From positions 1 to 60,042 of the IMG/VR virus record IMGVR_UViG_3300000301_000017: a stretch of 60,042 nt of DNA. The stretch is one strand, 5' to 3'. Under the pieces are notes generated by a model. That model saw only the letters and a list, made by a program, of their open reading frames with translations, was not told where the DNA came from and made no database searches. This DNA comes from a virus. This document shows, piece after piece, positions 1 through 60,042 of the stretch (the first letter of the stretch is position 1; the number at the start of each line of letters is the position of its first letter). A program made the position numbers and the translations under genes.

Positions 1-23
1 TTCAAATCCTGTCACCTCGACCA
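1..23 (+). repeat. attL core: 23-nt repeat that resembles a tRNA 3' end (T-loop TTCAAATCC, acceptor strand, CCA). The 5' part of the tRNA would lie left of the window.
   Basis: ttcaaatcctgtcacctcgacca is identical at 60020..60042. The right copy lacks the complementary T-stem upstream, so the left copy is probably the one in the functional tRNA. Confidence 0.75.
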
Positions 24-31
24 ATCAAAAA

Positions 32-79
32 GTCCGAAAAATCGCATGGGAATGCGGTTTTTCGGACTTTTTATTTTTT
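32..79 (+). terminator. Rho-independent terminator directly after the tRNA-like end
   Basis: gtccgaaaaa (32..41) pairs with tttttcggac (58..67). An inner cgcat/atgcg stem lies between them and a T-run follows. Confidence 0.7.
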
Positions 80-80
80 C

Positions 81-113
81 GAAATAGTCGACTTGTGGCT
101 TGTTTGTGGCTTA
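81..113 (+). repeat. Candidate integrase arm-type binding site (left arm), containing tandem TTGTGGCTT
   Basis: The 22 nt cttgtggcttgtttgtggctta (92..113) are identical to 59882..59903. Flanking bases are also similar (gaaatagtcga versus ggaatagcgaat). Confidence 0.5.
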
Positions 114-131
114 TTTTAGAGATTTATCTCA

Positions 132-1517
132 CTAAGTCCCGCTTTTTCTTTCAAACGAGATTTCCAGTGCTTCTGCGGCTGCAACGTCGGCACTCTGAAA
201 TTCATGCGCATATATATTCAATGTCGTCGACGTTTGGCTATGCCCTAGTCGGCTGGAAACTGTTTTTACATCAACTCCCTGATTGATCAAAAGGGAAGCT
301 GATGTATGCCGCAACGAATGAAGAGAGACTGGGGGCAAATCTGCTCGCTTAAGGATTCGTTTTAGACGCGTCAGCGGAGTACTGGAAGTCATTGGACTCC
401 CATTTTGGTTCGTGAAAATCCGAGGATGTTCATTCCATTCTGAAAACCACTGATCTCCCATAGAAAGCCTGCGTTCGCTTTGCCATGCACGATATACACG
501 TAGGAGATCCAGCATAGTTTCTGTAATATGAATAGATCTTTTTGATCGTTCTGTTTTTGGCGTATCCTCATACATCCCAACGCCGGCCTGATATTGAGAT
601 GTCCGTACGATAGACACAACACCTGTTTCAAAATCAATGTCCGGCCATTCGAGGCCTAGAAGCTCTCCACGACGCATTCCTGTATAAAGTGCAAGAGAAA
701 AGAACGTACGATCTTCCAAAGATTCATGATGCAGCTGTTCCATAAATTTTTCTGCCTGAACATCACTTAATGCCTGTATTGTGTGTTTTGAAACTTTGGG
801 AGGATCAACGCGTCTGCAAGGATTTTCAGATATGATCTGCCATTTTACAGCTCGTTCCAAAATGCTTGAAATCACCTCATGATAGAGATGAATCGTTTTA
901 GGGGAGAGTTGACCTTCGCTTTGAACAGCTGCAAAAACATCTTTCATTGGCATTCCCAGAGCGTTAGAGACCTGTTCTGCAGTTTTTAATAAGCAGCTAT
1001 GTCCAGTTTCTATGTATGTAATAGTGGATGTTGCAACATGTGCCTCTTCAGCAAGCTTAGCGACGCTCAATTCTCTTTCTTTTCGTATTTTACGAAGAAC
1101 TCCTGACTTGTACCTAACGGAACCGTGGGTTTTGATATTAGATAACTGATCATAGAATCTCATCAAATGTTGCGGCTTGAGCTTTGATAAGCGGATGTTT
1201 CCAATTGCCGGATAAATTCTTTCGGTTGCTCGTCTGTACTCAAAAAGTGTTTTTCTTTTGAGATGGGTAACAGCATATTCTTTAAACCATTCCTCAGCGA
1301 AGTCCTGAAATTTAATATTGCTTTTTCCCTGAAGGCCTATAGATGTTTCTTCATCAAGCAATACTTTTTGCCGTTCAAGTTCTTTTTGTATTTGCTTTGG
1401 AGTCATCTTAGGGCCTGGGGTCCAGGTCCTCGATCGTCTAATTTGTTTGCCGTGTATATCATATCCAGCTGATGAACGGATCAAATAACTATTTCCTCGC
1501 TTTGTGACGTACGCCAT
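132..1517 (-). CDS. int: Tyrosine recombinase/phage integrase with an XRE-type HTH inserted in the core-binding domain
   Basis: The C-terminus carries LHSLRHTSASLL...RLGHSQTSTTLNIYAHE (R..H-R-H..Y catalytic pattern) and the N-terminus reads MAYVTKRGNSY. An AGGAGG RBS precedes ATG 1517. The internal segment LRKIRKERELSVAKLAEEAHVATSTITYIETG looks like an HTH. Confidence 0.9.
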   Translation of the reverse strand: MAYVTKRGNSYLIRSSAGYDIHGKQIRRSRTWTPGPKMTPKQIQKELERQKVLLDEETSIGLQGKSNIKFQDFAEEWFKEYAVTHLKRKTLFEYRRATERIYPAIGNIRLSKLKPQHLMRFYDQLSNIKTHGSVRYKSGVLRKIRKERELSVAKLAEEAHVATSTITYIETGHSCLLKTAEQVSNALGMPMKDVFAAVQSEGQLSPKTIHLYHEVISSILERAVKWQIISENPCRRVDPPKVSKHTIQALSDVQAEKFMEQLHHESLEDRTFFSLALYTGMRRGELLGLEWPDIDFETGVVSIVRTSQYQAGVGMYEDTPKTERSKRSIHITETMLDLLRVYRAWQSERRLSMGDQWFSEWNEHPRIFTNQNGSPMTSSTPLTRLKRILKRADLPPVSLHSLRHTSASLLINQGVDVKTVSSRLGHSQTSTTLNIYAHEFQSADVAAAEALEISFERKSGT

Positions 1518-1557
1518 ACGATTCCTCCTTTCATTCACAAATTACATCTCTAATCGA

Positions 1558-1944
1558 TCATTCCTTCTTGTTTGATTCCAGTGCAATGATATGGTCGCTG
1601 ATCTCCTCGAGCATCTCGATCTGTTTCTCCTGGTTCGACAGGTGGCAGAACACGGCCCAGAAGATCAGCGCGATGGCGGCACCGGTAATCCAGGTGTAGA
1701 GGGCAAGCATCACGTTAAATCCTTCTTCGGCGCCCAGAGCGCCAAGAACGATGCCGATGACGCCGAACACAACGCCGACCACGACGGCGATCGTCGAGAA
1801 TGTGCCGCTGTATTTCGGCGTAAATGTGCGGTGCGATTTCACGGCGGCATAGTTGTCTTCTGCGGTGAAGACGTAACCGCACACGCGGCACTTGTCCGCG
1901 TTTTCTCCATTCAATGCTTTGCATTTCGGGCATACTTTTTTCAT
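1558..1944 (-). CDS. Zinc-ribbon membrane protein (CPKC...CRVCG followed by two hydrophobic helices)
   Basis: MKKVCPKCKALNGENADKCRVCGY is followed by two long hydrophobic stretches. A GGAGAAATTCAAA RBS favours start 1944 over 1971. Confidence 0.6.
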   Translation of the reverse strand: MKKVCPKCKALNGENADKCRVCGYVFTAEDNYAAVKSHRTFTPKYSGTFSTIAVVVGVVFGVIGIVLGALGAEEGFNVMLALYTWITGAAIALIFWAVFCHLSNQEKQIEMLEEISDHIIALESNKKE

Positions 1945-2017
1945 TTTGAATTTCTCCTTTTCGCTATTCATTTTCTATACCGTATTCTTCCATCAGTAGG
2001 TCAATATCTCTATGAAA

Positions 2018-3067
2018 TTAAAAGCCAATATCACGCACAGTGAAGTACAAATTTTTATGGTATGCAGTGTCCATTGCGTTTTTCATTTCTGTGTTTGATA
2101 ATTCATTCATAAACCAAGTTGAGAATCGAGCTTTCCCATCTGGCAAACTGCAAAATATAAGACAAACATCATCTGAATTTTCTATATTGGGATAGTAGAA
2201 AAAATTCGTTCCTTTATAGGAAGATAAGTTTTCTGCGACCAGAGATAAATCCGCCGCGAATTCTATAAAATCGGTTGCTGCATTTTTCGGAGAATCGTAA
2301 GATGACATATCCAAATCTACTATGGCAATTAAATCTGAGCCTCCGGTCCCGTTTTCCGTTTCAGAAGATTCAGCTACTGTTATTTTACCTTTAGGGAGAT
2401 CGTAAGAGTTTAAAAAGTCTAAAATTATCTGATCGGAGACATTTTCTGCATTTAAAATAGTCTCATGTGAATTGCTGGAAGCGGCTGAGCTACTTGAAGA
2501 ATCTGATAGATACACTTCACATTCGCCACAAACTGCTTTTGAATCATCAGTGGTTGCATATACAAACATTGTTAAAATAGAGTCGGAATTTGCATCCGAA
2601 TTCAAGTCAAAGAGGTAATCAACTGTCACTGTTTCTCCAGGGGAAACTTCTTGATAAATTGTGTCTGAGTCAACTTTAAACCCATCCGAGGTAGTATAAG
2701 ATTTATGAATCTCTTTATGGGGTAATTTTTCTCCGTCAAGATATAATACGACATTAAAGCAATCATCAAATGTAGTTGATACGGACGTTGTATTTTTCCA
2801 ATTAATTACAATCGCATTATTTCGATTATCAGCTTGAAAATATACGTTATTAAGTTTTATATATCCGTATTTTAAATCTCCCTCCAATCCTAATTTTTGA
2901 GGTTCGGACGAAACCGAATCAGATGATACTTGAGAGCTAGGTATAGTAGATGAACTACATGAACTACTATTACTACTTTCGCTGCTCCCACACCCCGCTG
3001 CAGCAGCCGTGATCAGCGCTGCCAACAAGATTGCTGTGGCCTTTGTGTTTCTTTTCATTTTTCCCAT
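2018..3067 (-). CDS. Lipoprotein of unknown function (lysogeny-side cargo)
   Basis: The signal peptide with lipobox reads LLAALITAAAAGC, followed by a Ser-rich linker. Confidence 0.65.
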   Translation of the reverse strand: MGKMKRNTKATAILLAALITAAAAGCGSSESSNSSSCSSSTIPSSQVSSDSVSSEPQKLGLEGDLKYGYIKLNNVYFQADNRNNAIVINWKNTTSVSTTFDDCFNVVLYLDGEKLPHKEIHKSYTTSDGFKVDSDTIYQEVSPGETVTVDYLFDLNSDANSDSILTMFVYATTDDSKAVCGECEVYLSDSSSSSAASSNSHETILNAENVSDQIILDFLNSYDLPKGKITVAESSETENGTGGSDLIAIVDLDMSSYDSPKNAATDFIEFAADLSLVAENLSSYKGTNFFYYPNIENSDDVCLIFCSLPDGKARFSTWFMNELSNTEMKNAMDTAYHKNLYFTVRDIGF

Positions 3068-3172
3068 CCTTTCTCACGTCTCAATAAATATTTTATATTC
3101 ACTCTTAAATGGAGTGTTTTGCGCATGGAATGAAAGCATTCAACGTCAATAACTGTCTTTGCTTTTTGAGGT

Positions 3173-4246
3173 TTATTTATCTGATTCGTCGGACGTTCCT
3201 TTAGGAAGTATTTCGAGAATCAAATAATCCCATAGCCTTTTGGCTTCTTCGTCGTTCATCATCGTAACTGCCCCAATCAGGCGTTCTTTGTAGTTAATAG
3301 GTGAAGAATTATCTCCTATGAATCCAGGATCTAAAAGGTCAATCAAAGGAATGCCAAGCAAATTTGCATATTTTTGAGCAATTGTGATTTTGGGGATCCG
3401 TTGACTGTTCTCGTATCGGCTAATAACCTGTTTAGAAGTATGAAGGAATTGCGCAAGTTGTTCCTGTGTCCATCCGTTCTTTTTACGAATATTCTTCAAT
3501 TTATTTCCAAAACTTGATATGCCAGTTGCGATTTCGGACAAGGAAGGAACTTTACAGACATCCTCTAATTCAGATTTATCGATTATCTCTGTGGCCATAA
3601 TTTTTTGATCCGATCTTCCAAACAAAAAATCCATACTTACATTAAAACAATCGGCAATACGATTTAAGATTTCGATTCCTAGCTCTCGTTCACCACGTTC
3701 ATACATATTTATACTGCTTTTTGAAGTTCCAATTTGATCTGCAAGAGCTTGTTGCGATAGTCCGGATTCTTGACGCAAAAGCTTTAATCTATCTTTAAAA
3801 GTATTTCTACTTTTAGATAGTTCGCATTTTTCGTGCCCAAGCAGGTAATCAACTGACACCCCAAAGTAATTTGCAATTTTATTGAGGGCGTTCCCTCGAG
3901 GCGTTAAATTTCTTTTTTTCCAGGTGGTAGGAGTCGATTTGCTGAGCCCCATTTCTAACGCGGCTGTAGTAGGAGAAATTCCTTTTTCATTGCACAGCCT
4001 TAAATAAATATCATAAAAAGAATATGTGCTTTCGCTTTCCGCTTCCTGTTCTATTTTTCCAGTCAAAATAAAATCGAGTGAAGTTTGCAGTACTTTCGCA
4101 TAAAGCATAACTTTATCCCGCCTCATATTGGCGATCTCTCCACTTTCCCATCTGGAAACAGTTGCTTCTGTCACACCAATCTGATCGGCAACGTATTTTT
4201 GCGTTAGACCAAGTTCTTTTCTACGTGCAAGCAAATAATTTCCCAT
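3173..4246 (-). CDS. Protein with four tandem XRE-type HTH domains
   Basis: Four repeats of the pattern L(R/K)..R...GL(T/S)Q..LA..(I/L)G.S...I(S/N).(W/Y)E.G appear at roughly aa 5, 80, 150 and 250. Confidence 0.75.
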   Translation of the reverse strand: MGNYLLARRKELGLTQKYVADQIGVTEATVSRWESGEIANMRRDKVMLYAKVLQTSLDFILTGKIEQEAESESTYSFYDIYLRLCNEKGISPTTAALEMGLSKSTPTTWKKRNLTPRGNALNKIANYFGVSVDYLLGHEKCELSKSRNTFKDRLKLLRQESGLSQQALADQIGTSKSSINMYERGERELGIEILNRIADCFNVSMDFLFGRSDQKIMATEIIDKSELEDVCKVPSLSEIATGISSFGNKLKNIRKKNGWTQEQLAQFLHTSKQVISRYENSQRIPKITIAQKYANLLGIPLIDLLDPGFIGDNSSPINYKERLIGAVTMMNDEEAKRLWDYLILEILPKGTSDESDK

Positions 4247-4393
4247 GTTGTTACCTCAGGACTTAACGTACCATTCCGGTCTCCATAGTGAATGTCCCAT
4301 ATTTGTCCCATAGACCGTTTCATATTAAAAATTTCTGTACAAAGGCCTTGCAATGTTCGAACACTTGTTCTATTATTGAATCAGCTACCTTAG

Positions 4394-4534
4394 ATGAGAC
4401 GTGTGGAGGATGGAGGACCAGCGTTGGATTCCGAACAAATGAAATCGCTTATACACGAATGGATTGATCAGATCACCGATGAAAAAATACTACTTGAATT
4501 GTACAGCATTCTGAAAACAATCACACGCAACTAA
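4394..4534 (+). CDS. Small 46-aa ORF inside the lysogeny block, function unknown
   Basis: A TTGCAA-17 nt-TATTAT promoter-like sequence lies upstream and the frame is open. There is no recognisable motif. Confidence 0.3.
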   Translation: MRRVEDGGPALDSEQMKSLIHEWIDQITDEKILLELYSILKTITRN

Positions 4535-4536
4535 GG

Positions 4537-4929
4537 TCATTCTTTAGGTCCGAGACTTTGAAAGAAGTCTCGGACTATTTTTTTGCTTTTATCGTCCAGC
4601 TGCATATAGTTGGCAATGAATTTGATCATTTTCTTTACAAAAATGTCGTTCAATTGAATAGCCTGTGTGATATAATTCTCGAGCTCTGTAGAATGGGGAA
4701 GTTTTACAGACATTTCTCCTTCGCCAGTGCGCAACCACTTTTCATTAACATGGAATTCTCTGCAAATGGAACGAACAGCCGAATCAGATGGTATCCTCAC
4801 ATTTGTTTCATAGCTGGTAATCGTATTGGCTTTTAAACCAATCCGTTTTCCAAACTCTAGCTGTGTTAATCCTAATTCTTTACGCAACGATTTGATGCGT
4901 TTCCCAATTTCTTTTCTTATAGCATTCAT
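4537..4929 (-). CDS. XRE-family HTH repressor (CI-like), paralogue 1
   Basis: The N-terminal HTH reads LRKELGLTQLEFGKRIGLKANTITSYE. The C-terminal tail is nearly identical to that of 5006..5368. Confidence 0.8.
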   Translation of the reverse strand: MNAIRKEIGKRIKSLRKELGLTQLEFGKRIGLKANTITSYETNVRIPSDSAVRSICREFHVNEKWLRTGEGEMSVKLPHSTELENYITQAIQLNDIFVKKMIKFIANYMQLDDKSKKIVRDFFQSLGPKE

Positions 4930-5005
4930 ATATCTTTCCTACTCTCAATTAAGTTGCATTTTCAGAAAGTCGCTTCATTATGGAAGCTGTTACACAAAAC
5001 TGGGT

Positions 5006-5368
5006 CTATTCTTTAAGTCCAAGACTTTGAATGAAGTCTCGGACTATTTTTTTGCTTTTATCATCCAACTGCATATAGTTAACGATGATCTTCTTGATAA
5101 AATCATCATCTGATTGAATTACTTGTCCAATATAGGTCCCAAGTTCTGTCGCTGGGGGAAGCTTTAGGAACATTTCTCCTTCTCCTGTGCGTAACCACTT
5201 TTCGTTGACATTGAATTCTCTGCAAATAGCAGAAATATGAATGTCTTTTAGCTCCCTCTGACCTGTTTCAAACATAGCCAATGTAGATGCACCAACGTTA
5301 ATTTTTGAGCTAAATTCTCGTTGGCTTAATTTCAACGCTGAACGCAATTTCTTTAGTCTTTCGTTCAT
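5006..5368 (-). CDS. XRE-family HTH repressor (CI-like), paralogue 2, next to the divergent early promoter
   Basis: The HTH reads LRSALKLSQREFSSKINVGASTLAMFE. It shares NEKWLRTGEGEM and NYMQLDDKSKKIVRDF with the neighbouring gene. Confidence 0.8.
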   Translation of the reverse strand: MNERLKKLRSALKLSQREFSSKINVGASTLAMFETGQRELKDIHISAICREFNVNEKWLRTGEGEMFLKLPPATELGTYIGQVIQSDDDFIKKIIVNYMQLDDKSKKIVRDFIQSLGLKE

Positions 5369-5410
5369 GTGATAACCACCTCCTGTAGTTTCAGTATATC
5401 ACGCCGCCGC

Positions 5411-5468
5411 TCACTATGCAAACTTTTTTTAGATTATTCTTGACTTTTTGCATGCATAGTGATAATAT
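5411..5468 (+). promoter_or_regulatory. Early rightward promoter with operator inverted repeat
   Basis: TTGACT (5440..5445), a 17-nt spacer and TAATAT (5463..5468). The perfect 10-nt inverted repeat TCACTATGCA (5411..5420) / TGCATAGTGA (5453..5462) overlaps the spacer. A third TCACTA-like half-site lies near 5476..5485. Confidence 0.7.
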
Positions 5469-5521
5469 AAAATTGCTTAGTGAGCAAAATAAGTAACACT
5501 AAGTTATTTGGAAAAGGGGGG

Positions 5522-5689
5522 ATGAGGTTGCTCACAGAAACGCAGATGTCGGATGTGCTGGAAATTGCACATTTGCTTGAAAAGGTAGATCAAAAGTATC
5601 TACCGATGATCGCGACCGGTGTTTTTATGCTGCTGGCACGTGACCAGGTAGATAAAGAAAAAGGAGCTTCCGAAGTAGCTCCTAAGTAA
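5522..5689 (+). CDS. First early gene, small protein of unknown function
   Basis: A GGGGGG RBS precedes ATG 5522. It sits in a Cro-like position but has no clear HTH. Confidence 0.45.
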   Translation: MRLLTETQMSDVLEIAHLLEKVDQKYLPMIATGVFMLLARDQVDKEKGASEVAPK

Positions 5690-5784
5690 TGGTTATGAAT
5701 GGGCATAGAAACCCTAAACAGGCTAAAGAAAAATTTTATGCTGCTCTTGATGAACTGATTCAAGAAAAGGAGGTGAGAGCATGA
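5689..5784 (+). other. 31-codon ORF that looks like a truncated tail of the C-type RHH genes
   Basis: It ends ...ELIQEKEVRA with the same 21-nt junction gaaaaggaggtgagagcATGA as 6340..6360. Confidence 0.3.
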
Positions 5785-5921
5785 CCCGTGAACAAACGAC
5801 GATCCGCTTACCTGTTGAGCTCAAAGAAAAACTACAGCAAGAAGCCAACGTGAAAGGAAAATCCTATAACAATTTGGTTGAAATTATACTTTACAGTTGG
5901 GTCAGGAATTTTCTAAGATGA
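5781..5921 (+). CDS. RHH-like small protein, type A copy 1 (MTREQTTIRLP...)
   Basis: A beta-strand motif TTIRLP is followed by two predicted helices. It is ATGA-coupled to the upstream ORF and has paralogues at 6600 and 8481. Confidence 0.6.
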   Translation: MTREQTTIRLPVELKEKLQQEANVKGKSYNNLVEIILYSWVRNFLR

Positions 5922-6078
5922 TAGGCCCATTTTCCCGTTCGTAATCGGCGACCAGTTTCTTCAGTGTTCGTTCAATCTCTTTATTAGTTGACCGATCATT
6001 TTCCTTGGCAATATAGGACACCTTATTAAGCAATGTCTGGTCGATGCGTAGTGTATAGCGTGGTAAATCTGATGGCAT
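5902..6078 (-). CDS. Arc/Mnt-like RHH repressor, type B copy 1
   Basis: RYTLRIDQTLLNKVSYIAKENDRSTNKEIE matches the Arc pattern (f.lR.p..l...A...gRS.N.EI). It overlaps the A1 3' end convergently by 20 nt. Confidence 0.7.
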   Translation of the reverse strand: MPSDLPRYTLRIDQTLLNKVSYIAKENDRSTNKEIERTLKKLVADYERENGPIILENS

Positions 6079-6146
6079 ACGAGAATCCTCCTTTTGTCGT
6101 CACTTTATCGTCAGTATAGCGCAAAAAGAAAATTTTGAAAAGAATA

Positions 6147-6175
6147 TTGACATCACTTTTTCGTCACCGTATAAT
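6147..6175 (+). promoter_or_regulatory. Consensus sigma-70 promoter of cassette 1
   Basis: TTGACA, a 17-nt spacer and TATAAT. Repeated (t)cgtcac / gtgacgc motifs lie around it. Confidence 0.7.
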
Positions 6176-6198
6176 AATAAACGAGAGGTGACGCAATA

Positions 6199-6360
6199 GT
6201 GACGCAAAATGTAGTAAGATCAGGACTTAGACTCAGTCAGGCACTTAACCACGACTTAACAGAAATTGCGAAGGAGATTGGAATGAGGAAAAATCAGCTG
6301 ATAATTAAGATCCTCTGGGACTGGGTACAGGAGCAGAAGGAAAAGGAGGTGAGAGCATGA
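6199..6360 (+). CDS. RHH-like small protein, type C copy 1 (GTG start)
   Basis: RSGLRLSQALNHDLTEIAKEIGMRKNQLIIKILWDWVQEQKEKE. It shares a 28-nt identical stretch with copy 2. Confidence 0.55.
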   Translation: MTQNVVRSGLRLSQALNHDLTEIAKEIGMRKNQLIIKILWDWVQEQKEKEVRA

Positions 6361-6566
6361 ATGTGGAAGTTCTAAAAAACTTCTCGCTTAACGCCGAGAC
6401 AGGGGAGATCAAGATAAATGGAACTCCGTATAAAAATATAACCTACCTTTCCATGGTGATGAAGGATGGAAAGGTAGGCTTGGAGTTTCAAGATATGCGG
6501 TTTTACGCAAGCCATGAAGCAGACGGGTATTTTTTCTCATGGTTACCCAATGAAGTACCGCATTAA
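6357..6566 (+). CDS. 69-aa payload protein of cassette 1, unknown function
   Basis: It is ATGA-coupled to the C1 gene. There is weak resemblance (G.I.ING...G...LE) to 7397..7666. Confidence 0.5.
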   Translation: MNVEVLKNFSLNAETGEIKINGTPYKNITYLSMVMKDGKVGLEFQDMRFYASHEADGYFFSWLPNEVPH

Positions 6567-6599
6567 GGCATTTGCGATAGAAGAAGAGGGGTGAAAAAT

Positions 6600-6743
6600 A
6601 TGACCCGCGAACAAACGACGATCCGCTTACCACTGGACCTGAAAGAACAGATTCAAAAGCAAGCGGACCTTATGGGAATTACTTTGCACGACTTAATTTT
6701 GTTTATTCTCTGGGAAGACTTTCTACATACTTTTCCAAAATAA
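6600..6743 (+). CDS. RHH-like small protein, type A copy 2
   Basis: MTREQTTIRLPLDLKEQIQKQA. The first 32 nt match copy 1 except for one base. Confidence 0.6.
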   Translation: MTREQTTIRLPLDLKEQIQKQADLMGITLHDLILFILWEDFLHTFPK

Positions 6744-6873
6744 ACTCAATTTCTTTTGCTGTAGAGCGCTTGTTTTTTTCCGCTTCCTTCTTGATTATTT
6801 CAAGAAGCTCGGAATTTACACGCATCGTAAACCGTGTCTGATCTTCTCTAGTGAATGGGTCATTGCTTTTCAT
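6703..6873 (-). CDS. Arc/Mnt-like RHH repressor, type B copy 2
   Basis: RFTMRVNSELLEIIKKEAEKNKRSTAKEIE. It overlaps A2 convergently by 41 nt. Confidence 0.65.
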   Translation of the reverse strand: MKSNDPFTREDQTRFTMRVNSELLEIIKKEAEKNKRSTAKEIEFILEKYVESLPRE

Positions 6874-6931
6874 TTCTAGTCCCCCTTAGTGTCATTATGA
6901 CACAATGACGAAAAAAAGTAAAGACACCTTA

Positions 6932-6960
6932 TTGACACCAAATAGATGACGTGCTATTAT
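6932..6960 (+). promoter_or_regulatory. Consensus sigma-70 promoter of cassette 2
   Basis: TTGACA, a 17-nt spacer and TATTAT. The palindrome GTGTCATTATGACAC lies just upstream. Confidence 0.65.
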
Positions 6961-6987
6961 GGTAGCAAGGAAGGTGGTGTCAATAAT

Positions 6988-7149
6988 ATGACAAAAGACA
7001 CGGAAAGATTTACGTTACGAATGCCAAAGCGCCTTAAAAAACAGCTTGAAGCATGTAGTGTTCAAATGGGCATATCCCTCAATTCTCTGATGGTACAGCT
7101 GTTGTGGAGATGGGTACAGGAGCAGAAGGAAAAGGAGGCGAGAACATGA
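6988..7149 (+). CDS. RHH-like small protein, type C copy 2
   Basis: RFTLRMPKRLKKQLEACSVQMGISLNSLMVQLLWRWVQEQKEKE. A GGTGG RBS lies before ATG 6988. Confidence 0.6.
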   Translation: MTKDTERFTLRMPKRLKKQLEACSVQMGISLNSLMVQLLWRWVQEQKEKEART

Positions 7150-7328
7150 ACTTAGAAGAAAAGGCAAAAGACAAGATGAAGGAGTTTGAAGAAGCTGCCT
7201 CGCAGCTTCCCATTTTGTCCAAGAACTTCACGGTAGTCAACATTTTGCTGGCAGCGCAAGAGCTGTTTGCGCAAGAAGAATATGAAACCGTGATTGATCT
7301 CTGTGATGCAATGCTTAAGCATTTGTAA
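7146..7328 (+). CDS. 60-aa payload protein of cassette 2, unknown, predicted helical
   Basis: It is ATGA-coupled to C2 and has a clean ORF. Confidence 0.45.
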   Translation: MNLEEKAKDKMKEFEEAASQLPILSKNFTVVNILLAAQELFAQEEYETVIDLCDAMLKHL

Positions 7329-7396
7329 GCAAAATGCCGAAACGCCCCGCGGGGCGTCCGCCGGAGACAGCCTCCCGGCGCTGACGAGGCGGGCTA

Positions 7397-7666
7397 ATGG
7401 AAGGAGATGATGACATGTCAGATCATCAGGAAATGGGAGCGCGTATGGAGCTCAGTGGAGATGGAAACGTTGCAACGCTGATCATCAACGGTGTAGACCT
7501 TTCGAACTATGTTTCTGAAGTCACGTACCACAAAAAGGCTGGGGATTTAGCAACGCTGGAGATCGGCTTCAGTTATTTGAAGAGCGTGACGATCCGCGAC
7601 ATTGTGATTCCAAGCGTCCCTCCGGAGGTGGAAGCTGCCTTGAAAAACGAAAAGGCAGACTGCTGA
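7397..7666 (+). CDS. Small protein of unknown function
   Basis: The ORF has an RBS-like GGAAGGAG and distant similarity to 6357..6566. Confidence 0.45.
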   Translation: MEGDDDMSDHQEMGARMELSGDGNVATLIINGVDLSNYVSEVTYHKKAGDLATLEIGFSYLKSVTIRDIVIPSVPPEVEAALKNEKADC

Positions 7667-7700
7667 GGACAGTCTGCCGTAAAAGAAAGGAGAAAGCAAA

Positions 7701-7937
7701 ATGCGTATGCGTACATTGCCGCAGGCAATTGAAGAAATCAAAGCGAAAGATCCAGGCACATGCCTTACGCTGCGGGCTCTGCGCCGGCTCGTTTCTGAGC
7801 GACGCATTCCTGTTGCTTGGATGACGGCCAGGAAGCCGCTGATCGACCTAGACAAGCTGGAGACGTACCTTTATGAAATGCAACCCGAAGGAGCTCCAGC
7901 TGTTGCGGGTATTCGCCCCATACCGGAAAGGATTTGA
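7701..7937 (+). CDS. Excisionase/MerR-like HTH DNA-binding protein
   Basis: TLPQAIEEIKAKDPGTCLTLRALRRLVSERRIPV resembles Xis-type winged HTH proteins. It has an AAGGAG RBS. Confidence 0.5.
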   Translation: MRMRTLPQAIEEIKAKDPGTCLTLRALRRLVSERRIPVAWMTARKPLIDLDKLETYLYEMQPEGAPAVAGIRPIPERI

Positions 7938-7951
7938 AAGGAGAAGATATC

Positions 7952-8131
7952 ATGCTTGAAACCACCATTTACGCCGTGTTGATCGGCGCCGTCGCGGCGG
8001 GGACCATCGCCGCTGAAAAGAGATCCCGTCATCTGCGTGAGCAGCGCGCGGCAGACAAAGAAGCATACCGCATGCGCGTCCAGCAGAACCGCGCTGAGCT
8101 TCGCAAAGCCCTGCTGCAGGGTAGCCTGTGA
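7952..8131 (+). CDS. Small single-pass membrane protein
   Basis: A hydrophobic N-terminus is followed by a basic helical tail. A paralogue-like ORF lies at 9070..9234. Confidence 0.4.
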   Translation: MLETTIYAVLIGAVAAGTIAAEKRSRHLREQRAADKEAYRMRVQQNRAELRKALLQGSL

Positions 8132-8142
8132 GGTGGGACATC

Positions 8143-8484
8143 ATGTTTACAAAAGAAGAACTCGAAGAGATTGCGAAGGCGGACGCTGAGATCGACGCGA
8201 TGGAAGATACCGTAACGCCTGAAAGCCTTGCAATCTCTCGAGAACTTGATAAGGTGGCGCATAAGCAGGCAGTAAGCGCAGGCAGATTAAAAAGCCTTAC
8301 ACCGGAGGAGCGAGCTGAACACCGGAAGCTCCTCCATCGAGAATACATGAGGGACTACAATCATAGACCCTATGTAATGGAAAGGATAAAGGCCTACAAT
8401 AGCCGACCAGAAGTACGAGAAAAGCGCATTGCATATCTACGCGAGTGGCGGGCAAGAAAAAAACGGCAGGAGGAATTCCAATGA
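8143..8484 (+). CDS. Hypothetical protein
   Basis: The ORF has a GAGGTGG RBS and no recognisable motif. Confidence 0.4.
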   Translation: MFTKEELEEIAKADAEIDAMEDTVTPESLAISRELDKVAHKQAVSAGRLKSLTPEERAEHRKLLHREYMRDYNHRPYVMERIKAYNSRPEVREKRIAYLREWRARKKRQEEFQ

Positions 8485-8621
8485 ATCGCGAACAAACAAC
8501 AATCAGAATTCCTGTGAAACTCAAAGAGACCATTAAGATAGAAGCGAAAAAAAGAGGATTTTCATTCAACGCTTTGATTCTGATGATCTTGAACGAGGAA
8601 CGAAACCATCATCAAACGTAA
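8481..8621 (+). CDS. RHH-like small protein, type A copy 3
   Basis: MNREQTTIRIPVKLKETIKIEAKKRGFSFNALIL. It is ATGA-coupled to the upstream gene. Confidence 0.6.
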   Translation: MNREQTTIRIPVKLKETIKIEAKKRGFSFNALILMILNEERNHHQT

Positions 8622-8787
8622 TTGGTCCATGTTTTCCTTCCCATTCGCTTATATGGGACAAGATAAGCTGTTCAATTTCTTTGTTTGCCGATCTTCCATT
8701 ACGATCAGCAATGTATTTTAGCTTGTCCATTGTCTCAGAAGGAATTCTGAGCGCATACTGCGGATGCTTATGAACGCCTTGTGGCAT
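8566..8787 (-). CDS. Arc/Mnt-like RHH repressor, type B copy 3
   Basis: QYALRIPSETMDKLKYIADRNGRSANKEIE. It overlaps A3 convergently by 56 nt. Confidence 0.7.
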   Translation of the reverse strand: MPQGVHKHPQYALRIPSETMDKLKYIADRNGRSANKEIEQLILSHISEWEGKHGPITFDDGFVPRSRSSESKR

Positions 8788-8851
8788 ATTGACACCTCCT
8801 TGGCACTTTTATGATTTTATAATAACCGCAAAAATAAAAAACGAAAAGATA

Positions 8852-8880
8852 TTGACATCACAATGACGGCCACTTATAAT
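8852..8880 (+). promoter_or_regulatory. Consensus sigma-70 promoter of cassette 3
   Basis: TTGACA, a 17-nt spacer and TATAAT, in the same context (atattgacatcac) as cassette 1. Confidence 0.7.
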
Positions 8881-8923
8881 ATAAGTGTCAAGTGGACATC
8901 CACTACGTGCTGGAGGTGATCAT

Positions 8924-9076
8924 GTGCAACGGTCGCGAGTAGGACTCCGCATACCTTACGATCTCAATACCTATTTGATTTTACGATCGGAGAAACAAGG
9001 AGTATCAAAGAACGCCCTGATCCTGCAGATCCTGTGGGAATGGGTAGAGAATCAGAAGGAGGAACCAAAATGTTAA
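8924..9076 (+). CDS. RHH-like small protein, type C copy 3 (GTG start)
   Basis: VGLRIPYDLNTYLILRSEKQGVSKNALILQILWEWVENQKE. A GGAGGTG RBS precedes it. Confidence 0.55.
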   Translation: MQRSRVGLRIPYDLNTYLILRSEKQGVSKNALILQILWEWVENQKEEPKC

Positions 9077-9234
9077 GCATTATCTTGATTATCACCGGTG
9101 GCGCGTGCATCGCGACGGCGGCCATCATGTTGACGGCAACGGCCAATCATAACCATCGTGTGCGTGCACAGCGGGCCAAACAAATCGCAGCTGCACGCGC
9201 AGAGATGCGCAAGCAGCTGAAAGGAGGAGAATAA
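9070..9234 (+). CDS. 54-aa single-pass membrane protein, payload of cassette 3
   Basis: MLSIILIITGGACIATAAIMLTA is followed by a basic tail. Its start overlaps the C3 stop. Confidence 0.45.
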   Translation: MLSIILIITGGACIATAAIMLTATANHNHRVRAQRAKQIAAARAEMRKQLKGGE

Positions 9235-9237
9235 TTG

Positions 9238-9600
9238 ATGGATAAAGAAAAGGCCGCCCCCGCGCCGAAGCGCGAAAGCGGCAAAGAAAACTTATCTTCT
9301 ATTAGTATCGCACAAAGCACCCATTTTGTCAAGGTATCAGATGTGCTGCATGCGTTGAAAGAAGACGACGAAACCCCGACCGAGTGGTCCAAAGGATACA
9401 ACGCTGCTCTCGGTGATATGAAGACGGTCATTAGAGGCCTAAAAAAATACCGAGCGGAGGAAGATGATGTATGGAGCCGGCTGCGGCGTGACTGTGAGGA
9501 TCCAAATAGCGGACTAAGCGCTTGTGAGTACAACGTGCCAGGACCAAATGGAGGACGGTATCTGATAAGCATTATGTATCGAGAGACAAGCAGAAGATAA
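9238..9600 (+). CDS. Hypothetical protein
   Basis: The ORF has a GGAGGAG RBS. Confidence 0.4.
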   Translation: MDKEKAAPAPKRESGKENLSSISIAQSTHFVKVSDVLHALKEDDETPTEWSKGYNAALGDMKTVIRGLKKYRAEEDDVWSRLRRDCEDPNSGLSACEYNVPGPNGGRYLISIMYRETSRR

Positions 9601-9612
9601 GGAGGATCCGAA

Positions 9613-9825
9613 ATGATTGTAGCAGGATATGAAGGAATTGGTCCAGAGTCAGGAAAGCATGTAGACGCAGATGACGCGCTGAACTATGCGATGATCCGCT
9701 GCGGGATCACTTGGGACGCACCGATCGATGGATTCAAACCGGACGTTCGCGATGAGTTCGAGCAGGCGTTTATGGAGTGGTTTTACTCTGGTAACTGGGT
9801 GCCTGTAATCACAAAAGAAGCGTGA
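9613..9825 (+). CDS. Hypothetical protein
   Basis: The ORF has an AAGGAGGA RBS. Confidence 0.4.
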   Translation: MIVAGYEGIGPESGKHVDADDALNYAMIRCGITWDAPIDGFKPDVRDEFEQAFMEWFYSGNWVPVITKEA

Positions 9826-9835
9826 GGAGAAAACT

Positions 9836-10342
9836 ATGGATCATTTATATGAACTGACCGCTGACTATATGCGGCTGCTGGATGCAATCGAGGCGGGGGA
9901 GATCCCCGAAGAAGCGATTGAAGATACGCTGGCAGGCATTGAAGGTGAAATTGACGAGAAGATTGACGCGATTGCCTGCATGGTCAAGGAATTGACTGGC
10001 GAGGCGGAAAGCATCTCGGAAGAAGAACGAAGCCTTGCAGAGCGCCGACGCGCGAAGGAACGGAAGGCCGCACGCCTGAAGGATTATATCCGCGACCAGA
10101 TGGCGCTGACGAATAGGAAAAAGATCGAAACGGCGCGCAATGTTGTGCGCTTAGGAGGATTAACCAAGCGCGTTGAGATCACAGATCTAGAAGCGCTCAA
10201 AAGTTATAAGGAAGCATGGAAGCCGTACACCTACAAGGTTACGGACGTAGACAAGGTCGCACTTAGGGCCTTGCTGCAAGAAGGGAAACAAATCCCTGGT
10301 GCGAAATTATCAGAAGGGCAGCGCACCTTGACGATCAAGTGA
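9836..10342 (+). CDS. Siphovirus Gp157-like protein
   Basis: LYELTADYMRLLDAIEAGEIPEEAIEDTL..IEGE...KIDAIA is the typical Gp157-family N-terminus. It lies upstream of a recombinase. Confidence 0.6.
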   Translation: MDHLYELTADYMRLLDAIEAGEIPEEAIEDTLAGIEGEIDEKIDAIACMVKELTGEAESISEEERSLAERRRAKERKAARLKDYIRDQMALTNRKKIETARNVVRLGGLTKRVEITDLEALKSYKEAWKPYTYKVTDVDKVALRALLQEGKQIPGAKLSEGQRTLTIK

Positions 10343-10352
10343 GGATAAATCG

Positions 10353-11108
10353 ATGGAGAATAACCTTGTATTATACAACCAATTTAGAAAGCCTCCAAAA
10401 GAGGCGTTGAGGACAATCGCAGCCGGGCGACTGAAAGGTAAAACCGATATCAACCCAATGTGGCGCCTCAAAGCGTTAACGGAAGCCTTCGGACCTTGCG
10501 GAATCGGGTGGAAGTACACGATCGAGAAGCAGTGGCTGGAAGTCGGAATTCCCTTTACATTCATGGATGGAAACGGCCAGATTATCAGCGGAAATGAAAT
10601 TTCTGCGTTCTGCAACATTCTGTTGTATTACAAATACAACGGAGAATGGAGTGAGGGCATTCCGGGTAACGGAGGTGCCGCGTTCATAGCATTAGAGAGA
10701 TCAGGGCCGCATACTTCCGATGAGTGCTACAAGATGGCACTCACGGATGCACTGAGTGTGGCTGCGAAGGCTTTGGGGATTGCCGCTGACGTGTACTGGG
10801 AGAAGGATCCGACAAAGTACAGCGCTATAGAAGAGGGACAAGCCCCTAGAAAAGCATCCGCGGCGCCGGCAGCACAGCAAGCGAAGCAACGTGTACCAGC
10901 TGCACAGATGATCAGCCGCCAACAGCAGGAGGAGCTCATGAAGCTGGCGCACGACGCTGGTTGCACGCTCAATCAGGTCATGGGACGCGCTCGCAAAATG
11001 TACCCAAACGCGGCGCCACAGACAATTGGAGATCTGACACTGGAACAGTTTATGCAGCTCTCGAAAATCTTGTCTGATCACATCGCTCAGACAAAGGAGG
11101 CGGTATAA
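10353..11108 (+). CDS. Single-strand annealing protein, Rad52/Sak-like
   Basis: LTEAFGPCGIGWKY resembles the Rad52-type FG..GW motif. It sits between Gp157 and SSB. Confidence 0.55.
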   Translation: MENNLVLYNQFRKPPKEALRTIAAGRLKGKTDINPMWRLKALTEAFGPCGIGWKYTIEKQWLEVGIPFTFMDGNGQIISGNEISAFCNILLYYKYNGEWSEGIPGNGGAAFIALERSGPHTSDECYKMALTDALSVAAKALGIAADVYWEKDPTKYSAIEEGQAPRKASAAPAAQQAKQRVPAAQMISRQQQEELMKLAHDAGCTLNQVMGRARKMYPNAAPQTIGDLTLEQFMQLSKILSDHIAQTKEAV

Positions 11109-11684
11109 ATGCTGCAATTTGAAGTCGATAAAGCGCGCGTTGAAAAGGACGCATCCGGCACCTGGCTGTGTGTGAAGACAGCTTCGCCTCGGGATGCTGA
11201 AGCGGCGCTTGCAGACATTCAAAATAAGAAGCGGTGCACGGTAATGATTAAACCTCGACGACGCAGCTTGACGTCGAATGCGTACTTCTGGGTGCTTGTC
11301 GGAAAGGTAGCATCATCGCTCAACTTGACTTCAACAGAGGTATACAGAAGCTACATCGGGGAAATAGGTAACAATTTCGAGATTGTTCCTATCAGAAAAG
11401 AAGCCGCGGCGACCTGGAAAAAGAATTGGGAGCAGAAAGGACTCGGATGGGTTTGTGAAGAAATCGGAAACAGCGCCTTTCCTGGGTATGTGGAGATGCT
11501 CTGTTATTACGGACCCTTCACATACGACTCCCAGCAGATGTCAGGGCTTATTTCCATGGCCCTGCAGGATTGTGCAGCACTCGATATTCCGATCAATGAA
11601 GGGGAGATCCCGGAGTCGATACAAAATACATGGTCAGAAGTAAAACAAAAGGGGGTTAAAACATGCTCAATGTTGCCGTTTTGA
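11109..11684 (+). CDS. NinB/Orf-like recombination mediator (tentative)
   Basis: VMIKPRRRSLTSNAYFWVLVGKVASSL parallels lambda NinB (TIQERNRSLDQNRKLWACLGDVSRQV). Confidence 0.45.
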   Translation: MLQFEVDKARVEKDASGTWLCVKTASPRDAEAALADIQNKKRCTVMIKPRRRSLTSNAYFWVLVGKVASSLNLTSTEVYRSYIGEIGNNFEIVPIRKEAAATWKKNWEQKGLGWVCEEIGNSAFPGYVEMLCYYGPFTYDSQQMSGLISMALQDCAALDIPINEGEIPESIQNTWSEVKQKGVKTCSMLPF

Positions 11685-12226
11685 TGGGGCGTCTGACGGC
11701 TGATCCGGAGCTCAGAACCACGCCCAACAATATCCCGGTAACGACGTTCTGCATGGCGGTAGACCGCAGGTTTTCCCGCCAAGGAGCGGAAAAGGAAACC
11801 GATTTTATTTATGTGACGGCATGGAGAAATACAGCAGAGTTCGTCTGCAAGTATTTCCAGAAAGGATCAATGATTGCTGTGCAAGGCTCCATTCGCGTGG
11901 AGAACTACACGGATCGCGATGGCAATCACCGTACCCGTACAGAAGTCATTGCGGATCAGGTGAGCTTTTGCGGAAGCAAGCGGGAAACGCAAACCCATGG
12001 ACCTGATATGGGGACTCCTGCAGATCAGCTGCCGCCAGACCTAGCGTCGGCGTACCAACGTATGCAAAATCCCGCCGTAAACCGGAGCCAGAGCATGGAT
12101 AGCTATCGAGAAGATCCGGCGGCACCGGTGCAGACAACACTTGCAGAAGCTTCTGGAAGCGCGGCTCCGGAAACAGACTGGCGTGCACCGATGACGCAGG
12201 ATGAAATGGATGACCTTCCATTTTAA
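11663..12226 (+). CDS. ssb: Single-stranded DNA-binding protein
   Basis: The OB-fold N-terminus reads MLNVAVLMGRLTADPELR and the acidic tail ends DDLPF. Confidence 0.92.
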   Translation: MLNVAVLMGRLTADPELRTTPNNIPVTTFCMAVDRRFSRQGAEKETDFIYVTAWRNTAEFVCKYFQKGSMIAVQGSIRVENYTDRDGNHRTRTEVIADQVSFCGSKRETQTHGPDMGTPADQLPPDLASAYQRMQNPAVNRSQSMDSYREDPAAPVQTTLAEASGSAAPETDWRAPMTQDEMDDLPF

Positions 12227-12260
12227 CGAGCCCTAGTAGGGCCCGAAAGGAGATGGTCAA

Positions 12261-13124
12261 GTGGCCCGTCCGATCAAAGATGGGGTTGATTATTTTCCAC
12301 TTGATGTTGCACTGGATGAAAAATTTGAGCTGATTGAAGCAGAATTTGGGCTGATAGGATTTGCAGTAGTCGTTAAGCTGTATCAAAGAATTTACGAGCG
12401 AGGTTACTACTGCGAATGGACAAACGAGGTTGCATTGTTGTTTGGGCATAAGATTGGCCTTGGTGGCAATGCCGTTTCTGAAATAGTAGCTGCGGCAATC
12501 AGAAGAGGTATTTTCGACAAAGACATGTTTGATAAATATGGAATTCTTACATCAAAAGGAATCCAAAAGAGATACTTTGAGGCAGTCGCCCGCCGTAAAC
12601 TTGTCAATGTCAAAAAGCAATACCTCTTAGTTAGTGTTGCCGATTTTTTAAAAAGTGAAAACATTAACTTTGAAAATGTAATCATAAACCCCGAAAATGA
12701 CAGCAATAATTCGCAAAGAAAAGTAAAGGAAAGTAAAGTAAAGAAAAGAAAAGAAAATAATAAGTGCGGAGCCGCAGAAGCTGCGACTCCACACCGCAGC
12801 AACGCTGTGATTACAATTCCGCTGAATGATCGGACGGAGTATGAAGTGACTGATGCATATGTGAAAGAATGGGCTGAGCTCTATCCGGCCGTAAACATCA
12901 TGCAGGAACTGCGAAAGATGAAGGGGTGGTGTGAAGGAAACCCCAATAAGCGGAAGACAAGAAAAGGCGTCCTGCGATTTATTCACGCCTGGCTTTCCAA
13001 GGCGCAGGACCAAGGAGGATCCCGATATGGAGGACAAAGATTGGACCATACATCCGTCGCTCGTGGCGGAACTCAAACGCCGACTCAGCCAGCCGCATCC
13101 GGTAAATACGGCGAGTATCTATGA
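12261..13124 (+). CDS. Replication initiator/organiser with a DUF4373 (Lin1244/Lin1753-like) N-terminal domain
   Basis: ARPIKDGVDYFPLDVALDEKFELIEAEFGLIGFAVVVKLYQRIY. It has a GTG start and lies upstream of a DnaC-like loader. Confidence 0.6.
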   Translation: MARPIKDGVDYFPLDVALDEKFELIEAEFGLIGFAVVVKLYQRIYERGYYCEWTNEVALLFGHKIGLGGNAVSEIVAAAIRRGIFDKDMFDKYGILTSKGIQKRYFEAVARRKLVNVKKQYLLVSVADFLKSENINFENVIINPENDSNNSQRKVKESKVKKRKENNKCGAAEAATPHRSNAVITIPLNDRTEYEVTDAYVKEWAELYPAVNIMQELRKMKGWCEGNPNKRKTRKGVLRFIHAWLSKAQDQGGSRYGGQRLDHTSVARGGTQTPTQPAASGKYGEYL

Positions 13125-13866
13125 TAGACTCGACCGAGAAGTGAAGGCTCTGAATGATACAGAAGGGGACTTGTCAGGCCGGCATTGCGAAACATGCAAG
13201 GACAAAGGTGTCGTCTACGTGCGAAACGGCGAATACATCGAATATCGGACATGCAGCTGCATGCCGGCAAGGCGGGCAATGTGGAGAATCGAGCGAAGCG
13301 GGCTCGGTGAGAGCTTGCAGCGCTGCACATTTGAGACGTTCCTGGCGTCGGAACCATGGCAGAAGGCAATGAAAACGGCAGCCGACCGGTTTGTGGAGGA
13401 TCATAGTGGCGCGTGGTTTTTTGCCGGCGGACAACCTGGCGCAGGCAAAACGCACATCTGCACGGCGATCGTCGGAGAGTTGTTAAAGCGTGGGAAGGAA
13501 GCACGGTACATGCTCTGGAAGGACGAAGCAACGTACCTTAAGGCACATATAAACGAGGACACCTATGAGGCGCGTATCGGTACGCTTAAGACGGTTGAGG
13601 TTCTATACATTGACGACTTCTTCAAGACGCCGTATGCCGATGATGGAACGCGCCGTCGGCCGACGGCTGGGGATCTCAACCTGGCGTTCGAGATTCTCAA
13701 TGCGCGGTATGTCGGACGGCTGACGACGCTGATCACGAGCGAGCGGACGATCGACGAGCTGCTGGACATTGACGAGGCGGTCGGCAGCCGCATATACGAG
13801 CGGAGTAAGGGCTATGCGTATAATCTGGCGCCTGATCGCGCGAAAAATTGGAGGTTGCGTGTATGA
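13027..13866 (+). CDS. DnaC/IstB-like AAA+ helicase loader
   Basis: Walker A is GQPGAGKTH and Walker B is VLYIDDF. The start is uncertain (13027 or 12931) and overlaps the upstream gene. Confidence 0.8.
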   Translation: MEDKDWTIHPSLVAELKRRLSQPHPVNTASIYDRLDREVKALNDTEGDLSGRHCETCKDKGVVYVRNGEYIEYRTCSCMPARRAMWRIERSGLGESLQRCTFETFLASEPWQKAMKTAADRFVEDHSGAWFFAGGQPGAGKTHICTAIVGELLKRGKEARYMLWKDEATYLKAHINEDTYEARIGTLKTVEVLYIDDFFKTPYADDGTRRRPTAGDLNLAFEILNARYVGRLTTLITSERTIDELLDIDEAVGSRIYERSKGYAYNLAPDRAKNWRLRV

Positions 13867-14069
13867 ACGCATATGAGGAGAGCGTGCTTTGCCGAGCGGA
13901 AGCAAAGCGGACACGCATTATTGCCCGCGAGGGTGACCTTGGCGGGGAGCGGCGGAAGCCGTGGTATCTGGAGGCGCTGGCCGACGAGATCCGTCAGCAG
14001 GATTATGCCATGGCGATGATGGACGGAAGCAGAAAAGCAATGATTGGCCGCGCAGCGGCCGGCGTGTAA
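13863..14069 (+). CDS. Hypothetical protein
   Basis: The ORF is ATGA-coupled to the loader gene. Confidence 0.35.
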   Translation: MNAYEESVLCRAEAKRTRIIAREGDLGGERRKPWYLEALADEIRQQDYAMAMMDGSRKAMIGRAAAGV

Positions 14070-14083
14070 GAAGGGAGAAAAAC

Positions 14084-14944
14084 ATGAAAGTGCAACTTAA
14101 AGACTTGCAACGTGGAGATACGTTTTATGGCGCGGGCATCCAGTGGCTCGTGCTGGGCCACACCAAAAGTAGCCAAGGGTTACCCATTGTCACGCACATC
14201 GTTTCCTCCGGCATTGTCGAGTGCCGGGCCTTCGATGAGACGAACCGCAACGACCTCGGCGTCAGCACCCTTTTGACCTACCTCAACGGGGAATTCCTCG
14301 AGAGGCTCTATGACGCCTTCGGAGAAGGGGCCGTCGAGGAACAGTTCATCGACCTCACCAGCAACGACGGCCTCAAGGACTACGGGAACGCCAAGACGAA
14401 GGTGGGCCTGCTCACCGAGGATGAGTACCGGCAGCACCGCGACATCCTCCCGCCCCTAGACGACGAGGGCTGGTGGTGGCTGGCGACGCCGTACTCCACC
14501 GAGCGGGCAGGCTACTCATCATCCTATGTCCGCATCGTGTACTCGGACGGGGCGCTCGGCAACTACAGCGCGTGCATCGACACCTACGGCGTCCGCCCGG
14601 CTTTGTATCTGAAATCCGAAATCTCGGTATCTCTGGAAGGGAACGACGAAAACACCATTGAGGTGAGTGAGAAGGAGCTCTATAAGGCGGCGGTGCAGAA
14701 GTTCGGCGAGCAAGCCCAAATCCTCGTCGCCATCGAGGAGATGAGCGAACTCACCAAGGTCCTCCTCAAGTACATCCGGCTAATAGATTTCGACCAAGGA
14801 AACTACGATGATATCATCGAAAACATAGCTGAGGAGCGGGCAGACGTCGAAATTATGATGAAGCAGCTCAATGAAATTTTCGGATCCAACGACGTTGCTA
14901 TGACGAAGAAAATGGATCATCTTAGAGAACTCGTGAAATCATGA
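14084..14944 (+). CDS. Fusion of a DUF6273-like domain and a MazG-like NTP pyrophosphohydrolase
   Basis: The N-terminal part has GAGIQWLVLG ... YGVRPALYL. The C-terminal part has AIEEMSELTK ... AEERADVEIMMKQL, the MazG EExxE / ExxD pattern. Confidence 0.6.
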   Translation: MKVQLKDLQRGDTFYGAGIQWLVLGHTKSSQGLPIVTHIVSSGIVECRAFDETNRNDLGVSTLLTYLNGEFLERLYDAFGEGAVEEQFIDLTSNDGLKDYGNAKTKVGLLTEDEYRQHRDILPPLDDEGWWWLATPYSTERAGYSSSYVRIVYSDGALGNYSACIDTYGVRPALYLKSEISVSLEGNDENTIEVSEKELYKAAVQKFGEQAQILVAIEEMSELTKVLLKYIRLIDFDQGNYDDIIENIAEERADVEIMMKQLNEIFGSNDVAMTKKMDHLRELVKS

Positions 14945-14971
14945 GATTTTATTTTAGATTGGAGGATCACA

Positions 14972-15223
14972 ATGAATAACGCAATATGCAGAGGGTGCGG
15001 AGCATCTATCGTTTGGATAAAAACGAAATCCGGAAAGTCAATGCCCTGCGATGCGGAACCCGTCCATTATGTACTTGGTGGCAAAGACAGGGCCGTTACG
15101 GCATCTGGAAACGTTGTGAGCTGTGAGATTGTATCGGGCGGAGGCGAGATCGGATATCGTCCGCATTGGGCAACGTGTCCGAACGCGAAGCGGTTTAAAA
15201 TCGGTGGCAGTAGGAGGAACTGA
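14972..15223 (+). CDS. Small zinc-ribbon protein
   Basis: CRGCGASIVW ... GYRPHWATCPN. Confidence 0.5.
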   Translation: MNNAICRGCGASIVWIKTKSGKSMPCDAEPVHYVLGGKDRAVTASGNVVSCEIVSGGGEIGYRPHWATCPNAKRFKIGGSRRN

Positions 15224-15226
15224 AAA

Positions 15227-15634
15227 GTGAGCTACGATATTTATTTGGTTGATCCTGTTACACGGGAGGCGCTGCAAGCTGATGTCGCACATCAGATGCG
15301 AGGTGGTACATACGCAATAGGCGGGACTTCCGAGATGTGGCTTAACGTCACTTACAACTACGCGAAGTGGTATTACAAAGACTATGCCTTCGGGGAGAAA
15401 GGCATTCGTGCTATCTATGGCCTTTCTGGATCCGAGAGTATTCCAGTGCTCCGAAAGGCTATTGATGGCCTGGAAGCATCCAAAGAGGAGCTACCTGAAG
15501 ATGAAGTTAAAAAGTGCGCGGAGAATGGCATAGCCGGATATTGGGTGCCTACTAGAGAGAACGCTATCAAACCACTGTACCAGCTTTTGGCATTTGCTCA
15601 GATGCGTCCTGATGGAGTATGGGAAGGGGATTGA
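15227..15634 (+). CDS. Hypothetical protein (GTG start)
   Basis: The ORF has a GGAGG RBS. Confidence 0.4.
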   Translation: MSYDIYLVDPVTREALQADVAHQMRGGTYAIGGTSEMWLNVTYNYAKWYYKDYAFGEKGIRAIYGLSGSESIPVLRKAIDGLEASKEELPEDEVKKCAENGIAGYWVPTRENAIKPLYQLLAFAQMRPDGVWEGD

Positions 15635-15643
15635 CATAAAGAA

Positions 15644-15889
15644 ATGAAAGCTGAAAAGTGCAAAGCGTGCGGATCTCCCGTTATTTGGAAGGAAACAAGA
15701 ATCGGGAAAGTTCTGTGCGACGCGCATCCTATTCATTACGAGGTCGGAGGAGACTAAGTGATCGTCACAGAAGACGGAGACACGGTGTTACGAGCAATCG
15801 TGCCCAGCGGAGGAAAGCTCGGATATCGCCCGCACTATGCTACTTGCAAGAGCGCAGAAAATCTGGTTGATGCGTATAAGGAGAAATGA
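15644..15889 (+). pseudogene. Paralogue of 14972..15223 interrupted by an in-frame TAA (15755..15757)
   Basis: CKACGSPVIW...HYEVGGD*VIVTEDG...GYRPHYATC aligns end to end with the intact copy. Confidence 0.55.
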
Positions 15890-15890
15890 A

Positions 15891-16238
15891 ATGGACGAAC
15901 AAAATGAACTCAATTATAGACTTATTCGTGTACCTAGACTAGGAAGATTCGGATTTGACACTGTGGCAATACCAGTTTCAGAAGAAAGCAAGGAAGAAGA
16001 GAGAGAACAAAAGCTAAAAACGCAGGATGAAGAGCGAAAACGGTTAATGGAGCTTTTGAAAGAGCATCCGGACTTGCCGATTATTCCGATTATCACGCTT
16101 GATTTTGGGCTGAGATATGGAAACTCACCTATATCAGAAGACTTTATTGAGGGCGAGATTACGTCCATAAAGCTTGGTAACGATCCGAATCATGGGAAAG
16201 GAATTTATGTTTATATCTATGTGAAAGAAATCATGTAA
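15891..16238 (+). CDS. Hypothetical protein
   Basis: The ORF has an AAGGAG RBS. Confidence 0.4.
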   Translation: MDEQNELNYRLIRVPRLGRFGFDTVAIPVSEESKEEEREQKLKTQDEERKRLMELLKEHPDLPIIPIITLDFGLRYGNSPISEDFIEGEITSIKLGNDPNHGKGIYVYIYVKEIM

Positions 16239-16456
16239 GGGGGGCAAAACAACGATTAAACGAGATTTAGATGATTGCTATTTTCGCGTTTACCGCGACG
16301 GGCAATGGGAAAATGTATGCTTTTCTGATCTATCAGGTCTTGAACGCGAAAAAGCTGTAAAAGGATGGTCGGCGGACGCATTGTTTAGATTAGCGTGTCA
16401 TTTGGCGGATCAGCTACACGTTGTAGGTGATGCACATGATATTTACGGAGGCTGAA

Positions 16457-17143
16457 ATGATTAAAATCGAAAACTTTAAAGCTTGTGGATTTAGACAAGC
16501 TATTCGCGGGATGCGGAATTCTTATAATAGCTGGGATAAAAGCGATTCTTGCTCTGTAGGCATTGGGCCTGATGATTACAAGTTGATGTTAAAGCTTGCA
16601 AAGAGTGGCGCGTCGCACTCAAAGTACCGGCGCATGATTGTAGTGTACGCAGATGTAACGGCCCCACTGTATTGGTGGAAGGAAATGGACACGTACAAGG
16701 TGGGAACCGTTTCCAATTCATGCAGTACAATGCATACGATTGCTTCGAAAGAATTTACTTTGAAAGATTTTAGCCATGAACATTTAACGCATTTTGTGCA
16801 TGACGGTGAACTTTGCAGAGATTGGCTTGGAGACTTAGAAGATGTAATTGATGAGCTGAACTTTGCAAGAACTATGTACTTAGAAACCAAAGACAAAATG
16901 TATTGGTGGCAAATCATTCAGCTGCTTCCTAGCTCGTACAACCAGCGACGCACGCTTATGCTCAATTACGAAGTGTTATCGAAAATATACAAAGAACGCA
17001 AAAACCACAAACTCGATGAGTGGGTTCTTTTTTGTGGATGGATTGAAGGATTACCGAGTTCGCAGCTGATTACTTTGGAGAGCCCGAAGAGCGACACAAT
17101 AGATCTAGAATGGACAAACGGTTCAATTGAAACGGAAGGATAA
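16457..17143 (+). CDS. ThyX-fold protein (flavin-dependent thymidylate synthase-like) lacking the RHR..S signature
   Basis: SGASHSKYRRMIVVYADVTAPLYWWKEMDTYKVGTVSNSCSTMH aligns with ThyX HGHE.PFEH..F.F.V.AP.F...Q..RHR..S.....S.RY. The catalytic RHR position reads TYK. Confidence 0.5.
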   Translation: MIKIENFKACGFRQAIRGMRNSYNSWDKSDSCSVGIGPDDYKLMLKLAKSGASHSKYRRMIVVYADVTAPLYWWKEMDTYKVGTVSNSCSTMHTIASKEFTLKDFSHEHLTHFVHDGELCRDWLGDLEDVIDELNFARTMYLETKDKMYWWQIIQLLPSSYNQRRTLMLNYEVLSKIYKERKNHKLDEWVLFCGWIEGLPSSQLITLESPKSDTIDLEWTNGSIETEG

Positions 17144-17178
17144 ACTGATTTTGCTTTAAAAGATGGAGGGAACTTTGA

Positions 17179-17601
17179 ATGATAAAAGTAAAGGAAATCG
17201 AAATAGGAAAAACGTTCTGGGCCGCCGGAATTGAGTGGATGGTGTTGGATCAATGTCGGGACAATACGTATGCAATATCAAATAAAACTGTACGGTTCTT
17301 GCCGCCCCCAAATCCTTATATCGGAGTTAGACCGACAATTTTTATTTGCAATGAAGCGCTTGTTTATGAATCTGATGAAGAAGAAAAAAGCGTTGGAGGC
17401 TGTCCGAAGATGACAAAAGCAGACAAGATCAGGAGCATGAATAATGACGAGCTTGCGCGCTTTATTTACATTCACACGGATTGCAATCCCTATTCATGTC
17501 CTGCTTTTAATCTTTGCGTTGTACACAAAAACAAAGAAACGTGCATCAAAACGGTTCTTGAATGGCTAGATACGGAGGTTAACGATGACAGTTTACGATA
17601 A
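17179..17601 (+). CDS. DUF6273-like N-terminus plus a small Cys-containing C-terminal module
   Basis: GKTFWAAGIEWMVLD...IGVRPTIFI is followed by ADKIRSMNNDELARFIYIHTDCNPYSCPAFNLC. Confidence 0.45.
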   Translation: MIKVKEIEIGKTFWAAGIEWMVLDQCRDNTYAISNKTVRFLPPPNPYIGVRPTIFICNEALVYESDEEEKSVGGCPKMTKADKIRSMNNDELARFIYIHTDCNPYSCPAFNLCVVHKNKETCIKTVLEWLDTEVNDDSLR

Positions 17602-17791
17602 GATTAAATCAATGAGCAAAAAAGGGCTTATAGGTAACGATAAGGTAGTGATGATGAGTAAAAGAGAGCTTGCGGTTGCATTGCTTATTTCGGAGGCAGG
17701 AAGGCTTGGAATAACAGACTCAGTTGAGATTATGAAATATGTAGATACCAGAATTAGCAAAATGATGGGCACTTTGAACCAAGAGGTATAA
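17585..17791 (+). CDS. Hypothetical protein
   Basis: The ORF overlaps the upstream stop. Confidence 0.35.
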   Translation: MTVYDKIKSMSKKGLIGNDKVVMMSKRELAVALLISEAGRLGITDSVEIMKYVDTRISKMMGTLNQEV

Positions 17792-17792
17792 G

Positions 17793-17963
17793 ATGACGAA
17801 CGGAGACAAAATCAGAAACATGACCGACGAAGAACTCGCGAAATTCATGATGGCGTGGGTTTCCCCTAAATCGTGCAAAGAGTTTTGGGATGCATTTTTG
17901 AAAAAAAAGGCGGACGATATTTGGTGGGAAGTCCTTTTGAAGGGGGAAGACGAAGATGACTAA
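17793..17963 (+). CDS. Small protein with a GDKIRNMTDEELAKF module
   Basis: It is a paralogue of the C-terminus of 17179..17601 and of 18101..18289. Confidence 0.45.
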   Translation: MTNGDKIRNMTDEELAKFMMAWVSPKSCKEFWDAFLKKKADDIWWEVLLKGEDEDD

Positions 17964-18141
17964 CTTTATTTTAACAGTTGTGATCTCCGCTGTGATTGCA
18001 AGCTTCTTAGGGATTCTGGGAATCAAAATTTTTGCTTGGATTAAAACGTGGATATTAGTAAAAAGAACGTTCCACGATTTTAAAAAGGAGATGGACAAAA
18101 ATGACCAACGGAGAAAAGATCAGAAGAATGACCGACGATGA
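17956..18141 (+). CDS. Small single-pass membrane protein
   Basis: A hydrophobic N-terminus is followed by a basic tail. Confidence 0.35.
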   Translation: MTNFILTVVISAVIASFLGILGIKIFAWIKTWILVKRTFHDFKKEMDKNDQRRKDQKNDRR

Positions 18142-18289
18142 GCTTGCTCACTTTATTCGCATTCACACGGATTGCGTGCTGCTCTCTTCGTGCCCTGCTT
18201 ATAATAATTGCGCGGAATACAAAGGCGAAAAAACGTGCTTCGAAGCTATTGTTGAGTGGCTTAAACAGGAGTGTGAAAATAATGCCTAA
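18101..18289 (+). CDS. Small protein with a GEKIRRMTDDELAHF...C..C module
   Basis: This is the third paralogue of the module. Confidence 0.45.
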   Translation: MTNGEKIRRMTDDELAHFIRIHTDCVLLSSCPAYNNCAEYKGEKTCFEAIVEWLKQECENNA

Positions 18290-18479
18290 CATAAGAATTG
18301 ATCGCACAAGTTCTATGGAATGCAAATTGGGACGGACCTTAGATTTAGATGGAAATTATTAGAATGTTATTGCGTATAAAGGAGGACACGAAAAATGGGT
18401 AAAGAGAATACCGTGATAGGAAACAAAGAATAGGGACGATTGAAAGCAATCTGAACAACGACGCACAAGGAGAATACAA

Positions 18480-18683
18480 ATGAAAATCATTATTACTGAC
18501 GAAAACATTGAACTTATTGAAGCCAGTGCGGAAGAAGCAGCCGTTTCAATTTCCGTTCTGGTTAACACAATACGAGGCATCATGCATTCAAAGGGAAATC
18601 CAGTAATGATAGATAATATTTTAAAGAAGATTTTCATAGCGGCCGTGGATGCGGGCTTCAAGATGGAGGAAATCGAGCCATGA
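18480..18683 (+). CDS. Hypothetical protein
   Basis: The ORF has an AGGAGAA RBS. Confidence 0.4.
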   Translation: MKIIITDENIELIEASAEEAAVSISVLVNTIRGIMHSKGNPVMIDNILKKIFIAAVDAGFKMEEIEP

Positions 18684-18970
18684 AAGCGAGAGTGCCAGTC
18701 AGCCGCAACGTCAGGCGAAAAATTCGAGATGAAGTAAAAAAGGAATTGGACTCGGAAGGTGAAGCGCGCACGCGTCGGCATATGAAGCTGTTCGCGGTGG
18801 CGCTGCACGAAGAAGGGTATGGTCCGATGCGAATCTGCCGGGTAATCGATTGCGTTTCAAGGTTGTGCGACGAGGAACGCGAAGATGAAATCTTTTGGTA
18901 CCACGTGGATCGCTTGCTGATCGAGCAGCTCGGGATCCCGTTTGACAGAGAAGAATATGATGAAATTTGA
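18680..18970 (+). CDS. Hypothetical protein
   Basis: The ORF is ATGA-coupled. Confidence 0.4.
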   Translation: MKARVPVSRNVRRKIRDEVKKELDSEGEARTRRHMKLFAVALHEEGYGPMRICRVIDCVSRLCDEEREDEIFWYHVDRLLIEQLGIPFDREEYDEI

Positions 18971-19218
18971 TTGAAACGGGGAGGGATTGGCTCTTGGATA
19001 TCACGAAGCGCCGACTGCGAAAAATTGCAGAGGCCGAAATGCTCATGGGTATGTACATAAAGACTTGCCCGCGCTGCGGGGGAAAACACATCTTGCTGCA
19101 GCAGGCAGAGTACGGAGATCGGCCGAGTTATTTTGTCGGATGCAACGATTGTGGATTGGTTCGAGGGCCAGCCAAAACCGTGAAAAAGGCCGTGAAGGCT
19201 TGGAACAGGAATGCATAG
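18967..19218 (+). CDS. Lar-family restriction-alleviation-like zinc-ribbon protein
   Basis: CPRCGGKHILL...YFVGCNDCGL...AVKAWNRNA matches the Lar-type pattern. The true start may be ATG 19039. Confidence 0.5.
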   Translation: MIETGRDWLLDITKRRLRKIAEAEMLMGMYIKTCPRCGGKHILLQQAEYGDRPSYFVGCNDCGLVRGPAKTVKKAVKAWNRNA

Positions 19219-19231
19219 GGGAGGCGTGGCA

Positions 19232-19450
19232 ATGGCATATTCAGAAGCAAACGAAGAGCGTGGACCATTGCTGCACGCAAATCCGTATGGCTATCGCGTA
19301 AATATAAACCACCCATCCATAAATCCGTTGTATAGACGGTACAAGGCGTGGAGGGAAATTCCAGATACGTGCCCGTTATCTGATGGGGAGCGAAAAGAAT
19401 TTGAGGCGTACCTGCTCCCAAAGTTTCAGAAAAAGGAGAGAGCGAAATGA
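19232..19450 (+). CDS. Hypothetical protein
   Basis: The ORF has a GGGGAGG RBS. Confidence 0.35.
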   Translation: MAYSEANEERGPLLHANPYGYRVNINHPSINPLYRRYKAWREIPDTCPLSDGERKEFEAYLLPKFQKKERAK

Positions 19451-19659
19451 GCGTAAAAGACTGTCAGACGTGCGGATTTCATACGGTGATCGAAGGCGTC
19501 GAAAACGTATGTCAGTATTGCTTGCTGGCTGGGCAGCCGCGCGGATGCAAAGCGGGGATAGGCTGCACGCGCTGGGCAGATCCGGAGGAAGTAAAGAAAA
19601 TTCTGAGAAAAGTCCGGACGCCTGTCCCGAAGAAATCGGATTCGAAGATGGGCGCATGA
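19447..19659 (+). CDS. Small Cys-rich protein
   Basis: CQTCG...CQYC...C...C, ATGA-coupled. Confidence 0.4.
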   Translation: MSVKDCQTCGFHTVIEGVENVCQYCLLAGQPRGCKAGIGCTRWADPEEVKKILRKVRTPVPKKSDSKMGA

Positions 19660-20093
19660 GGAGTATTCGATTTTGTGTCCCCGGAACGCCTCGGGGAAAA
19701 GAGCGAGCAAGGACTGTACACGTCGACGGCCGCGTCATGACGTTTACGCCTGGACAAACGGTTGCCTACGAGGACCGGGTGCGAGGCGCGTTTTTGAAAG
19801 CTGGTGGAGGAACTTGGACAAAAGTGGACACTCCACTGTGTATCCAAATTTTAGCCAAGTATCCGGTACCAAAAAGTGTGAGTAAAAAGCGCAGGGCGGC
19901 GATGCTCTCCGGCCGGCTGTTTCCTACAAAAAAGCCGGACTGGGACAACGTAGGGAAGATCATCTGCGACGCGCTCAACGGCATCGCGTATCACGACGAT
20001 GCGCAGATTGTGTTTGCTGCAGTATCAAAGTCGTACACAGAGGGCGAAGGGTGTGTAGAAGTCACCCTTACAGCACTTGAGAAAGGGGCGTGA
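19656..20093 (+). CDS. rusA: RusA-family Holliday junction resolvase
   Basis: PGTPRGKERAR ... KKPDWDNVGKIICDALNGIAYHDDAQI is the RusA signature. Confidence 0.85.
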   Translation: MRSIRFCVPGTPRGKERARTVHVDGRVMTFTPGQTVAYEDRVRGAFLKAGGGTWTKVDTPLCIQILAKYPVPKSVSKKRRAAMLSGRLFPTKKPDWDNVGKIICDALNGIAYHDDAQIVFAAVSKSYTEGEGCVEVTLTALEKGA

Positions 20094-20097
20094 ATAG

Positions 20098-20205
20098 ATG
20101 GACTTAACGAGGTGCCTGCTGCTGATTATGAGCTCCGCTGTGTTTGGCGCAGCGGTGTGGGAGCTCGTCAGGAGCATCTATCGGTGGGCAAAACATAAAG
20201 GATGA
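20098..20205 (+). CDS. 35-aa hydrophobic peptide
   Basis: Short ORF MDLTRCLLLIMSSAVFGAAVWELV. Confidence 0.25.
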   Translation: MDLTRCLLLIMSSAVFGAAVWELVRSIYRWAKHKG

Positions 20206-20230
20206 TGGCATAGAAAGGGGAGAATGCGAT

Positions 20231-20740
20231 ATGGAGGCGATGACGCCCCAAGAAATTAAAAAGCTTCTGCAAAAGTACTATGATCTTCCGGCAATGATTG
20301 CGGAGGAGCAGGAACTTTTGGAGGAGCTGAAAAAAGAAGAGGGCGCCGTCTCTGTAGCGTCCCCGAGCTTGTCAGGTATGCCGCAGCCAAAGGGCTCCAC
20401 GTCGGATCCTGTGGCGCGCGCAGCGGAGCATGAGGACAAGCGTCTCGAGCATGAAATGGATGCCTGCCGGCGACGCATCTCGCACTACCGCGAGGAGCGT
20501 GCCTTTTGCACAGTCGCACTGGCCACGCTGGGGCGCGCACAGCGCCGCATATTGGAGCTTGCGTACTTAGGGCCGAAGGATCCGCAAAAGCGAAGGACAT
20601 GGGTCCGTCGGCCGTACTGGAAAGAGATTGCGTCCGAGGTCGGATACAGCGAAAGTCAGACGTACACGATCGCCAGGCAGGCCCTGCAGGAACTGTCAGA
20701 TTTGTCCCCGCAGGAAGTCTTCGAATGGGAAAGCTTGTAA
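20231..20740 (+). CDS. Late-gene transcriptional regulator with a sigma-70 region-4-like HTH (ArpU/RinA-type position)
   Basis: RRILELAYLG....WKEIASEVGYSESQTYTIARQALQEL. It is the last gene before the packaging module. Confidence 0.5.
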   Translation: MEAMTPQEIKKLLQKYYDLPAMIAEEQELLEELKKEEGAVSVASPSLSGMPQPKGSTSDPVARAAEHEDKRLEHEMDACRRRISHYREERAFCTVALATLGRAQRRILELAYLGPKDPQKRRTWVRRPYWKEIASEVGYSESQTYTIARQALQELSDLSPQEVFEWESL

Positions 20741-20830
20741 TTCCGTAGTTTTTCGGAGCGATTCGGAGTGCACAAGCGCTTGGATTGTGGTATGCTTTCT
20801 GTAGATTACAAGGGATTCTCCTTTCGATAT
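20741..20830 (+). repeat. Repeated non-coding element, copy A (TCCGTAG.. / TTCGGAGTGCAC)
   Basis: It resembles 21531..21620. Confidence 0.5.
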
Positions 20831-20981
20831 TGCTTTTATTTCTCATTAATCCTTTCTTAAAAGAGGCAGCGGCTCTGCACGGGATCCGCTGCTTCTTCAT
20901 TTTCATTTATCCTTGACAACTTGGAGTAATTGTGCTGTTATTGTAATATCAAAAGCTCAAAAGCGATAAAGGAGACCCATT

Positions 20982-21482
20982 ATGGAATTCAAAACTTTAA
21001 CGGTTGGAGAAAAGATTTGTGAGCCGAGCCAGGACATGATGCAGTTTGATATTCAGGATAGTGGCGGAATTCTGTGGGCGAAATATAGAAAGCCGACGGC
21101 AAAAGAGATCCGAAATTTTAAGAATGGAGTTCCGCAGTTTAGATATGTTGTGATTGATGGAGTTATCTATTTCTTGTGCCGCTTTGGAACTGGGAATTGG
21201 ATGGAGGCTCCGTTTCATCAGGAAGCTTCGTTCGCGTCAAAGCTTCCAAATCCGCCGGAAGGGCAGGGCATGGCTCTTCATGTGCTCCTGGTCGACGCTT
21301 CTACGGGTATTTTGCGCGTGCAAAAGATCATCGGATTGAGCACGCATTTTACGAAAGAGCTCGTGCAGGACATCCTAAATCAGCCGATCATGTCAATCCA
21401 AGACTATTATGCAGCGGTTGAACGAGCGCATGCAAAATATTCAGTCAATATGATGGTTGAGATGGCGGCACACGCAAATTAA
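20982..21482 (+). CDS. Hypothetical 166-aa protein in a moron-like unit
   Basis: TTGACA lies at about 20913 upstream, an AAAGGAG RBS precedes the ORF, and a terminator follows directly. Confidence 0.55.
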   Translation: MEFKTLTVGEKICEPSQDMMQFDIQDSGGILWAKYRKPTAKEIRNFKNGVPQFRYVVIDGVIYFLCRFGTGNWMEAPFHQEASFASKLPNPPEGQGMALHVLLVDASTGILRVQKIIGLSTHFTKELVQDILNQPIMSIQDYYAAVERAHAKYSVNMMVEMAAHAN

Positions 21483-21487
21483 GAAAA

Positions 21488-21519
21488 GGGCCGGGCTAAA
21501 AAATCAGCCTGGCCCTTTT
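21488..21519 (+). terminator. Rho-independent terminator
   Basis: gggccgggct pairs with agcctggccc and is followed by TTTT. Confidence 0.7.
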
Positions 21520-21530
21520 GACTATCAAAA

Positions 21531-21620
21531 TCCGTAGTTATCCGTAGATTTTGGGAGACTTCCGAAGCGTTTCGGTGTGCACCGCACATAAAAACGTCGT
21601 ACACTATACTTAGGGAATTT
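21531..21620 (+). repeat. Repeated non-coding element, copy B
   Basis: tccgtagtta tccgtagatt ... ttcggtgtgcac. Confidence 0.5.
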
Positions 21621-21677
21621 TTAAAAAGGACCGCCGAATGGATTCGGCCTGTGCGGGTCTCTGCAAAGGAGATCAGC

Positions 21678-22418
21678 ATGGAGTACACAGATCAAATTTA
21701 CAATGAAGATTGCATTGCGGGCATGTCCCGCATCGCAGACGGCAGCGTAGATATGATCTTGACGGACCTTCCGTACGGGATCACCGGCTGCCGGTGGGAT
21801 AGCCTCCTGCCATTTGACAAGCTGTGGGCGCAGTATCTGCGCGTGGTCAAAAGCAACGGGGCAATCTGTTTGACGGCGTGTCAGCCGTTTACGACGCGGC
21901 TGATTGCAAGTCAGCCGAAACTGTTCCGGTACTGCTGGTACTGGTGCAAGAACATGGTGACCGGGTTTGCGAACGCCAAGAAAATGCCGCTGAGGTGCAT
22001 CGAAGAGGTGTGCGTGTTTTACAAGCGCCTACCAACGTATCACCCGCAGGGGATTGTCGTACTGGATAAGCCCATCAAGCGCCGCGGGAAGCATATGCCG
22101 ACGCATGGAGACAGCGTCTACAATATGGACGGCGGACTCTCACACGATACGCAAACCTGCGTTGTGCATTATCCTAGGCAGTTGCTCGAGATCAAGTGCG
22201 AGCGAGGCTTGCACCCGACGCAAAAGCCCGTGGAACTGTTTGCGTACCTGGTCAAAACATATACGGATCCAGGATCGCTGGTGCTGGACAGCTGCATCGG
22301 CAGCGGGACGACCGCTGTGGCGTGCATTCAGACAGGCCGCCATTACGTGGGATTTGAGATGGATCCGCAGCACTACCAGACAGCATTAAATCGCATACAA
22401 GGCATACAAGACATATAG
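21678..22418 (+). CDS. Beta-class N6-adenine/N4-cytosine DNA methyltransferase
   Basis: N-terminal motif IV variant ILTDLPYG and C-terminal motif I VLDSCIGSGTTAVAC. Confidence 0.8.
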   Translation: MEYTDQIYNEDCIAGMSRIADGSVDMILTDLPYGITGCRWDSLLPFDKLWAQYLRVVKSNGAICLTACQPFTTRLIASQPKLFRYCWYWCKNMVTGFANAKKMPLRCIEEVCVFYKRLPTYHPQGIVVLDKPIKRRGKHMPTHGDSVYNMDGGLSHDTQTCVVHYPRQLLEIKCERGLHPTQKPVELFAYLVKTYTDPGSLVLDSCIGSGTTAVACIQTGRHYVGFEMDPQHYQTALNRIQGIQDI

Positions 22419-22445
22419 GTTTTCATTTTTGTATCCTCCTGACAA

Positions 22446-22512
22446 TAGCCCTTTGCGAGGGACGCGCGCCACTTCCGATAAGGAAGGGGACAGCGAAACC
22501 CGCAAAGGGCTA
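22446..22512 (+). other. Long stem-loop (terminator or structured element) between the methyltransferase and the packaging genes
   Basis: tagccctttgcg (22446..22457) is perfectly complementary to cgcaaagggcta (22501..22512). It contains an inner cttcc/ggaag hairpin and is followed by cttttat. Confidence 0.45.
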
Positions 22513-22624
22513 CTTTTATGAGACGTGGCGGCGCGTGCGGCGCCGGCCTTCCGGGGCAGATCCGGGACGTTCCAAGCGCCGGCAGTCGTAGTACTGCTTT
22601 TTATACTCTAACGGAGGTGGAAAC

Positions 22625-22822
22625 GTGGCACTCTATCAATCAGCCAAAGAAGCACAGGAAGCGGCAGATCTATTGAAACAAAAGCTGATCGCAATGCCTA
22701 AAAGGGGATGTCAGGCGCAGCGTCAGCGTCTGGAGGATATGTGCCGCGACGCGCAGCTGCAGGCAAATGTGCTGTACCTGATGGCGCGCGGGAAGCCTCC
22801 GGACGGGGGCGGTGAGACATAG
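22625..22822 (+). CDS. Hypothetical small protein (GTG start)
   Basis: The ORF has a GGAGGTGG RBS. Confidence 0.4.
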   Translation: MALYQSAKEAQEAADLLKQKLIAMPKRGCQAQRQRLEDMCRDAQLQANVLYLMARGKPPDGGGET

Positions 22823-23325
22823 TGGAAAACTTTGATGAGCGGTATGCGAAGCTCGCAGAGAAGGAAAAGCGGTTTATCGATTATTGGCTTGAAACCGGCA
22901 ATGCAACGGAAGCGGCCCGCAGGGCGGGATACACAGCAAAAACAGAATCCACGATGCGCTCCATTGGAAGCAACAACCTGACCAAGCTTGCGAAGTACAT
23001 CCAGCCGCTGCTCGAAAAGCGCGCAAACGAGCGCGTCGCTTCGGCGGACGAAGTACTGGAAACATTGACTCGCGTTTTACGCAGGAAGGAAGAAGAAACA
23101 GTCGTTGTAACCTGCAGGACACGGAAAACGTATCTCGACGAGACTGGCCGCCGTGTGACAGAAGAAAAAGAAGAGCCGGTTATCGTAAAGACAGACACGC
23201 CGGTACGAGAGGTAAACAAGGCGGCGGAATTGCTAGGGAAGCGATACAATCTCTTTACGGACAAGCTGCAAGTGCAGGAAATCACACCGGTGGTGATCGA
23301 TGGTGCAGATGACCTCAAAGACTGA
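22822..23325 (+). CDS. terS: Terminase small subunit
   Basis: RFIDYWLETGNATEAARRAGYTAKT is the typical terS HTH. It lies immediately upstream of terL. Confidence 0.85.
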   Translation: MENFDERYAKLAEKEKRFIDYWLETGNATEAARRAGYTAKTESTMRSIGSNNLTKLAKYIQPLLEKRANERVASADEVLETLTRVLRRKEEETVVVTCRTRKTYLDETGRRVTEEKEEPVIVKTDTPVREVNKAAELLGKRYNLFTDKLQVQEITPVVIDGADDLKD

Positions 23326-23709
23326 GCGCGTCTATTTGCCGGAAGTAGTCGGCAAAGGGTACGGCGCGTTTTGGCGTTGCCAAAAGCGCTATCGTGTCGT
23401 GAAAGGTTCCCGCGCCAGCAAGAAGAGCAAGACGACCGCTTTGAACATAATCTACCGCATGATGCAGTACCCGCAGTCCAACACGCTCGTCGTGCGCAAG
23501 GTTTTTCGAACGCTCAAGGACAGCTGCTACACAGAGCTCAAGTGGGCCATACATCGACTGCACGTTGAGGCGTGGTGGCAGTGCAAAGAATCGCCGCTCG
23601 AAATGACGTATCTTCCGACCGGCCAGAAAATCTACTTCCGCGGGCTTGATGATCCGCTGAAGATCACGTCCATTACGGTGGACGTCGGTTATCTGTGCTG
23701 GGCGTGGAT
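23300..23709 (+). CDS. terL: Terminase large subunit, exon 1 (ATPase N-terminal part with Walker A-like GSRASKKSKT)
   Basis: The reading frame runs into a stop 6 codons after ...LCWAW. Joining at 23709/24497 restores the Walker B motif WIEEAYE. Confidence 0.8.
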
Positions 23710-24496
23710 TAACTTTGGTTCACGTTAAATTCCTCTAATTTCTGGGACACCCTGAAAAGGGCAATCAGAAGCGAAGCAGCAAAGGACGTTGTCTTATGGA
23801 GATTTGGAAGCCGATAAAAGGTTTTGAAGGATTTTATCAAGTCAGCAACAAGGGAAATGTAAAAAGTTTAGGTGGATGGTGTGGAAGTTCATTACATAAA
23901 GAACACACACTTTCCAAAAGCATTACTCGTGATGGATATGAGAAAGTAAGACTGAACTGGGATGGAAAAGATGTTACTGTAAAAGTGCATCGCCTTGTTG
24001 CAGAAGCATTTATTGAAAATCCTCTCCAAAAGAACACCGTAAACCACATTGACGGAAACAAACGAAACAACTGTGTCGAAAATCTAGAATGGTGCGACAG
24101 AAGCGAACAAATGCTTCACGCATATAAGTTGGGGCTCAAGAAGGCGGCAAAAGGGACTCGCAATCGTAACGCCAAATTAACAGATGAAGATGTAAAAGAA
24201 ATCAGAAGGGTGTATGTAAAATACAGTCGAGAATTTGGTACAGTGGCCCTTGGAAAGAAATACGGAGTAACAAACCGTGTGATAGATAATGTGGTTCTAG
24301 GAAAGTCTTATTGCTGAACGTTCAACGACTATCGAAAGCAAGGAACGGTTATCACGCTTTTTGTAAGTAGAGTAGGGCGCAAGGGCGCTCGAAACGGGGA
24401 AAGCCACCAGTGGCTAAGATATAGTCTGAACTGCATGGTAACATGCAGAGAAAAGTCTCATAGGGAAACCGAACCGGACTTTTCGTAACACAATTG
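23710..24496 (+). mobile_element. Group I intron 1 in terL, carrying an HNH homing endonuclease ORF
   Basis: P1 forms between exon GUGGAU (splice-site U.G) and intron GUUCAC (23718..23723). The terminal G is at 24496 in caattg. The core contains agatatagtctgaac, a group-I-like sequence. Confidence 0.75.
23796..24317 (+). CDS. HNH homing endonuclease (NUMOD4 plus HNH_3 type)
   Basis: EIWKPIKGFEGFYQVSNKGNV (NUMOD4) and VNHIDGNKRNNCVENLEW (HNH). Confidence 0.85.
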   Translation: MEIWKPIKGFEGFYQVSNKGNVKSLGGWCGSSLHKEHTLSKSITRDGYEKVRLNWDGKDVTVKVHRLVAEAFIENPLQKNTVNHIDGNKRNNCVENLEWCDRSEQMLHAYKLGLKKAAKGTRNRNAKLTDEDVKEIRRVYVKYSREFGTVALGKKYGVTNRVIDNVVLGKSYC

Positions 24497-24615
24497 AGAA
24501 GAAGCTTATGAAATCGGCGACGAATCGGATTTTGACATGCTCGACGAGTCTATCCGTGGCGCGCTTCCGCCAGAGACAGGACTATTTAAACAGGTGACGC
24601 TCACATTTAATCCGT
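24497..24615 (+). CDS. terL: Terminase large subunit, exon 2
   Basis: It encodes (I)EEAYEIGDESDFDMLDESIRGALPPETGLFKQVTLTFNP(W). Confidence 0.75.
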
Positions 24616-24916
24616 AGATTTTGCGGCAATATCGAGGAATCGATATTGAAAACTCCTTTAATTCATGGAAACCCCTAACGTAAAGACGAGGGCAACCATG
24701 ATCCAAGTCAAAAGCAATGAGCATTTTGAAAGGTGCAACGACTATCGAAAGCAGAAAGGGCGCTGATGAGGCGCCTTTATTTTGTAAGTAGAGTAAGGGC
24801 AAGTGCCCTGAAATGGGGAGGGCCCAAAATGGGCTGTGATATAGTCTGAACTGCTGTGAAAGCAGCAGCAGCTTAAATAGCGGTGCGGTTGTAGCGAAAC
24901 CGTACGAACAGAATTG
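24616..24916 (+). mobile_element. Group I intron 2 in terL (no ORF)
   Basis: P1 forms between exon CCGU and intron GCGG (24623..24626). The terminal G is at 24916 in gaattg. The 3' half is homologous to intron 1 (caacgactatcgaaagca, ttgtaagtagagta, gatatagtctgaactgc). Confidence 0.7.
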
Positions 24917-25701
24917 GGAATGAGCATCACTGGATTAAAAAGCGATTTTTTGATAAAGAAAGCCCCGACGTCCTCGCAATGACGACGAACTACACGTGCA
25001 ACGAGTGGCTCGATGAGGCGGACCTGCGGCTCTTTGAGACTATGAAGACGCAAAACCCGCGGCGTTACCAGGTCGCCGGCCTGGGCGAGTGGGGGATAGT
25101 TGATGGCCTAGTCTATGAAGACTGGGAAGAAAAAGCCTTTTCCGTCGATGAGATTCGCGGAAAAAAGGGCGTGCACGCAGCGTTTGGCCTCGACTTCGGC
25201 TTTACAAACGACCCAGCTGCGCTATTCTGCGGGCTTGTGGAACTCGCTACACATACCATCTGGGTGTTTGATGAGATGTACGCAAAGGGCCTTACAAACC
25301 AGCAGCTTGCAAAAAAGATCAAGGAGATGGGCTACGCCAAAGAACACATCATCGCTGATTGCGCTGAGGAAAAAAGCATCAAGGAACTGCAGGAGGCCGG
25401 GCTGCGGCGCGTGGAACCGAGCCAGAAGGGCAAGGACTCCGTTATGGCTGGCGTGCAGTACGTCCAGAACTTTCACATCATTGTGCATCCGCGGTGCGTG
25501 AACTTCCTGACGGAGCTATCCGTCTATACTTGGGAAAAAGACAAGAAGACGGGAAAATCCATCAATAAGCCTGTAGACATGAACAACCACTTGATGGACG
25601 CCATGCGATACGGAATTCAATCTGTGCGCAAGTTGTCAAGTCCACCGTCGTCGCAGGCCGTCAAAGGTAATCATCAAGATAATTACTGGGGGAGGGTGTG
25701 A
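24917..25701 (+). CDS. terL: Terminase large subunit, exon 3 (nuclease domain)
   Basis: (W)NEHHWIKKRFF...GLDFGFTNDPAA...ADCAEEKSI...NNHLMDAMRY. The three exons sum to 1314 nt, a multiple of 3. Confidence 0.8.
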
Positions 25702-25703
25702 AG

Positions 25704-27032
25704 ATGCCCAAAGAAATCGGCCGCGTAGGCCAGAAGCGATTTGCGGGGGTATTCTACGAGGAATTCCTCCCCGAGCTTTCCGGCGTACGTGGAATCGAAA
25801 CGTACAAGGAAATGGCAAACAACGATGAGATCATCTATGCGATGCTCTACGCCATCGAGATGATGCTCAGGCAGACGGAATTCCGTGTGGATCCGGCCGG
25901 CCCGAAGGACATCGATCGAGAGGCGGCGGATTTCATAGACAGCTGTCTCAACGACATGGAAATGACTTGGCAGGACACGTTGTCGGAGATTCTTTCGTTC
26001 ATTGTCTACGGTTGGAGTTATCACGAAATCGTCTATAAGCGTCGGCGCGGCCGCAGCCGGGATCCACGTTATGCAAGCAAGTATTCTGATGGCCTGATTG
26101 GCTGGCGGAAGCTGCCGATCCGCTCCCAGGACACGCTCGTGCGATGGGAGTACGACGCAAAAACTGATGAACTGATCGGGCTTACACAGGCGCCTCCGCC
26201 AAACTATACGGAGATATTCGTGCCGCTTGAAAAGGCGATGCACTTTCGCACGAAATCAAGCAAGGAAAATCCAGAGGGGCGAAGCATCTTGCGCGGGGCG
26301 TACCGCGCGTGGTACTTCAAAAAGCGTATTCAGGAAATTGAGGGCATCGGCATTGAGAGAGACCTTGCTGGTTTTCCGGTGCTTCATGCGCCGGAGGGAT
26401 CGGATATATGGGGAAGTGACGAAGAGTCTAGAATGACCCTTGCAAATGCGCAGGAAATCGTAACCTCCATCCGACGCGACACGCGAGAGGGACTTGTCCT
26501 GCCTGACGGATGGACGCTGGAGCTGCTGGCATCCGGCGGCCGGCGGAATTTTGATACAAACGCTGTCATCGAGCGCTGGGACAAGCGTATCGCGATGACG
26601 ACCCTTTCTGACTTTATTTTGCTAGGCCAGCAATCGCAGGGAAGCTTCGCCCTTTCGAGCGACAAAACAAAACTTTTCTCGACGGCACTTGGAACATATC
26701 TGGACATCATCTGCGACGTGTTCAATACGCAGGGAATCCCAAGACTTATCGAGCTAAATTCCGAGCACTTCCACGGTATCACGGATTATCCCGTGCTTGC
26801 GCACGGGGACGTGGAAAATGTAAATCTCGAGGAACTGGGATCCTTTGTGTCGCAGACGGTTGGAAGCGGCGCCCTGATGCCGGACGAGAGTCTGGATGCC
26901 TACCTGCGTCGGGCTGCATCTATGCCGGAACGCGTGGAGGACTACCCACTCGCGGAGCCTACCGCTGGCAATGGCGTGCCGGCAGCGCATCAAACGGCCG
27001 TGCAGAGCGCCGGAGAGAATCTGGAGGAATAA
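25704..27032 (+). CDS. Portal protein
   Basis: Called from size and position directly after terL and before the Mu-F/gp7-like gene. Confidence 0.75.
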   Translation: MPKEIGRVGQKRFAGVFYEEFLPELSGVRGIETYKEMANNDEIIYAMLYAIEMMLRQTEFRVDPAGPKDIDREAADFIDSCLNDMEMTWQDTLSEILSFIVYGWSYHEIVYKRRRGRSRDPRYASKYSDGLIGWRKLPIRSQDTLVRWEYDAKTDELIGLTQAPPPNYTEIFVPLEKAMHFRTKSSKENPEGRSILRGAYRAWYFKKRIQEIEGIGIERDLAGFPVLHAPEGSDIWGSDEESRMTLANAQEIVTSIRRDTREGLVLPDGWTLELLASGGRRNFDTNAVIERWDKRIAMTTLSDFILLGQQSQGSFALSSDKTKLFSTALGTYLDIICDVFNTQGIPRLIELNSEHFHGITDYPVLAHGDVENVNLEELGSFVSQTVGSGALMPDESLDAYLRRAASMPERVEDYPLAEPTAGNGVPAAHQTAVQSAGENLEE

Positions 27033-27037
27033 GCCCC

Positions 27038-27952
27038 GTGATTATGCTTTACGATGAAGTCTGTAAAGAGAGCCCACGTGCCGAAGCGCTGAAAGAGATT
27101 CGACGGTTTACGGATAAGGAAGAGCCGCAACTCATTCGGCTGCTGGCGCGGACAGTTGATGATATGCAGAACGTCGTCACCTACAAGACGATCCGCGACG
27201 CGTTGCTGTCTGGCAGCATATCGCAAAGCGCGTTGTCGGCCATCCAACTCGCTTACACAAACTTCGTTGCAAATTCACTCGTTAAGATATGGGACAAAGC
27301 ATTTCAATCGGCTGGCCGGGATATGGAGAAACGCAGGCGGGGTTTTGTGTATAACCCCTCGAGCGCGTCCATGGATCAATGGACGCAGAACCGCGCCGCA
27401 GACTTTGTGACAAACTGCACGAAGGAGACAATCGCCGGCGTGCGAGCGGCCGTGCGCCATTCCGTGTATCACGAGGCGATGGACGTCGACGAGCTGGCGC
27501 AGGCCATTCGGCCGATGGTAGGCTTAAATCTTCCACAGGTAAAGGCCAATCAAAACTATTTTAATCTGCTGATTAAAAATGGCGTCTCGAAAAAGCGTGC
27601 AACGGAAATGGCACAAAAATACGCCGAGCGCCAGCACCGCTATCGGGCACAGATGATTGCCAGAACTGAAAGCGCAATGGCGTATAACCACGCGCAGTAT
27701 GAGGCTGTGCATCAGGCCATCAGCCAGGGTTATATGGGCGCTGTAAGAAAAGTATGGTGCACTGCCGACGATGAGCGCACGTGTGGCGAATGCCGGTCGC
27801 TTGACGGACAGGAAATCGGTCTGGACGAGGATTTTGGGTTCCGTTCCAAGCTTCCGAAAAGTCACGGGATGCACCGTGTGCCGCCGGCTCATCCCCACTG
27901 CCGATGCACGGTATTATATCAAGAGGTCAGCCCGCCAAACAAAGGCGACTGA
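27038..27952 (+). CDS. Head morphogenesis protein (Mu F / SPP1 gp7 family)
   Basis: ARTESAMAYNHAQYEA ... CGECRSLDGQ ... PPAHPHCRCT. Confidence 0.85.
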   Translation: MIMLYDEVCKESPRAEALKEIRRFTDKEEPQLIRLLARTVDDMQNVVTYKTIRDALLSGSISQSALSAIQLAYTNFVANSLVKIWDKAFQSAGRDMEKRRRGFVYNPSSASMDQWTQNRAADFVTNCTKETIAGVRAAVRHSVYHEAMDVDELAQAIRPMVGLNLPQVKANQNYFNLLIKNGVSKKRATEMAQKYAERQHRYRAQMIARTESAMAYNHAQYEAVHQAISQGYMGAVRKVWCTADDERTCGECRSLDGQEIGLDEDFGFRSKLPKSHGMHRVPPAHPHCRCTVLYQEVSPPNKGD

Positions 27953-28022
27953 TTGGTTATCCCTGTTCTGTTGAAGGGCAGGGACATTTTTATGCTCAAA
28001 AACAAAGAAGCGAGGTTTAAAA

Positions 28023-28481
28023 ATGTCTGCATTTACCTTTAAAGAACTTGCAGAGCCAAAAGCAAAGCACACTTTTTCTGTATATAAGTCGGACGACGAT
28101 GAACGCCTGGTGTTTGGATGGGCGAATGTTGCTGTGCGGCAGAACGGCGAGGAGGTTGTGGATCTGCAGGAAGACAGCATTGATCCGGATGACCTTGAAG
28201 CGGCCGTATATGAGTATGTGCTGCAGTTTGGTGATGGAGGGGAGGAGCACAATCCGTCCCGCCGGCGTGTGGCGCGGCTTGTAGAGAGCTGCGTGTTTAC
28301 GCCGCAGAAACTTAATGCCATGGGACTGCCAGAAGGTAGTGTGCCGTTCGGGTGGTGGATTGGATTCCGCGTTTTGGATGACGACACCTGGGCAAAAATC
28401 AAGGACGGAACGTTCCGGATGTTCTCAATTGAGGGCACTGGGCGTCGTATTCAGGCCGCGGAAGGGGGTGAGGAAAGTTGA
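28023..28481 (+). CDS. XkdF-like protein (putative prohead protease-like)
   Basis: ERLVFGWANVA...DLQED.I....LE.A.Y.Y........HN resembles the XkdF family. Confidence 0.5.
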   Translation: MSAFTFKELAEPKAKHTFSVYKSDDDERLVFGWANVAVRQNGEEVVDLQEDSIDPDDLEAAVYEYVLQFGDGGEEHNPSRRRVARLVESCVFTPQKLNAMGLPEGSVPFGWWIGFRVLDDDTWAKIKDGTFRMFSIEGTGRRIQAAEGGEES

Positions 28482-29578
28482 GGCACAAATTAAAAGATAT
28501 CCACTTGAAGAGTGTGGATTTCTGTGGGCAGGGTGCAAACCCGGATGCATATATCCGTCTGTACAAGAGTGAAGATGGGCCGGATGGTGGCCAAGCGGCC
28601 CACAAGACAACCCTTTTGCGCGCCTGGGAGCTTTTCAAAACGGCGTTTGCCCCGATGGAATCCTCTCTTCAAAAAACTAGCGATGCGCAAACCTTTGACG
28701 GGGTTGCCCGAAATGATGAACAGGGGCGAAAACTGTATCAATACACAGATATGCTCCAAAGAAGCTTTGAAAGCATTCTCCATGATGACAGTTTGCAAGA
28801 GAACGAGAAGCGTACACTCATGATGCAGAGCTTGGATGAGTTTTCGCAGGCAATGCAGGATCTAATTACGCAAATTCTTCCCGACAATGCGGTACAAGAT
28901 CCTGTTCCCGTACAAACCGCAATCACAATGACCAAAACCCCAAATTTAGAGGATCCCCAAAAAAGGGGAAACAAAGGAGTGAAGAAAATGGATTTACTTG
29001 AAAAGTACAATCTGAAAGACTTGACTACGGAAGAGTTGACCGCCCTGCGAGACGGTATTGCAAAGTCAATTGAAAAGCACGTAGAACCGACTCAGGATCC
29101 GGTGCAGATGCCGCCGGCCGAACCGAGTTCTGAAACGATCCCGGAACCGATGCAGAAGGCAATTGACCACTGCAACGATCTATCTCGCAAGCTGGAAGAC
29201 GTGTTGGAACGCCAGGAGCGCGCGGAGCTGCTGAAGACGGCTCAGAAATACGAAGCACTCGGCGAAAAGCCGGAAGAGCTTGCAGAACGCCTGTACGACG
29301 TCAAGAAAGCCGGCAGTAAGGTGTACGATACGTGCATCGCGGCACTTGATCGAGCGCTTGACGCCGTAAAAAAGAGCGATGAGGTACTTTTTTCGGAAAT
29401 CGGTAAATCGAATCATCAGTTTGATGCGGCTTCTGGCGCCGTCGCAAAGGCACAGGAGATTGCAAAGGGCTTGATGGGTTCCGGCCTGACGTATCAGCAG
29501 GCAATGGCGAAGGCGTGGGAGCAGAATCCCGACCTCGCGGCAGAGTATCAGAAAGAATATGAAGGAGGCATGGCATAA
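28478..29578 (+). CDS. Scaffolding protein (acidic, helical)
   Basis: Called from composition and position before the capsid gene. It has a TTG start. Confidence 0.5.
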   Translation: MRHKLKDIHLKSVDFCGQGANPDAYIRLYKSEDGPDGGQAAHKTTLLRAWELFKTAFAPMESSLQKTSDAQTFDGVARNDEQGRKLYQYTDMLQRSFESILHDDSLQENEKRTLMMQSLDEFSQAMQDLITQILPDNAVQDPVPVQTAITMTKTPNLEDPQKRGNKGVKKMDLLEKYNLKDLTTEELTALRDGIAKSIEKHVEPTQDPVQMPPAEPSSETIPEPMQKAIDHCNDLSRKLEDVLERQERAELLKTAQKYEALGEKPEELAERLYDVKKAGSKVYDTCIAALDRALDAVKKSDEVLFSEIGKSNHQFDAASGAVAKAQEIAKGLMGSGLTYQQAMAKAWEQNPDLAAEYQKEYEGGMA

Positions 29579-30079
29579 ATGGCAACATATTTGACGATTC
29601 CGATTCAGAACAGCCCGACTGTTGCGGTCGAGGCGGCCGCAGAGATTGACGACGTCCGTGGCAAGGCGATCGGGTTTGACGCAAACGGAAAAGGCGTCCT
29701 GGCGACGGACCCGAGCAAAGGGGCCCTTGGTATTGCAATTCTTTCCGCTGGAGACCAGAACCGCCTGGACGGCAAAGACGGTCATGTGGAAGCTGGTCAA
29801 CAGATTGATGTACAGGTGAATGGCCAGGGCTACGCACTCGTGTCCGCGGAAGTCAAGGCGGGCGACGCGCTGACGGTAGACGGGAACGGCTGCTTTGTTA
29901 CCGCTGCGGCCGGCAATTTCGTGGTCGCTACGGCGCTTCGTCCTGCCGCGGCAAACACGTACGCGTATGTGCAGGTGACGATGTATTGTGGCGCAGCCGC
30001 GGCGACCACCTATGCGGCGGCAATTACAGGCCCTGACACGAAGACCGGCGAAACGACGACCGGTGGCAGCAAGCAGTAA
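29579..30079 (+). CDS. Head decoration/cement-like protein (DUF2190-like)
   Basis: Gly/Ala-rich beta protein between the scaffold and major capsid genes. Confidence 0.4.
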   Translation: MATYLTIPIQNSPTVAVEAAAEIDDVRGKAIGFDANGKGVLATDPSKGALGIAILSAGDQNRLDGKDGHVEAGQQIDVQVNGQGYALVSAEVKAGDALTVDGNGCFVTAAAGNFVVATALRPAAANTYAYVQVTMYCGAAAATTYAAAITGPDTKTGETTTGGSKQ

Positions 30080-30095
30080 GGAGGCATAAGACAAC

Positions 30096-31121
30096 ATGAA
30101 TCATACGACAGCAGGCGGCATCGCCTACGAGATTGCGAAGGGGAGCTTCCGGCCGAACGTCGTGCTCTCGAATCTGGCGCTTGCCTATTATCAGGATGCG
30201 AGCATGTACGTGGCAAAGCAGATGTTCCCGGTTCTTCCGGTTCAGCTTTCAACGGCTGCCTATTATGTTTTTGATAAGGGCGCACTGGCCCGCGATGACG
30301 TCCATCGCAAGCCCGCGCTCGGCCGTGTAGAGCCGACCGTTGTGAGCAACCATCTGGAGACGTACTCCGTAGACGTTGACCAGATCATCCTCGGTATTGA
30401 CGAGCTCCAGCAGACAAACTACCAGCGGCAGCCGCTGGTCGGCTCGAGCAATCCGCAGGCGTCGAAGGCGCGGGTTATCGCGGAAAAGATGCTCATCCAT
30501 CAGGACATCCTGTTTGCCAACGGCTTCTTTAAGGAGGGCGTTTGGACAAACGAGTGGACGGGCGCCGACGCGGACAACTTTGATAGCAATGAGTTTGTGA
30601 AGTTCTCTGACGCAAACTCGAATCCGATGAAGCTCTTTAAATACCTTCGCACGATGATGCGCAAGATCGGACGCCGTACGCCGAACCGCTTAGCGCTTGG
30701 CGAAAACGTGTTTAACGCATTGACCGAAAACCCGACGATCCTTTCGCATGTTATGCCTGGCGGCAGCACGGTCAACCCGGCAGAAGTCAATGAACAGGTT
30801 CTTGCAACGCTCTTCGGCGTTGAGCGCGTCGTTGTGCTGGGCTCTACGTACAACAAGGGCGACCTTGGTACAGAGGACATGGATTTCATCTGCGATCCGA
30901 ATTCTGCGCTGCTCGTTTACGCGACAAACACGCCGACCATTGACGAGCCTTCTGCCGGCTATCAGATCACGTGGGATATGCTCGCGAATGGCAACTACAT
31001 GCCGGTCCTGCAGTACCCTGGCGAAAACGGCACGCACTCGCAGTACGTTGAGGGATTGATGGCAACGACATTTAAGAAGACTGCTGATGACCTTGGCGTA
31101 TTCCTGAAGGATTGCGTTTAA
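30096..31121 (+). CDS. Major capsid protein (lambda gpE-like)
   Basis: Called from size, position and the motif FPVLPV.L..A.YY.FD. Confidence 0.7.
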   Translation: MNHTTAGGIAYEIAKGSFRPNVVLSNLALAYYQDASMYVAKQMFPVLPVQLSTAAYYVFDKGALARDDVHRKPALGRVEPTVVSNHLETYSVDVDQIILGIDELQQTNYQRQPLVGSSNPQASKARVIAEKMLIHQDILFANGFFKEGVWTNEWTGADADNFDSNEFVKFSDANSNPMKLFKYLRTMMRKIGRRTPNRLALGENVFNALTENPTILSHVMPGGSTVNPAEVNEQVLATLFGVERVVVLGSTYNKGDLGTEDMDFICDPNSALLVYATNTPTIDEPSAGYQITWDMLANGNYMPVLQYPGENGTHSQYVEGLMATTFKKTADDLGVFLKDCV

Positions 31122-31132
31122 GAGGAAGGCCT

Positions 31133-31507
31133 ATGTATATCGCGTTATATCCGGTTAGTTTTCATGGAAAAAGCTACCGCGTCGGCGATGAGATCGAAGA
31201 GGGGGCCGTACAGAATGGGCCCCGCCTGCTTCAAGCAGGCATCTTGAAGCGAAAAGAAGACGCTCCAGCATTCTGGGCACCTATTTATGAGAATGGCACA
31301 GTGTCTTGCGTTCCATTGGACCCGAAGGAAGTACAATCAGTCCTTGTCTTTTTGCAGATGCCGGCCTCTACGGCAGCACAGCAGGCGAAAGAAGTGGAAA
31401 GTATTCCATTGTTAGATTACCTCTATCAAATCGAGACGCGAAAGACAGTAAAGGAGGCGCTTGCAAAAGCGCTTTCGAATGAAAGAGTCCCAGGGGAGGG
31501 AAAGTAG
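31133..31507 (+). CDS. Hypothetical head-module protein
   Basis: ORF following the capsid gene. Confidence 0.4.
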   Translation: MYIALYPVSFHGKSYRVGDEIEEGAVQNGPRLLQAGILKRKEDAPAFWAPIYENGTVSCVPLDPKEVQSVLVFLQMPASTAAQQAKEVESIPLLDYLYQIETRKTVKEALAKALSNERVPGEGK

Positions 31508-31509
31508 AA

Positions 31510-32199
31510 ATGGCTGAATACGAGAAGATTGGTTTTGTTGATCATGTGACACCGCTGAATGCGGAAAACATGGGTCATTTGGAAGATGGGATCGCATTGG
31601 CAGTGGAAACCGCCAATGAAGCTTCGAATCTTACGATCGGAACCGTTACAAACGGTGAAACATCGAGTGCAAACATTGTAGATGGCAAACTTAATCTTGT
31701 GTTCGAGGAGCCTAAGAAAGGTGAAAAAGGCGATCCGGGCCCGGCCGGCGCTAATGGTAAGGACGGCGCACAGGGACCGGCTGGTGCCGATGGCGCGCCA
31801 GGCAAGAACGGTGCGACGTGGTATGTCGTTGCTTCTGCGCAGTCTGCTGGCGGCGCGGCGCCTGGTGGCGCTGTTGAGGGCGACTTCGTACTCGATTCGA
31901 ACGGCGCAGTTTACAAGGTCAACGCGAGCACAACGCTTGATGATACTGGTGTGAATATCAAGGGCGCGCAAGGCCCTGCGGGTGCGAATGGCGCTGACGG
32001 TAAGGACGGTGATCCGGGCCCGAAGGGCGATCCGGGAGAGACTTATACGCTGCCGGACGCGACTACTTCGGTGCGAGGTGGCGTACTGCAGGCTGAGGCG
32101 CAGGCAGACAGTGTCGCAACGGATGCAACTGGCCTGGTAACCGATTTTAATGCGCTCCTGGCTAAGCTGCGCACGGCTGGCATCCTTGCAAGCTCGTAA
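31510..32199 (+). CDS. Collagen-like (G-X-Y repeat) protein
   Basis: GEKGDPGPAGANGKDGAQGPAGADGAPGKNG and GAQGPAGANGADGKDGDPGPKGDPGE. The N-terminus VTPLNAENMGHLEDGI is fibre-like. Confidence 0.7.
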   Translation: MAEYEKIGFVDHVTPLNAENMGHLEDGIALAVETANEASNLTIGTVTNGETSSANIVDGKLNLVFEEPKKGEKGDPGPAGANGKDGAQGPAGADGAPGKNGATWYVVASAQSAGGAAPGGAVEGDFVLDSNGAVYKVNASTTLDDTGVNIKGAQGPAGANGADGKDGDPGPKGDPGETYTLPDATTSVRGGVLQAEAQADSVATDATGLVTDFNALLAKLRTAGILASS

Positions 32200-32225
32200 A
32201 AAACACATAGAAGGAGGGCGGCACC

Positions 32226-32669
32226 ATGAAGCAGGTTGAAAACACGGCCCAGCCGCAGCCGGAAGGCGCACATTATACATACAATCCGGCAGCATGCCAG
32301 GATCACGGTGTCAATCAAATGCGGCTGGAACTTGGTGACACAGCCGTTGAGGGACAAAACAAAACAGCTGTGCTTTGCGACGAGGAATATGCAGCGCTCC
32401 TGACGAACGAGACGTCCTGGAAGCGTGCAAAGCTGGCCTGCGTGGAAGCCATCCTCATGAAGCTGTCGTACGAGGTGGATACCTCCGTCGGTGGGCTGTC
32501 GTACTCGTTAAACCAGCGTGCAGATCGATGGCTAAAACTGCGAGACAAGTTAAAGCAGGAACTGTCCATTGCAGCTCCAACTGGTGACCCACGTGCCCTG
32601 CACGGTGGGCATTATTTTTACCCGAACATGCTTGCAAACCTGCGAAAGGGGCCGCCGTCATGCCACTGA
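32226..32669 (+). CDS. Head-tail connector protein (tentative)
   Basis: Called from position only. Confidence 0.35.
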   Translation: MKQVENTAQPQPEGAHYTYNPAACQDHGVNQMRLELGDTAVEGQNKTAVLCDEEYAALLTNETSWKRAKLACVEAILMKLSYEVDTSVGGLSYSLNQRADRWLKLRDKLKQELSIAAPTGDPRALHGGHYFYPNMLANLRKGPPSCH

Positions 32670-33034
32670 TTCCGGGACAGGGCACACAAGCATTTGTGTG
32701 CTATCAACGTAAGCCTGGCACAACAGAGACAGGAAGGCCGACAAAGGGCGCATATGAGCCCATCGGAACGGTGATCGGGATGCTAACAAATGCAACGCCA
32801 AAAGAGCAGCTTTTGTGGTCTCAGCAGAATCACCCGATATCACATAAACTTGTCCTCCCCATGCCGGACGCGATTCCAGAAGGCGGCGACTTTCTGACTG
32901 TCGGAGAGGACGAATCGACTCGGTACTTTTATGTGCAGGGATATGAGAACCCAGGCGACCTTTTTCACTTCGTGGTTGTTTATCTTATCGAGCGGGAGGG
33001 ATTAGATTGCCAGAGTACGAGCCCGGGGCCCTAA
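32660..33034 (+). CDS. Head closure/head-tail joining protein (tentative)
   Basis: Called from position and size. Confidence 0.4.
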   Translation: MPLIPGQGTQAFVCYQRKPGTTETGRPTKGAYEPIGTVIGMLTNATPKEQLLWSQQNHPISHKLVLPMPDAIPEGGDFLTVGEDESTRYFYVQGYENPGDLFHFVVVYLIEREGLDCQSTSPGP

Positions 33035-33441
33035 TTGCATTGCAGAAAAAGATGCACGAGCAAATTCTAAAAGAGTTGCAGAGCAGAGGTTATCGTGCCG
33101 CAAATGTGTTGCGGAACCATACGCAGAAAGTTTTAAGCGGATCCCGCAGCGGCAAGTCCTATCGAATCCGTGGGTCTGGCGGATATTATGTCGCATCAGC
33201 CCCAGGGGAGCCTCCTGCCAGTCCAACAGGACGATTCCGTAATTCCTTTACCGCAGAAAGCCGTGTGAGCCCAAGCGGCGTGCAGGCGATGGCAAAGTCG
33301 ACATATACGGTAAATGGTTATGTGCTTGGTAATCTTCTTGAGGACGGCACAAGCAAGATGGCGCCGCGTCCAATGCATGACAAGGTTATCGAAGAGTCAA
33401 AATCTGAAGTTTCCGAGATTTTTTGCAGTCCATATCTGTAA
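33007..33441 (+). CDS. HK97 gp10-like tail-component protein
   Basis: LEDGTSKMAPRPM is the family motif. Confidence 0.55.
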   Translation: MPEYEPGALIALQKKMHEQILKELQSRGYRAANVLRNHTQKVLSGSRSGKSYRIRGSGGYYVASAPGEPPASPTGRFRNSFTAESRVSPSGVQAMAKSTYTVNGYVLGNLLEDGTSKMAPRPMHDKVIEESKSEVSEIFCSPYL

Positions 33442-33453
33442 GGAGGCACGCGT

Positions 33454-34344
33454 ATGCTCGAAAAAGAAATCTATACCTGCCTGCATGAGGACGAAGAGAT
33501 CCAAACCCTTCTAGCGTCCTACGAGGGAGGAAGTGCAATCTTCCATCAGATGGTCCCTGCGGACACGGATGCCGGGTGGGATGGCGTGCAGTATCCGCGT
33601 ATTACCTACGATGTGGACACGCAGTCAAATCCAGAACGAAAAAACGCCGGCACGTTGCTCGTGTCCATCGCATGTAAAATTGACTCCACCCAGCCTGAGC
33701 CCATTGCGAAGAGGGTTCAGGCTCTTTTAGACGGTACATTATTTACCACAGATGATGGCTACACGGCCGCAGCGTCATGGAGCAGGACGGATAGTTTCAC
33801 ACAAGCAAACACAAATGCAATCCCGCAAATCTACGGAGCAGACATGGAATTTGAACTGCATGACTTCCCGTCACCGGTGCTCGTCGGGATGGATCCGCTT
33901 GCTCTTATGAACAGCTACGTGAAAAGGCTTTATCCGCAGGCCATGGTTCTGCATGTGGATACGCTTCCGGCGGTTTTCAAGCCGAAGAATGATAAGCCCG
34001 CAATTTATTGGCGTGTGCGCAGTATCGGATCCGACCAACAGATGATTCGATATGACACGAATATGGTCACTTGGATGCGGGCAAGCCTGCAGTGCCACGT
34101 GCTGGCGCCATCGACACAGACACGTACAAATTTGATTAAGGGCATAGCGGAGAGCCTATACGAAACCCGAGAGATTGCATTTCCGGATCAAAGCCCGTTT
34201 TTGGTGCGATCGCTGTCCGGAAATACCGGCGCAAGTCCATTGCGGGTCGGACAACTTACGTTAGATGGCAGCTATGGCGTCCTTCGGAAACTCGAAGGTA
34301 CACCGATTCGAAACATTTCCATGAGACAGGAGAATGGCATATGA
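33454..34344 (+). CDS. Hypothetical tail-completion-region protein
   Basis: Called from position only. Confidence 0.35.
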   Translation: MLEKEIYTCLHEDEEIQTLLASYEGGSAIFHQMVPADTDAGWDGVQYPRITYDVDTQSNPERKNAGTLLVSIACKIDSTQPEPIAKRVQALLDGTLFTTDDGYTAAASWSRTDSFTQANTNAIPQIYGADMEFELHDFPSPVLVGMDPLALMNSYVKRLYPQAMVLHVDTLPAVFKPKNDKPAIYWRVRSIGSDQQMIRYDTNMVTWMRASLQCHVLAPSTQTRTNLIKGIAESLYETREIAFPDQSPFLVRSLSGNTGASPLRVGQLTLDGSYGVLRKLEGTPIRNISMRQENGI

Positions 34345-34499
34345 GTCTTTATACGATTGAAGAGCTCGTGCAGGCGCATGAGCTCTTTTCAGAAACCCCC
34401 GACACGGTCCGTGCAGCACTGACCATGCAGGGCAAAGATAAGTTTACAAAGGCGGAAGCCGGCGTGATCATCAAGAATTTTGCAAAGAGGGAGATCTGA
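34341..34499 (+). CDS. 52-aa hypothetical protein
   Basis: ATGA-coupled ORF before the sheath gene. Confidence 0.35.
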   Translation: MSLYTIEELVQAHELFSETPDTVRAALTMQGKDKFTKAEAGVIIKNFAKREI

Positions 34500-34502
34500 T
34501 AC

Positions 34503-36020
34503 ATGGCGTCTGTATATGTAAAAGGTGAGAAAAAGATTCGCCCTGGGATCTATAACCGGTATGAAAACCGCACGGTTACCGACAACACCGGCGCAATTGA
34601 CGGCATTTGCGCGGTGCCGATTCATGCCACGAGCGGCCCGCTTGAGGAGGTACGTCTCTTTACGACGTCCACACAGGACGATTTCACAACGATGTACGGT
34701 GAAGGCGGTACAACCGATGCGGTTCGTGAGATGTTTAAGGGCGGTGCGCTGCAAGTCTATACGTATCGCCTCGGTACCGGCGGCGCAAAGGCCACGGCGG
34801 CGCTGTCTGACACAGAAGGCACAGAAGTGCTGGGTGTGACAGCGTTGTATCCTGGTACGCAGCCGATTTATGTGACGATCCGGGAACGGCTGACAAATGC
34901 AAATCAGAAGGAACTGCTTGTGACCGGTGGCACAACCGGTACGCAGATCCTTGAACAGTTCGTGTTTGATACGAAAGCAAAGTCTGATGCTGTTGTTGGG
35001 GACGTGTTGACCGGAGAGGTCGTAGCGGGTGGTTCTGAAGAAACCGTCGGCGTTGAAAATGAAGTAGATGCATTGATCAAAACGTTTACAGAAACCGGCA
35101 GCAACTACATTGCAATCGAAAAGAAGGCAGATGGCATCGGTGAGCTGGAGCTTGCGTCGAGTGTGCAGCTTTCCGGCGGCGAAGATCCGATTGTTACAGC
35201 ATCCGATTACTCGAACGCATTTAACGCCTTCGAGCCGTATCGATTTAACATTATCGCGGCGGATACGCTTGATGACAATGTCCGTGCCTTGCTGACGGCC
35301 TACGTTGACCGCATCTTTAACGAGGGCCGCTGGACGATGGCCGTCGTTGGCAACGGCATTGACGTGGGCTTCTCGACGCGCTGTGCGCGTGCAAGCAGCA
35401 CCAATGATGCACTTTGCATGTATGTCGGCGGCCAGTTTAACGACAGCACAGGCTTAGTGGAGGGCTATCGCTGCATTGACCGCATCGCCGGTATGGCGGC
35501 GGCCGTCCCGGCAAACGAGAGCCTCGTGCACCGCGCAATTCCTGGCGCTGTCAGTTTAGCTGAAAACCTCACCAACAGCCAGTATGAGACGGCGTATACG
35601 TCCGGTATGGTGGCCATTTCTCAGGCCGCAGACGGCACCGTTTGGCTTGACAACGCTGTCACGACGCTGGTGTCTCCGGGCGCCGACCAGGACGATGGTT
35701 GGAAAAAGGTAAAGCGTGTTAAGACGCGCTTAGAACTGATGGACCGCATTGACCGCCGGCTGGCGCCGATGATCGGCCAGGTAAACTGCACGTCCGACGG
35801 CATTTCCCTTGTCGTCCAGGCCGCACAGGACATCTGCAACACGATGGTGCAGGAAGGCAAACTTCTCGACGGTGCGACCGTCTTGGAGGATCCGGATAAT
35901 CCGGCGACGACGGATAGCCTGTGGCTGCTTGTCCAGGTTGATGATCCGGACACGCTCGAGAAGATTTATTTGAACTACCAGTTCCGATTCAGCCCGGACA
36001 CGGTAACGACGACGGCATAA
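34503..36020 (+). CDS. Contractile tail sheath protein (XkdK-like)
   Basis: The N-terminus PGIYNRYEN, the size, and the tube gene that follows. Confidence 0.8.
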   Translation: MASVYVKGEKKIRPGIYNRYENRTVTDNTGAIDGICAVPIHATSGPLEEVRLFTTSTQDDFTTMYGEGGTTDAVREMFKGGALQVYTYRLGTGGAKATAALSDTEGTEVLGVTALYPGTQPIYVTIRERLTNANQKELLVTGGTTGTQILEQFVFDTKAKSDAVVGDVLTGEVVAGGSEETVGVENEVDALIKTFTETGSNYIAIEKKADGIGELELASSVQLSGGEDPIVTASDYSNAFNAFEPYRFNIIAADTLDDNVRALLTAYVDRIFNEGRWTMAVVGNGIDVGFSTRCARASSTNDALCMYVGGQFNDSTGLVEGYRCIDRIAGMAAAVPANESLVHRAIPGAVSLAENLTNSQYETAYTSGMVAISQAADGTVWLDNAVTTLVSPGADQDDGWKKVKRVKTRLELMDRIDRRLAPMIGQVNCTSDGISLVVQAAQDICNTMVQEGKLLDGATVLEDPDNPATTDSLWLLVQVDDPDTLEKIYLNYQFRFSPDTVTTTA

Positions 36021-36036
36021 AAAGGAGGGATAACGT

Positions 36037-36543
36037 ATGGCGGACATTACAGTTCTTGACACCAGAAAAGTCATTTCTGGTAAAGACGGCCGCATTTTTG
36101 TGGGCGTTGGTGACGATACGCCGCAGTTCTTAGCAGAATGCGGTGAGTGGAGTGCATCTGTATCTTTTTCGAATACTGACTTTCAGCCGGTCGGCAGCCT
36201 GATTCAGGCAGCAGTCACGACTGGCCTCACGATCAGCTTGACATTTACAGAGACAGTCGTACGTGACGACGTGCTGCTTGAGCCGCTGCTGACTGCGTTG
36301 AATCGCGGCATTGTGCCGTGGTATAAGTGCAACGTAGGTCTGACGCGCGCAATCGATGATCAGGAGGAACGCATTACATTCTCGCAGATGGTACCGGATG
36401 GCGATATTGATATTGCAAATCTGTCCCCGGGCGACATCGTGCAGCGTTCCTGGAGCTTCCGGTGCAACATGCTTCCGCAGTATCAGAAGCTCTTTGCCTA
36501 TGAGGGTACCTATAACTCGGAGTACACGCATTTCCAGGGATAA
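36037..36543 (+). CDS. Tail tube protein (XkdM-like)
   Basis: Called from position and size after the sheath gene. Confidence 0.7.
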   Translation: MADITVLDTRKVISGKDGRIFVGVGDDTPQFLAECGEWSASVSFSNTDFQPVGSLIQAAVTTGLTISLTFTETVVRDDVLLEPLLTALNRGIVPWYKCNVGLTRAIDDQEERITFSQMVPDGDIDIANLSPGDIVQRSWSFRCNMLPQYQKLFAYEGTYNSEYTHFQG

Positions 36544-36555
36544 GGAGGATGACCA

Positions 36556-37152
36556 ATGGAGAAAGCGGCAAATAAGAAGCCGGAAGAAATCCTGCAGCAG
36601 CCGATTGAGGAAACCGGTCTGCAGGACAGCATGATGCAGACGGAGCTTTCGCAGGAAGATGTCCTGAAAATGTTTCTCGAAGCGGCCGACTATAAAAACG
36701 ACGAAAATGAAATCATCGCAATCAAGATTCACAGAAACGGGAAGCAGATTCTCCCTACGTTCCACGTGCGGCCGTTAAGTGAACGCGAAATCGATATGGC
36801 GCACAAAAAGGCAACGCACTATGGAAACAATCCACGCGGGCGCAGACTTCCTAAAATCGAGCTTGAAACAGATCAAGGTCTCGAAAACGCATGGATCATT
36901 TACCTTGCCACTGTGAACGACGACAAGGAAAAGTTGTGGAACAATCGCACGTATATCCGCGCGCTGCAGGACCGCCATCCGGAAGTCGTTTTCTCGCAGG
37001 GTAATGAAGGTGCACAGGCCATCAACATGATCTTAAAAGCGGGCGAAAAGACCTATGTGATGCAAAAAATCATCGAAATGTCCTATCCGGATGATGTTGG
37101 CGGCGAAAATGAGTCCGATAACAACGGTGAACTCGATTACGCAAAAAACTAA
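36556..37152 (+). CDS. Tail assembly chaperone (XkdN-like), zero-frame product
   Basis: It lies before the tape measure gene and ends at the slippery A_AAA_AAC site. Confidence 0.65.
   Translation: MEKAANKKPEEILQQPIEETGLQDSMMQTELSQEDVLKMFLEAADYKNDENEIIAIKIHRNGKQILPTFHVRPLSEREIDMAHKKATHYGNNPRGRRLPKIELETDQGLENAWIIYLATVNDDKEKLWNNRTYIRALQDRHPEVVFSQGNEGAQAINMILKAGEKTYVMQKIIEMSYPDDVGGENESDNNGELDYAKN
37143..37149 (+). other. -1 programmed ribosomal frameshift heptamer A_AAA_AAC
   Basis: The heptamer lies immediately before the zero-frame TAA. The -1 frame is open from 37131 to 37373. Confidence 0.65.
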
Positions 37153-37373
37153 TACGTGTCAGTGCAGTCGCGTGGACCGTGGCGCGCTTGTGCGTTGCAA
37201 CGGGTAAACCAGCTGGAGAAATTTTAACCTGGAGTCGTAGGGAGCGTATTTTCCAACTTGCGGCCATGCAGGTGATGGAGGAATCCGGTGTCGGTGACAT
37301 AACGACGAACGCACTGACCGAATGGATGCTCAGAACTGGGCAGCTTACGGAAAAGAAATCCAAGTCTAAATAA
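37149..37373 (+). CDS. -1 frame extension of the tail chaperone (GT-like product)
   Basis: The open -1 frame continues to just before the tape measure start. Confidence 0.55.
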   Translation, partial: LIRVSAVAWTVARLCVATGKPAGEILTWSRRERIFQLAAMQVMEESGVGDITTNALTEWMLRTGQLTEKKSKSK

Positions 37374-37388
37374 GGTGGTGAACTGGGG

Positions 37389-40300
37389 ATGGCTGGCGGG
37401 GAAGAATTTATAATTGATATTACCGGAAAGTTTACGGATGAAACAAAAGGCGGCATAGAAAAGCTCGATAAGGAGCTGGAAGCTGTCCAGAAAAAGGCGA
37501 AAACGTACGAGAAAGCGATTTCTTCTGTAGGGACAGACGCAAAATCGCTGAAAAAGATCCAGACAAATTTGAGCAGTGTCCTTTCGCAGGCACAGCAGAA
37601 GTATTCTTCTGCAAAGTCATCGGCTGATCAATATGGGACCAGCATGACGGATCTACAGAAGAAGTTAAAGTCGCTGCATGCAAATCAAAGAGATGTATCA
37701 GCGCAGATTCGTGAAACAACGACACAGCTCAATGCTGCGAAAAAGGCCGGAAATCAGGCTGAGATCACCAGTCTATCGGAAGCTCTCGATGAACATAGGA
37801 CTTCCCAAAAAAATGTTGCAAAAAGCATTCAAGAAACATCAAGTGAACTTGATAGTGCAACGAGCAAATTTGCAGCGTATTCACAGGCTGCCAAAAGCGC
37901 TGGAGATGGACTTCAGGTTTTGGAAAAGCAGAATGAAACGCTGCAGGAGAAACTCGACGCCACTCCAACGTATCAAAGAGTCGCAGACGGATTCCAGACT
38001 GCCAGTGAAAAGATTGGAAAGGTTGGCGATGCGTTAACCCTTGGCGTCACGACGCCTGTGCTAGCCGCCGGAGCGGCAGCTATCAACACTGGCATTGGCT
38101 TTGAGAATGCGATGTCTCAGGTTGCAGGTGCATTGAATATGCCCGCATCCCAGATGGGAAATCTTAAACAGCTCGCGCTGGACATGGGGCAAGAGACCAT
38201 CTTCTCGGCGTCAGAGGCTGCACAAGCTATGACTGAGCTTGCCAAAGGCGGCATGACGGAAGCGAACATTCAGGGCGGTGCTTTACAGTCCACAATGGAT
38301 CTGGCAGCCTCGTCTGGGATGAATCTTGCGGATGCTGCAAACACGGTGGTCCAGACGATGGGTGCATTCGATTTATCGGCATCACGTTCAGGCGAAGCGG
38401 TCAATGCGCTGGCCGGCGCCGCTGCGGCGTCGAGCGCGGATGTTTCCGACTTGACGCAAGGCCTGTCGCAGGTCGGTACAGTCGCGCAAAATTCCGGCTG
38501 GGACGTCCAAGAGACGGCAGCTACTTTGGCGGCCTTCGCGGACGCCGGCATTATGGGCTCTGACGCTGGTACATCTCTCAAAACGATGCTGCAGCGCCTT
38601 ACTGCACCGACCGACGCAGCGAAAAAGAAAATGGAAGAACTCGGCATTTCTGTACGAGACAGCAACGATAACTTGTTAAGTGCGCAGGAAATTGCGCAGA
38701 ATCTGCAGGACGCGTTGTCTGGATTGAGTTCTGGAGATCGAGATGCAGCGCTCAATGAAATCTTTGGCTCCGATGCTATCCGTGCGGCGATCGTTCTTGC
38801 AAACGAAGGCGCGTCTGGTATGCAGACATATGTGGATGCAGCGTCAGACGCAGATGCGGCATCGCGCATGGCGGAAAGCCAGATGGGAGATACTGGCCGC
38901 GCAATTGAGGAAATGAAGGGCTCGATTGAGACAGCCGGTATTACGATTTCCGAAGTATTGGCGCCTTACGTTACGAAGGGCGCCGAGGCTGTAACAAAAC
39001 TAGTCAACGCATTTTCGGAGCTGAGCGATGGTGCAAAAGGAACCATCCTCGGCGTTATTGGCGGCACCGCGCTTGCAGGGCCGGCGATTAAAACGTTCAG
39101 CCCGCTGCTTAGCGGGATCAGCAAGATCATCAAAAAAGTTGGTGATATGCGGAAAAACGCAAAGGCCGTTTCAAGTACTGCTGAAGCCGTTACAGGCTCC
39201 ATTTCCGGCGTTTCGAACGCGACTCAGACGGTTACTGATGCGATGGCTTCCGCTGCAAAGTCCACCTCCAAGTGGAGCTCTATTTCCTCCAAACTCCCCG
39301 GAATTTTGGGCCTTGTGGCGGCCGGCGTTACGGCAACAGTCGTGGCTGTGAAAGCGTACCACGAGTACATGGTCGACCTTGATAAGAAGGAGCACTTTGG
39401 GAATATTACGCTCTCCGCGGAGGAAGTCGCCGATGTGGCGGATCGCCTGACAAAGACGGAATTCACGATGAAGCTCGATGAAATCGACGAAAACGCCGAG
39501 AAGGTCGATAACTTACGTGAGTCGCTCGAAGACCTTGAACAAAGTCTCGACAAGACGAACTGGAAAGCGTCGATTGGGCTTGAATTGACTGTTGATGAGC
39601 AAGAAGGGTTCAAGAGTGATGTAGAGTCGTATGTACAGAATGCACTCGACATGATCAATCAGCAGCACTATACGACCTCTTTGGCTATTGACATGGTAGC
39701 TCAAAGCGGAAGCTGGGGTAACGAGACGCTTTCCAAACTCAGCAACACATACTACAGCTCTCTTGAATCTAACTTTTCTGATATGGGCAAAAAGCTTTCG
39801 GATGCGGTTGCGAGCGCGTTTGCAGATGGAGAGCTTTCTCCCGATGAGGTCGAGAATATCACAAACAAGTACCTCAAACCGATGCAAGATGCCGTCGATA
39901 AGTTCAATGAGGCGCAGGATGAAGCCAAACTCAACCGTGTTCAGCAAAACGCTTTGCATGGAGGCAAGGGGGGCTTAACAGCCGAGAGCTTCCAAGATTT
40001 GATGGATGCCATTGGCGATAGAATCTCTTCAAATTCAGAAGCAACTGATAACGCTGCGGCACAAAGCATGGCCGAACTAGCAGGATTGAAACAGCAAGGT
40101 CTCCTTTCTGGGTCCGCATATAACGAAATGTATGACTATGTCACTCGAAGCGCAAATCAGCAATATGCTACGGATTCAATTGGCTCTGTAATGAAGGGCT
40201 ATGAGACACTTCAGCAGAATTACAGTAAAGAAATATCTGCTGTAAGTGATGAATTCGATTCATCGATGCAAAGCACGTTGAGCGAATTGATGAACAGTGA

Positions 40301-42047
40301 CATGTGGATGACAGATCTGTACGGTGCCCTAAAAGATGTTGGTACGATGAACAACGCTGGCATCAAGACTTTGACCGGCGATTCACAGGAAAACATGCAG
40401 AAGCTCACGCAGAGCCTTGACGACGACTTTACAAACCAAATCTACAGTTATGCAGATGACTGGTTTGATGCAGGACAGGTTCCGCCGAAGGAATTCGTGA
40501 ATGGCATGCAGGAAGCTTTCAGAACAGAAATGATGTCCGGCAACACCACGCACGCGATGGATTACGCCGGCATGATTCTCGGTACAAACGATGATTTTCG
40601 TAAGCAGATGGAAGACTTCTATAAACAAAACGAAGGAAATGTTTCTGAAGGCTTTATGCAGATGATTCGCGGCGCAGAAATGGCATCCGGCAAAATCTTT
40701 GAGGACGGCATTTTTAAAGACGCGGAAGAGGCAACATCCATCGGCGGAGAACGTCTGGAAGAGCTTATGCGCAACGTTGGAATTAGGGCAGGATCATCTC
40801 TCGCAGATGCGCTCGGTGAAGCGAGCGTTGATGTGCAGACAAGCATCGATGCCATCTATACGATGTTCTCGAGTGGAAGACGACTTAATTCCGAACAGGT
40901 AGCGCAGGCATTTTCCGGCGTTGGTATTAACCTCAGTGACGCGCTCGCCCAAGAGCTTGCGGCCGTTGAGCCGGACATGCAGGCACGAGTCGCAACATTG
41001 TTGGCAACTGTGCTCTCCGGGATCCAGCTGGATGCGAATTCCCTTGGTACTGTTTTGAGTGGATTTGGCGTCACGTTGAGCAACAGCCTGGTCGATTCTT
41101 TGTCTGGGCTCGGTGCAGATGTGCAGCGGGCGTTGATCAACGCCGTAACAAGCGCGGATGTGCCAGCGGCTATCGATCAGCTAAAACAGCAATTTCCAGA
41201 CAATGTGACTATACAAGGTCTGAAGGTCAACGTGGACGCTACAACGGGAGCTGTCACACTTGCAGGCGGTGAGGAAAGTATTGATGATGTAATTAAGAGT
41301 GCGGCAGGAGATGGAGGGAACATCACGATCTATAAGAACGTGGATGTGGTAACAAAAGAAATGTATCCTTCTAAAGATTCTGCAAATATTGAATCTCTTA
41401 CCGCAAGTTTTCAGCAAACTGTTGAACAAGTCATTCATGCAAATCCTGATACGGCCGAAGCGGAACAACAGCTCAATGAAACAGCCAGAGACCGAGACTC
41501 CACAATTAATGTGACTGTAAGTGGTACTGAAACAGTGTCTGATTCTCTAGACGATTTAGCGAGAGATAGAACCGCAAACATTTATGTAAATCAAATAGGA
41601 GGTCTCAACACCACAGAAAATGCCTCCGGCGGTATCATTAAATCTAAGACGCTCTCCTGGCTCGCAGAAGAGGGCTGGCCGGAAGCCGTCATTCCGTTTG
41701 ATCCGGCTCGGCGCAAGCGGGCCATCAGCCTGTGGGAACAGACCGGTGAAAAGCTCGGTGTGGCTCCAGAATCCCATGCAGACGGTGGCTTTGTTGGAAA
41801 CCCTGGGAAGCTCATCCCGTTTACGCCGCCCGCGTCGGTGGAACCGGCGCAGGGAGGCGCCCAGGGTGGGGCGAGTGTCACGATATCTTCTGGTGCCATC
41901 CAGATCACGGTGCAGGCGAACGGATCTGACGCGAACGCAATCGCGGCAGCACTTAATAACACAGATATTGCAGAAGAAATTGCCCGCAGGATCGCTCGTG
42001 AGCTGAATCGTGGCCTGCGCAACACGCCGAACGCGAGGGAGGCATAA
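37389..42047 (+). CDS. Tail tape measure protein
   Basis: It is 1552 aa with a TP901-type core (AMSQVAGALNM...ALDMGQETIFSASEAAQAMTELAKGG) and long helical repeats. Confidence 0.92.
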   Translation: MAGGEEFIIDITGKFTDETKGGIEKLDKELEAVQKKAKTYEKAISSVGTDAKSLKKIQTNLSSVLSQAQQKYSSAKSSADQYGTSMTDLQKKLKSLHANQRDVSAQIRETTTQLNAAKKAGNQAEITSLSEALDEHRTSQKNVAKSIQETSSELDSATSKFAAYSQAAKSAGDGLQVLEKQNETLQEKLDATPTYQRVADGFQTASEKIGKVGDALTLGVTTPVLAAGAAAINTGIGFENAMSQVAGALNMPASQMGNLKQLALDMGQETIFSASEAAQAMTELAKGGMTEANIQGGALQSTMDLAASSGMNLADAANTVVQTMGAFDLSASRSGEAVNALAGAAAASSADVSDLTQGLSQVGTVAQNSGWDVQETAATLAAFADAGIMGSDAGTSLKTMLQRLTAPTDAAKKKMEELGISVRDSNDNLLSAQEIAQNLQDALSGLSSGDRDAALNEIFGSDAIRAAIVLANEGASGMQTYVDAASDADAASRMAESQMGDTGRAIEEMKGSIETAGITISEVLAPYVTKGAEAVTKLVNAFSELSDGAKGTILGVIGGTALAGPAIKTFSPLLSGISKIIKKVGDMRKNAKAVSSTAEAVTGSISGVSNATQTVTDAMASAAKSTSKWSSISSKLPGILGLVAAGVTATVVAVKAYHEYMVDLDKKEHFGNITLSAEEVADVADRLTKTEFTMKLDEIDENAEKVDNLRESLEDLEQSLDKTNWKASIGLELTVDEQEGFKSDVESYVQNALDMINQQHYTTSLAIDMVAQSGSWGNETLSKLSNTYYSSLESNFSDMGKKLSDAVASAFADGELSPDEVENITNKYLKPMQDAVDKFNEAQDEAKLNRVQQNALHGGKGGLTAESFQDLMDAIGDRISSNSEATDNAAAQSMAELAGLKQQGLLSGSAYNEMYDYVTRSANQQYATDSIGSVMKGYETLQQNYSKEISAVSDEFDSSMQSTLSELMNSDMWMTDLYGALKDVGTMNNAGIKTLTGDSQENMQKLTQSLDDDFTNQIYSYADDWFDAGQVPPKEFVNGMQEAFRTEMMSGNTTHAMDYAGMILGTNDDFRKQMEDFYKQNEGNVSEGFMQMIRGAEMASGKIFEDGIFKDAEEATSIGGERLEELMRNVGIRAGSSLADALGEASVDVQTSIDAIYTMFSSGRRLNSEQVAQAFSGVGINLSDALAQELAAVEPDMQARVATLLATVLSGIQLDANSLGTVLSGFGVTLSNSLVDSLSGLGADVQRALINAVTSADVPAAIDQLKQQFPDNVTIQGLKVNVDATTGAVTLAGGEESIDDVIKSAAGDGGNITIYKNVDVVTKEMYPSKDSANIESLTASFQQTVEQVIHANPDTAEAEQQLNETARDRDSTINVTVSGTETVSDSLDDLARDRTANIYVNQIGGLNTTENASGGIIKSKTLSWLAEEGWPEAVIPFDPARRKRAISLWEQTGEKLGVAPESHADGGFVGNPGKLIPFTPPASVEPAQGGAQGGASVTISSGAIQITVQANGSDANAIAAALNNTDIAEEIARRIARELNRGLRNTPNAREA

Positions 42048-42048
42048 C

Positions 42049-43029
42049 ATGGACCTCTATCTGACAGTATTGCAGGGAGAGCAGGAGAATCCGGACGGGT
42101 TTTCCTTTCAATTTCCGTCTCCTCCGGAAGAGATCACGGTTGAGTCTGGCGCCACGTTTTTCACGTTTGCCCTGTTAAATATCGGTGACACAAACATTCC
42201 AAACGGGGAAGACCTGCAGAGCGTGTCTTGGACAGGCTACTTTTTTGGAGAGGCGCGCATCGGCATGGCCGGCGGCGCCATCCACACGTGGCAGGATCCG
42301 GAGGTTTGCAAAAATCAAATTTTGACATGGCAATCCGCGCACCAGAAGCTGCGGCTGAACATCACAAAAACGTGGGTAAACCTGGACGTCTACATCGAGA
42401 GCTTTGAGTGGCATTACTCGGGTGGCTTTGGCGACATCAAGTATACGATTAAGCTCCAGCAGGCGAAAAACCCGGAAATCACGATGAACGCGCCGCAGGT
42501 GATGGACTCTATTCCGGGCAAAGTTGTGCCAGATGATACCGCCTACACTTGCGATACGTCGACCACGGTGCCCGTGGCGCCCGGCGGAACGTACACCTGT
42601 ATGATTTACTGCACGGCAGGGCGGCCAAACGTTATTGCGGGCACCGGAAGTGTGTGCGACGTTACACTTAAAAGCCGCAGGGACGATAATTGGTACTTTA
42701 CGTGCACAGCAACGGGAGAAATCGGAGAGTCCAGTGGTATCTATATCAATGGATCCCCACAACCACAGTTCCGGATTCTCGTTGATGGGGAGGGCTACGG
42801 TGCTACGATGACAGGCACGATTGTCACATCGTCTGCCAGCGTTTATGTGGTTAATCCCGGAGATACGATCTGGTTTGCAGCGCTCAAAATCTACCATGAC
42901 GGCTCTCAATGGCGAAAACTCTACGACGCGAACAAGCAGCTGATAGAAGAAACAGCAGTTGCGAACGGCAGAAACTCTTCCGAGCTGGGGAAGTATCTCT
43001 ATGCCGGAACGCAGCTGCTGATTCCTTAA
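42049..43029 (+). CDS. XkdP-like tail protein with a C-terminal LysM domain and an internal beta domain shared with the endolysin
   Basis: The LysM region reads YVVNPGDTIWFAALKIY......LYDANK. The internal domain reads YTCMIYCTAGRPNVIAGTGSV. Confidence 0.65.
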   Translation: MDLYLTVLQGEQENPDGFSFQFPSPPEEITVESGATFFTFALLNIGDTNIPNGEDLQSVSWTGYFFGEARIGMAGGAIHTWQDPEVCKNQILTWQSAHQKLRLNITKTWVNLDVYIESFEWHYSGGFGDIKYTIKLQQAKNPEITMNAPQVMDSIPGKVVPDDTAYTCDTSTTVPVAPGGTYTCMIYCTAGRPNVIAGTGSVCDVTLKSRRDDNWYFTCTATGEIGESSGIYINGSPQPQFRILVDGEGYGATMTGTIVTSSASVYVVNPGDTIWFAALKIYHDGSQWRKLYDANKQLIEETAVANGRNSSELGKYLYAGTQLLIP

Positions 43030-43042
43030 AGGAGGCGATAGG

Positions 43043-44047
43043 ATGCCGGCGGTTGACCGTGTAACGTACACGCTTTATTTCCAAAAAGGTGGGAGCCTGT
43101 ATCAACTTGCACCTATTTGTACGGAATTAAAGCTCAGCGAAAAGAAAGACGAACTAGCGCAGACGCTGACATTCAAGCTTGCAAACGTAAAAGTGGGGGA
43201 TACCTACATAGGGTCCCTGCTGGATCCGGGCGACATCATTCATCTCACATGCAATGACGGAGACGGGCGCAAGGGAGAACTGTTCCGAGGCCCCGTGTGG
43301 GAGACGGAGTACGAGCACGGCAAACGCACCTATTCCTGCACCGCCTACGATCCGCTGATCTATTTGAACAAAAGCAAAGACCTTCTCTTTTTTCAGAAGG
43401 GACGCACAACGCAGCAGATTTTTGAAAGCGTCTGCAGCGAATGGAACATCCCACTCTCGTATACGTATACTTCCATCCAGCACGAGCAGGTGGGGAACAC
43501 GTCGGCCGTACAAATCGCTGATTTCTTAGTGGAGAGGCTGCACGAGGTGCGTGAAAAAACGCACTTGCAGTATACGCTCAAGTACGAAAACCAGAAGATG
43601 GTGGTGTGTTACCGAGGGAACAACTCGATCGTTTATACGCTTTCTGACGACACGAATCTGACGGCGTCGTCTCTATCCCGCACGATGGACGATATGCTCA
43701 CGCAGGTTGTGATCACCGGCCCCTCCGATGACAGTGACTCGGCGCCTCCGGTGGAGGCGACACTTCATGGGGAAAACCAAACACACTATGGAACCATTCA
43801 GAGCTACGTTGCGCGGAATGAAGATGATACACTCGCAAAAATCAAGGAAGAGCAGCAGCAGACGTTGTGGGAAAAGCGGCTGCCGTCGAAGACCTTTTCA
43901 GCGACGAGCATTGACTATCCGTTTATGCGCGTCGGGGACATCGTGAAATATAACACGGGTTCAAACGCCGGATGGAACCGGCTATGTGTTAAAAGTGTGA
44001 CTCATGACTTATTGAATCGAAGCATGCAATTGGAGCTGGAAACGTAA
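43043..44047 (+). CDS. XkdQ-like baseplate hub/late control D-like protein
   Basis: Called from position and size. Confidence 0.5.
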   Translation: MPAVDRVTYTLYFQKGGSLYQLAPICTELKLSEKKDELAQTLTFKLANVKVGDTYIGSLLDPGDIIHLTCNDGDGRKGELFRGPVWETEYEHGKRTYSCTAYDPLIYLNKSKDLLFFQKGRTTQQIFESVCSEWNIPLSYTYTSIQHEQVGNTSAVQIADFLVERLHEVREKTHLQYTLKYENQKMVVCYRGNNSIVYTLSDDTNLTASSLSRTMDDMLTQVVITGPSDDSDSAPPVEATLHGENQTHYGTIQSYVARNEDDTLAKIKEEQQQTLWEKRLPSKTFSATSIDYPFMRVGDIVKYNTGSNAGWNRLCVKSVTHDLLNRSMQLELET

Positions 44048-44370
44048 TGGACGGATTTTCTGAATTAAAAGAAGCGGTTGTAAAGCGCGTGAACGATACC
44101 GGCGCCTATTACTCGCAGCCGGTATTGCATCTCGGGAGAATGATAGGCACGAACTTAAAACTTGACGGTTCTACGCAGCTGTACCCAACGGGAACATATA
44201 AAATCTCGCGCACACTGAAACAGCCAACAAGCGGCTGGACAAAAGATGCGGAGGGATATGAGGTATTTCTTCCGGAAAGTCTTCAGCCATTAAAATCAGG
44301 AGACCGGGTGCTCGTTGCGGAAATCCGCACGCGCTATAAAGAAGACTTTGTCATCATTGACATTCTGTGA
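44047..44370 (+). CDS. Small baseplate protein (XkdR-like)
   Basis: Called from position. Confidence 0.4.
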   Translation: MDGFSELKEAVVKRVNDTGAYYSQPVLHLGRMIGTNLKLDGSTQLYPTGTYKISRTLKQPTSGWTKDAEGYEVFLPESLQPLKSGDRVLVAEIRTRYKEDFVIIDIL

Positions 44371-44384
44371 AAGGGGAGAAAAGC

Positions 44385-44870
44385 ATGGCAGACAATACAC
44401 TGTTTCCTGCAGCCATCGCCGACGATACGATAGATAATGTCGGACTCTCAGACACGGATGCAACAGACAACTATACTGGCTATAAGCTGGGCCCGTACTT
44501 TGACGGGAAAGATTTTGTACGTGATGGTGCGCACCGCATTATCGCGGCGAGTGGCGCGGACACGTGGAAAGCATGGTGCCGCAAGTGCTTGGTAACCGAG
44601 CGCGGCGCCTCCATCTATTATCCCGATACATTCGGGATCCGCACGGTAGAAGCACTTGGTTCTTCAGACAAAGATCTTGCAGAAAATATCCTCTCTCGAG
44701 AGATCCGCGAGGCAATGATGCGGGACCCATATGGCCGGTGCAAGCAGGTTGATTCGCTGACGTTCTCGTGGGGCGTTGATTCCGTGGAAGTGTACCTAGA
44801 AATGACGGGAATTGACGGATCCACTATAGCGCTGAAACAAACGATAGGAGGTGGAACGTATGCCGTATAG
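44385..44870 (+). CDS. Baseplate protein (XkdS-like)
   Basis: Called from position. Confidence 0.4.
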   Translation: MADNTLFPAAIADDTIDNVGLSDTDATDNYTGYKLGPYFDGKDFVRDGAHRIIAASGADTWKAWCRKCLVTERGASIYYPDTFGIRTVEALGSSDKDLAENILSREIREAMMRDPYGRCKQVDSLTFSWGVDSVEVYLEMTGIDGSTIALKQTIGGGTYAV

Positions 44871-45984
44871 CTTTACGCCTCCGAGCTTTCTAAGCGAGGA
44901 CCAGGATGCGATCTACCAGCGCATGCTCGAGATCCTTCCGCCGGATATCGAGTCGGCAAAAGGCGGGTTTGCGTGGGATTACTTTTATCCGGTAGCAGTT
45001 GAGATTGCACGGAATGGCCAGTTTACAATTCCAAACGCGCTGCAGCTCGCGTGGCCGCAGTTTGCGGTTGGAAATTGGCTGGATCTGCACGGTGAAAATC
45101 GCGGCATCGTCCGCCGTTCTCCAACGGCATCCGTTGGAGAGCTGCAGATCACCGGAAAGCCGGGTGCCACGGTCCCAGCGGGAACATTGTTTTCGACTGC
45201 CGGTACAGACGGAGCCGTAAGTGTGGATTTCGCAACGACAGAGGCTGTTGTCATCGGAGAAGATGGAACCGTCATGGTTGAGGCGCAGTGTACGAGCACA
45301 GGGAAAGACGGCAATGTGTCCGCTGGCACAATTACGCTCAAGGGCAGCACGATCAGCGCGGTTACGTCGGTAACAAACCCGGAAGCATTTACAGGCGGAA
45401 CAGAAGCCGAAGACGACGAAAGTCTTCGTGCCCGCATTTTGGACTACGACCGAAATCAGGGTGAAAGCTACGTCGGATCCATGGCGGACTATAGGCGCTG
45501 GGCCCTGTCCGTCGACGGAATTGGTTCAGCGACCGTAATTCCGGCGCAGGACGACACAGGTCTCGTAACGATCGTACTGACGGACCAAAACGGTGCGCCG
45601 GCGAACGATACGCTGTGCGAAGCCGTCTATAACTACATCATGCGGCCGGACGATCCTTATTCTCGGCTGGCTCCCATCAATGCCTATCTTCGCTGTATCC
45701 CGCCGAAGGAGATTGCCGTCACCATTGCGGCGGTCGTAGAGCTTGATGGAGCATCCTTAGAGACGGTCAAGATAGCATTCCAGCAAAGTCTCCTCCCTTA
45801 CTTTGGGGAAGTGCCTGGAGAAGGAGAGATTCGATACACAAAGGTCGCTTCCATATTATCCGAAACAGCTGGCGTCCATGACTTTAAAGACTTGACGATA
45901 AACGGAGGCACAGCCAATATTCCGATTGACGATATGGCGGCGCCGGCCCTTGAAGCCATCAATCTGACGGAGGGGGTGGTGTAG
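44860..45984 (+). CDS. Baseplate J-like protein (XkdT-like)
   Basis: DAIYQRML..LP.D.....G.F.WD...P.A.E... is the typical Baseplate_J N-terminus. Confidence 0.75.
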   Translation: MPYSFTPPSFLSEDQDAIYQRMLEILPPDIESAKGGFAWDYFYPVAVEIARNGQFTIPNALQLAWPQFAVGNWLDLHGENRGIVRRSPTASVGELQITGKPGATVPAGTLFSTAGTDGAVSVDFATTEAVVIGEDGTVMVEAQCTSTGKDGNVSAGTITLKGSTISAVTSVTNPEAFTGGTEAEDDESLRARILDYDRNQGESYVGSMADYRRWALSVDGIGSATVIPAQDDTGLVTIVLTDQNGAPANDTLCEAVYNYIMRPDDPYSRLAPINAYLRCIPPKEIAVTIAAVVELDGASLETVKIAFQQSLLPYFGEVPGEGEIRYTKVASILSETAGVHDFKDLTINGGTANIPIDDMAAPALEAINLTEGVV

Positions 45985-46937
45985 TGTGGACTGAAAAGAT
46001 GGACGAAATCCTGAAAAGCCCCGCTGCGCGCCGGTTTGTACCGCAATTGTCGCCAATTTATGGTGATGCCTACACCGCGCTCTGGCTATTTAACGTGATT
46101 GGTGCCATGCTTGATCGTGTAAACAATGTAACGGACAGCCTGGCGGATCAAGCGCTTCCGCAAACTGTTACATGGGGCATCGCGTATTTTGAGCAGGACT
46201 ATGGCATCATAAGCGACGAAAGCCTTCCACTTGAAACCCGTAGGGCCAATCTGTTGACAAAGATTCGCACGCGTGCGCCACTGAATCCTGCGCGCGTCGA
46301 AAAGATATTGTCGACGCTTATCGGCGCAGATGTAAAACTTACGGAAAACATCAGCAAAAACCGATTTCAAGTTTCCGTGAAGGGAGACTTCGGGAGCGAC
46401 CAGAAACAAGCGCTGCGAGATGCACTGGACCGCATGAAGCCGGCGCATGTTATCTATCTGCTGGTCTATATTATTGAGCTTTTAGTAAGTGAAAAGGAAA
46501 ATCTCAAGTTTGTACCAGTGCGATTTCGTTTTACAGGTGCGGTGAATTCCTGGATGATGGAGCCCGTGCTTTTGAACGGCGAGAAAAATTTGGATGGTAC
46601 GTGGTTCCTTGATCAGCAGATACGCAGGCATTTTATTTTGCGGCGCCTTCGAATTCGAACGCGCCTGCATGAAGAGGCGCACATCTCCATCCGTTGGCCC
46701 ATGCAGCCTATGCGGCTGCAAGAGCGTATAAATAGTCATATGCGGTTTTCAGTCCGCCACGAAGATAAGGTCGAGACGCGATTACAAAATCGTGCCACGA
46801 CCTTTTTTGTACGCGTGGCATGCCCGATCAAGTCATCTGGAAAGCTCATTCGGGATTCCAGGTGGTATTTAGACGGTACGTATAACCTTAACGGCACGCG
46901 CCGTCTCCACGCAGAATTAAAAGAGGAGGTCTTTTAA
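45984..46937 (+). CDS. Tail protein with a DUF2313 (XkdU/YmfQ-like) N-terminus and an Arg-rich C-terminal half
   Basis: LSPIYGDAYTALWLFNVIG...RRANLLTKIRTRAP. Confidence 0.55.
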   Translation: MWTEKMDEILKSPAARRFVPQLSPIYGDAYTALWLFNVIGAMLDRVNNVTDSLADQALPQTVTWGIAYFEQDYGIISDESLPLETRRANLLTKIRTRAPLNPARVEKILSTLIGADVKLTENISKNRFQVSVKGDFGSDQKQALRDALDRMKPAHVIYLLVYIIELLVSEKENLKFVPVRFRFTGAVNSWMMEPVLLNGEKNLDGTWFLDQQIRRHFILRRLRIRTRLHEEAHISIRWPMQPMRLQERINSHMRFSVRHEDKVETRLQNRATTFFVRVACPIKSSGKLIRDSRWYLDGTYNLNGTRRLHAELKEEVF

Positions 46938-47323
46938 TGGCAGCAGACAACAGTGTAATTACCGATGAACTGCGGAAGCGCTTGGCACAATGCGTTGCCG
47001 GCAGCATCAACACAATTTCGAGGGTCAAGTACATCGCCGTCGGCTCCGGCGGCGCGCCCGGCGGGACTCCCACGCCGCCTGCGGGATCCGCAACCGCGCT
47101 CGAGGATGAAAAAGGACGATATGAGGTCGGAAGTGTGGAATTCCCGGTCGATACGACCGCACGTTTTTACATCACCATTCCAGAAGCTGATTTGCCAGGG
47201 GTGTCGTTGAGTGAAATGGCGCTGGTTTCGGAAGACGGGGTATTGTATGGGATTCGACATACAACGCCAAAAGTGAAAGATACTGACGAAGAATTCCAGT
47301 TTGCCTTCGACCTCGAATTTTAA
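46937..47323 (+). CDS. Tail-collar fibre-like protein
   Basis: VKYIAVGSGG...LSEMALVSEDGVL pattern. Confidence 0.45.
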   Translation: MAADNSVITDELRKRLAQCVAGSINTISRVKYIAVGSGGAPGGTPTPPAGSATALEDEKGRYEVGSVEFPVDTTARFYITIPEADLPGVSLSEMALVSEDGVLYGIRHTTPKVKDTDEEFQFAFDLEF

Positions 47324-47341
47324 CGGAAGGGAGGAGAACCA

Positions 47342-47932
47342 ATGCCCGAACGTGAAAATTATCCGATTTCCGAGTCTCCGGTCTACACGGAAGAGGTTCC
47401 ACAGCTGCTCGATGATGATCCGGCGAGCGCGACAAACACGTTTAACCCGCTGTTCCTTATCATTCTCAACAACATCAAAGCCTCTCATCAGCTGGCAGAA
47501 GCCGCCAAGGAGGCCGCAGACAAGGCAGCAGAAAACGGCGGGTATGTCTATCAGGACACTCCACCGGACAACAATGGCGTGTTGTGGTTTGATAGCGCCG
47601 CAAACACCATCAAATACTACGACGCAACTGACGAAACGTGGAAGCCAATTCCTGCAGGAACGGCGTGGCACTTTTCTGAAACTACCCAACAGGCGGGCGG
47701 CGCGGCGCCGGAAGGCGCCCGATCTGGTGATTATGTGCTCGATACTGCCGGTAATATCTTTATGGTTAATTCAGAGCTAAAGCTTGTATCCGCAGCGCAG
47801 GGCGCCTCCTATCTTGTACAGAGCTCGGCACCCGAAAACACCGGAAAGCTTTGGGTGGACACAGGAAACGGAAACGCGCTCAAGTATTATAACGGGAGCG
47901 CCTGGGTGTTAGTGCCGGCTGTATGGGGGTGA
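47342..47932 (+). CDS. Tail fibre protein
   Basis: Repeated LW(F/V)D....N.(I/L)KYY motifs, and position. Confidence 0.45.
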   Translation: MPERENYPISESPVYTEEVPQLLDDDPASATNTFNPLFLIILNNIKASHQLAEAAKEAADKAAENGGYVYQDTPPDNNGVLWFDSAANTIKYYDATDETWKPIPAGTAWHFSETTQQAGGAAPEGARSGDYVLDTAGNIFMVNSELKLVSAAQGASYLVQSSAPENTGKLWVDTGNGNALKYYNGSAWVLVPAVWG

Positions 47933-47938
47933 TAGAGA

Positions 47939-48724
47939 ATGAGTGAAATGACAGCGCCTGAAGCCGTCACGCTAAAGGAAAAGATCAAAAACGAGATGAA
48001 CCGTCGGCAGTATAACGGGTCTATGGTCGCTTATGCCGGCTCCGAGTACGACTTCGCGACGACTCCGACGTCAGGCGCGCCGATGAGCGCCCAGCAGGGA
48101 AACGCCATTATCGAGCCGCTCAACGCGGTCAATCCCATCGATGGCCTGAGCACTGCGCAGAGCGGCGAGCCGATTCCTGCAGCCTTTGACAACAGCAATT
48201 TGACGACCGTCGTCACAAACCTTGCGTCTCTCACGACGGAAGCTTCAAATGCAGGCTGCGCTGCCGCTTGCTCCGGTTTGTGTCAGAATCAGTGCTCGAC
48301 GGGGTGTACGGGGTGTTCTTCGTGTACAAGCTGTACCGGGTGCTCTGGAACATGCTCTGGTGTTTGTAGGAATAGCTGTTCGCGTAATTGCACGGGGGAC
48401 TGTGATGGATGTAGCGGATGTTCTGCTGCGTGCCGAAATAACTGTACAGGGTCTTGTGATGGATGTAGTGGATGCTCAGCTAACTGTAAGAATACCTGTG
48501 ATGTGAGTTGCAAGACTGGATGCTCTTCTTGTAAAAACGGATGCACAGGCTCCTGCAATGGTTGTCAAGGCTGTTCTGGTACGCAAAATACAGTAAGGCC
48601 ATCTACGCCTAGTGGATGTACAGGATGCCAAGGCTCATGCAACGGATACTGCAACGGTACCTGCGTGTCTTCTTGCGGTGCGTGTTCCGGATGTTCTGGT
48701 GCAAGGACAAATGTTGCAATGTAA
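47939..48724 (+). CDS. CXXX-repeat Cys-rich protein, candidate radical-SAM substrate
   Basis: The C-terminal ~150 aa is almost entirely C-x-x-x repeats (CSGLCQNQCSTGCTGCSSCTSCTGCSGTCSGVC...). Confidence 0.75.
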   Translation: MSEMTAPEAVTLKEKIKNEMNRRQYNGSMVAYAGSEYDFATTPTSGAPMSAQQGNAIIEPLNAVNPIDGLSTAQSGEPIPAAFDNSNLTTVVTNLASLTTEASNAGCAAACSGLCQNQCSTGCTGCSSCTSCTGCSGTCSGVCRNSCSRNCTGDCDGCSGCSAACRNNCTGSCDGCSGCSANCKNTCDVSCKTGCSSCKNGCTGSCNGCQGCSGTQNTVRPSTPSGCTGCQGSCNGYCNGTCVSSCGACSGCSGARTNVAM

Positions 48725-48737
48725 CAGGGGGAAAGTT

Positions 48738-49025
48738 ATGACTTATACTTTAGAAAAGACGCTTTACCACGATTTAGAAGCAGCAAACTATGAATACGAG
48801 CGCACAAAAGATCTGCTCGCTTTTATCATCAACAATCGAGCTTATCCTACTGGGAGTCATGAGTTCGATATTTGGGACGACCGGAACCGAAAAGCCTTTG
48901 TAACGTACCAAAAAGAAAAGGCGAAGTTCGAAAAGGAAGTAATCCCAGAAGTCACGGGCGTTACTGGAAATTTCGGATGGAATCTTGAGTTCGATACGGG
49001 GAAATTAGAGGTTTGGAATGCGTAA
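48738..49025 (+). CDS. 95-aa protein between precursor and maturase (CXXX-repeat system-associated, tentative)
   Basis: A GGGGGAAAG RBS precedes it and its stop overlaps the maturase start. Confidence 0.5.
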   Translation: MTYTLEKTLYHDLEAANYEYERTKDLLAFIINNRAYPTGSHEFDIWDDRNRKAFVTYQKEKAKFEKEVIPEVTGVTGNFGWNLEFDTGKLEVWNA

Positions 49026-50328
49026 CAGAATAGAGGAATATCCCGATTATTTGCAGCGCCTTTTTCCGCAAAAATATGTTCCCGGCGAAGACAAAATTCT
49101 TGCGAAGACAATAACCTTTCAAGTCACGGATGGGTGCAATTTGGCTTGCACGTATTGTTATCAAATCAATAAGCATCACAATTTTATGGACTTTGAAACG
49201 GCAAAAGAATTCATCGATATTCTTTTGGCGGATAAAAATCCATATATCAACACGAAGAATTCTCCGGGAATTATTATTGAGTTTATCGGTGGCGAACCCC
49301 TTCTCGCGATTGATTTAATCGACAAAATAACAGATTATTTTGTGACGAAAATGATCGAGCTGGATCATCCATGGGCAACGCGATTCATGCTTTCCATGTG
49401 CTCGAATGGTGTGTTGTATTTTGAGCCGAAGGTACAAGAATATCTGCAAAAGAACCGCTATTGGCTTTCCTTCTCTGTTTCCATTGACGGAAACAAAAAG
49501 CTGCACGACACGTGCCGAGTATTTCCGGACGGATCCGGAAGTTACGATATGGCAATTGCAGCGGCTAAAGACTACATGCAAAAATTTTCTAAAGAATGCG
49601 GCAGCAAAATGACTTTATCGCCGCAAAACGTAGCTTATACCTGTGAAGCTGTAGAAAACCTCATCAATTTAGGATACAAACAAATCTTTTTGAATTGTGC
49701 CTATGAGGAAGGGTGGACATCCGATAACGCCACAACGCTCTACTACCAGTTAAAGAAGTTGTCTGATTACATTCTCGAAAACGACTTAGAGGATGAACTC
49801 TACATTTCAATGTTTGAAAACGACATTGGAGTGCGTATGTTGCCTGAAGATAACGACAACTGGTGTGGTGGGAATGGAAACATGATTGCCGTGGATTACA
49901 AGGGAGATATCTTCCCGTGTTTGCGATTTATGGAGTCGTCCATCGGCGATGACGTGAAACCTCCAATCATCGGAACCGTAAAAGGCGGAATCATGTCGAC
50001 GCCTGAGCAGGTAAAATGCGTGAATTGCTTGAAGTGTGTTACACGCCGAAGCCAAAGTACCGACGAGTGCTTTAATTGTCCAATTGCAAAAGGCTGCGGA
50101 TGGTGTACGGCTTATAATTATCAGACGTTTGGGACGTTCGACAGGCGCGCGACATTTATCTGTAAGATGCATCAAGCGAGGATTTTGGCAAACTGCTATT
50201 TCTGGAATTCTTGCTATTTGAAGCACAAAAACAACAATGCGTTTCGCATGAATGTTCCGGATGAGTGGGCGCTTCAAATCATCGATGAAGACGAATTGAA
50301 CTATCTTAAAAAAATAGCAAGGGAGTAA
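49018..50328 (+). CDS. Radical SAM / SPASM-domain peptide maturase
   Basis: CNLACTYC is the CX3CX2C motif. The C-terminal Cys clusters are CGGNG...FPC and CVNCLKC...CFNCPIAKGCGWC...C. Confidence 0.85.
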   Translation: MRNRIEEYPDYLQRLFPQKYVPGEDKILAKTITFQVTDGCNLACTYCYQINKHHNFMDFETAKEFIDILLADKNPYINTKNSPGIIIEFIGGEPLLAIDLIDKITDYFVTKMIELDHPWATRFMLSMCSNGVLYFEPKVQEYLQKNRYWLSFSVSIDGNKKLHDTCRVFPDGSGSYDMAIAAAKDYMQKFSKECGSKMTLSPQNVAYTCEAVENLINLGYKQIFLNCAYEEGWTSDNATTLYYQLKKLSDYILENDLEDELYISMFENDIGVRMLPEDNDNWCGGNGNMIAVDYKGDIFPCLRFMESSIGDDVKPPIIGTVKGGIMSTPEQVKCVNCLKCVTRRSQSTDECFNCPIAKGCGWCTAYNYQTFGTFDRRATFICKMHQARILANCYFWNSCYLKHKNNNAFRMNVPDEWALQIIDEDELNYLKKIARE

Positions 50329-50648
50329 TGAACGTGGAAAAGAAGTATGTAAAGCTTTCAACAGGCGATGTTATTGAAGCAACACAGATTTCCTTCATGA
50401 TTCAGAAATCTGGCGAAAAAGAAAGCAGCGAGATGCTGCAGATCCAGATCGATACGGACAGCGCCGAAAATAAGACCGCGGAATATGCGAAGAAATTCGC
50501 GGCCGCGGCAATCAACGACGTGAACATCTATTCTGATGAAGATTGCAAAAATTTGATTTTTGCAGGCGGCGCCTATGCAGACGTCTCAAGTGTTTCTGCA
50601 ACGATCCGCGTATCTGGCCTTCTTTATAACATCACTCTCGAGAAGTAA
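50328..50648 (+). CDS. Hypothetical protein
   Basis: The ORF is ATGA-coupled to the maturase. Confidence 0.4.
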   Translation: MNVEKKYVKLSTGDVIEATQISFMIQKSGEKESSEMLQIQIDTDSAENKTAEYAKKFAAAAINDVNIYSDEDCKNLIFAGGAYADVSSVSATIRVSGLLYNITLEK

Positions 50649-50659
50649 GGAGGCGTGCC

Positions 50660-51820
50660 ATGAAAAAGGGCATTGACGTCTCGAATCACAACGGCAAGGT
50701 TGACTGGAAATCCGCCAAAAATGCCGGCCTGCAATTTGCTATGCTGCGTTGCGGGTACGGCTCAGACATTTCCAGCCAGGATGACAGCCAGTTTGCGCGC
50801 AATGTGTCGGAGTGCGAGAAGTACGGAATCCCCTGGGGTGCGTATCTGTACAGCTATGCGCTGACGGCGGACAACGCAAAAAGCGAGCTCTCCCACGCGC
50901 TACGGATGCTCAAAGGCAAGCGGCCAACGTATCCCGTGTTTATTGATATGGAGGACGCAGACGGCTACAAGAGGAAGCACGGCGGCATCCCGTCCAAGGC
51001 GACCAACACCGCGATCATCCAGACCTTTTGCGATGGTATCAAGGCGGCGGGCTTCAAAGCCGGGTACTATGTCAATCGTGACTGGTACTACAACTACATT
51101 GAGCCGGCAAAGCTGACAGGGTATGCATTCTGGTATGCGCGGCCCGGTGTCAGCAAGCCTGATCTCACCTGTGACATCTGGCAGGATAACTTCGACTCGA
51201 CCGGCGGCAGCTGGCCGGGCGCAAACCTGTCAAGCGGCGGCTGCGACACGGACATCGCATACACAGTGTACGGAGAGACGGAGAAGGACACGGAGCCGGG
51301 CCCGGCGCCGAGCGGATCCGCGTTTACGTCCGACACAACGGGCAAGCTGAATTTGACCAAGGGCGGGCGCTATCAGCTCAAAGTCACCTGCGCCGCCGGC
51401 CGGCCGAGCGTTGTCGCGGGCTCTGGTGGCGTGGTAGACATTACGTATACCGCGCGCGAAGGGAACGCATATCTTTATCGCATTACCGGTCTCGGAGACG
51501 TCGGATCGGCGACAGGTATCTACATCAACGGCGGCAAAGTCAGTACGTTTGTGGTGGCAATCGAGTCAGCGTGCAAATCCGATACAACGATGGACATGCA
51601 GCTGAAGGTCGGCACTTGTTACATGATCGGCCTTACCTCGCCGACAAAGCCGTCTGTAACATGCGGGACGGGCGGCATCGCATGTGTGGGCGGTGTCTTC
51701 CAGGATGGCGACGGCAAATGGTTGGCCCCGATTGTAGCGTATGGAAAAGGGAAAACGGGAGTCTATACGCAGATCAGCGGGGAAAGAGCCGTCAAACGAT
51801 TTGTGCTGAAAGGAACATAA
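50660..51820 (+). CDS. Endolysin: GH25 muramidase plus two copies of a beta domain
   Basis: KGIDVSNHNGKVDWKSAK..GLQFAMLRCGYG ... GAYLYSYA, followed by duplicated C-terminal modules. Confidence 0.88.
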   Translation: MKKGIDVSNHNGKVDWKSAKNAGLQFAMLRCGYGSDISSQDDSQFARNVSECEKYGIPWGAYLYSYALTADNAKSELSHALRMLKGKRPTYPVFIDMEDADGYKRKHGGIPSKATNTAIIQTFCDGIKAAGFKAGYYVNRDWYYNYIEPAKLTGYAFWYARPGVSKPDLTCDIWQDNFDSTGGSWPGANLSSGGCDTDIAYTVYGETEKDTEPGPAPSGSAFTSDTTGKLNLTKGGRYQLKVTCAAGRPSVVAGSGGVVDITYTAREGNAYLYRITGLGDVGSATGIYINGGKVSTFVVAIESACKSDTTMDMQLKVGTCYMIGLTSPTKPSVTCGTGGIACVGGVFQDGDGKWLAPIVAYGKGKTGVYTQISGERAVKRFVLKGT

Positions 51821-51823
51821 AGA

Positions 51824-52132
51824 ATGAGCATTGAAGAAATCTCCTCTATTTTGCAGCTTGTGGTTGTTATAGGGACTTTAATTGGATCCGTTTGGCGAGT
51901 GACGAAGCCCCTTCGCTCTATTTCGACGCGCCTTGAAACACTCGAAGAGTTTTGTCACAATGACTATCTCTCTACGCTGCGTCTGACTATTCTAAACGAC
52001 GATGTGCCGATCACTGAGCGTCTGTCTGCCGGCGAGAAGTATGTCAAAGAGGGCGGAAACGGTGCAGTAAAGGTCGTTTACCACATGCTGCAGGAAGAAT
52101 ATGAGCATCAGCAAGAAGGAAAAGAGGCGTAA
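51824..52132 (+). CDS. Single-pass membrane protein in the lysis cassette
   Basis: It has an N-terminal TM helix and sits in the lysis cassette. Confidence 0.4.
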   Translation: MSIEEISSILQLVVVIGTLIGSVWRVTKPLRSISTRLETLEEFCHNDYLSTLRLTILNDDVPITERLSAGEKYVKEGGNGAVKVVYHMLQEEYEHQQEGKEA

Positions 52133-52135
52133 AGT

Positions 52136-52606
52136 ATGGATATTACGGTTGTAGCGATCGTCTTCGGTGTCCTGTTTGGAATTACAGCGGTCGGTTGGCT
52201 GGTATACTACCTCGCCAAGCGCGGTGTCAACATGAAAGGCATCGTGGACAAGGTGCAGGGTGGTATTGACGTGGCAGATACTGTCACGGACGCGCTGGCA
52301 GCTTTCGCGCCAAATGTAGTGACGTCGACGCTGCAGAAGATTGTGGACGCGGCGAAGGTCGCCGTCGACAGCGCCGAGCAGTTATACTTAAATGATAGCA
52401 TCACCGCGGATCAGCGAAAGGCAACCGCCACGGATACGCTCAAGCGCGCACTGGCACTCGACGGCATCGCCTATGAGGGCGACGTGTCCGCGCTGGGCGA
52501 CGCCGCCATGGAGGCGGCCGTCAATGCGCTGCCGAACACGGCCGAGGCGAAGGCCGCAAAGGCAGCAGCCACTGTGCAGCCCGCGGCGGTCGCTGCCAAG
52601 GTGTGA
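52136..52606 (+). CDS. Holin, LL-H-like
   Basis: The N-terminal TM helix is followed by AVDSAEQLY...KRALALDGI. Confidence 0.55.
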   Translation: MDITVVAIVFGVLFGITAVGWLVYYLAKRGVNMKGIVDKVQGGIDVADTVTDALAAFAPNVVTSTLQKIVDAAKVAVDSAEQLYLNDSITADQRKATATDTLKRALALDGIAYEGDVSALGDAAMEAAVNALPNTAEAKAAKAAATVQPAAVAAKV

Positions 52607-52616
52607 GGTGAACGTC

Positions 52617-52781
52617 ATGCAGGCCCTAAAAGTGCATAACGGCATGGTTGGTGAAGGCGTTGGGTTCGAGCGGATCCGCCGCATCACGGGGTATCTCGTG
52701 GGATCCATGGACCGCTGGAATAACGCAAAGCGCGCGGAAGAGCATGACCGCGTAAAGCACGGACTCCCGAAAACAAAGTAA
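52617..52781 (+). CDS. Stand-alone NrdD-type C-terminal glycyl-radical peptide (54 aa)
   Basis: RRITGYLVGSMDRWNNAKRAEEHDRVKH matches the extreme C-terminus of class III ribonucleotide reductases (R..GYLG....R.N.GK..E...RVKH). It has a GAGGTG RBS. Confidence 0.55.
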   Translation: MQALKVHNGMVGEGVGFERIRRITGYLVGSMDRWNNAKRAEEHDRVKHGLPKTK

Positions 52782-52792
52782 ATAGTGCAGCT

Positions 52793-52839
52793 AAAGGCCC
52801 CTGGCTTACCTTTCAAGGTAGGTTAGGGGCCTTTTTGCG
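52793..52839. terminator. Bidirectional terminator between convergent transcription units
   Basis: aaaggcccct pairs with aggggccttt, with T-runs on both strands. Confidence 0.7.
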
Positions 52840-52847
52840 TTTTGTAT

Positions 52848-53531
52848 TTAATAATCTAGGCCATATGCTTCTGGGTGGAGGCGGTTATAATAGATTCCAC
52901 CAAGTGAAACATTCAATGAAAACCACCAGTCAGGCTGGTCTTCAAATATCCAATCAGTTACTACGCTCAAGTCAACGCCAAGGGTTTCAGCGGCCTTTTT
53001 AACGGCATTATTAGCTTCAGTCTTACTCTTTGCGTTTTGCAGTTCATCGAGGTTTCCTGCTCGTCTGCAAACTTCTTCAATCACGATACTGTCAGGATAC
53101 TCAGGCTTTTCATGGGTGAGGTAATACGCTATCTCCTGAGTGCTCATTCCGTTAAGCACAGTTTGCGTAATCGGATGCCAATAATGCTTCTTTAGAATGT
53201 ACTTGTTTTTTGGACATCCGTTTTCATCGAATCGTTCTGGTTGTGATTTGCGAGCATCGAGTGAATCATTTAGCTCAAGCCATCTGTCAAGAATTTTGCT
53301 TTCTTTTCCTTGGTTGATTTTATCAAGCTCTGCGTTCACTTTATTTTCTAGGTCTTCAATCTGGGATTCGTCAGCATAGTAATTCCAACCTTCGTCTCGT
53401 TCAAACAAGCATCCGTACGCTTCCTTGATAGGGTCGCTCCATTTTGGTTCAACGTAGTAATATTGTAAGTCACCACACTGACCAATCGTTAGTTCTACGC
53501 GAATGTGCGTCCCTTTGATTTTGATGATCAT
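52848..53531 (-). CDS. Hypothetical 227-aa protein with its own promoter
   Basis: The ORF has a GGGAGG RBS and a promoter at 53618..53646. Confidence 0.5.
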   Translation of the reverse strand: MIIKIKGTHIRVELTIGQCGDLQYYYVEPKWSDPIKEAYGCLFERDEGWNYYADESQIEDLENKVNAELDKINQGKESKILDRWLELNDSLDARKSQPERFDENGCPKNKYILKKHYWHPITQTVLNGMSTQEIAYYLTHEKPEYPDSIVIEEVCRRAGNLDELQNAKSKTEANNAVKKAAETLGVDLSVVTDWIFEDQPDWWFSLNVSLGGIYYNRLHPEAYGLDY

Positions 53532-53617
53532 TTTTTACCTCCCTATTACTCAAACGTATTGTACTGAGTTAAGACACTATTTTAATGTTCCCCCTTTATG
53601 AGTAGCTCTATAACTAC

Positions 53618-53646
53618 ATTATACAGTAGACATATCCCTACGCCAA
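53618..53646 (-). promoter_or_regulatory. Sigma-70 promoter (minus strand)
   Basis: TTGGCG, a 17-nt spacer and TATAAT on the reverse complement. Confidence 0.55.
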
Positions 53647-53651
53647 TAGGA

Positions 53652-53879
53652 TTATTCAATATTTTCTTCTTTTATTTCATGGCATTGATTCTTATATAGC
53701 TCAATATCAATATTGTGCTTTTTGGTGTATGAATTCATTAATTCTCGCAATGTTTCGTTTAACCCTTTCCCATCCATTTTACAAGCTTCTTTAAAAGCGT
53801 TATATTCCCAATCATAAGCAGTAAAAGCTCTACTCTTAAATCCGGCTTTCTTTCTCCACTTTTTTTGCCGATCGTACAT
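53652..53879 (-). CDS. 75-aa hypothetical protein, last gene of the island operon
   Basis: The ORF lies 6 nt after the methyltransferase stop. Confidence 0.45.
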   Translation of the reverse strand: MYDRQKKWRKKAGFKSRAFTAYDWEYNAFKEACKMDGKGLNETLRELMNSYTKKHNIDIELYKNQCHEIKEENIE

Positions 53880-53885
53880 TGGTTG

Positions 53886-54536
53886 TTACACTCCTTCAAT
53901 CTTATAATTGGCTCCAATCGTCGACAGAGTTTCTAACGCAACTGATAATCGTTTGTGATTTAGCTCTGCCCCCACAAATTGTTTTCCGGATTTATAGGCA
54001 TTTACCGCGACCAGCCCTCGTCCCATGCACAAATCTCCGATGCACTGATATGTTTCGTGCTGGCACACCCATTCAATGATATCCTCTTCATCCATGTCGT
54101 CGAGGCGAGGAGGCTTTCCGTGTCGCCAGCCCCTGACGATGTAACATCGGTTATCTCGTTTGTGGTAGTAGGAGCTATTGTAAAATGTGACTTTTTTATA
54201 GAGCTTCCGCATCTCAACCACAAAGTCGGCCAGGTGTTCTTTGCCAATTTCTAGGTAGCATACTTCCGGGCCGATTTCTTTGATACACTCAAAGAGTCGC
54301 GCATAAAAGTCTTCATATGTTTCCGACGGCGGCATCATGTCTGCCTTTGTGTAAAAAGAGGTCATGTTACCTTTATTCCACGGTGGGTCCACAAACAGCA
54401 GATCTGCTTGTCGCATAAAATCCGGTAGGGGAGAGAAGATGTTGTTTACCATCAAGCAGCTACCGTCGGTAAATATGGCCTTTCCGCGCTCAATCGGATG
54501 CCGCAAATATGCGTCTCCATAGTTCCAATTACGCAT
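53886..54536 (-). CDS. Short beta-class DNA methyltransferase (DPPW motif)
   Basis: Motif IV is LLFVDPPWN and C-terminal motif I is GDLCMGRGLVAVNA...FVGAELN. Its start overlaps the ParB-like stop. Confidence 0.7.
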   Translation of the reverse strand: MRNWNYGDAYLRHPIERGKAIFTDGSCLMVNNIFSPLPDFMRQADLLFVDPPWNKGNMTSFYTKADMMPPSETYEDFYARLFECIKEIGPEVCYLEIGKEHLADFVVEMRKLYKKVTFYNSSYYHKRDNRCYIVRGWRHGKPPRLDDMDEEDIIEWVCQHETYQCIGDLCMGRGLVAVNAYKSGKQFVGAELNHKRLSVALETLSTIGANYKIEGV

Positions 54537-55086
54537 CGTCAGGCACCTCCACCATGCCCCACGACATGGAATAGTTCTGATTCTTAAACAGTTCGGCAAT
54601 GCCGGTGATTTGTTTGAGACGGTAAACCTCTTCCATGTCCATACCGAGGTTCTTGCTGATCTCCTCGTCGGATGCACCCTGTTCAATCAGAGCTTTGACG
54701 AGGTCTCCCATCAGATCCACCTGGTGGACGCCGCGAGCGCGGTTAAACTGCACGGTGGCCTCCATGCGCTGCGTCATATCATGGTCCAGCACTACAATCG
54801 GGATCTGATCTGCCTCCAAATAGTCGCGGAAAATGAGGTAGCGGTGGAAGCCGTCGATGACGATGTACTTGTCTGCGTCTGCGTCGTAAATCGTCACGAC
54901 CGGGAAGCAAAATCCATTATTGAGGATTGACTGCAGCAGCAGCTGCATGTTGTTGTCACTCACGTGATTTGGATTATAGGTGTTGGCCTGCACCTTGTCG
55001 ATCGGCACAACGATAGGATGCATGCAGGGTAGTTTTACAGTGCCTTTCTTCGTTTTGATTTCATCAATCACAATAAATCCCTCCAT
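54529..55086 (-). CDS. ParB/Srx-fold N-terminal domain protein (IbrB/DndB-like)
   Basis: YNPNHVSDNNMQLLLQSILNNGFCFPVV ... YIVIDGFHRY. Confidence 0.75.
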   Translation of the reverse strand: MEGFIVIDEIKTKKGTVKLPCMHPIVVPIDKVQANTYNPNHVSDNNMQLLLQSILNNGFCFPVVTIYDADADKYIVIDGFHRYLIFRDYLEADQIPIVVLDHDMTQRMEATVQFNRARGVHQVDLMGDLVKALIEQGASDEEISKNLGMDMEEVYRLKQITGIAELFKNQNYSMSWGMVEVPDDA

Positions 55087-56192
55087 TTCTGCAACGTCTT
55101 TTCGCGCGGGTCTTCCGTGTTTTTAACTGGAAGATTATTCTCGTAATCGTTCAAGATCAGTTGCCGGCATTCCTGCCGCGCAACGTAATTGTTGTTTAGA
55201 TAGCGAGAAAATCGCTTTTTGAAGATTTCTTTCTTGCGTGGATCCGGATAAGTCTCCAGCAAGAAATCTCTGTATTCCATCCAGTTCTTATAATTTTTCG
55301 GAAGCTTGCGGCATTTCAGAAGCTTCGGGTCCTTTCCGTACAGATGGCCGACTTCGATTCCCTCGATGCGCTTGAGAAGTTTGTCGTACGTCTTCGGTTC
55401 AAATTCAGGCAGCTCCACGAGCGCCTTAAACGACTTTTCGTGAATCAGGGAAGACACTCTGATTTCCTGCAGGTGCATCCCTTTCTTCCATTCGTAATCG
55501 TAAATCTTCGAGTATCTGATTTTGTTATCATAGATAAATTTCCAGATGTCGTGGAAATTCCAGTCGTAGAGGGGATAGAAACTTGCGCTGCCTTCTGCAC
55601 GGGAGACCTTTGTCGCCCAATAGCAATCCTTATACCCAGGATTTTTTGCGACAGCGCGAAACCGATTCATGCTTTCTGTCGCTCGCAGCCCGACGAGAAA
55701 AGCCGTGTGCGGCCGCGACGCTTGAAAGTTATCCAGCACATCATAAAACCCGAATCCCTTTTCTTTGTCGCGGATCGTCTGGTGCTCGCGGTCCCACGGG
55801 ATGTGCTGGATCGAGTACGGCACCTTTGGCCGCATCCAGATCTTATGCTTTCCAGGCTCCCAGCAGATCAGCTGCCCCTCCTTGTAGGAGGTTGAGTTTG
55901 TCAAATGAAACGGGAACTGAAACCACAAGCGCGTGGTATTCTCTGGGTACAGATTCATTAGCCATGTTACTTGGTCAATCGTTGACTGATAAACGACTTC
56001 CTCATCGAGAAAGAAGATCCCGATTTTCCGGTTTCGGCGCCGGGCTTCCTGCAGGGCGAGCCAGCACAGGACCGTGCTGTCTTTTCCACCGCTGATGGAG
56101 ACGATGATGTTCTCGAATTCATCGAAGATATAGGACATGCGTTCTTTTGCGGCCAAATCAACTGTTTTCTGAAAATACACCTGCTTCAGCAT
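55068..56192 (-). CDS. PAPS-reductase-family PP-loop ATP pyrophosphatase (IbrA/DndC-like)
   Basis: VSISGGKDSTVL is the PP-loop. A GGAGGAG RBS precedes ATG 56192. Its stop overlaps the ParB-like start. Confidence 0.75.
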   Translation of the reverse strand: MLKQVYFQKTVDLAAKERMSYIFDEFENIIVSISGGKDSTVLCWLALQEARRRNRKIGIFFLDEEVVYQSTIDQVTWLMNLYPENTTRLWFQFPFHLTNSTSYKEGQLICWEPGKHKIWMRPKVPYSIQHIPWDREHQTIRDKEKGFGFYDVLDNFQASRPHTAFLVGLRATESMNRFRAVAKNPGYKDCYWATKVSRAEGSASFYPLYDWNFHDIWKFIYDNKIRYSKIYDYEWKKGMHLQEIRVSSLIHEKSFKALVELPEFEPKTYDKLLKRIEGIEVGHLYGKDPKLLKCRKLPKNYKNWMEYRDFLLETYPDPRKKEIFKKRFSRYLNNNYVARQECRQLILNDYENNLPVKNTEDPREKTLQKWRDLL

Positions 56193-57165
56193 AAAACTCC
56201 TCCAGCCTTTCCTTCCATTCATCGAAAAAACGGATGTAAACCTCGTCCACACTTAAACCCGTTGATAAAAACGTGATCTTTGATTGCCCAGTCCGCCGGA
56301 AAAAGTCGTTCATATCGAGCCTTCGATGCTGCCAATCCAGCAGCTCATACGTCACGCCGCGTTTTACGTTTGGGTAGGTTGTTACGTTCTTCATGTGATA
56401 GCGTGCATTCCTGGCAACGTACTGCTTTTCAGGCACGATATATGGCTTTTTCCATTTTCCGCAATAGATGTGCAACTGGCGCGGGATTGTATCCGGGCTT
56501 TTATTCCCGATAGAATCGAAAAGTTTATTCTTTTCTTCTTCGTATTCCTCTTCAGCTCCCGCTGGGAGCTCGATTGTATCTACAGTAAGCTCCAGATGAG
56601 GGTTGACTGCTCGAATGTCCTCCTCATAGAGAAAATCTTTTGAGAAGGGAGAACCTTTGTGCTTTGACTTTGTGTCGAAGTCCAAAAGTATCATGAAATC
56701 AGATACGTCCTCCACAAACGGGAAACACTCGAAGATGATCTGGTGCCCACACTGGTTAAGATAATGCCTTAAACAGTTATAAGTCAAATCCGAACGGTTC
56801 CTCGTCCGCATGAACTCGTTTACCACGAGGAGATAGTCTTTGTCGATTTCCTCCAGCAGGGGATAGAAAGTGCGGTACATGATGACTTCCTTGTATTCGA
56901 TCTGCCGGATGGGGATTTCCCCGTACTCCGGGATCTTCAGCATGTATTTCTCTTGTGTAAAGGTGTCTCCTGTTTTTTCAACGTTTAGAGTGTCAGTCGC
57001 AGATGTTATCCCGTTATTATCTTGTTCAATCGGTTTCCCGGGCATTTCCATCAAAAATTTTTTCGGCGAAAAGACGATGATTTCCTTCACATCATGGGTC
57101 TTTACATACCGAATGATTTCATTTCGCTTTTGCACCTCTGATAGTCCTAACCTTATCAAAGTTTT
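56158..57165 (-). CDS. Hypothetical ~335-aa protein
   Basis: The ORF is embedded in the operon and overlaps both neighbours. The start is uncertain. Confidence 0.45.
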   Translation of the reverse strand, partial: KTLIRLGLSEVQKRNEIIRYVKTHDVKEIIVFSPKKFLMEMPGKPIEQDNNGITSATDTLNVEKTGDTFTQEKYMLKIPEYGEIPIRQIEYKEVIMYRTFYPLLEEIDKDYLLVVNEFMRTRNRSDLTYNCLRHYLNQCGHQIIFECFPFVEDVSDFMILLDFDTKSKHKGSPFSKDFLYEEDIRAVNPHLELTVDTIELPAGAEEEYEEEKNKLFDSIGNKSPDTIPRQLHIYCGKWKKPYIVPEKQYVARNARYHMKNVTTYPNVKRGVTYELLDWQHRRLDMNDFFRRTGQSKITFLSTGLSVDEVYIRFFDEWKERLEEFYAEAGVFSENS

Positions 57166-58570
57166 CATCTCCTTCGTCCATTCCGTCCAGCCATTGCATA
57201 AAGTTTTTCTTGTGCATGTGCCTTTTAAATTCGTCTGAAAGACTGGCTTTTCTCCAAACACAATCTAAGATTCGTTCGTCGATTGTTCGCCAAGCGTAAA
57301 TATCTACGATGTTCACATCCTGGTTTTGCCCCACTCGATGCAGCCGATCTTCGGCCTGTTCGCGTGTTGCATAGTCCCAATCGTTATTGTAAAACACTTC
57401 GTTGTGGCAGTACTGCAGGTTCAGGCCGAAGCCGGCGCACGCTTTGTTCGCCACAAAAAGCTGCGTGTCTTTTGCGAATCGATCTTTTTCCTTTTCGCGG
57501 TTTTTACGACTGACGTCCCCATAATACACGGCGGGCTTAAAACCGTATTCTCGCTCGATGACGTTTGCAATGTCCTGTATTTCGTGCGTAAACTGGCACC
57601 ATACAACCGCTTTCTCGCGCTTTTGATAAAAGCCTTGCAGCACATCCAAAAGCTTGTCTATCCTCGGATTGTCTAACGGATCTTCAAATAGGGGATAGGT
57701 TACCATCGGCATCACTTGTGCATGAGTGGCAATAAACCTGCCGGACGTGATCTGCTGCAGCGCGTTAAATGTCCGATAAATGAGGGGAGAGTCTGGGCTT
57801 TCCTCCCAAACGTCCAATGACAAAAAATCCAGCTTCGCGCGATCGTATTCATCCCGCTGCTCATCGGTAAGGTCAAAAGCTCTTTCAGTGTGCACCTTCC
57901 TTGGAAGTTTCAGCACATCCTCCTTTTTGACCTCATATGTAAATGGTCCAATCCGGTCCGTAATATAGTCCAGGTTGAGCACCCGCACGACTTTGCTTCG
58001 ATACTTTTCACTGTAAACCAGATGATTTGCAGCAAAGCTCCAGAATGAGGAATACCCGAGGATTCGTGGGTCCAGAATATAGAACTGCTGGAACAGGTCC
58101 GCTTCGCACTTTGAAATCGGCGTACCGTTGAGGATCAGCTTGTATTTCACGTGTTCGGACAGACGAGTTATGTTTCGAGAGCGCAGGGCGTATGGGTTTT
58201 TCACTTTTAGGCTTTCGTCCACAATCAGGTAGCATTCTTTTTGCTGCGCGATGCTCATCAGTTTGCGATTTTCTCTCGCGCTGGTAGATAGAGTCTCGAT
58301 TCCGCAAATCGTAAGCATATCCTCGGGGATATAGGCGTGCGCTTGGATGCCCGACTTCAAGTCCCCGATCACATTGCAAGGGCACAGCCAGATTATATGA
58401 TTGATCTTCCCGGCAAGATATCGCATATATATGAGCCCGAGCGCCGTTCTCGTTTTTCCCGTGCCCATGTCCATAAACAGGGCGCCAACCTTCACATGCC
58501 TTAGTTTCTCGATCCCTTCTTTCTCATAATCAAAGGCTTCTGTTTTCAGATACATTTCCTTTTCAATCAT
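57119..58570 (-). CDS. SNF2-family helicase/translocase
   Basis: Motif I is DMGTGKT, motif II is LIVDESLKVKN and motif VI is EQAEDRLHRVGQ. Confidence 0.85.
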   Translation of the reverse strand: MIEKEMYLKTEAFDYEKEGIEKLRHVKVGALFMDMGTGKTRTALGLIYMRYLAGKINHIIWLCPCNVIGDLKSGIQAHAYIPEDMLTICGIETLSTSARENRKLMSIAQQKECYLIVDESLKVKNPYALRSRNITRLSEHVKYKLILNGTPISKCEADLFQQFYILDPRILGYSSFWSFAANHLVYSEKYRSKVVRVLNLDYITDRIGPFTYEVKKEDVLKLPRKVHTERAFDLTDEQRDEYDRAKLDFLSLDVWEESPDSPLIYRTFNALQQITSGRFIATHAQVMPMVTYPLFEDPLDNPRIDKLLDVLQGFYQKREKAVVWCQFTHEIQDIANVIEREYGFKPAVYYGDVSRKNREKEKDRFAKDTQLFVANKACAGFGLNLQYCHNEVFYNNDWDYATREQAEDRLHRVGQNQDVNIVDIYAWRTIDERILDCVWRKASLSDEFKRHMHKKNFMQWLDGMDEGDENFDKVRTIRGAKAK

Positions 58571-59717
58571 CGTCCATCAGGTCCTTTGGAATCTCTGCAT
58601 CTTTGTTTAAAATCTCCTTGAGCTTATCGGGTTGCAACTCTTCCTTTGGCGATTCCGGACGCACCGGCAGCTCGTTATTCTCTGCGTCCTTCATCCTCCT
58701 TTCAGCTCCAGGCGAAATACTAAATCCGTTGATATTTGCAAAATCTCTGATTTCACGCCATTCTTTTGGTGATACCATCACGGCGCCGTTATCTCTGCTC
58801 CACTCGGCACCAGGAAGACGCTTTGCCTCACGATAAAAATCATCGCCTTTGTCGCGGTTCCAGCATATCCCCAAAAGCTTCGAGTTATCAAATCCCACAA
58901 TCCAGCGCGTCTGTTCTGGCTTAAAATCGGCCTTGACGGCCTTCTCGCGGACGTTTTCGTCTAGGCACATAACTCGGAATCCCTTAAGCAACAGCTTATT
59001 CACGGTTTCGGCTGCACGGTCTTCAACGGTACCATACCGCCATTCTTTTTTGATAACTCGCACATATGCTCGTTCCTCGCGGATCCATACGTACCCGAGA
59101 GACCTTAACAGCAAACTAAACGTGCGATCTTTAATCGGATACGCAACGGAGATTTTCGGGCCATCGACTTTGACTTCAACAGTTCCATCAAAATTTACTT
59201 GCTCTGGCACAAGCGTGCTTTCCTCTTTGGCTTCCTTTTCTGCCGTGCTTTCCTCTTTGGACTCGTTCTTTGCAAAGCAGGTGTCTAAGCACCATTTATC
59301 ATATGCATCCAGCATCTTAAGAAGGCTTTTTGCGTTGTCACGGTTGTCAATCCAAAAGCGGGACGTATTTACAGTCTTCATCATCTCCATTGCCTTATCA
59401 ATTTGCGCCTGAATCTTATCGTTGATTTTCACACGCGCAATGGCTTCATTCAAATCCCCAAAAAACTTCGATCGGATTTCATTCGCCCAGTTGATTTGTT
59501 TTTCGGATCCAGAAAGCTCTGGAAAGCCATTTTCATGCGCTTCTTCTTTGCGCGCTTCTTCTCTCTCTTCACGCTTCATCTTTGCATAACACGCCGGGCA
59601 AATGCCGTCACGCTCAGCCCATTCGATCTTTTCTTGTTTGTCAGCGGATTTACCGCTTACATACAGCAGACCTTCGTGTCCACAGCTATATTTGACCTTT
59701 TTGTAGCAGCCGTTCAT
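58563..59717 (-). CDS. Zn-ribbon protein, first gene of the island operon
   Basis: CGHEG...CPACY at the N-terminus. The C-terminal part (LPGAEWSRDNGAVMVSPKEWREIRDFANINGF) is faintly HARP-like. Confidence 0.45.
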   Translation of the reverse strand: MNGCYKKVKYSCGHEGLLYVSGKSADKQEKIEWAERDGICPACYAKMKREEREEARKEEAHENGFPELSGSEKQINWANEIRSKFFGDLNEAIARVKINDKIQAQIDKAMEMMKTVNTSRFWIDNRDNAKSLLKMLDAYDKWCLDTCFAKNESKEESTAEKEAKEESTLVPEQVNFDGTVEVKVDGPKISVAYPIKDRTFSLLLRSLGYVWIREERAYVRVIKKEWRYGTVEDRAAETVNKLLLKGFRVMCLDENVREKAVKADFKPEQTRWIVGFDNSKLLGICWNRDKGDDFYREAKRLPGAEWSRDNGAVMVSPKEWREIRDFANINGFSISPGAERRMKDAENNELPVRPESPKEELQPDKLKEILNKDAEIPKDLMDDD

Positions 59718-59762
59718 GATGATTCTCCTAATCCAATCAGTGTGGTTATATTACTACATTCA

Positions 59763-59791
59763 ATTATAGCATAGTCGTATGCCTACGTCAA
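59763..59791 (-). promoter_or_regulatory. Consensus sigma-70 promoter of the island operon
   Basis: The reverse complement reads TTGACG, a 17-nt spacer and TATAAT. An AGGAGAA RBS precedes ATG 59717. Confidence 0.65.
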
Positions 59792-59869
59792 GCTGATTGT
59801 AAAGAAATTAAAAAATTTTAAAAGGAAAACATATAAATAAACGGAAACAAATTCACATGAAAATCAAGT

Positions 59870-59903
59870 GGAATAGCGAATCTTGTGGCTTGTTTGTGGC
59901 TTA
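59870..59903 (+). repeat. Candidate integrase arm-type site (right arm)
   Basis: The 22-nt core is identical to 92..113. Confidence 0.5.
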
Positions 59904-60019
59904 CGATATTGAAATCTCGCAAAATCTCGTGAAAATACATGTAACTTACGATTCAAAAAATCGCATAATTTCGCCATTCGTGGAGCATCGTGAAACATAG
60001 CGGATTGTATGTTTTACAA

Positions 60020-60042
60020 TTCAAATCCTGTCACCTCGACCA
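60020..60042 (+). repeat. attR core
   Basis: It is identical to 1..23. Confidence 0.75.

Follow-up and report, generated by a model that had tools for sequence, protein, structure and literature searches.

A three-gene module of small ribbon-helix-helix proteins, present in three copies in one prophage and widespread in prophages of gut Clostridia

Why does a prophage carry nine small genes for ribbon-helix-helix (RHH) proteins, arranged in three similar sets? The window analysed here (60,042 nt, IMG/VR record IMGVR_UViG_3300000301_000017) is a prophage with 23-nt att repeats at its bounds. An HMM scan of every ORF in it detected exactly nine RHH genes, all inside 5781-9076 and arranged in three units, in which a rightward gene A converges on a leftward gene B that diverges from a promoter facing a rightward gene C (Table 1). 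The original prediction had described this three-fold architecture, and its ORFs, overlaps, promoters, repeated 21-mer and near identity of A1 and A2 (31 of the first 32 nt) all check out. It had also treated the triplication as a local oddity; the three copies are real, but the module is conserved at more than 80 loci. What is repeated here is a widespread, previously undescribed set of three genes for small DNA-binding proteins, presumably a switch, located where the lytic genes begin in gut Clostridia prophages, including a cultured C. difficile phage.

The RHH nature proposed for all nine proteins is borne out by Pfam Arc, by a PHROG Arc-like family (matched by A, B and C with E-values of 1e-6 to 3e-10) and by AlphaFold/Foldseek. 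B1-3 pass the Pfam Arc cut-off, and the B profile matches P22 Arc (2.6e-9) and Mnt (1.9e-5) in PDB; judged from these sequence comparisons, B is a true Arc/Mnt homologue. The models of A and C match almost exclusively RHH structures; for A1 and C1 (pLDDT 91.7 and 91.1, respectively), the top 50 Foldseek matches are nearly all RHH, with TM up to 0.9. Among the fold matches of A is Reg576 (34% identity), an RHH regulator of establishment genes of the Bacillus plasmid p576 (PMC6294495). The DNA-contact strand of A (EQTTIRLP) is constant across subtypes and its three DNA-facing residues, Q5, T7 and R9, are strictly conserved; its codons vary synonymously, and a strong Shine-Dalgarno sequence precedes the gene. 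Between the most similar pairs, dN/dS lies at 0.12-0.25.

This layout recurs in over 80 A/B pairs from viral contigs, 26 Clostridia genomes and metagenomes (49 further pairs), and in C. difficile phage phiC2, where the A gene is present but unannotated. In independent phages, the module immediately follows cI/cro and precedes Rad52/ERF/SSB/DnaC-like genes. The 3' ends of A and B overlap in every pair, by 4-83 nt, and the phase of the overlap is the same for 76 of the 83 pairs (32/34 and 44/49), for which coding constraint alone can account. The same B and C families are found between cro and ERF/SSB genes as p53/p54 and p60/p61 of phiC2 and gp63-65 of Brevibacillus phage Jimmer1. Such Arc-like gene pairs of Firmicute phages, including Jimmer1 (PMC4168068), have so far merely been annotated "Arc-like" or noted as duplicated genes. 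According to a 2024 paper on phage phiCDKH01, no literature reports directly on lysogeny maintenance in C. difficile phages. The module itself has never been studied in C. difficile phage.

Table 1. Early-region features in window coordinates
Feature	Position	Strand	Description
cI-like HTH repressor gene	5006-5368	-	divergent
Presumed early rightward promoter region	5409..5485	+	TTGACT-17-TAATAT with TG at 5440-5468
Terminator-like hairpin and U tract	5662..5683	-	leftward-only
31-aa ORF	5689..5784	+	3' remnant of 66-aa Cro-like HTH gene; ends in junction copy 1
Junction copy 1	5764..5784	+	extended Shine-Dalgarno AAGGAGGTGA and ATGA stop/start overlap; serves A1
A1	5781-5921	+	46-aa RHH; invariant strand REQTTIRLP
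B1	5902-6078	-	58-aa Arc/Mnt-family RHH; 20-nt 3' overlap with A1
Control region 1	6079..6198		B1-C1 spacer
Operator pairs, region 1	6098/6109; 6151/6162; 6188/6199		CGTCAC/CGTCAG; CATCAC/CGTCAC; GTGACG; 11-bp spacing
P_B1	6118-6113	-	leftward; -10 TATACT
P_C1	6147-6175	+	TTGACA-17-TATAAT, 12/12
C1	6199-6360	+	53-aa RHH; first gene behind P_C1
Junction copy 2	6340..6360	+	Shine-Dalgarno and ATGA; serves payload 1
Payload 1	6357-6566	+	69 aa
A2	6600-6743	+	47-aa RHH
B2	6703-6873	-	56-aa Arc-family RHH; 41-nt 3' overlap with A2
Control region 2	6874..6987		B2-C2 spacer
Operator-like sites, region 2	6889-6903; 6923/6934; 6947; 6977		palindrome GTGTCAttaTGACAC; GACACC; TGACG; GTGTCA
P_B2	6922-6894	-	leftward; TTTACT-17-CATAAT
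P_C2	6932-6960	+	TTGACA-17-TATTAT, 11/12
C2	6988-7149	+	53-aa RHH
Junction copy 3	7129..7149	+	2 mismatches; serves payload 2
Payload 2	7146-7328	+	60 aa, helical
Type II hammerhead ribozyme	7335..7398	+	spacer between payload 2 and next gene
Four unrelated small early genes	7415..8484	+	83, 78, 59 (TM) and 113 aa; between cassettes 2 and 3
Strong terminator	7654..7678	-	leftward-only; inside rightward operon
A3	8481-8621	+	46-aa RHH
B3	8566-8787	-	73-aa Arc homologue; 56-nt 3' overlap with A3
Control region 3	8788..8923		B3-C3 spacer
Operator pairs, region 3	8790/8801; 8854/8865; 8885/8895		TGACAC/TGGCAC; GACATCAC/GACGGCCAC; GTGTCA/GACATCCAC
P_C3	8852-8880	+	TTGACA-17-TATAAT, 12/12
C3	8924-9076	+	50-aa RHH; GTG start
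Payload 3	9070-9234	+	54-aa peptide; N-terminal transmembrane segment, basic tail

Within 4900-10000, the three P_C promoters are the only plus-strand matches of at least 11/12; on the minus strand, the B2-C2 spacer contains one further 11/12 match (TTGACA-16-CATAAT, 6983-6956). A consensus promoter facing C scores at least 11/12 in 23 of 31 B-C spacers and at least 10/12 in 29 of them, and A-tracts and TG are also conserved there. The cgtcac/gtgacg and gtgtca/tgacac motifs proposed as operators are indeed operator-like repeats, with three pairs at 11-bp spacing in each of cassettes 1 and 3. The last pair of region 1 covers the C1 start codon, GTGTCA at 6977 falls at the C2 ribosome-binding site, the pair at 8790/8801 overlies the B3 ribosome-binding site, and two operator repeats come after P_B -10 elements. 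The repeats differ among the three cassettes of the window, and operator motifs co-vary with the strand sequences of B and C (subtype). A search that ran from 500 nt upstream of A to 500 nt downstream of C turned up no universal DNA motif; since the A strand is invariant while the operators differ by subtype, A cannot work through the subtype-specific operators in any obvious manner. The early promoter at 5440-5468 is itself flanked by an inverted repeat (GCTCACTA...TAGTGAGC).

The 21-mer GAAAAGGAGGTGAGAGCATGA occurs exactly at 5764 and 6340 and with two mismatches at 7129, none being expected from shuffles. The suggestion that this junction is a recombination point held up, as two relatives break exactly there: L003 carries one junction copy in place of copies 1 and 2, which flank A1-B1-C1 in the window, and in L005 the segment 5689-5784 is joined directly to 7129-7325. 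These breakpoints indicate that the junction is a real recombination joint. The ORF at 5689-5784 had been taken for a truncated fourth C-type tail; only its last ~7 codons are common with C1 and C2, and these form the Shine-Dalgarno sequence for the gene that follows. It is a remnant of the Cro-like gene that is intact in L004 and L005. The junction is, besides, just a near-perfect Shine-Dalgarno sequence of the Firmicute type. Relatives, which differ chiefly in the cassettes they carry, recombine at the junction, at the midpoint of A (L048 and P0075) and in the 3' half of C. Between L048 and the window, which are otherwise 94-98% identical, a block that begins with the 3' half of A, continues through B and the operators and ends with the 5' half of C is swapped as a unit: in L048 its gene parts are all of another subtype than in cassette 3, and the 3' half of C3, from 9011, is 98% identical.

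Building on this gene content, the folds, homology, conserved layout, promoters, subtype-specific repeats and recombination joints, we infer which sites each protein occupies, which way each regulatory effect runs and, most of all, what A does. The reading we favour, at somewhat short of an even chance, is that a repressor gates an internal promoter in each unit, the units being copies of a conserved three-gene RHH module that temperate Clostridia phages carry in their early rightward operon. The module lies there just downstream of cro, and P_C would be a maximal-strength sigma-A promoter (A-tract UP element, TTGACA, TG, TATAAT) beyond the control of the cI repressor. B would be transcribed leftward, from a weak extended -10 promoter of its own (P_B), and, like Mnt, would hold P_C closed in the lysogen via paired repeats over the -35, spacer and +1/RBS region; it may also bind the repeat pair just downstream of its own -10. 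C would be an Arc/Cro-like feedback repressor on the same repeats that limits P_C once fired and shuts P_B. A would be the final gene of the transcription unit upstream, which starts at P_R or at the preceding P_C. Because the 3' ends of A and B always overlap, a transcript of the upstream unit would inevitably include antisense B sequence, and a B transcript antisense A sequence. Firing of the upstream unit would then silence B, by collision or antisense pairing and with the help of A protein, and open P_C; A and convergent transcription would be the module's input. Three such units in series, with different operator specificity, would act as a relay that leads from P_R to the replication genes.

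Opposed units also overlap in the convergent-transcription switches of coliphage 186 (pR/pL), lambda (cII/oop) and Enterococcus pCF10 (prgQ/prgX), where the stronger unit shuts down the weaker through collision, antisense pairing or both; there promoters or a small RNA overlap, whereas in the module two protein-coding 3' ends do, both products being RHH. Leftward-only terminators were found beyond A1 and beyond cassette 3 in a scan of 4900-10000. The hairpin at 5662..5683 is plausibly where the B1 transcript ends, in which case that transcript would be antisense to the whole of A1 as well as to the A1 ribosome-binding site, and the terminator at 7654..7678 is a candidate 3' end for that of B3. 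Several points count against a promoter gated by A and convergent transcription: the leftward-terminator signal is seen in 16 of 32 loci only, with a control biased by a T-rich minus strand; the fixed overlap phase is explicable by coding constraint; the strand of A is invariant while the operators are subtype-specific, and no universal motif was found within 500 nt on either side of the module; and B-C pairs occur without A in L007, Jimmer1 and module 1 of phiC2, the last with a different RHH in place of A and no overlap.

The order B/promoter/C had been likened to mnt-Pant-arc, and the likeness to P22 immI (mnt - Pmnt/Pant - arc - ant, plus sar) is substantiated by divergent Arc/Mnt-family RHH repressors around back-to-back promoters, a very strong rightward promoter with a small RHH as first gene, and the 40% identity of B3 to Arc itself. 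Antisense transcription, as sar RNA, is part of the immI design (PMC2629481). Unlike immI, a moron in the late operon, the module lies in the early operon beside cro, includes A as a third RHH gene whose 3' end invariably overlaps that of the leftward repressor gene, occurs in up to three copies in series, and has a promoter behind its last copy that leads into recombination/replication genes; the window has no ant gene. It seems unlikely that the payload is the point of the module as in immI, with B (Mnt) and C (Arc) giving a short burst and then tight repression of the gene behind C, whose product would be an antirepressor or an anti-defence protein required upon entry, and A accessory. The homology of B, the divergent pair with its strong promoter, the stop/start coupling of C to the payload in all three cassettes, the Bro-N antirepressor behind the C-like RHH of phiC2 module 1 (with an ANT antirepressor upstream) and the autoregulated burst-then-shut-off documented for Reg576 (PMC6294495) all fit such a switch. 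However, family searches of the payloads (including PHROG, Pfam and PADLOC) gave no Ant, Bro, KilAC, Acr or other family match; their proposed role as antirepressors found no backing, and an antirepressor in the window is not supported. Payloads had also been seen as an integral, tightly coupled part, but L003, L004 and L005 have payloads 1 and 2 directly behind the Cro-like gene, with no C, and in the tandem triads of L021 and L041 the next A follows C directly; from these gene orders, payloads are not specifically tied to C. P_C3 and phiC2 P_C(p61) lead into recombination/replication genes, and a payload-centred switch leaves A and the universal overlap unexplained.

The exchange seen in L048, the many operator subtypes, the different repeats of the three cassettes and the differences among relatives would also suit stacked hetero-immunity, in which the main task of B is superinfection immunity, through repression from the prophage of P_C on incoming related phages, the block of B, operators and C 5' half is swapped to escape, and three blocks provide three specificities. 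We consider this distinctly unlikely: it is compatible with gated internal promoters rather than an alternative to them, gives A no role, and relies on B production in lysogens, which is presumed. A could act as a protein-level antirepressor that joins B (or C) in mixed RHH dimers or tetramers via a subtype-matched second helix and so poisons operator binding, instead of recognising an operator of its own. The helix-B half of A co-varies perfectly with B subtype in every triad inspected by eye, with strand and helix A invariant, and no A-specific DNA motif was found; linkage alone explains this co-variation, given recombination at the midpoint of A and the overlap of its 3' end with B, and Q5, T7 and R9 argue for a DNA target. 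We know of no natural heteromeric RHH repressor and regard this role as quite improbable. A toxin-antitoxin or addiction cassette, with C or A as RHH antitoxin and a small toxin such as the membrane peptide payload 3, is highly improbable. The best Pfam matches of A are antitoxin RHH families, below threshold, and payload 3 and the ORF at 7952-8131 are both transmembrane peptides with basic tails; no toxin family was matched in Pfam or PADLOC, though, A and C consist of the minimal RHH domain and lack a toxin-binding tail, the payloads are mutually unrelated and dispensable in relatives, and a divergent Arc homologue with a consensus promoter into replication genes is unlike a TA locus.

Like the gated promoters we favour, Reg576 involves a small RHH that represses strong promoters via paired short repeats, with two dimers binding each operator cooperatively, and autoregulation yields a burst followed by shut-off on entering a new cell (PMC6294495). 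It differs as a single plasmid regulator, against three in the module, without a divergent maintenance repressor or a convergent overlap. In the window, payload 3 is followed by Gp157-like, SSB and replication genes with no terminator between, and no convincing rightward terminator was found within 4900-10000, where one weak terminator-like hairpin lies inside payload 2. Between cassettes 2 and 3, the hammerhead ribozyme would cut the transcript from P_C2 towards A3, and the last of the four small genes (113 aa) is stop/start-coupled (ATGA) to A3.

In the early region of the window, we detected nine small ribbon-helix-helix (RHH) genes in three cassettes of identical order (5781-9234), with A and C on the plus strand, B between them on the minus strand, and a small payload gene directly after C. 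An ORF listing and a promoter scan recovered the ORFs, overlaps and signals of the original prediction: A and B overlap convergently at their 3' ends by 20, 41 and 56 nt (cassettes 1, 2 and 3, respectively), A1 and A2 are identical at 31 of their first 32 nt, and besides the three rightward promoters facing C (P_C) there is no plus-strand match of at least 11/12 to the consensus promoter between 4900 and 10000. The 21-nt junction GAAAAGGAGGTGAGAGCATGA occurs at 5764, 6340 and, with 2 mismatches, 7129, with 0 copies expected by chance. HMMs of A, B and C, each derived from the three window sequences, matched the nine ORFs and no others in the 60-kb window. The supposed fourth C tail (5689-5784) is actually the tail of a 66-aa Cro-like helix-turn-helix (HTH) gene.

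Genes and promoters of the three cassettes in window coordinates, and two unannotated ORFs of the C. difficile phage phiC2 in the coordinates of their loci
Feature	Position	Strand	Basis or remark
A1	5781-5921	+	ORF listing
B1	5902-6078	-	ORF listing
P_C1	6147-6175	+	promoter scan; perfect TTGACA-17-TATAAT
C1	6199-6360	+	ORF listing
Payload 1	6357-6566	+	ORF listing
A2	6600-6743	+	ORF listing
B2	6703-6873	-	ORF listing
P_C2	6932-6960	+	promoter scan; TTGACA-17-TATTAT
C2	6988-7149	+	ORF listing
Payload 2	7146-7328	+	ORF listing
A3	8481-8621	+	ORF listing
B3	8566-8787	-	ORF listing
P_C3	8852-8880	+	promoter scan; perfect TTGACA-17-TATAAT
C3	8924-9076	+	ORF listing
Payload 3	9070-9234	+	ORF listing
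Two small RHH ORFs of phiC2	L053 (NC_009231) 5591-5734; L051 3171-3308		canonical A and a different RHH

By profile matches and by fold, A, B and C belong to the RHH (Arc/MetJ/CopG) superfamily. B1, B2 and B3 score 22.4, 23.1 and 35.3 bits against Pfam Arc (cut-off 20.4), and a B profile matched the solved structures (PDB) of Arc from P22 (E 2.6e-9) and of Mnt (E 1.9e-5), B3 being 40% identical to Arc in a full-length alignment. A and C fall under the Pfam cut-offs and match PHROG 582, "Arc-like repressor" (E 1e-6 to 3e-10). AlphaFold models of A1 and C1, based on alignments of about 50 sequences, have a strand-helix-helix fold (pLDDT 91.7 and 91.1), and RHH proteins, including PutA, CopG, Arc, RHH antitoxins and Reg576, make up nearly all of their 50 best PDB matches in Foldseek (TM 0.7-0.9). 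The RHH call therefore holds at the level of fold as well as profile. The G-x-S/T/N turn before helix B is present, with invariant glycines at G26 in A and G28 in C. Profile cross-hits showed that A and C, both minimal RHH domains of 45-53 aa, are more similar to each other than either is to B. The A strand, E-Q-T-T-I-R-L-P, shows no variation in any subtype, and its Q, T and R sit where Arc has the DNA-contact residues Q9, N11 and R13. Its codons differ at synonymous sites; dN/dS is usable for the closest pairs only, dS being saturated at about 1.

The cassettes are no local oddity: the same gene order recurs across phages, Clostridia genomes and metagenomes. It was found in the distant prophage L010, in seven IMG/VR contigs (in one of them as two triads in tandem) and in about 20 of 26 genome loci, all 26 of which are from Clostridia (Lachnospiraceae, Acetatifactor, Roseburia, Oscillospiraceae, Ruminococcaceae, Peptococcaceae and others); metagenomes added 49 more unique A/B pairs. 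The host of the window phage is probably also a member of the Clostridia. Three copies, as in the window, is the highest number seen, and two are present in loci L021 and L041. The C-family and A-family searches returned 52 and 51 clusters, respectively, none with a functional name. An exhaustive profile search (E<=1e-10) identified 238 A clusters at 50% identity, and exact-sequence look-ups of clusters returned no names. Neighbourhood gene orders are based on the called genes of the loci.

In the cultured C. difficile phage phiC2, a 47-aa A (MEIEQATIRLP...) that lacks annotation in the published genome shares a 41-nt overlap with p60, the B gene, and p61 corresponds to C. In module 1 of the same phage, the place of A beside p53 is taken by another RHH of 45 aa, separated by an 11-nt gap, and a Bro-N antirepressor gene lies behind C. 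B-C pairs without A were detected beside polC in locus L007 and, with two B genes, in Brevibacillus phage Jimmer1. Megablast of window 5000-10000 against 50,697 phage records gave no matches, and tblastn with the A consensus (E<=1e-3) gave none either; this query is short, and a divergent A is present in phiC2.

The anatomy of the triad is conserved along with its order. In all pairs the 3' ends of A and B overlap (by 4-83 nt), and the overlap length equals 2 mod 3 in 32 of 34 and 44 of 49 pairs, two sets from which shared pairs were not removed. Such a phase is to be expected when all bases between both cores encode at least one protein, which supports the view that both ORFs are real and their overlap ancestral; it also leaves no place for a terminator between A and B. 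The B-C spacer measures 98-168 nt and carries a consensus promoter toward C that matches at 11/12 or more positions in 23 of 31 spacers and at 10/12 or more in 29, with conserved A-tracts on its upstream side and a TG ahead of the -10. The leftward promoter of B (P_B) has a good -10, often TGnTATAAT, 35-40 nt ahead of the B start and followed immediately by two operator-like repeats; such repeats also cover the -35, spacer and +1 of P_C.

These repeats are subtype-specific and co-vary with the strands of B and C. TGACAAC accompanies the B strand YALRIP and the C strand GLRIPYDLNT, TGACGTCA accompanies RFTLR and RFTFRLP, AGATATCA accompanies NPYPLRVD and RFLIxIP, and GTGAATTCAC marks a further B/C subtype. 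Where spacing was measured, pairs lie 11 bp apart (relative positions 0, 11, 33 and 44 in prophage L010), which is the geometry of the Arc operator. Cassette 1 has repeat pairs at 6098/6109, 6151/6162 and 6188/6199 and cassette 3 at 8790/8801, 8854/8865 and 8885/8895, while the control region of cassette 2 contains a palindrome and repeats.

Between 4900 and 10000, no convincing rightward terminator was found, the sole candidate being a weak hairpin inside payload 2. Leftward-only hairpins resembling intrinsic terminators are embedded in the rightward early operon at 5683-5662 and 7678-7654 (minus strand), and among leftward transcripts only those of B1 and B3 are obvious candidates for termination there. 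Across loci, leftward terminators were found upstream of A in 16 of 32 cases versus 5 of 32 on the opposite strand, an excess that is only suggestive because the T-rich minus strand biases the count. Six loci (L023, L029, L033, L034, L037 and L043) have a minus-strand hairpin with a U-rich run, UUGUUGUUUG, in the 5' coding region of A; this terminator-like hairpin is antisense to the EQTTIRLPAE codons, is not present in the A genes of the window and may be due to chance. In locus L035, a FuFi-1 RNA motif (RF02986; 2595-2754) was detected upstream of the triad's A gene, at a distance of about 350 nt.

The window and independent phages share the order integrase, cI-like repressor (with Peptidase_S24 in phage locus L050), cro, zero to few small genes and triad, followed by small genes and then Rad52/ERF, SSB and DnaC-like genes. 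In the window, L010, L049, L050 and phiC2, the triads directly follow cI/cro and precede the replication genes, and both P_C3 of the window and the p61 promoter of phiC2 run into Gp157-like, ERF/SSB and replication genes. This is exactly where the decision for the lytic programme is executed.

We propose that B would act as a Mnt-like maintenance repressor that shuts the maximal-strength internal promoter P_C in the lysogen, that C would be an Arc/Cro-like feedback repressor, and that the upstream transcription unit would supply the input, via convergent transcription across B and via A. These roles of B and C seem reasonably likely to us, while the suggestion that A antagonises B is tentative and rather doubtful. 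A hetero-immunity reading is complementary to this gate. In its proposed mode of working, the module is comparable to P22 immI (PMC2629481) and to Reg576-type burst control (PMC6294495). The original prediction likened the layout to immI (mnt, arc, ant), and this likeness stands for the divergent pair of a Mnt-like B and an Arc-like C and for the back-to-back promoters with operator-like repeats, P_C matching the consensus at 11-12 of 12 positions. It does not extend to cargo or location: immI carries antirepressor cargo (Ant/Bro/KilAC) and is an independent moron in a late operon, whereas the window payloads have no such family and the triads are found in the early operon beside cI/cro. Because the module lacks an ant gene, is part of an early operon and contains a third RHH with an obligatory overlap, we do not regard it as a member of immI.

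A type II toxin-antitoxin system with an RHH antitoxin was also considered and rejected, as no toxin family was matched and A and C are minimal domains with no toxin-binding extension. In an acr-aca operon, an anti-CRISPR gene precedes the gene of the Aca repressor that shuts the strong promoter; the order here is reversed, with the regulator first. PADLOC on A, B, C and the payloads gave no defence-system match. It is improbable, in our estimate, that the triads are orthogonal repressor toggles in series, a relay or "combination lock" with A as universal key, whose invariant DNA-contact strand, or a B-matched second helix poisoning B, would let each stage open the gate of the following one. 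If this relay were real, it would be a new switch architecture of three paralogous RHH proteins with an obligatory gene overlap, and it would control the lysis-lysogeny progression in a large share of gut Clostridia prophages.

Searches for a universal A operator, by k-mer coverage in four sub-regions, by paired direct or inverted k-mers and by -35-anchored position-wise information, recovered only Shine-Dalgarno (SD) sequences, -35 elements and A-tracts. The conserved 5' coding DNA of A was rejected as a binding site because its synonymous positions vary. Given the invariant A strand, the variable operators and these motif searches, the target of A may be a shared TGAC/-35 core, some other site in phage or host, or a partner protein.

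Close relatives (L001-L006 and L048) are 94-98% identical to the window from 7327 on and differ between cI and 7327. In L003, window 4901-5784 is fused to 6340-6580, and in L005, 5689-5784 is fused to 7129-7325. Both crossovers fall inside the 21-nt junction, which is thus a real recombination joint, as had been suggested; two identical copies of it bound A1-B1-C1. The junction consists of a near-perfect extended SD (AAGGAGGTGA) plus ATGA. The identical SD precedes 14 of 29 A genes in other loci, and in L002 it lies ahead of payload 1 with no overlapping ORF upstream. At the position of cassette 3, L048 has a triad of another subtype, in which the first half of A is A2-like and the second foreign, while the first half of C is foreign and the second 98% identical to window 9011-9123. 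These chimeras define the exchange unit as the 3' half of A, B, the operators and the 5' half of C, which takes in all subtype-specific parts. Recombination falls in the conserved 5' half of A and the conserved 3' half of C, a clean case of specificity-block exchange; chimeric "C2-prime" proteins of 92-96 aa without the strand are debris of this exchange. The module provides a natural library of small repressor/operator sets of seemingly differing specificity on one promoter scaffold, with potential use in synthetic circuits in Firmicutes.

None of the payloads (69, 60 and 54 aa) matches a family in Pfam, PHROGs or PADLOC. They had been proposed as antirepressors or anti-defence proteins, but no Ant/Bro/KilAC or other family was found among them, and antirepressor cargo is supported by module 1 of phiC2 alone. 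Nor is the payload tied to C, since payloads 1 and 2 directly follow a Cro-like gene in relatives and tandem triads elsewhere are payload-free. In appearance they are ordinary mosaic accessory genes of the early region that share the strong SD by happenstance. A suspected similarity of payload 1 to g89 was not significant. Two peptides (7952-8131 and payload 3, both plus strand) are similarly built, beginning with a transmembrane helix and ending in a basic, helical tail, and so recall small membrane toxins or holin-like peptides.

How temperate phages of gut Clostridia, those of C. difficile among them, are regulated has hardly been studied, and a 2024 paper on phiCDKH01 noted a lack of reports directly addressing lysogeny maintenance in C. 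difficile phages. We found no description of the triad in the literature covered, which takes in only a minority of subscription journals, so an earlier description may exist; one publication on phages of P. larvae and Brevibacillus notes only that arc-like genes are duplicated. A is a systematically unannotated gene, in phiC2 as in the clusters, none of which carries a source name. With this module, the classical Arc/Mnt paradigm gains a third component and an obligatory overlap of convergent genes. The presence of the module in cultured phiC2 allows direct testing.

Payload 2 and the early gene that follows it are separated by a spacer containing a type II hammerhead ribozyme at 7335-7398 (plus strand; RF02276, 40.8 bits, gathering threshold 37), with the core CGAAAC plus CUGACGAG and two supported stems. 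The ribozyme is kept in close relatives and was absent near the triads of 35 other loci, so it is not a general companion; the predicted ribozyme would cut the transcript linking cassette 2 to A3. A candidate cis-antisense RNA of about 55 nt (9243-9332, minus strand) is antisense to the first 18 or so codons of 9238-9600, the next gene after payload 3. Its promoter would be TTGACA-17-GATACT with a TG (9332-9304), and its end a 13-bp GC-rich hairpin (9282-9253) with a U tract (dG -27.5 kcal/mol, z -4.2).

Elsewhere in the window, a group I intron (RF00028, 64.4 bits) is located at 24606-24868 (plus strand), with a NUMOD4/HNH homing-endonuclease ORF ahead of it and the C-terminal nuclease domain of the large terminase behind it (flanking ORFs 23796-24317 and 24979-25701), so the large terminase gene appears to be split by the intron. 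An identical 23-nt direct repeat, TTCAAATCCTGTCACCTCGACCA, at 1-23 and 60020-60042 looks like a tRNA 3' end, i.e., an att core, and adjoins the gene of a tyrosine integrase that contains an HTH insertion (132-1538, minus strand); together they indicate that the window is the complete genome of a prophage or phage. A 357-aa protein of unusual architecture, encoded between the genes of this integrase and the cI-like repressor (3173-4246, minus strand), carries three or more XRE-type HTH domains in tandem.

Follow-up and report, generated by a model that had tools for sequence, protein, structure and literature searches.

In the phage genome analysed here, the terminase large subunit gene (terL) is very probably a single gene whose three exons are separated by two mobile group I introns, both of the phage IA type and each acquired independently. 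The window, meaning the whole stretch of DNA that was analysed, is a metagenome-derived record of 60,042 bp that represents a 100%-complete temperate phage genome with direct terminal repeats. All features described lie on its plus strand. Exon 1 (23300-23709, 410 nt) covers the Walker A region as far as LCWAW plus two nucleotides of an Ile codon, exon 2 is a micro-exon (24497-24615, 119 nt) encoding (I)EEAYEIGDESDFDMLDESIRGALPPETGLFKQVTLTFNP and the first nucleotide of a Trp codon, and exon 3 (24917-25701, 785 nt) encodes the remaining ATPase and the RNase-H-like nuclease domain. The terL stop codon (25699-25701) overlaps the start of the portal gene at 25698.

This exon structure is evident at the sequence level. 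Read without splicing, the terL frame starts with the ATG at 23300, continues through LCWAWINFGSR and ends at a stop codon at 23726-23728. The original prediction had placed the end of the ATPase frame shortly after LCWAW, the resumption of the nuclease half 1.2 kb downstream and a 39-codon piece ending in TLTFNP between them; all three are present, the frame resuming at 24917 and the middle piece being exon 2 with the peptide (I)EEAYEIGDESDFDML...TLTFNP. Joining 23709 to 24497 and 24615 to 24917 was predicted to restore WIEEAYE and FNPWNEHHW in 1314 nt, and translation of the join yielded CWAWIEEAYE and TFNPWNEHHW in a stop-free frame of 410+119+785 = 1314 nt, or 437 aa. The predicted spliced RNA junctions read GUGGAU^AGAAGAAG and AAUCCGU^GGAAUGAG. 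The joined protein matches PF04466 (Terminase_3) over profile positions 2-201 of 201 (194 bits, E 2.8e-57) and PF17288 (Terminase_3C; 110.5 bits, E 1.3e-31). Its nuclease domain matches the terminase nuclease domain structure 2WBN (E 2.2e-14), and it aligns with Sf6 gp2 (4IDH) through W-[IV]-EE and FNP. A full-length ATPase and nuclease in one polypeptide is obtained only once the three exons are joined. Both insertion sites fall in ATPase codons that are highly conserved: site 1 immediately precedes the Walker-B EE, and site 2 lies in the FNP-W motif. In composition, both introns are richer in AT than the exons (0.42 and 0.46 vs 0.52-0.55).

Intron 2 (24616-24916, 301 nt) is inserted within the Trp codon of FNP^WN and shows a complete P1-P9 core with P2, P7.1, P7.2 and P9.2, ending in an omega-G at 24916. 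In a scan of the whole window it matched the group I intron model RF00028 with 64.4 bits (gathering score 50; E 4.7e-14), complete over model positions 1-253. The P1 of this model puts the splice-site U at 24615: in the Rfam alignment GCGG (24623-24626), within a guide region at 24618-24626, pairs with exon CCGU (24612-24615), the wobble being U24615-G24623. This P1 is unchanged across 7 homologues. From the sequence, AUUUU (24618-24622) could also pair with the start of exon 3, GGAAU (24917-24921), as a P10. The ORF list contains no sense-strand ORF of at least 40 aa in intron 2, in line with the earlier description of it as ORF-free.

Intron 1 (23710-24496, 787 nt) lies inside the Ile codon, has P7.1/P7.2, lacks P2 and ends in an omega-G at 24496. 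Its two matches to RF00028, one in the 3' half (24270-24448, 26.1 bits) and one in the 5' part (13.4 bits), stay below the cut-off of 50, most probably on account of the 522-nt ORF inserted in its P6a loop. The size of this effect can be read from two introns with the same ribozyme core: that of contig L092, which has no ORF, scores 97.3 bits, and that of L088, which has one, 29.5 bits. At site 1, two homologues free of an ORF (L151 and L152), whose identity to the intron 1 core is 70-71%, reach 86 bits. The RF00028 scan proposed with the original prediction thus recovered intron 2 outright and intron 1 only as two sub-threshold halves, with the ORF insert most probably accounting for the shortfall.

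The 5' splice site of intron 1 was located by its P1 helix. The internal guide sequence GUUCACGU (23718-23725) pairs with exon GCGUGGAU (23702-23709) over 8 bp, with the wobble U23709-G23718 at the splice site, and 8/8 pairs are kept in all 9 site-1 introns. Across these 9 homologues an exon A/C change is accompanied by guide U/G, and an exon U/C change by guide A/G. At the sequence level, this exon-guide covariation fixes the 5' splice site. The Rfam model's own P1 for site-1 introns, an exon-internal hairpin, was rejected, as the exon-guide helix covaries and ends at the junction.

The two introns share the features expected from the original prediction. Both upstream exons end in U (23709 and 24615) and form the P1 pairings that had been proposed. 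Both introns end in AATTG (24492-24496 and 24912-24916), and both carry the conserved 3' block GATATAGTCTGAAC (24418-24431 and 24838-24851). P3, P4, P5, P6, P7, J8/7, P8, the omega-G and the P1 U-G pair are intact in both. The provisional assignment to the IA type rests on P7.1/P7.2, in keeping with the scheme of Michel & Westhof.

Comparative analysis of the two intron families demonstrates the ribozyme fold at the level of sequence covariation. In the site-1 family (9 sequences, alignment A4), 98.8% of cells are paired and 23 of 66 pairs show compensatory changes, a result reached in 0/500 shuffles, with slid controls at 35-41%. The site-2 family (7 sequences, alignment A5) has 98.1% of cells paired and compensatory changes at 34/59 pairs (0/500 shuffles); over both families, slid controls gave 35-45%. 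P7 is invariant within the families and is therefore neutral as to covariation. Pairs were counted on the separate family alignments because the joint MAFFT alignment (A3) shifted P3, P8 and P1 of the site-1 rows by at least one column; A3 was used for RNAalifold only, which recovered P4-P9.2 unaided from both families combined. A terminal G is found in 11 of the 12 completely sampled unique site-2 introns (the exception is L109) and in 12/12 site-1 introns among those with settable boundaries. Together with the Rfam match, the P1 U-G pair and the intron-less alleles described below, these data bear out the group I identity that had been proposed.

The original prediction also called the two introns related, and this holds in so far as they share ∼60% core identity and the same IA-type architecture. 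The possibility that intron 2 is a duplicate of intron 1 was rejected, since each is nearer to same-site introns elsewhere than to the other: identity is 70-73% between the core of intron 1 and the site-1 family, and 76% between intron 2 and a same-site intron (L086). The relationship is therefore refined to that of two independent invaders.

The ORF in intron 1 (23796-24317, 522 nt, 173 aa), correctly read from the outset as a NUMOD4/HNH endonuclease, belongs by sequence to the I-HmuI-like HNH homing endonucleases. It is located in the terminal loop of P6a, its final codons UGC UGA forming the 3' strand of that helix (24312-24316), and an SD-like AAAGGA lies ∼9 nt upstream. Pfam returned NUMOD4 (54 bits, cut-off 23.4; 1.9e-14) and HNH_3 (33.4 bits, cut-off 24.8; 3.4e-8), and the ORF matches phrog_59 HNH endonuclease (1.5e-51) and I-HmuI (PDB 1U3E; E 6.2e-17, with VHRLV...NH.DGNK.NN kept). 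It is full length and retains the HNH His/Asn of the catalytic motif. An intein was considered and rejected, as the reading frame of exon 1 meets a stop 17 nt inside intron 1, while the nuclease ORF is equipped with a start and an SD-like sequence of its own. The enzyme resembles I-HmuI, from the SPO1 DNA-polymerase intron, in length class (173 vs 174 aa), in its N-terminal NUMOD4-type beta-hairpin region, in the HNH motif VHRLVA...NH.DGNK.NN and in a helix-turn-helix-like C-terminal tail. It would differ in its target, which from the insertion site should be the Walker-B region of terL, whereas that of I-HmuI is DNA polymerase.

The distribution of the introns among relatives provides further evidence. 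Across both junctions the joined TerL aligns without a break to 1197 phage records with uninterrupted terminases and to all 80 of the 80 best IMG/VR relatives. As the suggested comparison had anticipated, terL of related intron-less phages is uninterrupted exactly at both sites: the nearest such allele (MT837863, 67% aa identity) reads CWIEEAYEI and TFNPWNE, and the empty site 1, GTGGAT^TGAAGAAGC, is conserved in 80 intron-less alleles. Three contigs with exons 90-97% identical in nucleotide sequence carry both introns (L097), only the site-1 intron (L176) or only the site-2 intron (L092), and the DNA break points between them coincide exactly with the predicted splice junctions. This presence/absence polymorphism shows, at the DNA level, that the two introns are independently mobile. 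No terL more than 71% identical in amino acid sequence to that of the window was found in IMG/VR or among GenBank phages; the series therefore describes a sister lineage rather than the phage's own species. A degenerate-pattern scan for site 1 returned 60 matches including L097; 17 of the other 59 lie in terL homologues and the remainder are chance matches. Site-2 introns occur with a GIY-YIG ORF, with an HNH ORF, with an ORF remnant and without an ORF.

Taken together, these observations would fit the following course of events. terL would be transcribed as a single pre-mRNA, in which each intron would fold into its P3-P9 core while the guide and the upstream exon end form P1 with the U-G wobble. 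An exogenous guanosine bound in P7 would attack after U23709 or U24615, the freed 3'-OH of the exon would then attack after the terminal G (24496 or 24916), and the ligated mRNA would be translated into the 437-aa TerL. We infer splicing, whether autocatalytic or aided by factors, from these signatures; for some group I introns of phages, splicing occurs in vivo only (PMC11878797). The activity and target of the nuclease are likewise judged from its family and position: it most likely nicks or cuts the intron-less terL of co-infecting relatives, which would drive intron homing. The conserved empty site and the presence/absence polymorphism would agree with such cleavage. Intron 2 would have lost its nuclease gene.

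Three other explanations were weighed. The first, which we consider improbable, accepts both as group I introns by descent but holds that efficient splicing has been lost in one, with intron 1 the likeliest candidate, so that terL would be a pseudogene and the element either a decaying prophage or dependent on a helper. Intron 1 does lack P2, its P6a has 5 bp compared with 9-11 bp in relatives, and a few of its positions are unpaired in the family alignment (2/9 in P9 and 2/7 in P9.2). Decay is also seen in relatives, where the HNH ORF of L097 is cut by a stop and an A replaces the terminal G of L109. The catalytic-core elements are nevertheless intact in both introns of the window, and L151 also lacks P2 yet scores 86 bits. 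Intron 1 has its own 8-bp P9.2, specific to the window (GAAAAGUC/GACUUUUC). A pseudogene sits poorly with highly conserved exons free of stops and frameshifts in a complete genome with terminal repeats, and decay with a full-length HNH ORF whose catalytic motif is intact.

The second explanation involves no RNA splicing at all: the parts of terL would be made as separate polypeptides or joined by ribosomal bypassing or frameshifting, the spacers being a free-standing HNH gene and non-coding DNA. Free-standing HNH genes adjoining terminase genes are common in phages, and PHROGs contains fragment-length 'terminase large subunit' families (phrog_3717, 5653, 6672 and 8711), so split annotations do occur. 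Separate polypeptides are opposed by exon 2, which has no in-frame start codon and no RBS and both ends of which are codon-internal, and bypassing by gaps of 787 and 301 nt, for which no precedent is known. Non-coding spacers would not be expected to be structured ribozymes by Rfam and covariation, nor a split gene to have insertions precisely absent from related alleles at codon-internal junctions. Among related phages, no frameshifted or truly split terminase was found at sites 1 and 2; the interrupted genes carry a homologous intron. This explanation is accordingly given almost no credence. An assembly or chimera artefact, conceivable for a metagenome-derived record, is just as implausible, given the two-intron layout in the independent contig L097 and single introns at the same sites in at least 12 and at least 24 other contigs from different samples as well as in the cultured Bacillus phage Silence.

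Within the preferred reading of a spliced, three-exon terL, it is a rather unlikely idea that the intron pair around the 119-nt micro-exon serves as a regulatory device, with splicing gating the timing of TerL (e.g., at induction) or with exon 2 being skipped. The SIOphi terminase and Twort orf142 reportedly show skipping of this type. In the window's terL, joining the 5' site of intron 1 to the 3' site of intron 2 would give 1195 nt, a frameshift and a truncated product with Walker A only. Frequent skipping is disfavoured because the two guide sequences differ.

For annotation, the consequence is that gene callers would split this terL into two or three pieces alongside an 'HNH endonuclease', although one TerL of 437 aa is the correct product; the fragment-length PHROGs families suggest that such misannotation is common. 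The window and its metagenomic relatives also illustrate the homing cycle, at two defined positions in terL, as a compact natural series with empty sites, introns with an intact HNH or GIY-YIG nuclease, introns with a truncated or remnant ORF and ORF-less introns; the two introns occur in all four combinations among alleles 90-97% identical. They are good material for studying the turnover of introns and nuclease genes and intron-mediated competition among co-infecting gut phages.

Group I introns in terL are already published for LL-H, Moonbeam and SIOphi; the arrangement is a known kind of phage feature and introduces no new principle. The terminase gene of the Bacillus myophage Moonbeam has two introns with homing endonuclease genes (PMC4299906), the TerL genes of SIOphi and phiAGATE carry group I introns, with SIOphi TerL splicing shown in vitro and in vivo (PMC11878797), and a terminase intron of LL-H is attributed to Mikkonen & Alatossava 1995 where PMC4299906 cites that work. 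Splicing of two- and three-intron TerL genes has been demonstrated (PMC11878797, PMC4299906). The window's terL resembles these genes, which have one to three group I introns, mostly bearing homing-endonuclease ORFs. However, Moonbeam, SIOphi and phiAGATE are large virulent Herelleviridae and LL-H is a phage of Lactobacillus, and the TerL family differs (phrog_675, PMC11878797), whereas here the introns reside in a Terminase_3 (PBSX-type) TerL of a 60-kb temperate phage.

At the level of the ribozyme, the window's introns resemble the RF00028 group I introns of the phage IA type (T4 td/nrdB/sunY, SPO1 and Bastille DNA polymerase, Twort/K-like Staphylococcus phages) in the P1 U-G pair, the P3-P9 core, the J8/7-P7 block GAUAUAGUCU and the G at the intron end, as well as in the P7.1/P7.2 extension and the placing of a nuclease ORF in a peripheral loop. 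The intron 2 core shows 72-77% DNA similarity to Staphylococcus phage introns annotated Intron_gpI. They differ in the host gene, in the phage (a temperate, gut-Clostridia-type, siphovirus-like genome) and in the missing P2 of intron 1. A cultured parallel is Silence (KT001912), where the annotation gives terL as a joined CDS and the insertion point equals that of intron 2 (FNP^W, after CCGU). The two introns are nearly identical in P1 and guide, AACCCGU^AAAAUUUGCGGC in Silence vs AAUCCGU^AGAUUUUGCGGC here, and the cores are homologous (∼52% identity). The Silence intron is 800 nt long, lacks P7.1 and contains an HNH ORF 35% identical to that of the window's intron 1, whereas intron 2 is 301 nt long and ORF-less; unlike the window's terL, that of Silence has no site-1 intron.

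The genome is complete (estimate 100%), with 60,042 bp and direct terminal repeats. Its packaging module runs from terS (22822-23325; Terminase_2, 1e-26) through an interrupted terL to the portal gene (25698-27032; Portal_Mu, 4.3e-37). Starting at ATG 23300, terL can be translated through LCWAWINFGSR as far as a stop at 23726-23728. When three exons are joined (23300-23709, 24497-24615 and 24917-25701; 410 + 119 + 785 = 1314 nt), they form one uninterrupted frame of 437 codons, whose product matches Terminase_3 over profile positions 2-201 of 201 (E 2.8e-57) and Terminase_3C (E 1.3e-31). Solved-structure matches include the nuclease domain 2WBN (2.2e-14) and Sf6 gp2 (4IDH, 1.2e-11); in the latter alignment, W-V-EE and S-FNP of Sf6 lie opposite W-I-EE and T-FNP of the spliced TerL. 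The Walker B assignment in TerL rests on this alignment and on the structure of Sf6 gp2.

Homologues support the same junctions. A tblastn search of 50,697 phage records returned 1197 with a one-piece match covering at least 80% of the spliced TerL. In the best of these (MT837863, 67% identity), LCWCWIEEAYEI and LTFNPWNEKHW are unbroken across both junctions. All of the top 80 relatives in IMG/VR (67-71% identity) carry terL without interruption, their DNA reading GTGGAT^TGAAGAAGC at the intron 1 insertion point (site 1, W[I/L]^EEAYE) and AACCCGT^GGAATGAAC at that of intron 2 (site 2, FNP^W). The open join, the terminase matches and the relatives reading through both junctions thus show that the three-exon structure of the original prediction (23709/24497 and 24615/24917) is exact to the nucleotide, and the comparison with intron-less alleles that it proposed agrees with it. 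GC content is lower in the introns (0.416 and 0.455) than in the exons (0.549 and 0.522), and is 0.395 in the HNH ORF of intron 1; these low values are compatible with horizontal acquisition.

Intron 2 (24616-24916, 301 nt) is matched at 24606-24868 by the whole RF00028 group I model with 64.4 bits (E 4.7e-14), above the gathering score of 50 bits, as anticipated from the sequence alone. The model pairs the splice-site U, 24615, with G24623 in P1 (CCGU/GCGG). The other assigned helices are P2 (24628-24647), P3 (24653-24658 with 24815-24820), P4/P5 (24663-24701), P6/P6a (24702-24734), P7 (J8/7-P7 at 24838-24851), P7.1 and P7.2, P8 (24822-24834), P9 (24851-24868) and P9.2 (24883-24905), and the terminal G is 24916. 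A potential P10 would join AUUUU at 24618-24622 to the five bases that begin exon 3. From P7.1 and P7.2 we infer subgroup IA.

For intron 1 (23710-24496, 787 nt), RF00028 hits both parts with scores below 50: the 3' half (24270-24448) reaches 26.1 bits (E 3e-4) and the 5' part 13.4 bits. These scores are low because a 522-nt ORF sits in the P6a loop. The effect was calibrated on relatives, where the score is 97.3 bits for an ORF-less site-2 intron (contig L092) and 29.5 bits when that core contains a 609-nt ORF (contig L088). Two ORF-less site-1 introns of 285 and 300 nt (contigs L151 and L152) score 86.1 and 86.6 bits, and the core of intron 1 is 70-73% identical to this family. In its ORF-bearing members the terminal loop of P6a is replaced by the ORF, and in the window the 3' strand of P6a is formed by the ORF's last codons, UGC UGA.

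Site-1 introns were sought by HNH protein search and by a pattern combining guide sequence and exon end. The pattern scan yielded 60 stretches, 59 of them new, and 17 of the 59 lie in terL homologues. Both routes together gave 12 contigs with exact boundaries, L151 and L152 among them, and all 12 introns end in G. This count leaves aside L142, whose 3' boundary was not set. L142 (IMG/VR 3300045988_162904) is a 72-kb contig with a distant terL (30-36% amino acid identity over the matched pieces) in which site 1 is likewise occupied by an insertion showing this guide-sequence pattern. A second gap of ~950 nt near residue 274 may represent a third terL intron site. In the window and L152, RF00028 places P1 on a hairpin of exon 1 (ACGUCCAUUAC...GUGCUGGGCGU, 23664-23709) instead of the true exon-guide P1. 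Splice sites called automatically from RF00028 alignments would therefore be wrong for the site-1 family.

Covariation was analyzed in separate alignments of nine site-1 introns, with ORFs removed in silico and a hand-written structure including the P3/P7 pseudoknot, and of seven site-2 introns. Standard pairs occupy 98.8% of 584 cells and 98.1% of cells, respectively, values inflated by structures partly derived from the same sequences, which leaves untouched the counts of pairs with compensatory changes (23/66 and 34/59). None of 500 shuffles reached any of five measures for site 1, and 0/500 reached the observed values for site 2. When the 3' partners were displaced by 1-3 columns, pairing fell to 35-41% and 39-45%. 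Unguided RNAalifold on both families together recovered P4, P5, P6, P6a, P7, P7.2, P8, P9 and P9.2, with 31 of 50 predicted pairs compensatory. In the site-1 P1, exon and guide bases covary: ...GGAU pairs with GUUC...; ...GGCU, present on two distinct exon backgrounds, pairs with GGUC...; and exon AUG/GCG pairs with guide CAU/CGU. This covariation fixes the 5' splice site of site-1 introns.

The ORF of intron 1 (23796-24317, 173 aa) matches NUMOD4, HNH_3 and phrog_59, and aligns with I-HmuI (PDB 1U3E, E 6.2e-17), retaining an intact HNH motif; this substantiates the predicted NUMOD4/HNH endonuclease. Its identity is 65% with the site-1 ORF of contig L110 and 35% with the site-2 HNH protein of Bacillus phage Silence. 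I-HmuI is a strand-specific nicking enzyme; by analogy, the intron 1 protein probably nicks intron-less terL near the Walker B codons. In contigs L097 (IMG/VR 3300045988_013668, 3793-4624) and L176 (3300045988_050285), the site-1 HNH ORF has a TAA stop after 146 aa, compared with 173-177 aa elsewhere; it is a decaying homing-endonuclease gene in an apparently intact ribozyme.

At site 2, the pattern TTYAAYCCGT|ARAWTTTGCGGC identified 24 IMG/VR contigs whose introns fall into three size classes. The 916-nt class encodes a 202-aa GIY-YIG protein (Pfam 2.1e-9), the 302-nt class equals it minus the ORF between two GGAATGAAA repeats, and the 519-nt class retains a GIY-YIG remnant with an internal deletion. 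Intron 2 is nearest to the 519-nt class (76% identity), with the remnant also lost. Comparison of L088 (IMG/VR 3300045988_081759) with L092 (3300045988_004661) places the missing segment, between direct repeats, in the P6 loop; a microhomology deletion apparently removed the GIY-YIG gene and left the ribozyme intact. The 302-nt intron in L109 (3300045988_077623) is typical except for its 3' end, which reads ...CAAATA and not ...CAAATG, so that A stands where the second step of splicing requires a terminal G. Either this base is a sequencing error or the intron is dead and inactivates terL.

A sister terL lineage with exons 90-97% identical carries both introns in L097, only the site-1 intron in L176 and only the site-2 intron in L092. 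L097 positions 3792 and 4625 are contiguous in L092, and L176 lacks the 302-nt intron of L092. The DNA break points in these contigs coincide with the predicted junctions, which is confirmation of the intron boundaries at the DNA level in homologues. These presence and absence combinations show that the two introns move separately.

Elsewhere in the window, a type II hammerhead ribozyme is matched at 7335-7398 (+) (RF02276, 40.8 bits, cut-off 37; E 6.5e-5 window-wide), nearly filling the 68-nt gap 7329-7396 between ORFs 7104-7328 and 7397-7666. The match is single copy, and no second hammerhead was found in 5000-10000.

Several fragment-sized PHROG 'terminase large subunit' families match the spliced TerL: phrog_8711 (89 positions), phrog_6672 (145), phrog_5653 (199) and phrog_3717 (277). 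The 'unknown function' family phrog_22023 corresponds to its residues 146-282. Families of this kind may have arisen where the pieces of an intron-split terL were annotated as ORFs of their own.

Terminase genes with group I introns have been described before, and this terL adds a well-supported further case. Phage LL-H has one in its terminase gene (Mikkonen & Alatossava 1995, as cited in PMC4299906), and for the TerL of SIOphi, splicing in vitro and in vivo has been reported, together with a variant that skips an exon (PMC11878797). In the cultured Bacillus phage Silence, where the existing annotation gives terL as a joined CDS, an intron occupies the same point as intron 2 and has almost the same P1 and guide; that intron is 800 nt long and carries an HNH ORF, whereas intron 2 has 301 nt. 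Only two aspects are unusual here: the host, a 60-kb phage whose TerL is of the PBSX type, and the fact that, at two ATPase-motif sites, the states of intron and nuclease gene form a clean natural series.

Follow-up and report, generated by a model that had tools for sequence, protein, structure and literature searches.

We identified, in the late operon of a gut-type phage, a new instance of TIGR04115, a radical-SAM peptide maturase family that is known and catalogued but uncharacterised. Three genes, here called A, B and C, encode a cysteine-repeat protein, a small cysteine-free protein and a radical-SAM/SPASM enzyme, and would form a protein-maturation cassette inside the operon that runs from the tail genes to the lysis genes. 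According to the explanation that we consider the best, B and C would introduce thioether cross-links into A, a late protein that would most likely serve as a fibre-associated shaft. We give this reading as a whole a probability of about 0.4.

Organization of the tail-to-lysis region

The window analysed is the whole stretch of 60,042 nucleotides. We compared its cassette with 77 related loci taken from phage contigs and prophages of anaerobes. The features discussed below are the following:

46937..47323, + strand: 128-aa tail-collar-fibre-like protein (phrog_5417, E 4.9e-12; baseplate-wedge/tail-collar-fibre PHROGs; weak match to Pfam Phage_tail_fib)
47342..47932, + strand: 196-aa fibre-like protein ending ...KLWVDTGNGNALKYYNGSAWVLVPAVWG (weak tail-fibre PHROG matches)
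47939..48256, + strand: N-terminal domain of A, residues 1-106 (conserved, three-helix; presumed recognition/docking module)
48257..48694, + strand: Cys-repeat region of A, C107 to C252 (38 Cys; presumed enzyme substrate)
48385..48492, + strand: 54-nt tandem duplication in the Cys-repeat coding region (2 copies, 70% identical)
48738..49025, + strand: B, 95-aa Cys-free putative partner protein (own HMM of the B family, 74/77 loci)
49018..50328, + strand: C, 436-aa radical-SAM/SPASM maturase (TIGR04115, 460.9 bits; phrog_1802, 223.5 bits)
50328..50648, + strand: D, 106-aa protein (conserved in the closest relatives only)
50660..51820, + strand: GH25 endolysin, start of the lysis cassette (Pfam Glyco_hydro_25, E 2.8e-21)
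51824..52606, + strand: two small holin-like genes, 102 aa and 156 aa (phrog_32121; phrog_6918, holin, E 4.8e-4)
52793..52834, + strand: strong intrinsic terminator closing the late operon (19-bp stem with 9 GC pairs, then a T-run)

The ORFs of A, B and C, initially delineated by a sequence-only reading of this DNA, were all recovered at the same positions. The cassette follows baseplate-J, tail and fibre genes and precedes the GH25 endolysin and the holins. The sequence-only reading had placed it between fibre and lysis genes; this is indeed the tail-fibre/lysis part of the late operon, and the placement recurs in diverse phages. The gene for the 196-aa fibre-like protein immediately precedes A, which starts 6 nt past its stop. 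Both genes are in the same frame, but the consecutive stop codons TGA TAG between them led us to reject A as a read-through extension of the fibre gene. For short homologues of the 196-aa protein in loci L078 and L050, the PHROG matches are to minor-tail and tail-fibre families. In 10 of 28 cases, and also in locus L085, the gene upstream of A terminates with the C-terminal motif of the 196-aa protein, LW[IV]D..KYY..W..VWG.

No strong promoter, and no terminator comparable to the one closing the operon, was detected between 46800 and 52790. A is thus encoded among tail genes with no strong promoter or terminator until 52793, and the cassette does not have the appearance of a self-contained moron carrying both signals of its own. 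The gene for D overlaps C by 1 nt. An iterative search retrieved D only from L057, L001-3/L049 and L062, the Caproicibacterium copy being a 105-aa 'hypothetical protein', and no family match was found in NCBIfam, Pfam or PHROGs; since D is confined to the nearest relatives, we do not consider it a fourth universal component. The GC content is 0.42 for B, 0.42 for C and 0.445 for D versus 0.53 for A, 0.54 for the fibre gene and 0.57 for the endolysin gene. The suggestion of an AT-rich inserted cassette thus fits B, C and D, but not A.

C is a member of the TIGR04115 family

Judged by its sequence, C is clearly a member of the NCBIfam family TIGR04115, 'radical SAM peptide maturase, CXXX-repeat target family'. 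It aligns to model positions 1-359 of 359 with 460.9 bits (cutoff 350, E 3.6e-138), and this HMM search bears out the radical-SAM/SPASM assignment previously proposed for the 436-aa protein. Close homologues of C bear the TIGR04115 family name in the database sources, and the family is a large one, accounting for 3,704 database clusters at E<=1e-30. The CX3CX2C radical-SAM motif of C, CNLACTYC, spans residues 40-47 (C40/C44/C47), and its SPASM cysteines are arranged as C283-x12-G-x4-C301, C351-x2-C354-x5-C360-x2-C363 and C382. Both elements had been spotted beforehand, and the radical-SAM cysteines as well as the seven SPASM cysteines are invariant in 28 of 28 non-redundant homologues. The adjacent CXXX-repeat target that goes with TIGR04115 is found here as well, A ending 294 nt before the start of C. 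C is indistinguishable from the TIGR04115 family.

We found no publication on the chemistry or biology of this family in the searchable literature, in line with the earlier statement that these are not established. The tail/lysis location, the N-terminal domain and junction of the target and the partner protein B, none of which was found in that literature, are what the present cassette adds to TIGR04115.

A combines a conserved N-terminal domain with a variable cysteine repeat

ORF A (47939-48724) encodes 261 aa, and all 38 cysteines of the protein fall within the 146 residues from 107 to 252. No other open frame of 100 aa or more in the window is as rich in Cys (14.5%; the runner-up has 10%). 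Of its 37 Cys-Cys spacings, 22 are of 4 residues (CXXX), 14 of 3 (CXX) and one is a gap of 15, so the repeat is a CXXX/CXX mixture and not pure CXXX. The nearly unbroken C-x-x-x run first described for this protein was therefore accurate as to the density and regularity of the cysteines, but not as to their single spacing. Spacings of 3 or 4 make up 36 of the 37; when these 146 residues were shuffled 20,000 times, the mean was 9.3 (sd 2.6, maximum 21), and every shuffled sequence contained Cys pairs closer than 3 apart. A 14-residue Cys-free linker (residues 213-226) is followed by a final 8-Cys block. Gly, Ser and Thr occur between the cysteines, and acceptor-type residues are limited to 4 Asp and 0 Glu among the 146 residues. 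At the DNA level, the repeats of ~57 nt announced by the sequence-only reading correspond in fact to two tandem units of 54 nt (48385-48438 and 48439-48492), accompanied by less strict 29-nt repeats in 5 copies; Tandem Repeats Finder returned only a 9-nt unit.

A-like proteins share a conserved helical N-terminal domain of ~105 aa and an invariant CxxxCxGxCxxxC junction, represented in A by C107, C111, G113, C115 and C119, which do not vary in alignments of 26 and 38 homologues. Beyond these first four Cys and the Gly, the repeat is loosely conserved and variable in length: the homologues contain 17-126 Cys, i.e., a more than 7-fold variation in repeat number, and the products measure 168-968 aa. 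In the AlphaFold2 model of A, the N-terminal domain (pLDDT 84-92) has helices at residues 6-22, 51-64 and 85-97, and the Cys region, with pLDDT below 50, has no predicted fold of its own. A library search with the N-terminal domain retrieved 169 cluster representatives at E<=1e-3, nearly always at the protein N-terminus. Many A homologues have the precomputed Pfam accession PF27846.1 attached; A itself gave no match in Pfam and NCBIfam, and its sole match in PHROGs is phrog_6085, to which no function is assigned there. The N-terminal domain matched no fold in the PDB, and BFVD yielded uncharacterised homologues only. The fibre or adaptor fold that the earlier reading had proposed to look for in this part of A is thus not recognisable in the AlphaFold2 model, the PDB or BFVD, and A shows no homology to a known tail-fibre family or fold in these databases.

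Some homologues have a different domain composition. One database protein, P0235, is an A-B fusion. P0246, the sole member of the A family of this kind, has an inserted segment for which tblastn (E 3e-6 to 8e-4) found relatives in antireceptors of pneumococcal phages, a Twort virion protein and protein J, and which gives a weak, sub-threshold CBM_4_9 match. Large non-Cys C-terminal domains, without matches in Pfam and PHROG, are added in P0238 and in the 968-aa protein of L005. Cys-repeat ORFs are often overlooked by gene callers and are for this reason under-represented in protein databases.

B is a conserved small protein encoded directly upstream of the enzyme

The ATG of B lies 13 nt past the stop of A, preceded by the ribosome-binding site GGGGGA, and its 3′ end overlaps C by 8 nt (ATGCGTAA); B is translationally coupled to the enzyme. 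In 74 of the 77 loci, the ORF that immediately precedes the enzyme gene is matched by an HMM of the B family, whether A is upstream or downstream, and from this gene order we infer that B is a partner of C. Neither B (NCBIfam and Pfam, E up to 10) nor B together with 29 homologues (NCBIfam) matched any relevant model. The small associated protein of the earlier reading therefore stands as a conserved partner, but not as one with a curated companion model in NCBIfam or Pfam. The AlphaFold2 model of B (pLDDT 88.6, pTM 0.76), built on a shallow 12-sequence alignment, consists of a beta-strand, two long antiparallel helices and a beta-hairpin. A profile of B found nothing relevant among PDB sequences, and Foldseek against the PDB returned generic alpha-hairpin proteins only (E of 0.35 or more). 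B thus has neither the winged-helix fold (three helices plus a three-stranded sheet) nor the sequence similarity of PqqD/RRE proteins, and we rejected it as a PqqD-like recognition element.

The cassette recurs in tail modules of phages from anaerobes

In 71 of the 77 loci, a Cys-repeat ORF lies no more than 5 kb from the enzyme, which agrees with the pairing of Cys-rich protein and maturase originally noted. An A-like protein neighbours the enzyme in about 70 loci, and the N-terminal domain profile of A is found in 68. In 32 non-redundant loci, PHROG matches upstream are to tail-fibre/baseplate families and those downstream to endolysin, amidase and holin, the neighbours being counted per family, not per locus, with a crude ORF caller. 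In about a quarter of the non-redundant loci, A is downstream of the enzyme, without an adjoining fibre gene. The order fibre-cassette-GH25 is also found in L078, L079, L084 and the Caproicibacterium prophages. A cultured isolate, Caproicibacterium argilliputei, has two prophages with the cassette, in which cassette and lysis genes move as one 4.86-kb block that is 99.1% identical between the two. Defence-type genes (RnlA/RnlB, Abi_alpha) are located near the end of the L078 prophage.

Genomes with homologues include Oscillospiraceae, Eubacterium, Agathobacter, Vallitalea and Treponemataceae, all from groups known to be anaerobic. This lifestyle is consistent with an oxygen-labile enzyme and with cross-links other than disulfides being required. 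We detected no DNA similarity between the cassette and deposited phages. Among deposited records, only two, both of them uncultured human-faecal contigs, encode a homologue of the enzyme that exceeds 30% identity (~37%); one of the two, MT835573.1, carries A, B and C. Matches in jumbo Erwinia and Salmonella phages (~24% identity) appear to belong to a different radical-SAM family and were set aside. Taken together, A-B-C is a recurrent phage tail-module cassette, essentially of anaerobic Firmicutes-type hosts.

Comparison with characterised systems

C scores below the curated cutoff of every characterised family: 186.1 bits for PapB (NF047865, cutoff 340), 112 for QhpD-type enzymes (cutoff 453) and 106.1 for SCIFF maturases (TIGR03974, cutoff 425). 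CteB makes thioethers and carries an RRE at its N-terminus. This SCIFF (six-cysteines-in-forty-five) maturase, from a system that occurs in Clostridia, has its core and SPASM layout in common with C and provides the closest solved structure (5wgg, E 9e-22). The alignment begins at residue 85 of CteB and residue 19 of C, indicating that C lacks the N-terminal ~85 residues of CteB; it is paired instead with the unrelated small protein B. The score and the missing domain before the radical-SAM core led us to reject C as a SCIFF maturase. QhpD is a SPASM radical-SAM enzyme that forms multiple Cys thioether cross-links in a subunit retained in a larger assembly. QhpD and QhpC, the quinohemoprotein amine dehydrogenase gamma-subunit, offer a precedent for a structural, non-secreted target, although QhpD ranks only third among the families matched by C, and QhpC is an enzyme subunit with few links to Asp/Glu, no long repeat and no phage context.

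The best-scoring characterised family is that of PapB/PapA (freyrasin, a ranthipeptide). PapB is a SPASM radical-SAM enzyme that makes several thioether links on Cys at 4-residue spacing (CX3D) (PMC9413430, PMC10739248). PapA is a short, leader-bearing, secreted peptide with Asp/Glu acceptors, whereas A has 261 aa with 4 Asp and no Glu in its repeat, and, unlike PapA, a folded N-terminal domain of ~105 aa, a separate partner protein and a place in a phage late operon. C is therefore not a PapB family ranthipeptide maturase: it is below the cutoff, and A is not a substrate of the CX3D/E type.

Two further systems resemble the cassette in part. In HXS (HxsA-D), a radical-SAM-matured His-x-Ser repeat effector blocks the entry of phage DNA (PMC13128918). 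This system likewise joins a radical-SAM enzyme with a simple-repeat target and is phage-related, but it is host-encoded and mostly non-prophage, its repeat is His-x-Ser, and HxsB-type models match C weakly (99 bits). Collagen-like shafts, and likewise further low-complexity repeat shafts in the antireceptors and tail fibres of phages, would resemble A in the role proposed here, that of a variable-length spacer between docking and optional distal domains. The P0246 insert shares homology with one domain encoded by the 'antireceptor / collagen domain protein' genes of pneumococcal phages. The likeness is one of role only, Gly-X-Y and CXXX repeats having no sequence relation. We know of no enzyme-installed cross-links in collagen-like phage fibres.

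Proposed function and alternative explanations

In the explanation that we favour, C would work together with B, a small alpha/beta protein that would present the substrate, and the recognition module would be formed by the three-helix N-terminal domain of A and the invariant junction. The 38 cysteines would be converted into many intramolecular thioether (Cys-S to carbon) cross-links per molecule, as by PapB, QhpD and CteB. The resulting polypeptide would be rod-like or knotted, variable in length, resistant to proteases and insensitive to redox conditions. Modified A would most likely remain on the virion tail, attached through its N-terminal domain, and form a shaft or spacer associated with the fibres, in a role parallel to that of the collagen-like repeats of other phage antireceptors.

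That A is the substrate of B plus C is very probable, this link being favoured by the co-occurrence with the enzyme (71/77 loci for the Cys-repeat ORF and 68/77 for the N-terminal domain), the invariant junction and the A-B fusion P0235. The partner role of B is favoured by its position directly upstream of the enzyme in 74/77 loci and by the alignment of C to CteB only from residue 85. The modification is somewhat more likely a Cys thioether than anything else, since the runner-up families PapB, QhpD-type and SCIFF are all Cys-thioether formers and the closest structure is that of thioether-forming CteB; the acceptor logic of PapB and QhpD is not directly transferable, because of the scarcity of Asp and lack of Glu in the repeat. 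The tail-lysis position, the lack of strong internal promoter or terminator, the recurrent gene order and the C-terminal motif of the fibre gene argue for a late, structural role. Fusions (P0246, P0238, L005) to extra domains of a kind typical for exposed tail proteins, and conserved gene order, provide circumstantial support for the cross-linked virion or receptor-binding component suggested by the sequence-only reading; we propose tentatively that A is a virion tail component. The fuller picture of a cross-linked virion tail shaft, with a ladder of dozens of thioether bridges stitched by a phage radical-SAM enzyme, is rather doubtful.

Several observations count against our preferred explanation: the position of C below the cutoffs of characterised families, the lack of a tail-fibre match for A and of a known fold for its N-terminal domain, the low pLDDT of the Cys region, and a protein B with only generic alpha-hairpin matches and a 12-sequence model. 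So do the location of A downstream of the enzyme in about a quarter of the non-redundant loci, the lower GC of B, C and D, and the 4.86-kb block moving with lysis genes in Caproicibacterium. Moreover, cargo genes, too, are classically found in the position between fibre and lysis genes.

A could instead be a RiPP-like product, modified late by B and C and released at lysis, with an extracellular function (bacteriocin, signal or matrix-binding factor); its long N-terminal domain would then be a leader comparable to those of the NHLP or Nif11 type. Most characterised enzymes of the SPASM peptide-maturase radiation, to which C belongs, do produce secreted peptides. The cassette is adjacent to the lysis genes, with which it is mobile as a single block, nearly identical in two prophages; a transporter would be unnecessary if lysis frees the product, and A has no homology to structural proteins. 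We nevertheless find such a released product unlikely, because neither this cassette nor the gene maps of the 32 loci include a protease or exporter gene, the products, at 168-968 aa and up to 126 Cys, far exceed known RiPPs in size, some family members have domains otherwise found in antireceptor and tail proteins, and the cassette recurs behind a fibre gene with a conserved C-terminal motif. The cysteine pattern of A, in which Gly, Ser and Thr separate Cys residues placed at intervals of 3-4, resembles metal-thiolate proteins, and both the restriction of invariance to the first four Cys and the Gly and the lack of a predicted fold in the loose, length-variable remainder would suit a metallothionein-like protein binding metal or iron-sulfur, the enzyme making a few junction modifications or having a different role. 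This is improbable, since A strictly co-occurs with a SPASM maturase, the closest relatives of which form cross-links at Cys, and since repeat numbers that vary more than 7-fold are hard to square with defined cluster sites; there are also no metal-handling genes nearby.

By analogy with HXS, an in-silico-defined radical-SAM and repeat-peptide system that proved antiviral (PMC13128918), the cassette might also be a prophage-borne defence or superinfection-exclusion system protecting the lysogen, a role with which its GC below that of the surroundings, its mobility between prophages and the RnlA/RnlB and Abi_alpha genes of L078 would agree. PADLOC 2.0 detected no known defence system: A and D had no match, B a single marginal one (E 0.0075) and C only a weak similarity to the radical-SAM core of pVip (38.8 bits). 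Expression in a lysogen would be unexpected for genes that lack a strong promoter and terminator of their own and are translationally coupled in a late operon, the cassette is almost always inside the tail/lysis block and not at prophage ends, and HXS itself is reported to be mostly chromosomal, not prophage cargo (PMC13128918). We thus consider a defence role highly improbable.

Implications

The role of the cassette can be tested directly in Caproicibacterium argilliputei, as this isolate is in culture and has two cassette-bearing prophages. The cassette comprises three conserved parts and has targets far larger than ordinary RiPPs. If the fuller picture of a cross-linked virion tail shaft is true, the phages of strict anaerobes, which cannot depend on disulfides, would possess an enzymatically cross-linked, redox-proof fibre. 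This would be the first case known to us of a phage structural protein modified post-translationally by a radical-SAM enzyme, and a biological role would be assigned to the whole TIGR04115 family. If A is a cross-linked virion protein, it would represent a new category of phage structural biochemistry, and RiPP enzymology would gain a processive, multi-site Cys cross-linker with a new kind of partner protein.

A tail/lysis cassette with a radical-SAM/SPASM enzyme

Three ORFs in the same direction (A, B and C, hereafter the cassette), read from the sequence alone as a CXXX-repeat protein with a radical-SAM maturase and a small partner, were confirmed at their original coordinates. They are followed by a fourth ORF, D, and by a terminator.

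47939-48724, + strand: A, cysteine-repeat protein, 261 aa
48738-49025, + strand: B, small partner protein, 95 aa
49018-50328, + strand: C, radical-SAM/SPASM enzyme, 436 aa
50328-50648, + strand: D, ORF of 106 aa
52793-52834: terminator with a 19-bp stem, closing the + strand late operon that holds the cassette

B starts 13 nt past A and is preceded by a GGGGGA ribosome-binding site, B and C overlap by 8 nt (ATGCGTAA) and C and D by one base. The GC content is 0.42-0.445 across B, C and D, lower than in A (0.53), the fibre gene (0.54) and the endolysin (0.57), all three of which are ordinary for the window. The genes 5′ of the cassette encode a baseplate-J-like protein (phrog_6), a tail protein (phrog_521), a tail-collar-fibre-like protein and a 196-aa fibre-like protein, and those 3′ of it a GH25 endolysin and holin-like proteins. 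No strong promoter or terminator was detected within 46800-52790 and the operon is closed only at 52793-52834, so that we expect late expression of the cassette, shared with its tail and lysis neighbours. The terminator separates the end of this operon from a converging gene on the - strand (52848-53531) and is probably bidirectional.

The 196-aa fibre-like ORF and A lie in one reading frame, with only TGA TAG AGA between them (window 47930-47941). Production of A by read-through from this ORF is disfavoured because of the two stops in succession. The Cys-repeat ORF is overlooked or given a wrong start by gene callers, both in the window (47939-48724) and in the Caproicibacterium prophage locus L078 (8988-9695); in the genome CP135996.1, 9028-9436 carries no called gene and B is called too long, at 193 aa. 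The exact A protein of the window is also missing from a collection of 15 billion proteins, where B and D of the same JGI/IMG contig are present.

The enzyme belongs to the TIGR04115 family

The enzyme C matches the NCBIfam model TIGR04115, 'radical SAM peptide maturase, CXXX-repeat target family', over its whole length with 460.9 bits (cutoff 350), the family proposed in the sequence-only reading. Its radical-SAM motif is CNLACTYC (residues 40-47), and the SPASM set is complete (C283, C301, C351, C354, C360, C363 and C382); these cysteines are invariant in 28/28 non-redundant homologues. The SPASM enzymes QhpD and CteB, the SCIFF maturase, are Cys-thioether-forming maturases. So is PapB (PMC9413430, PMC10739248). 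These three types are the next-best matches of C, which scores far below the cutoff of each: 186 against 340 for the PapB family, 112 against 453 for the QhpD type and 106 against 425 for the SCIFF maturase. Among solved structures, CteB (5wgg, E 9e-22) is closest, and its alignment with C begins at CteB residue 85; C thus lacks the segment located N-terminal to the radical-SAM core, which in CteB is the peptide-recognition domain.

Among phage proteins, C matches the radical-SAM family phrog_1802 (223.5 bits). Its family comprises 3,704 database clusters at E≤1e-30, and close homologues already bear the TIGR04115 name in several sources. The cassette is a genuine member of a catalogued yet uncharacterised family; searches of the accessible literature, which leaves out much of the subscription literature, returned nothing on TIGR04115 chemistry or biology.

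Some enzyme homologues are longer, with 580-656 aa (L005, 7974-9935; the enzyme ORFs of L056, L074 and L075; the database proteins P0073, P0082 and P0083). Hint/intein domains (PF01079, PF14890) are precomputed for P0073, P0082 and P0083, so that inteins appear to have entered this phage radical-SAM gene.

Cysteine-repeat protein A

The 38 cysteines of A all fall within residues 107-252; they are spaced by four residues in 22 cases and by three in 14, and a single gap measures 15 residues. Thus 36 of the 37 spacings are of three or four residues, compared with 9.3 ± 2.6 (maximum 21) in 20,000 shuffles, and the minimum Cys-Cys spacing is three. The intervening residues are mainly Ser, Gly, Thr and Asn. 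At the DNA level, the internal repeat first described as ~57 nt long is in fact a 54-nt tandem pair (48385-48492) with copies 70% identical.

A-type proteins share an N-domain of ~105 aa, an invariant junction (C107-x3-C111-x-G113-x-C115-x3-C119 in window numbering) and a Cys repeat of widely varying length, with 17 to 126 cysteines in proteins of 168 to 968 aa. Several loci contain two to four Cys-repeat ORFs. In an AlphaFold2 model (38-sequence alignment), residues 1-102 are confidently predicted to form three helices with long loops (pLDDT 84-92), and the Cys region has no predicted structure (pLDDT <50). Foldseek retrieved no fold match for this model in the PDB, and in BFVD only uncharacterised homologues from uncultured siphoviruses. 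Searching all libraries with the Cys-free N-domain gave 169 cluster representatives, nearly always with the domain in N-terminal position, and 89 of the 100 matches of at least 150 aa contain at least 10 cysteines. Many A homologues (P0123-P0200) carry the precomputed Pfam accession PF27846.1, and a recent Pfam family thus seems to cover them.

Several homologues carry additional domains. In P0246, a ~200-aa insert separates the N-domain from the Cys repeats. It is related (E 3e-6 to 8e-4) to parts of antireceptor and 'collagen domain' proteins of pneumococcal phages, of a virion protein of phage Twort and of protein J of a Mannheimia phage, and gives a sub-threshold match to CBM_4_9. Large non-Cys C-terminal domains are added in P0238 and in the 968-aa protein of L005, and P0235 is a fusion of A and B.

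B, a partner family new at the fold level

In the AlphaFold2 model of B, built from 12 sequences only, a short strand is followed by two long antiparallel helices and, at the C-terminus, a beta-hairpin (pLDDT 88.6). Foldseek retrieved just generic alpha-hairpins (E≥0.35) and no PqqD-like protein, and profile searches against PDB sequences and NCBIfam gave no relevant match. We therefore reject B as a canonical RiPP recognition element and consider it a small partner family new at the fold level. Two loci encode a tandem duplication of B within a single ~215-aa protein (L005, 7288-7935; L071, 7334-7993); their Cys-repeat proteins are unusually long or multiple. D is kept in the closest relatives only.

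Conservation of the cassette and of its neighbourhood

Scans with C yielded 77 loci, 61 from IMG/VR viruses and 16 from bacterial genomes or MAGs, the latter including Oscillospiraceae, Eubacterium pyruvativorans, Agathobacter, Vallitalea and a Treponemataceae MAG, groups known as anaerobes. A same-strand Cys-repeat ORF is located within 5 kb of the enzyme in 71 of these loci, a profile of the N-terminal ~120 residues of A matches in 68 and a B profile in 74. Except in L054, L070 and L077, the B match is the ORF ending at the enzyme start, on whichever side A lies. A, B and C are all present in 28 of the 32 non-redundant loci; the other four are either truncated contigs or variants that carry a different non-Cys domain.

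Two prophages in a complete Caproicibacterium genome and one metagenomic contig repeat the order baseplate J-tail-fibre-A-B-C-D-GH25-holins. In the 32 non-redundant loci, the two genes that precede the cassette mostly match tail-fibre, baseplate and tail PHROGs and the three that follow it mostly endolysin, amidase and holin PHROGs (counted per family, not per locus, with a simple ORF caller). In 10/28 cases, the C-terminal motif of the window's 196-aa protein (LW[IV]D...KYY...W...VWG) recurs at the end of the gene directly preceding A; the neighbour of one distant family member also ends in it. This shared ending of the upstream fibre-type proteins may mark a docking partner of the A N-domain. 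Its fuller form is LW[IV]D[TS]-(8-12 residues)-[KR]YY..G..W....VWG (window 47845-47932), and genes ending in it precede A in the window and in L001, L004, L006, L050, L057, L062, L065, L068, L069, L071 and L085. A second group of upstream proteins ends differently (...LD.I.I.P...G[VI]F..). L001, a 143-kb viral contig, also carries, ~2.4 kb ahead of A, a homing-endonuclease-like gene (3837-4592; phrog_314, E 2.1e-26); a single 530-aa gene lies between the two.

In the two Caproicibacterium prophages (L078 and L079, CP135996.1), a 4,860-bp block (8708-13566) spanning the fibre-gene end, A, B, the enzyme, D, GH25 and holins is 99.1% identical between otherwise different elements, which indicates a recent exchange of the cassette and lysis genes as a module. 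Just past the lysis cassette, L078 encodes an RnlA/RnlB toxin-antitoxin pair and an Abi_alpha gene (13837-15667 and 18964-19740); in L079, a ParE/YoeB-Phd pair (5292-5799) is inserted on the opposite strand within the tail module.

Possible role of the product

The A homologues with additional domains combine a putative docking domain with a repetitive spacer and, optionally, distal domains, as tail-fibre-like proteins do, and it is mainly this resemblance that leads us to favour, on circumstantial grounds, a virion role for A. The kinship of C with peptide maturases and the linkage of the cassette to lysis genes, as in the shared 4.86-kb Caproicibacterium block, would also suit a product released at lysis, but no protease or exporter is present and A-type products are very large. 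The composition of A is compatible with metal binding, although the strict pairing with a cross-linking-type enzyme does not fit such a function. A defence role resembling that of HXS, an antiphage system with a radical-SAM-matured His-x-Ser repeat effector (PMC13128918), is supported neither by PADLOC nor by the position of the cassette within a late operon.

Location of A in the virion and thioether chemistry at its cysteines are both inferred. The domain fusions likewise point, circumstantially, to a tail-associated role for the A family. Our analysis adds to the catalogued TIGR04115 system that it is a three-part cassette of phage tail/lysis modules, the targets of which are proteins with a predicted folded N-domain and an invariant junction.
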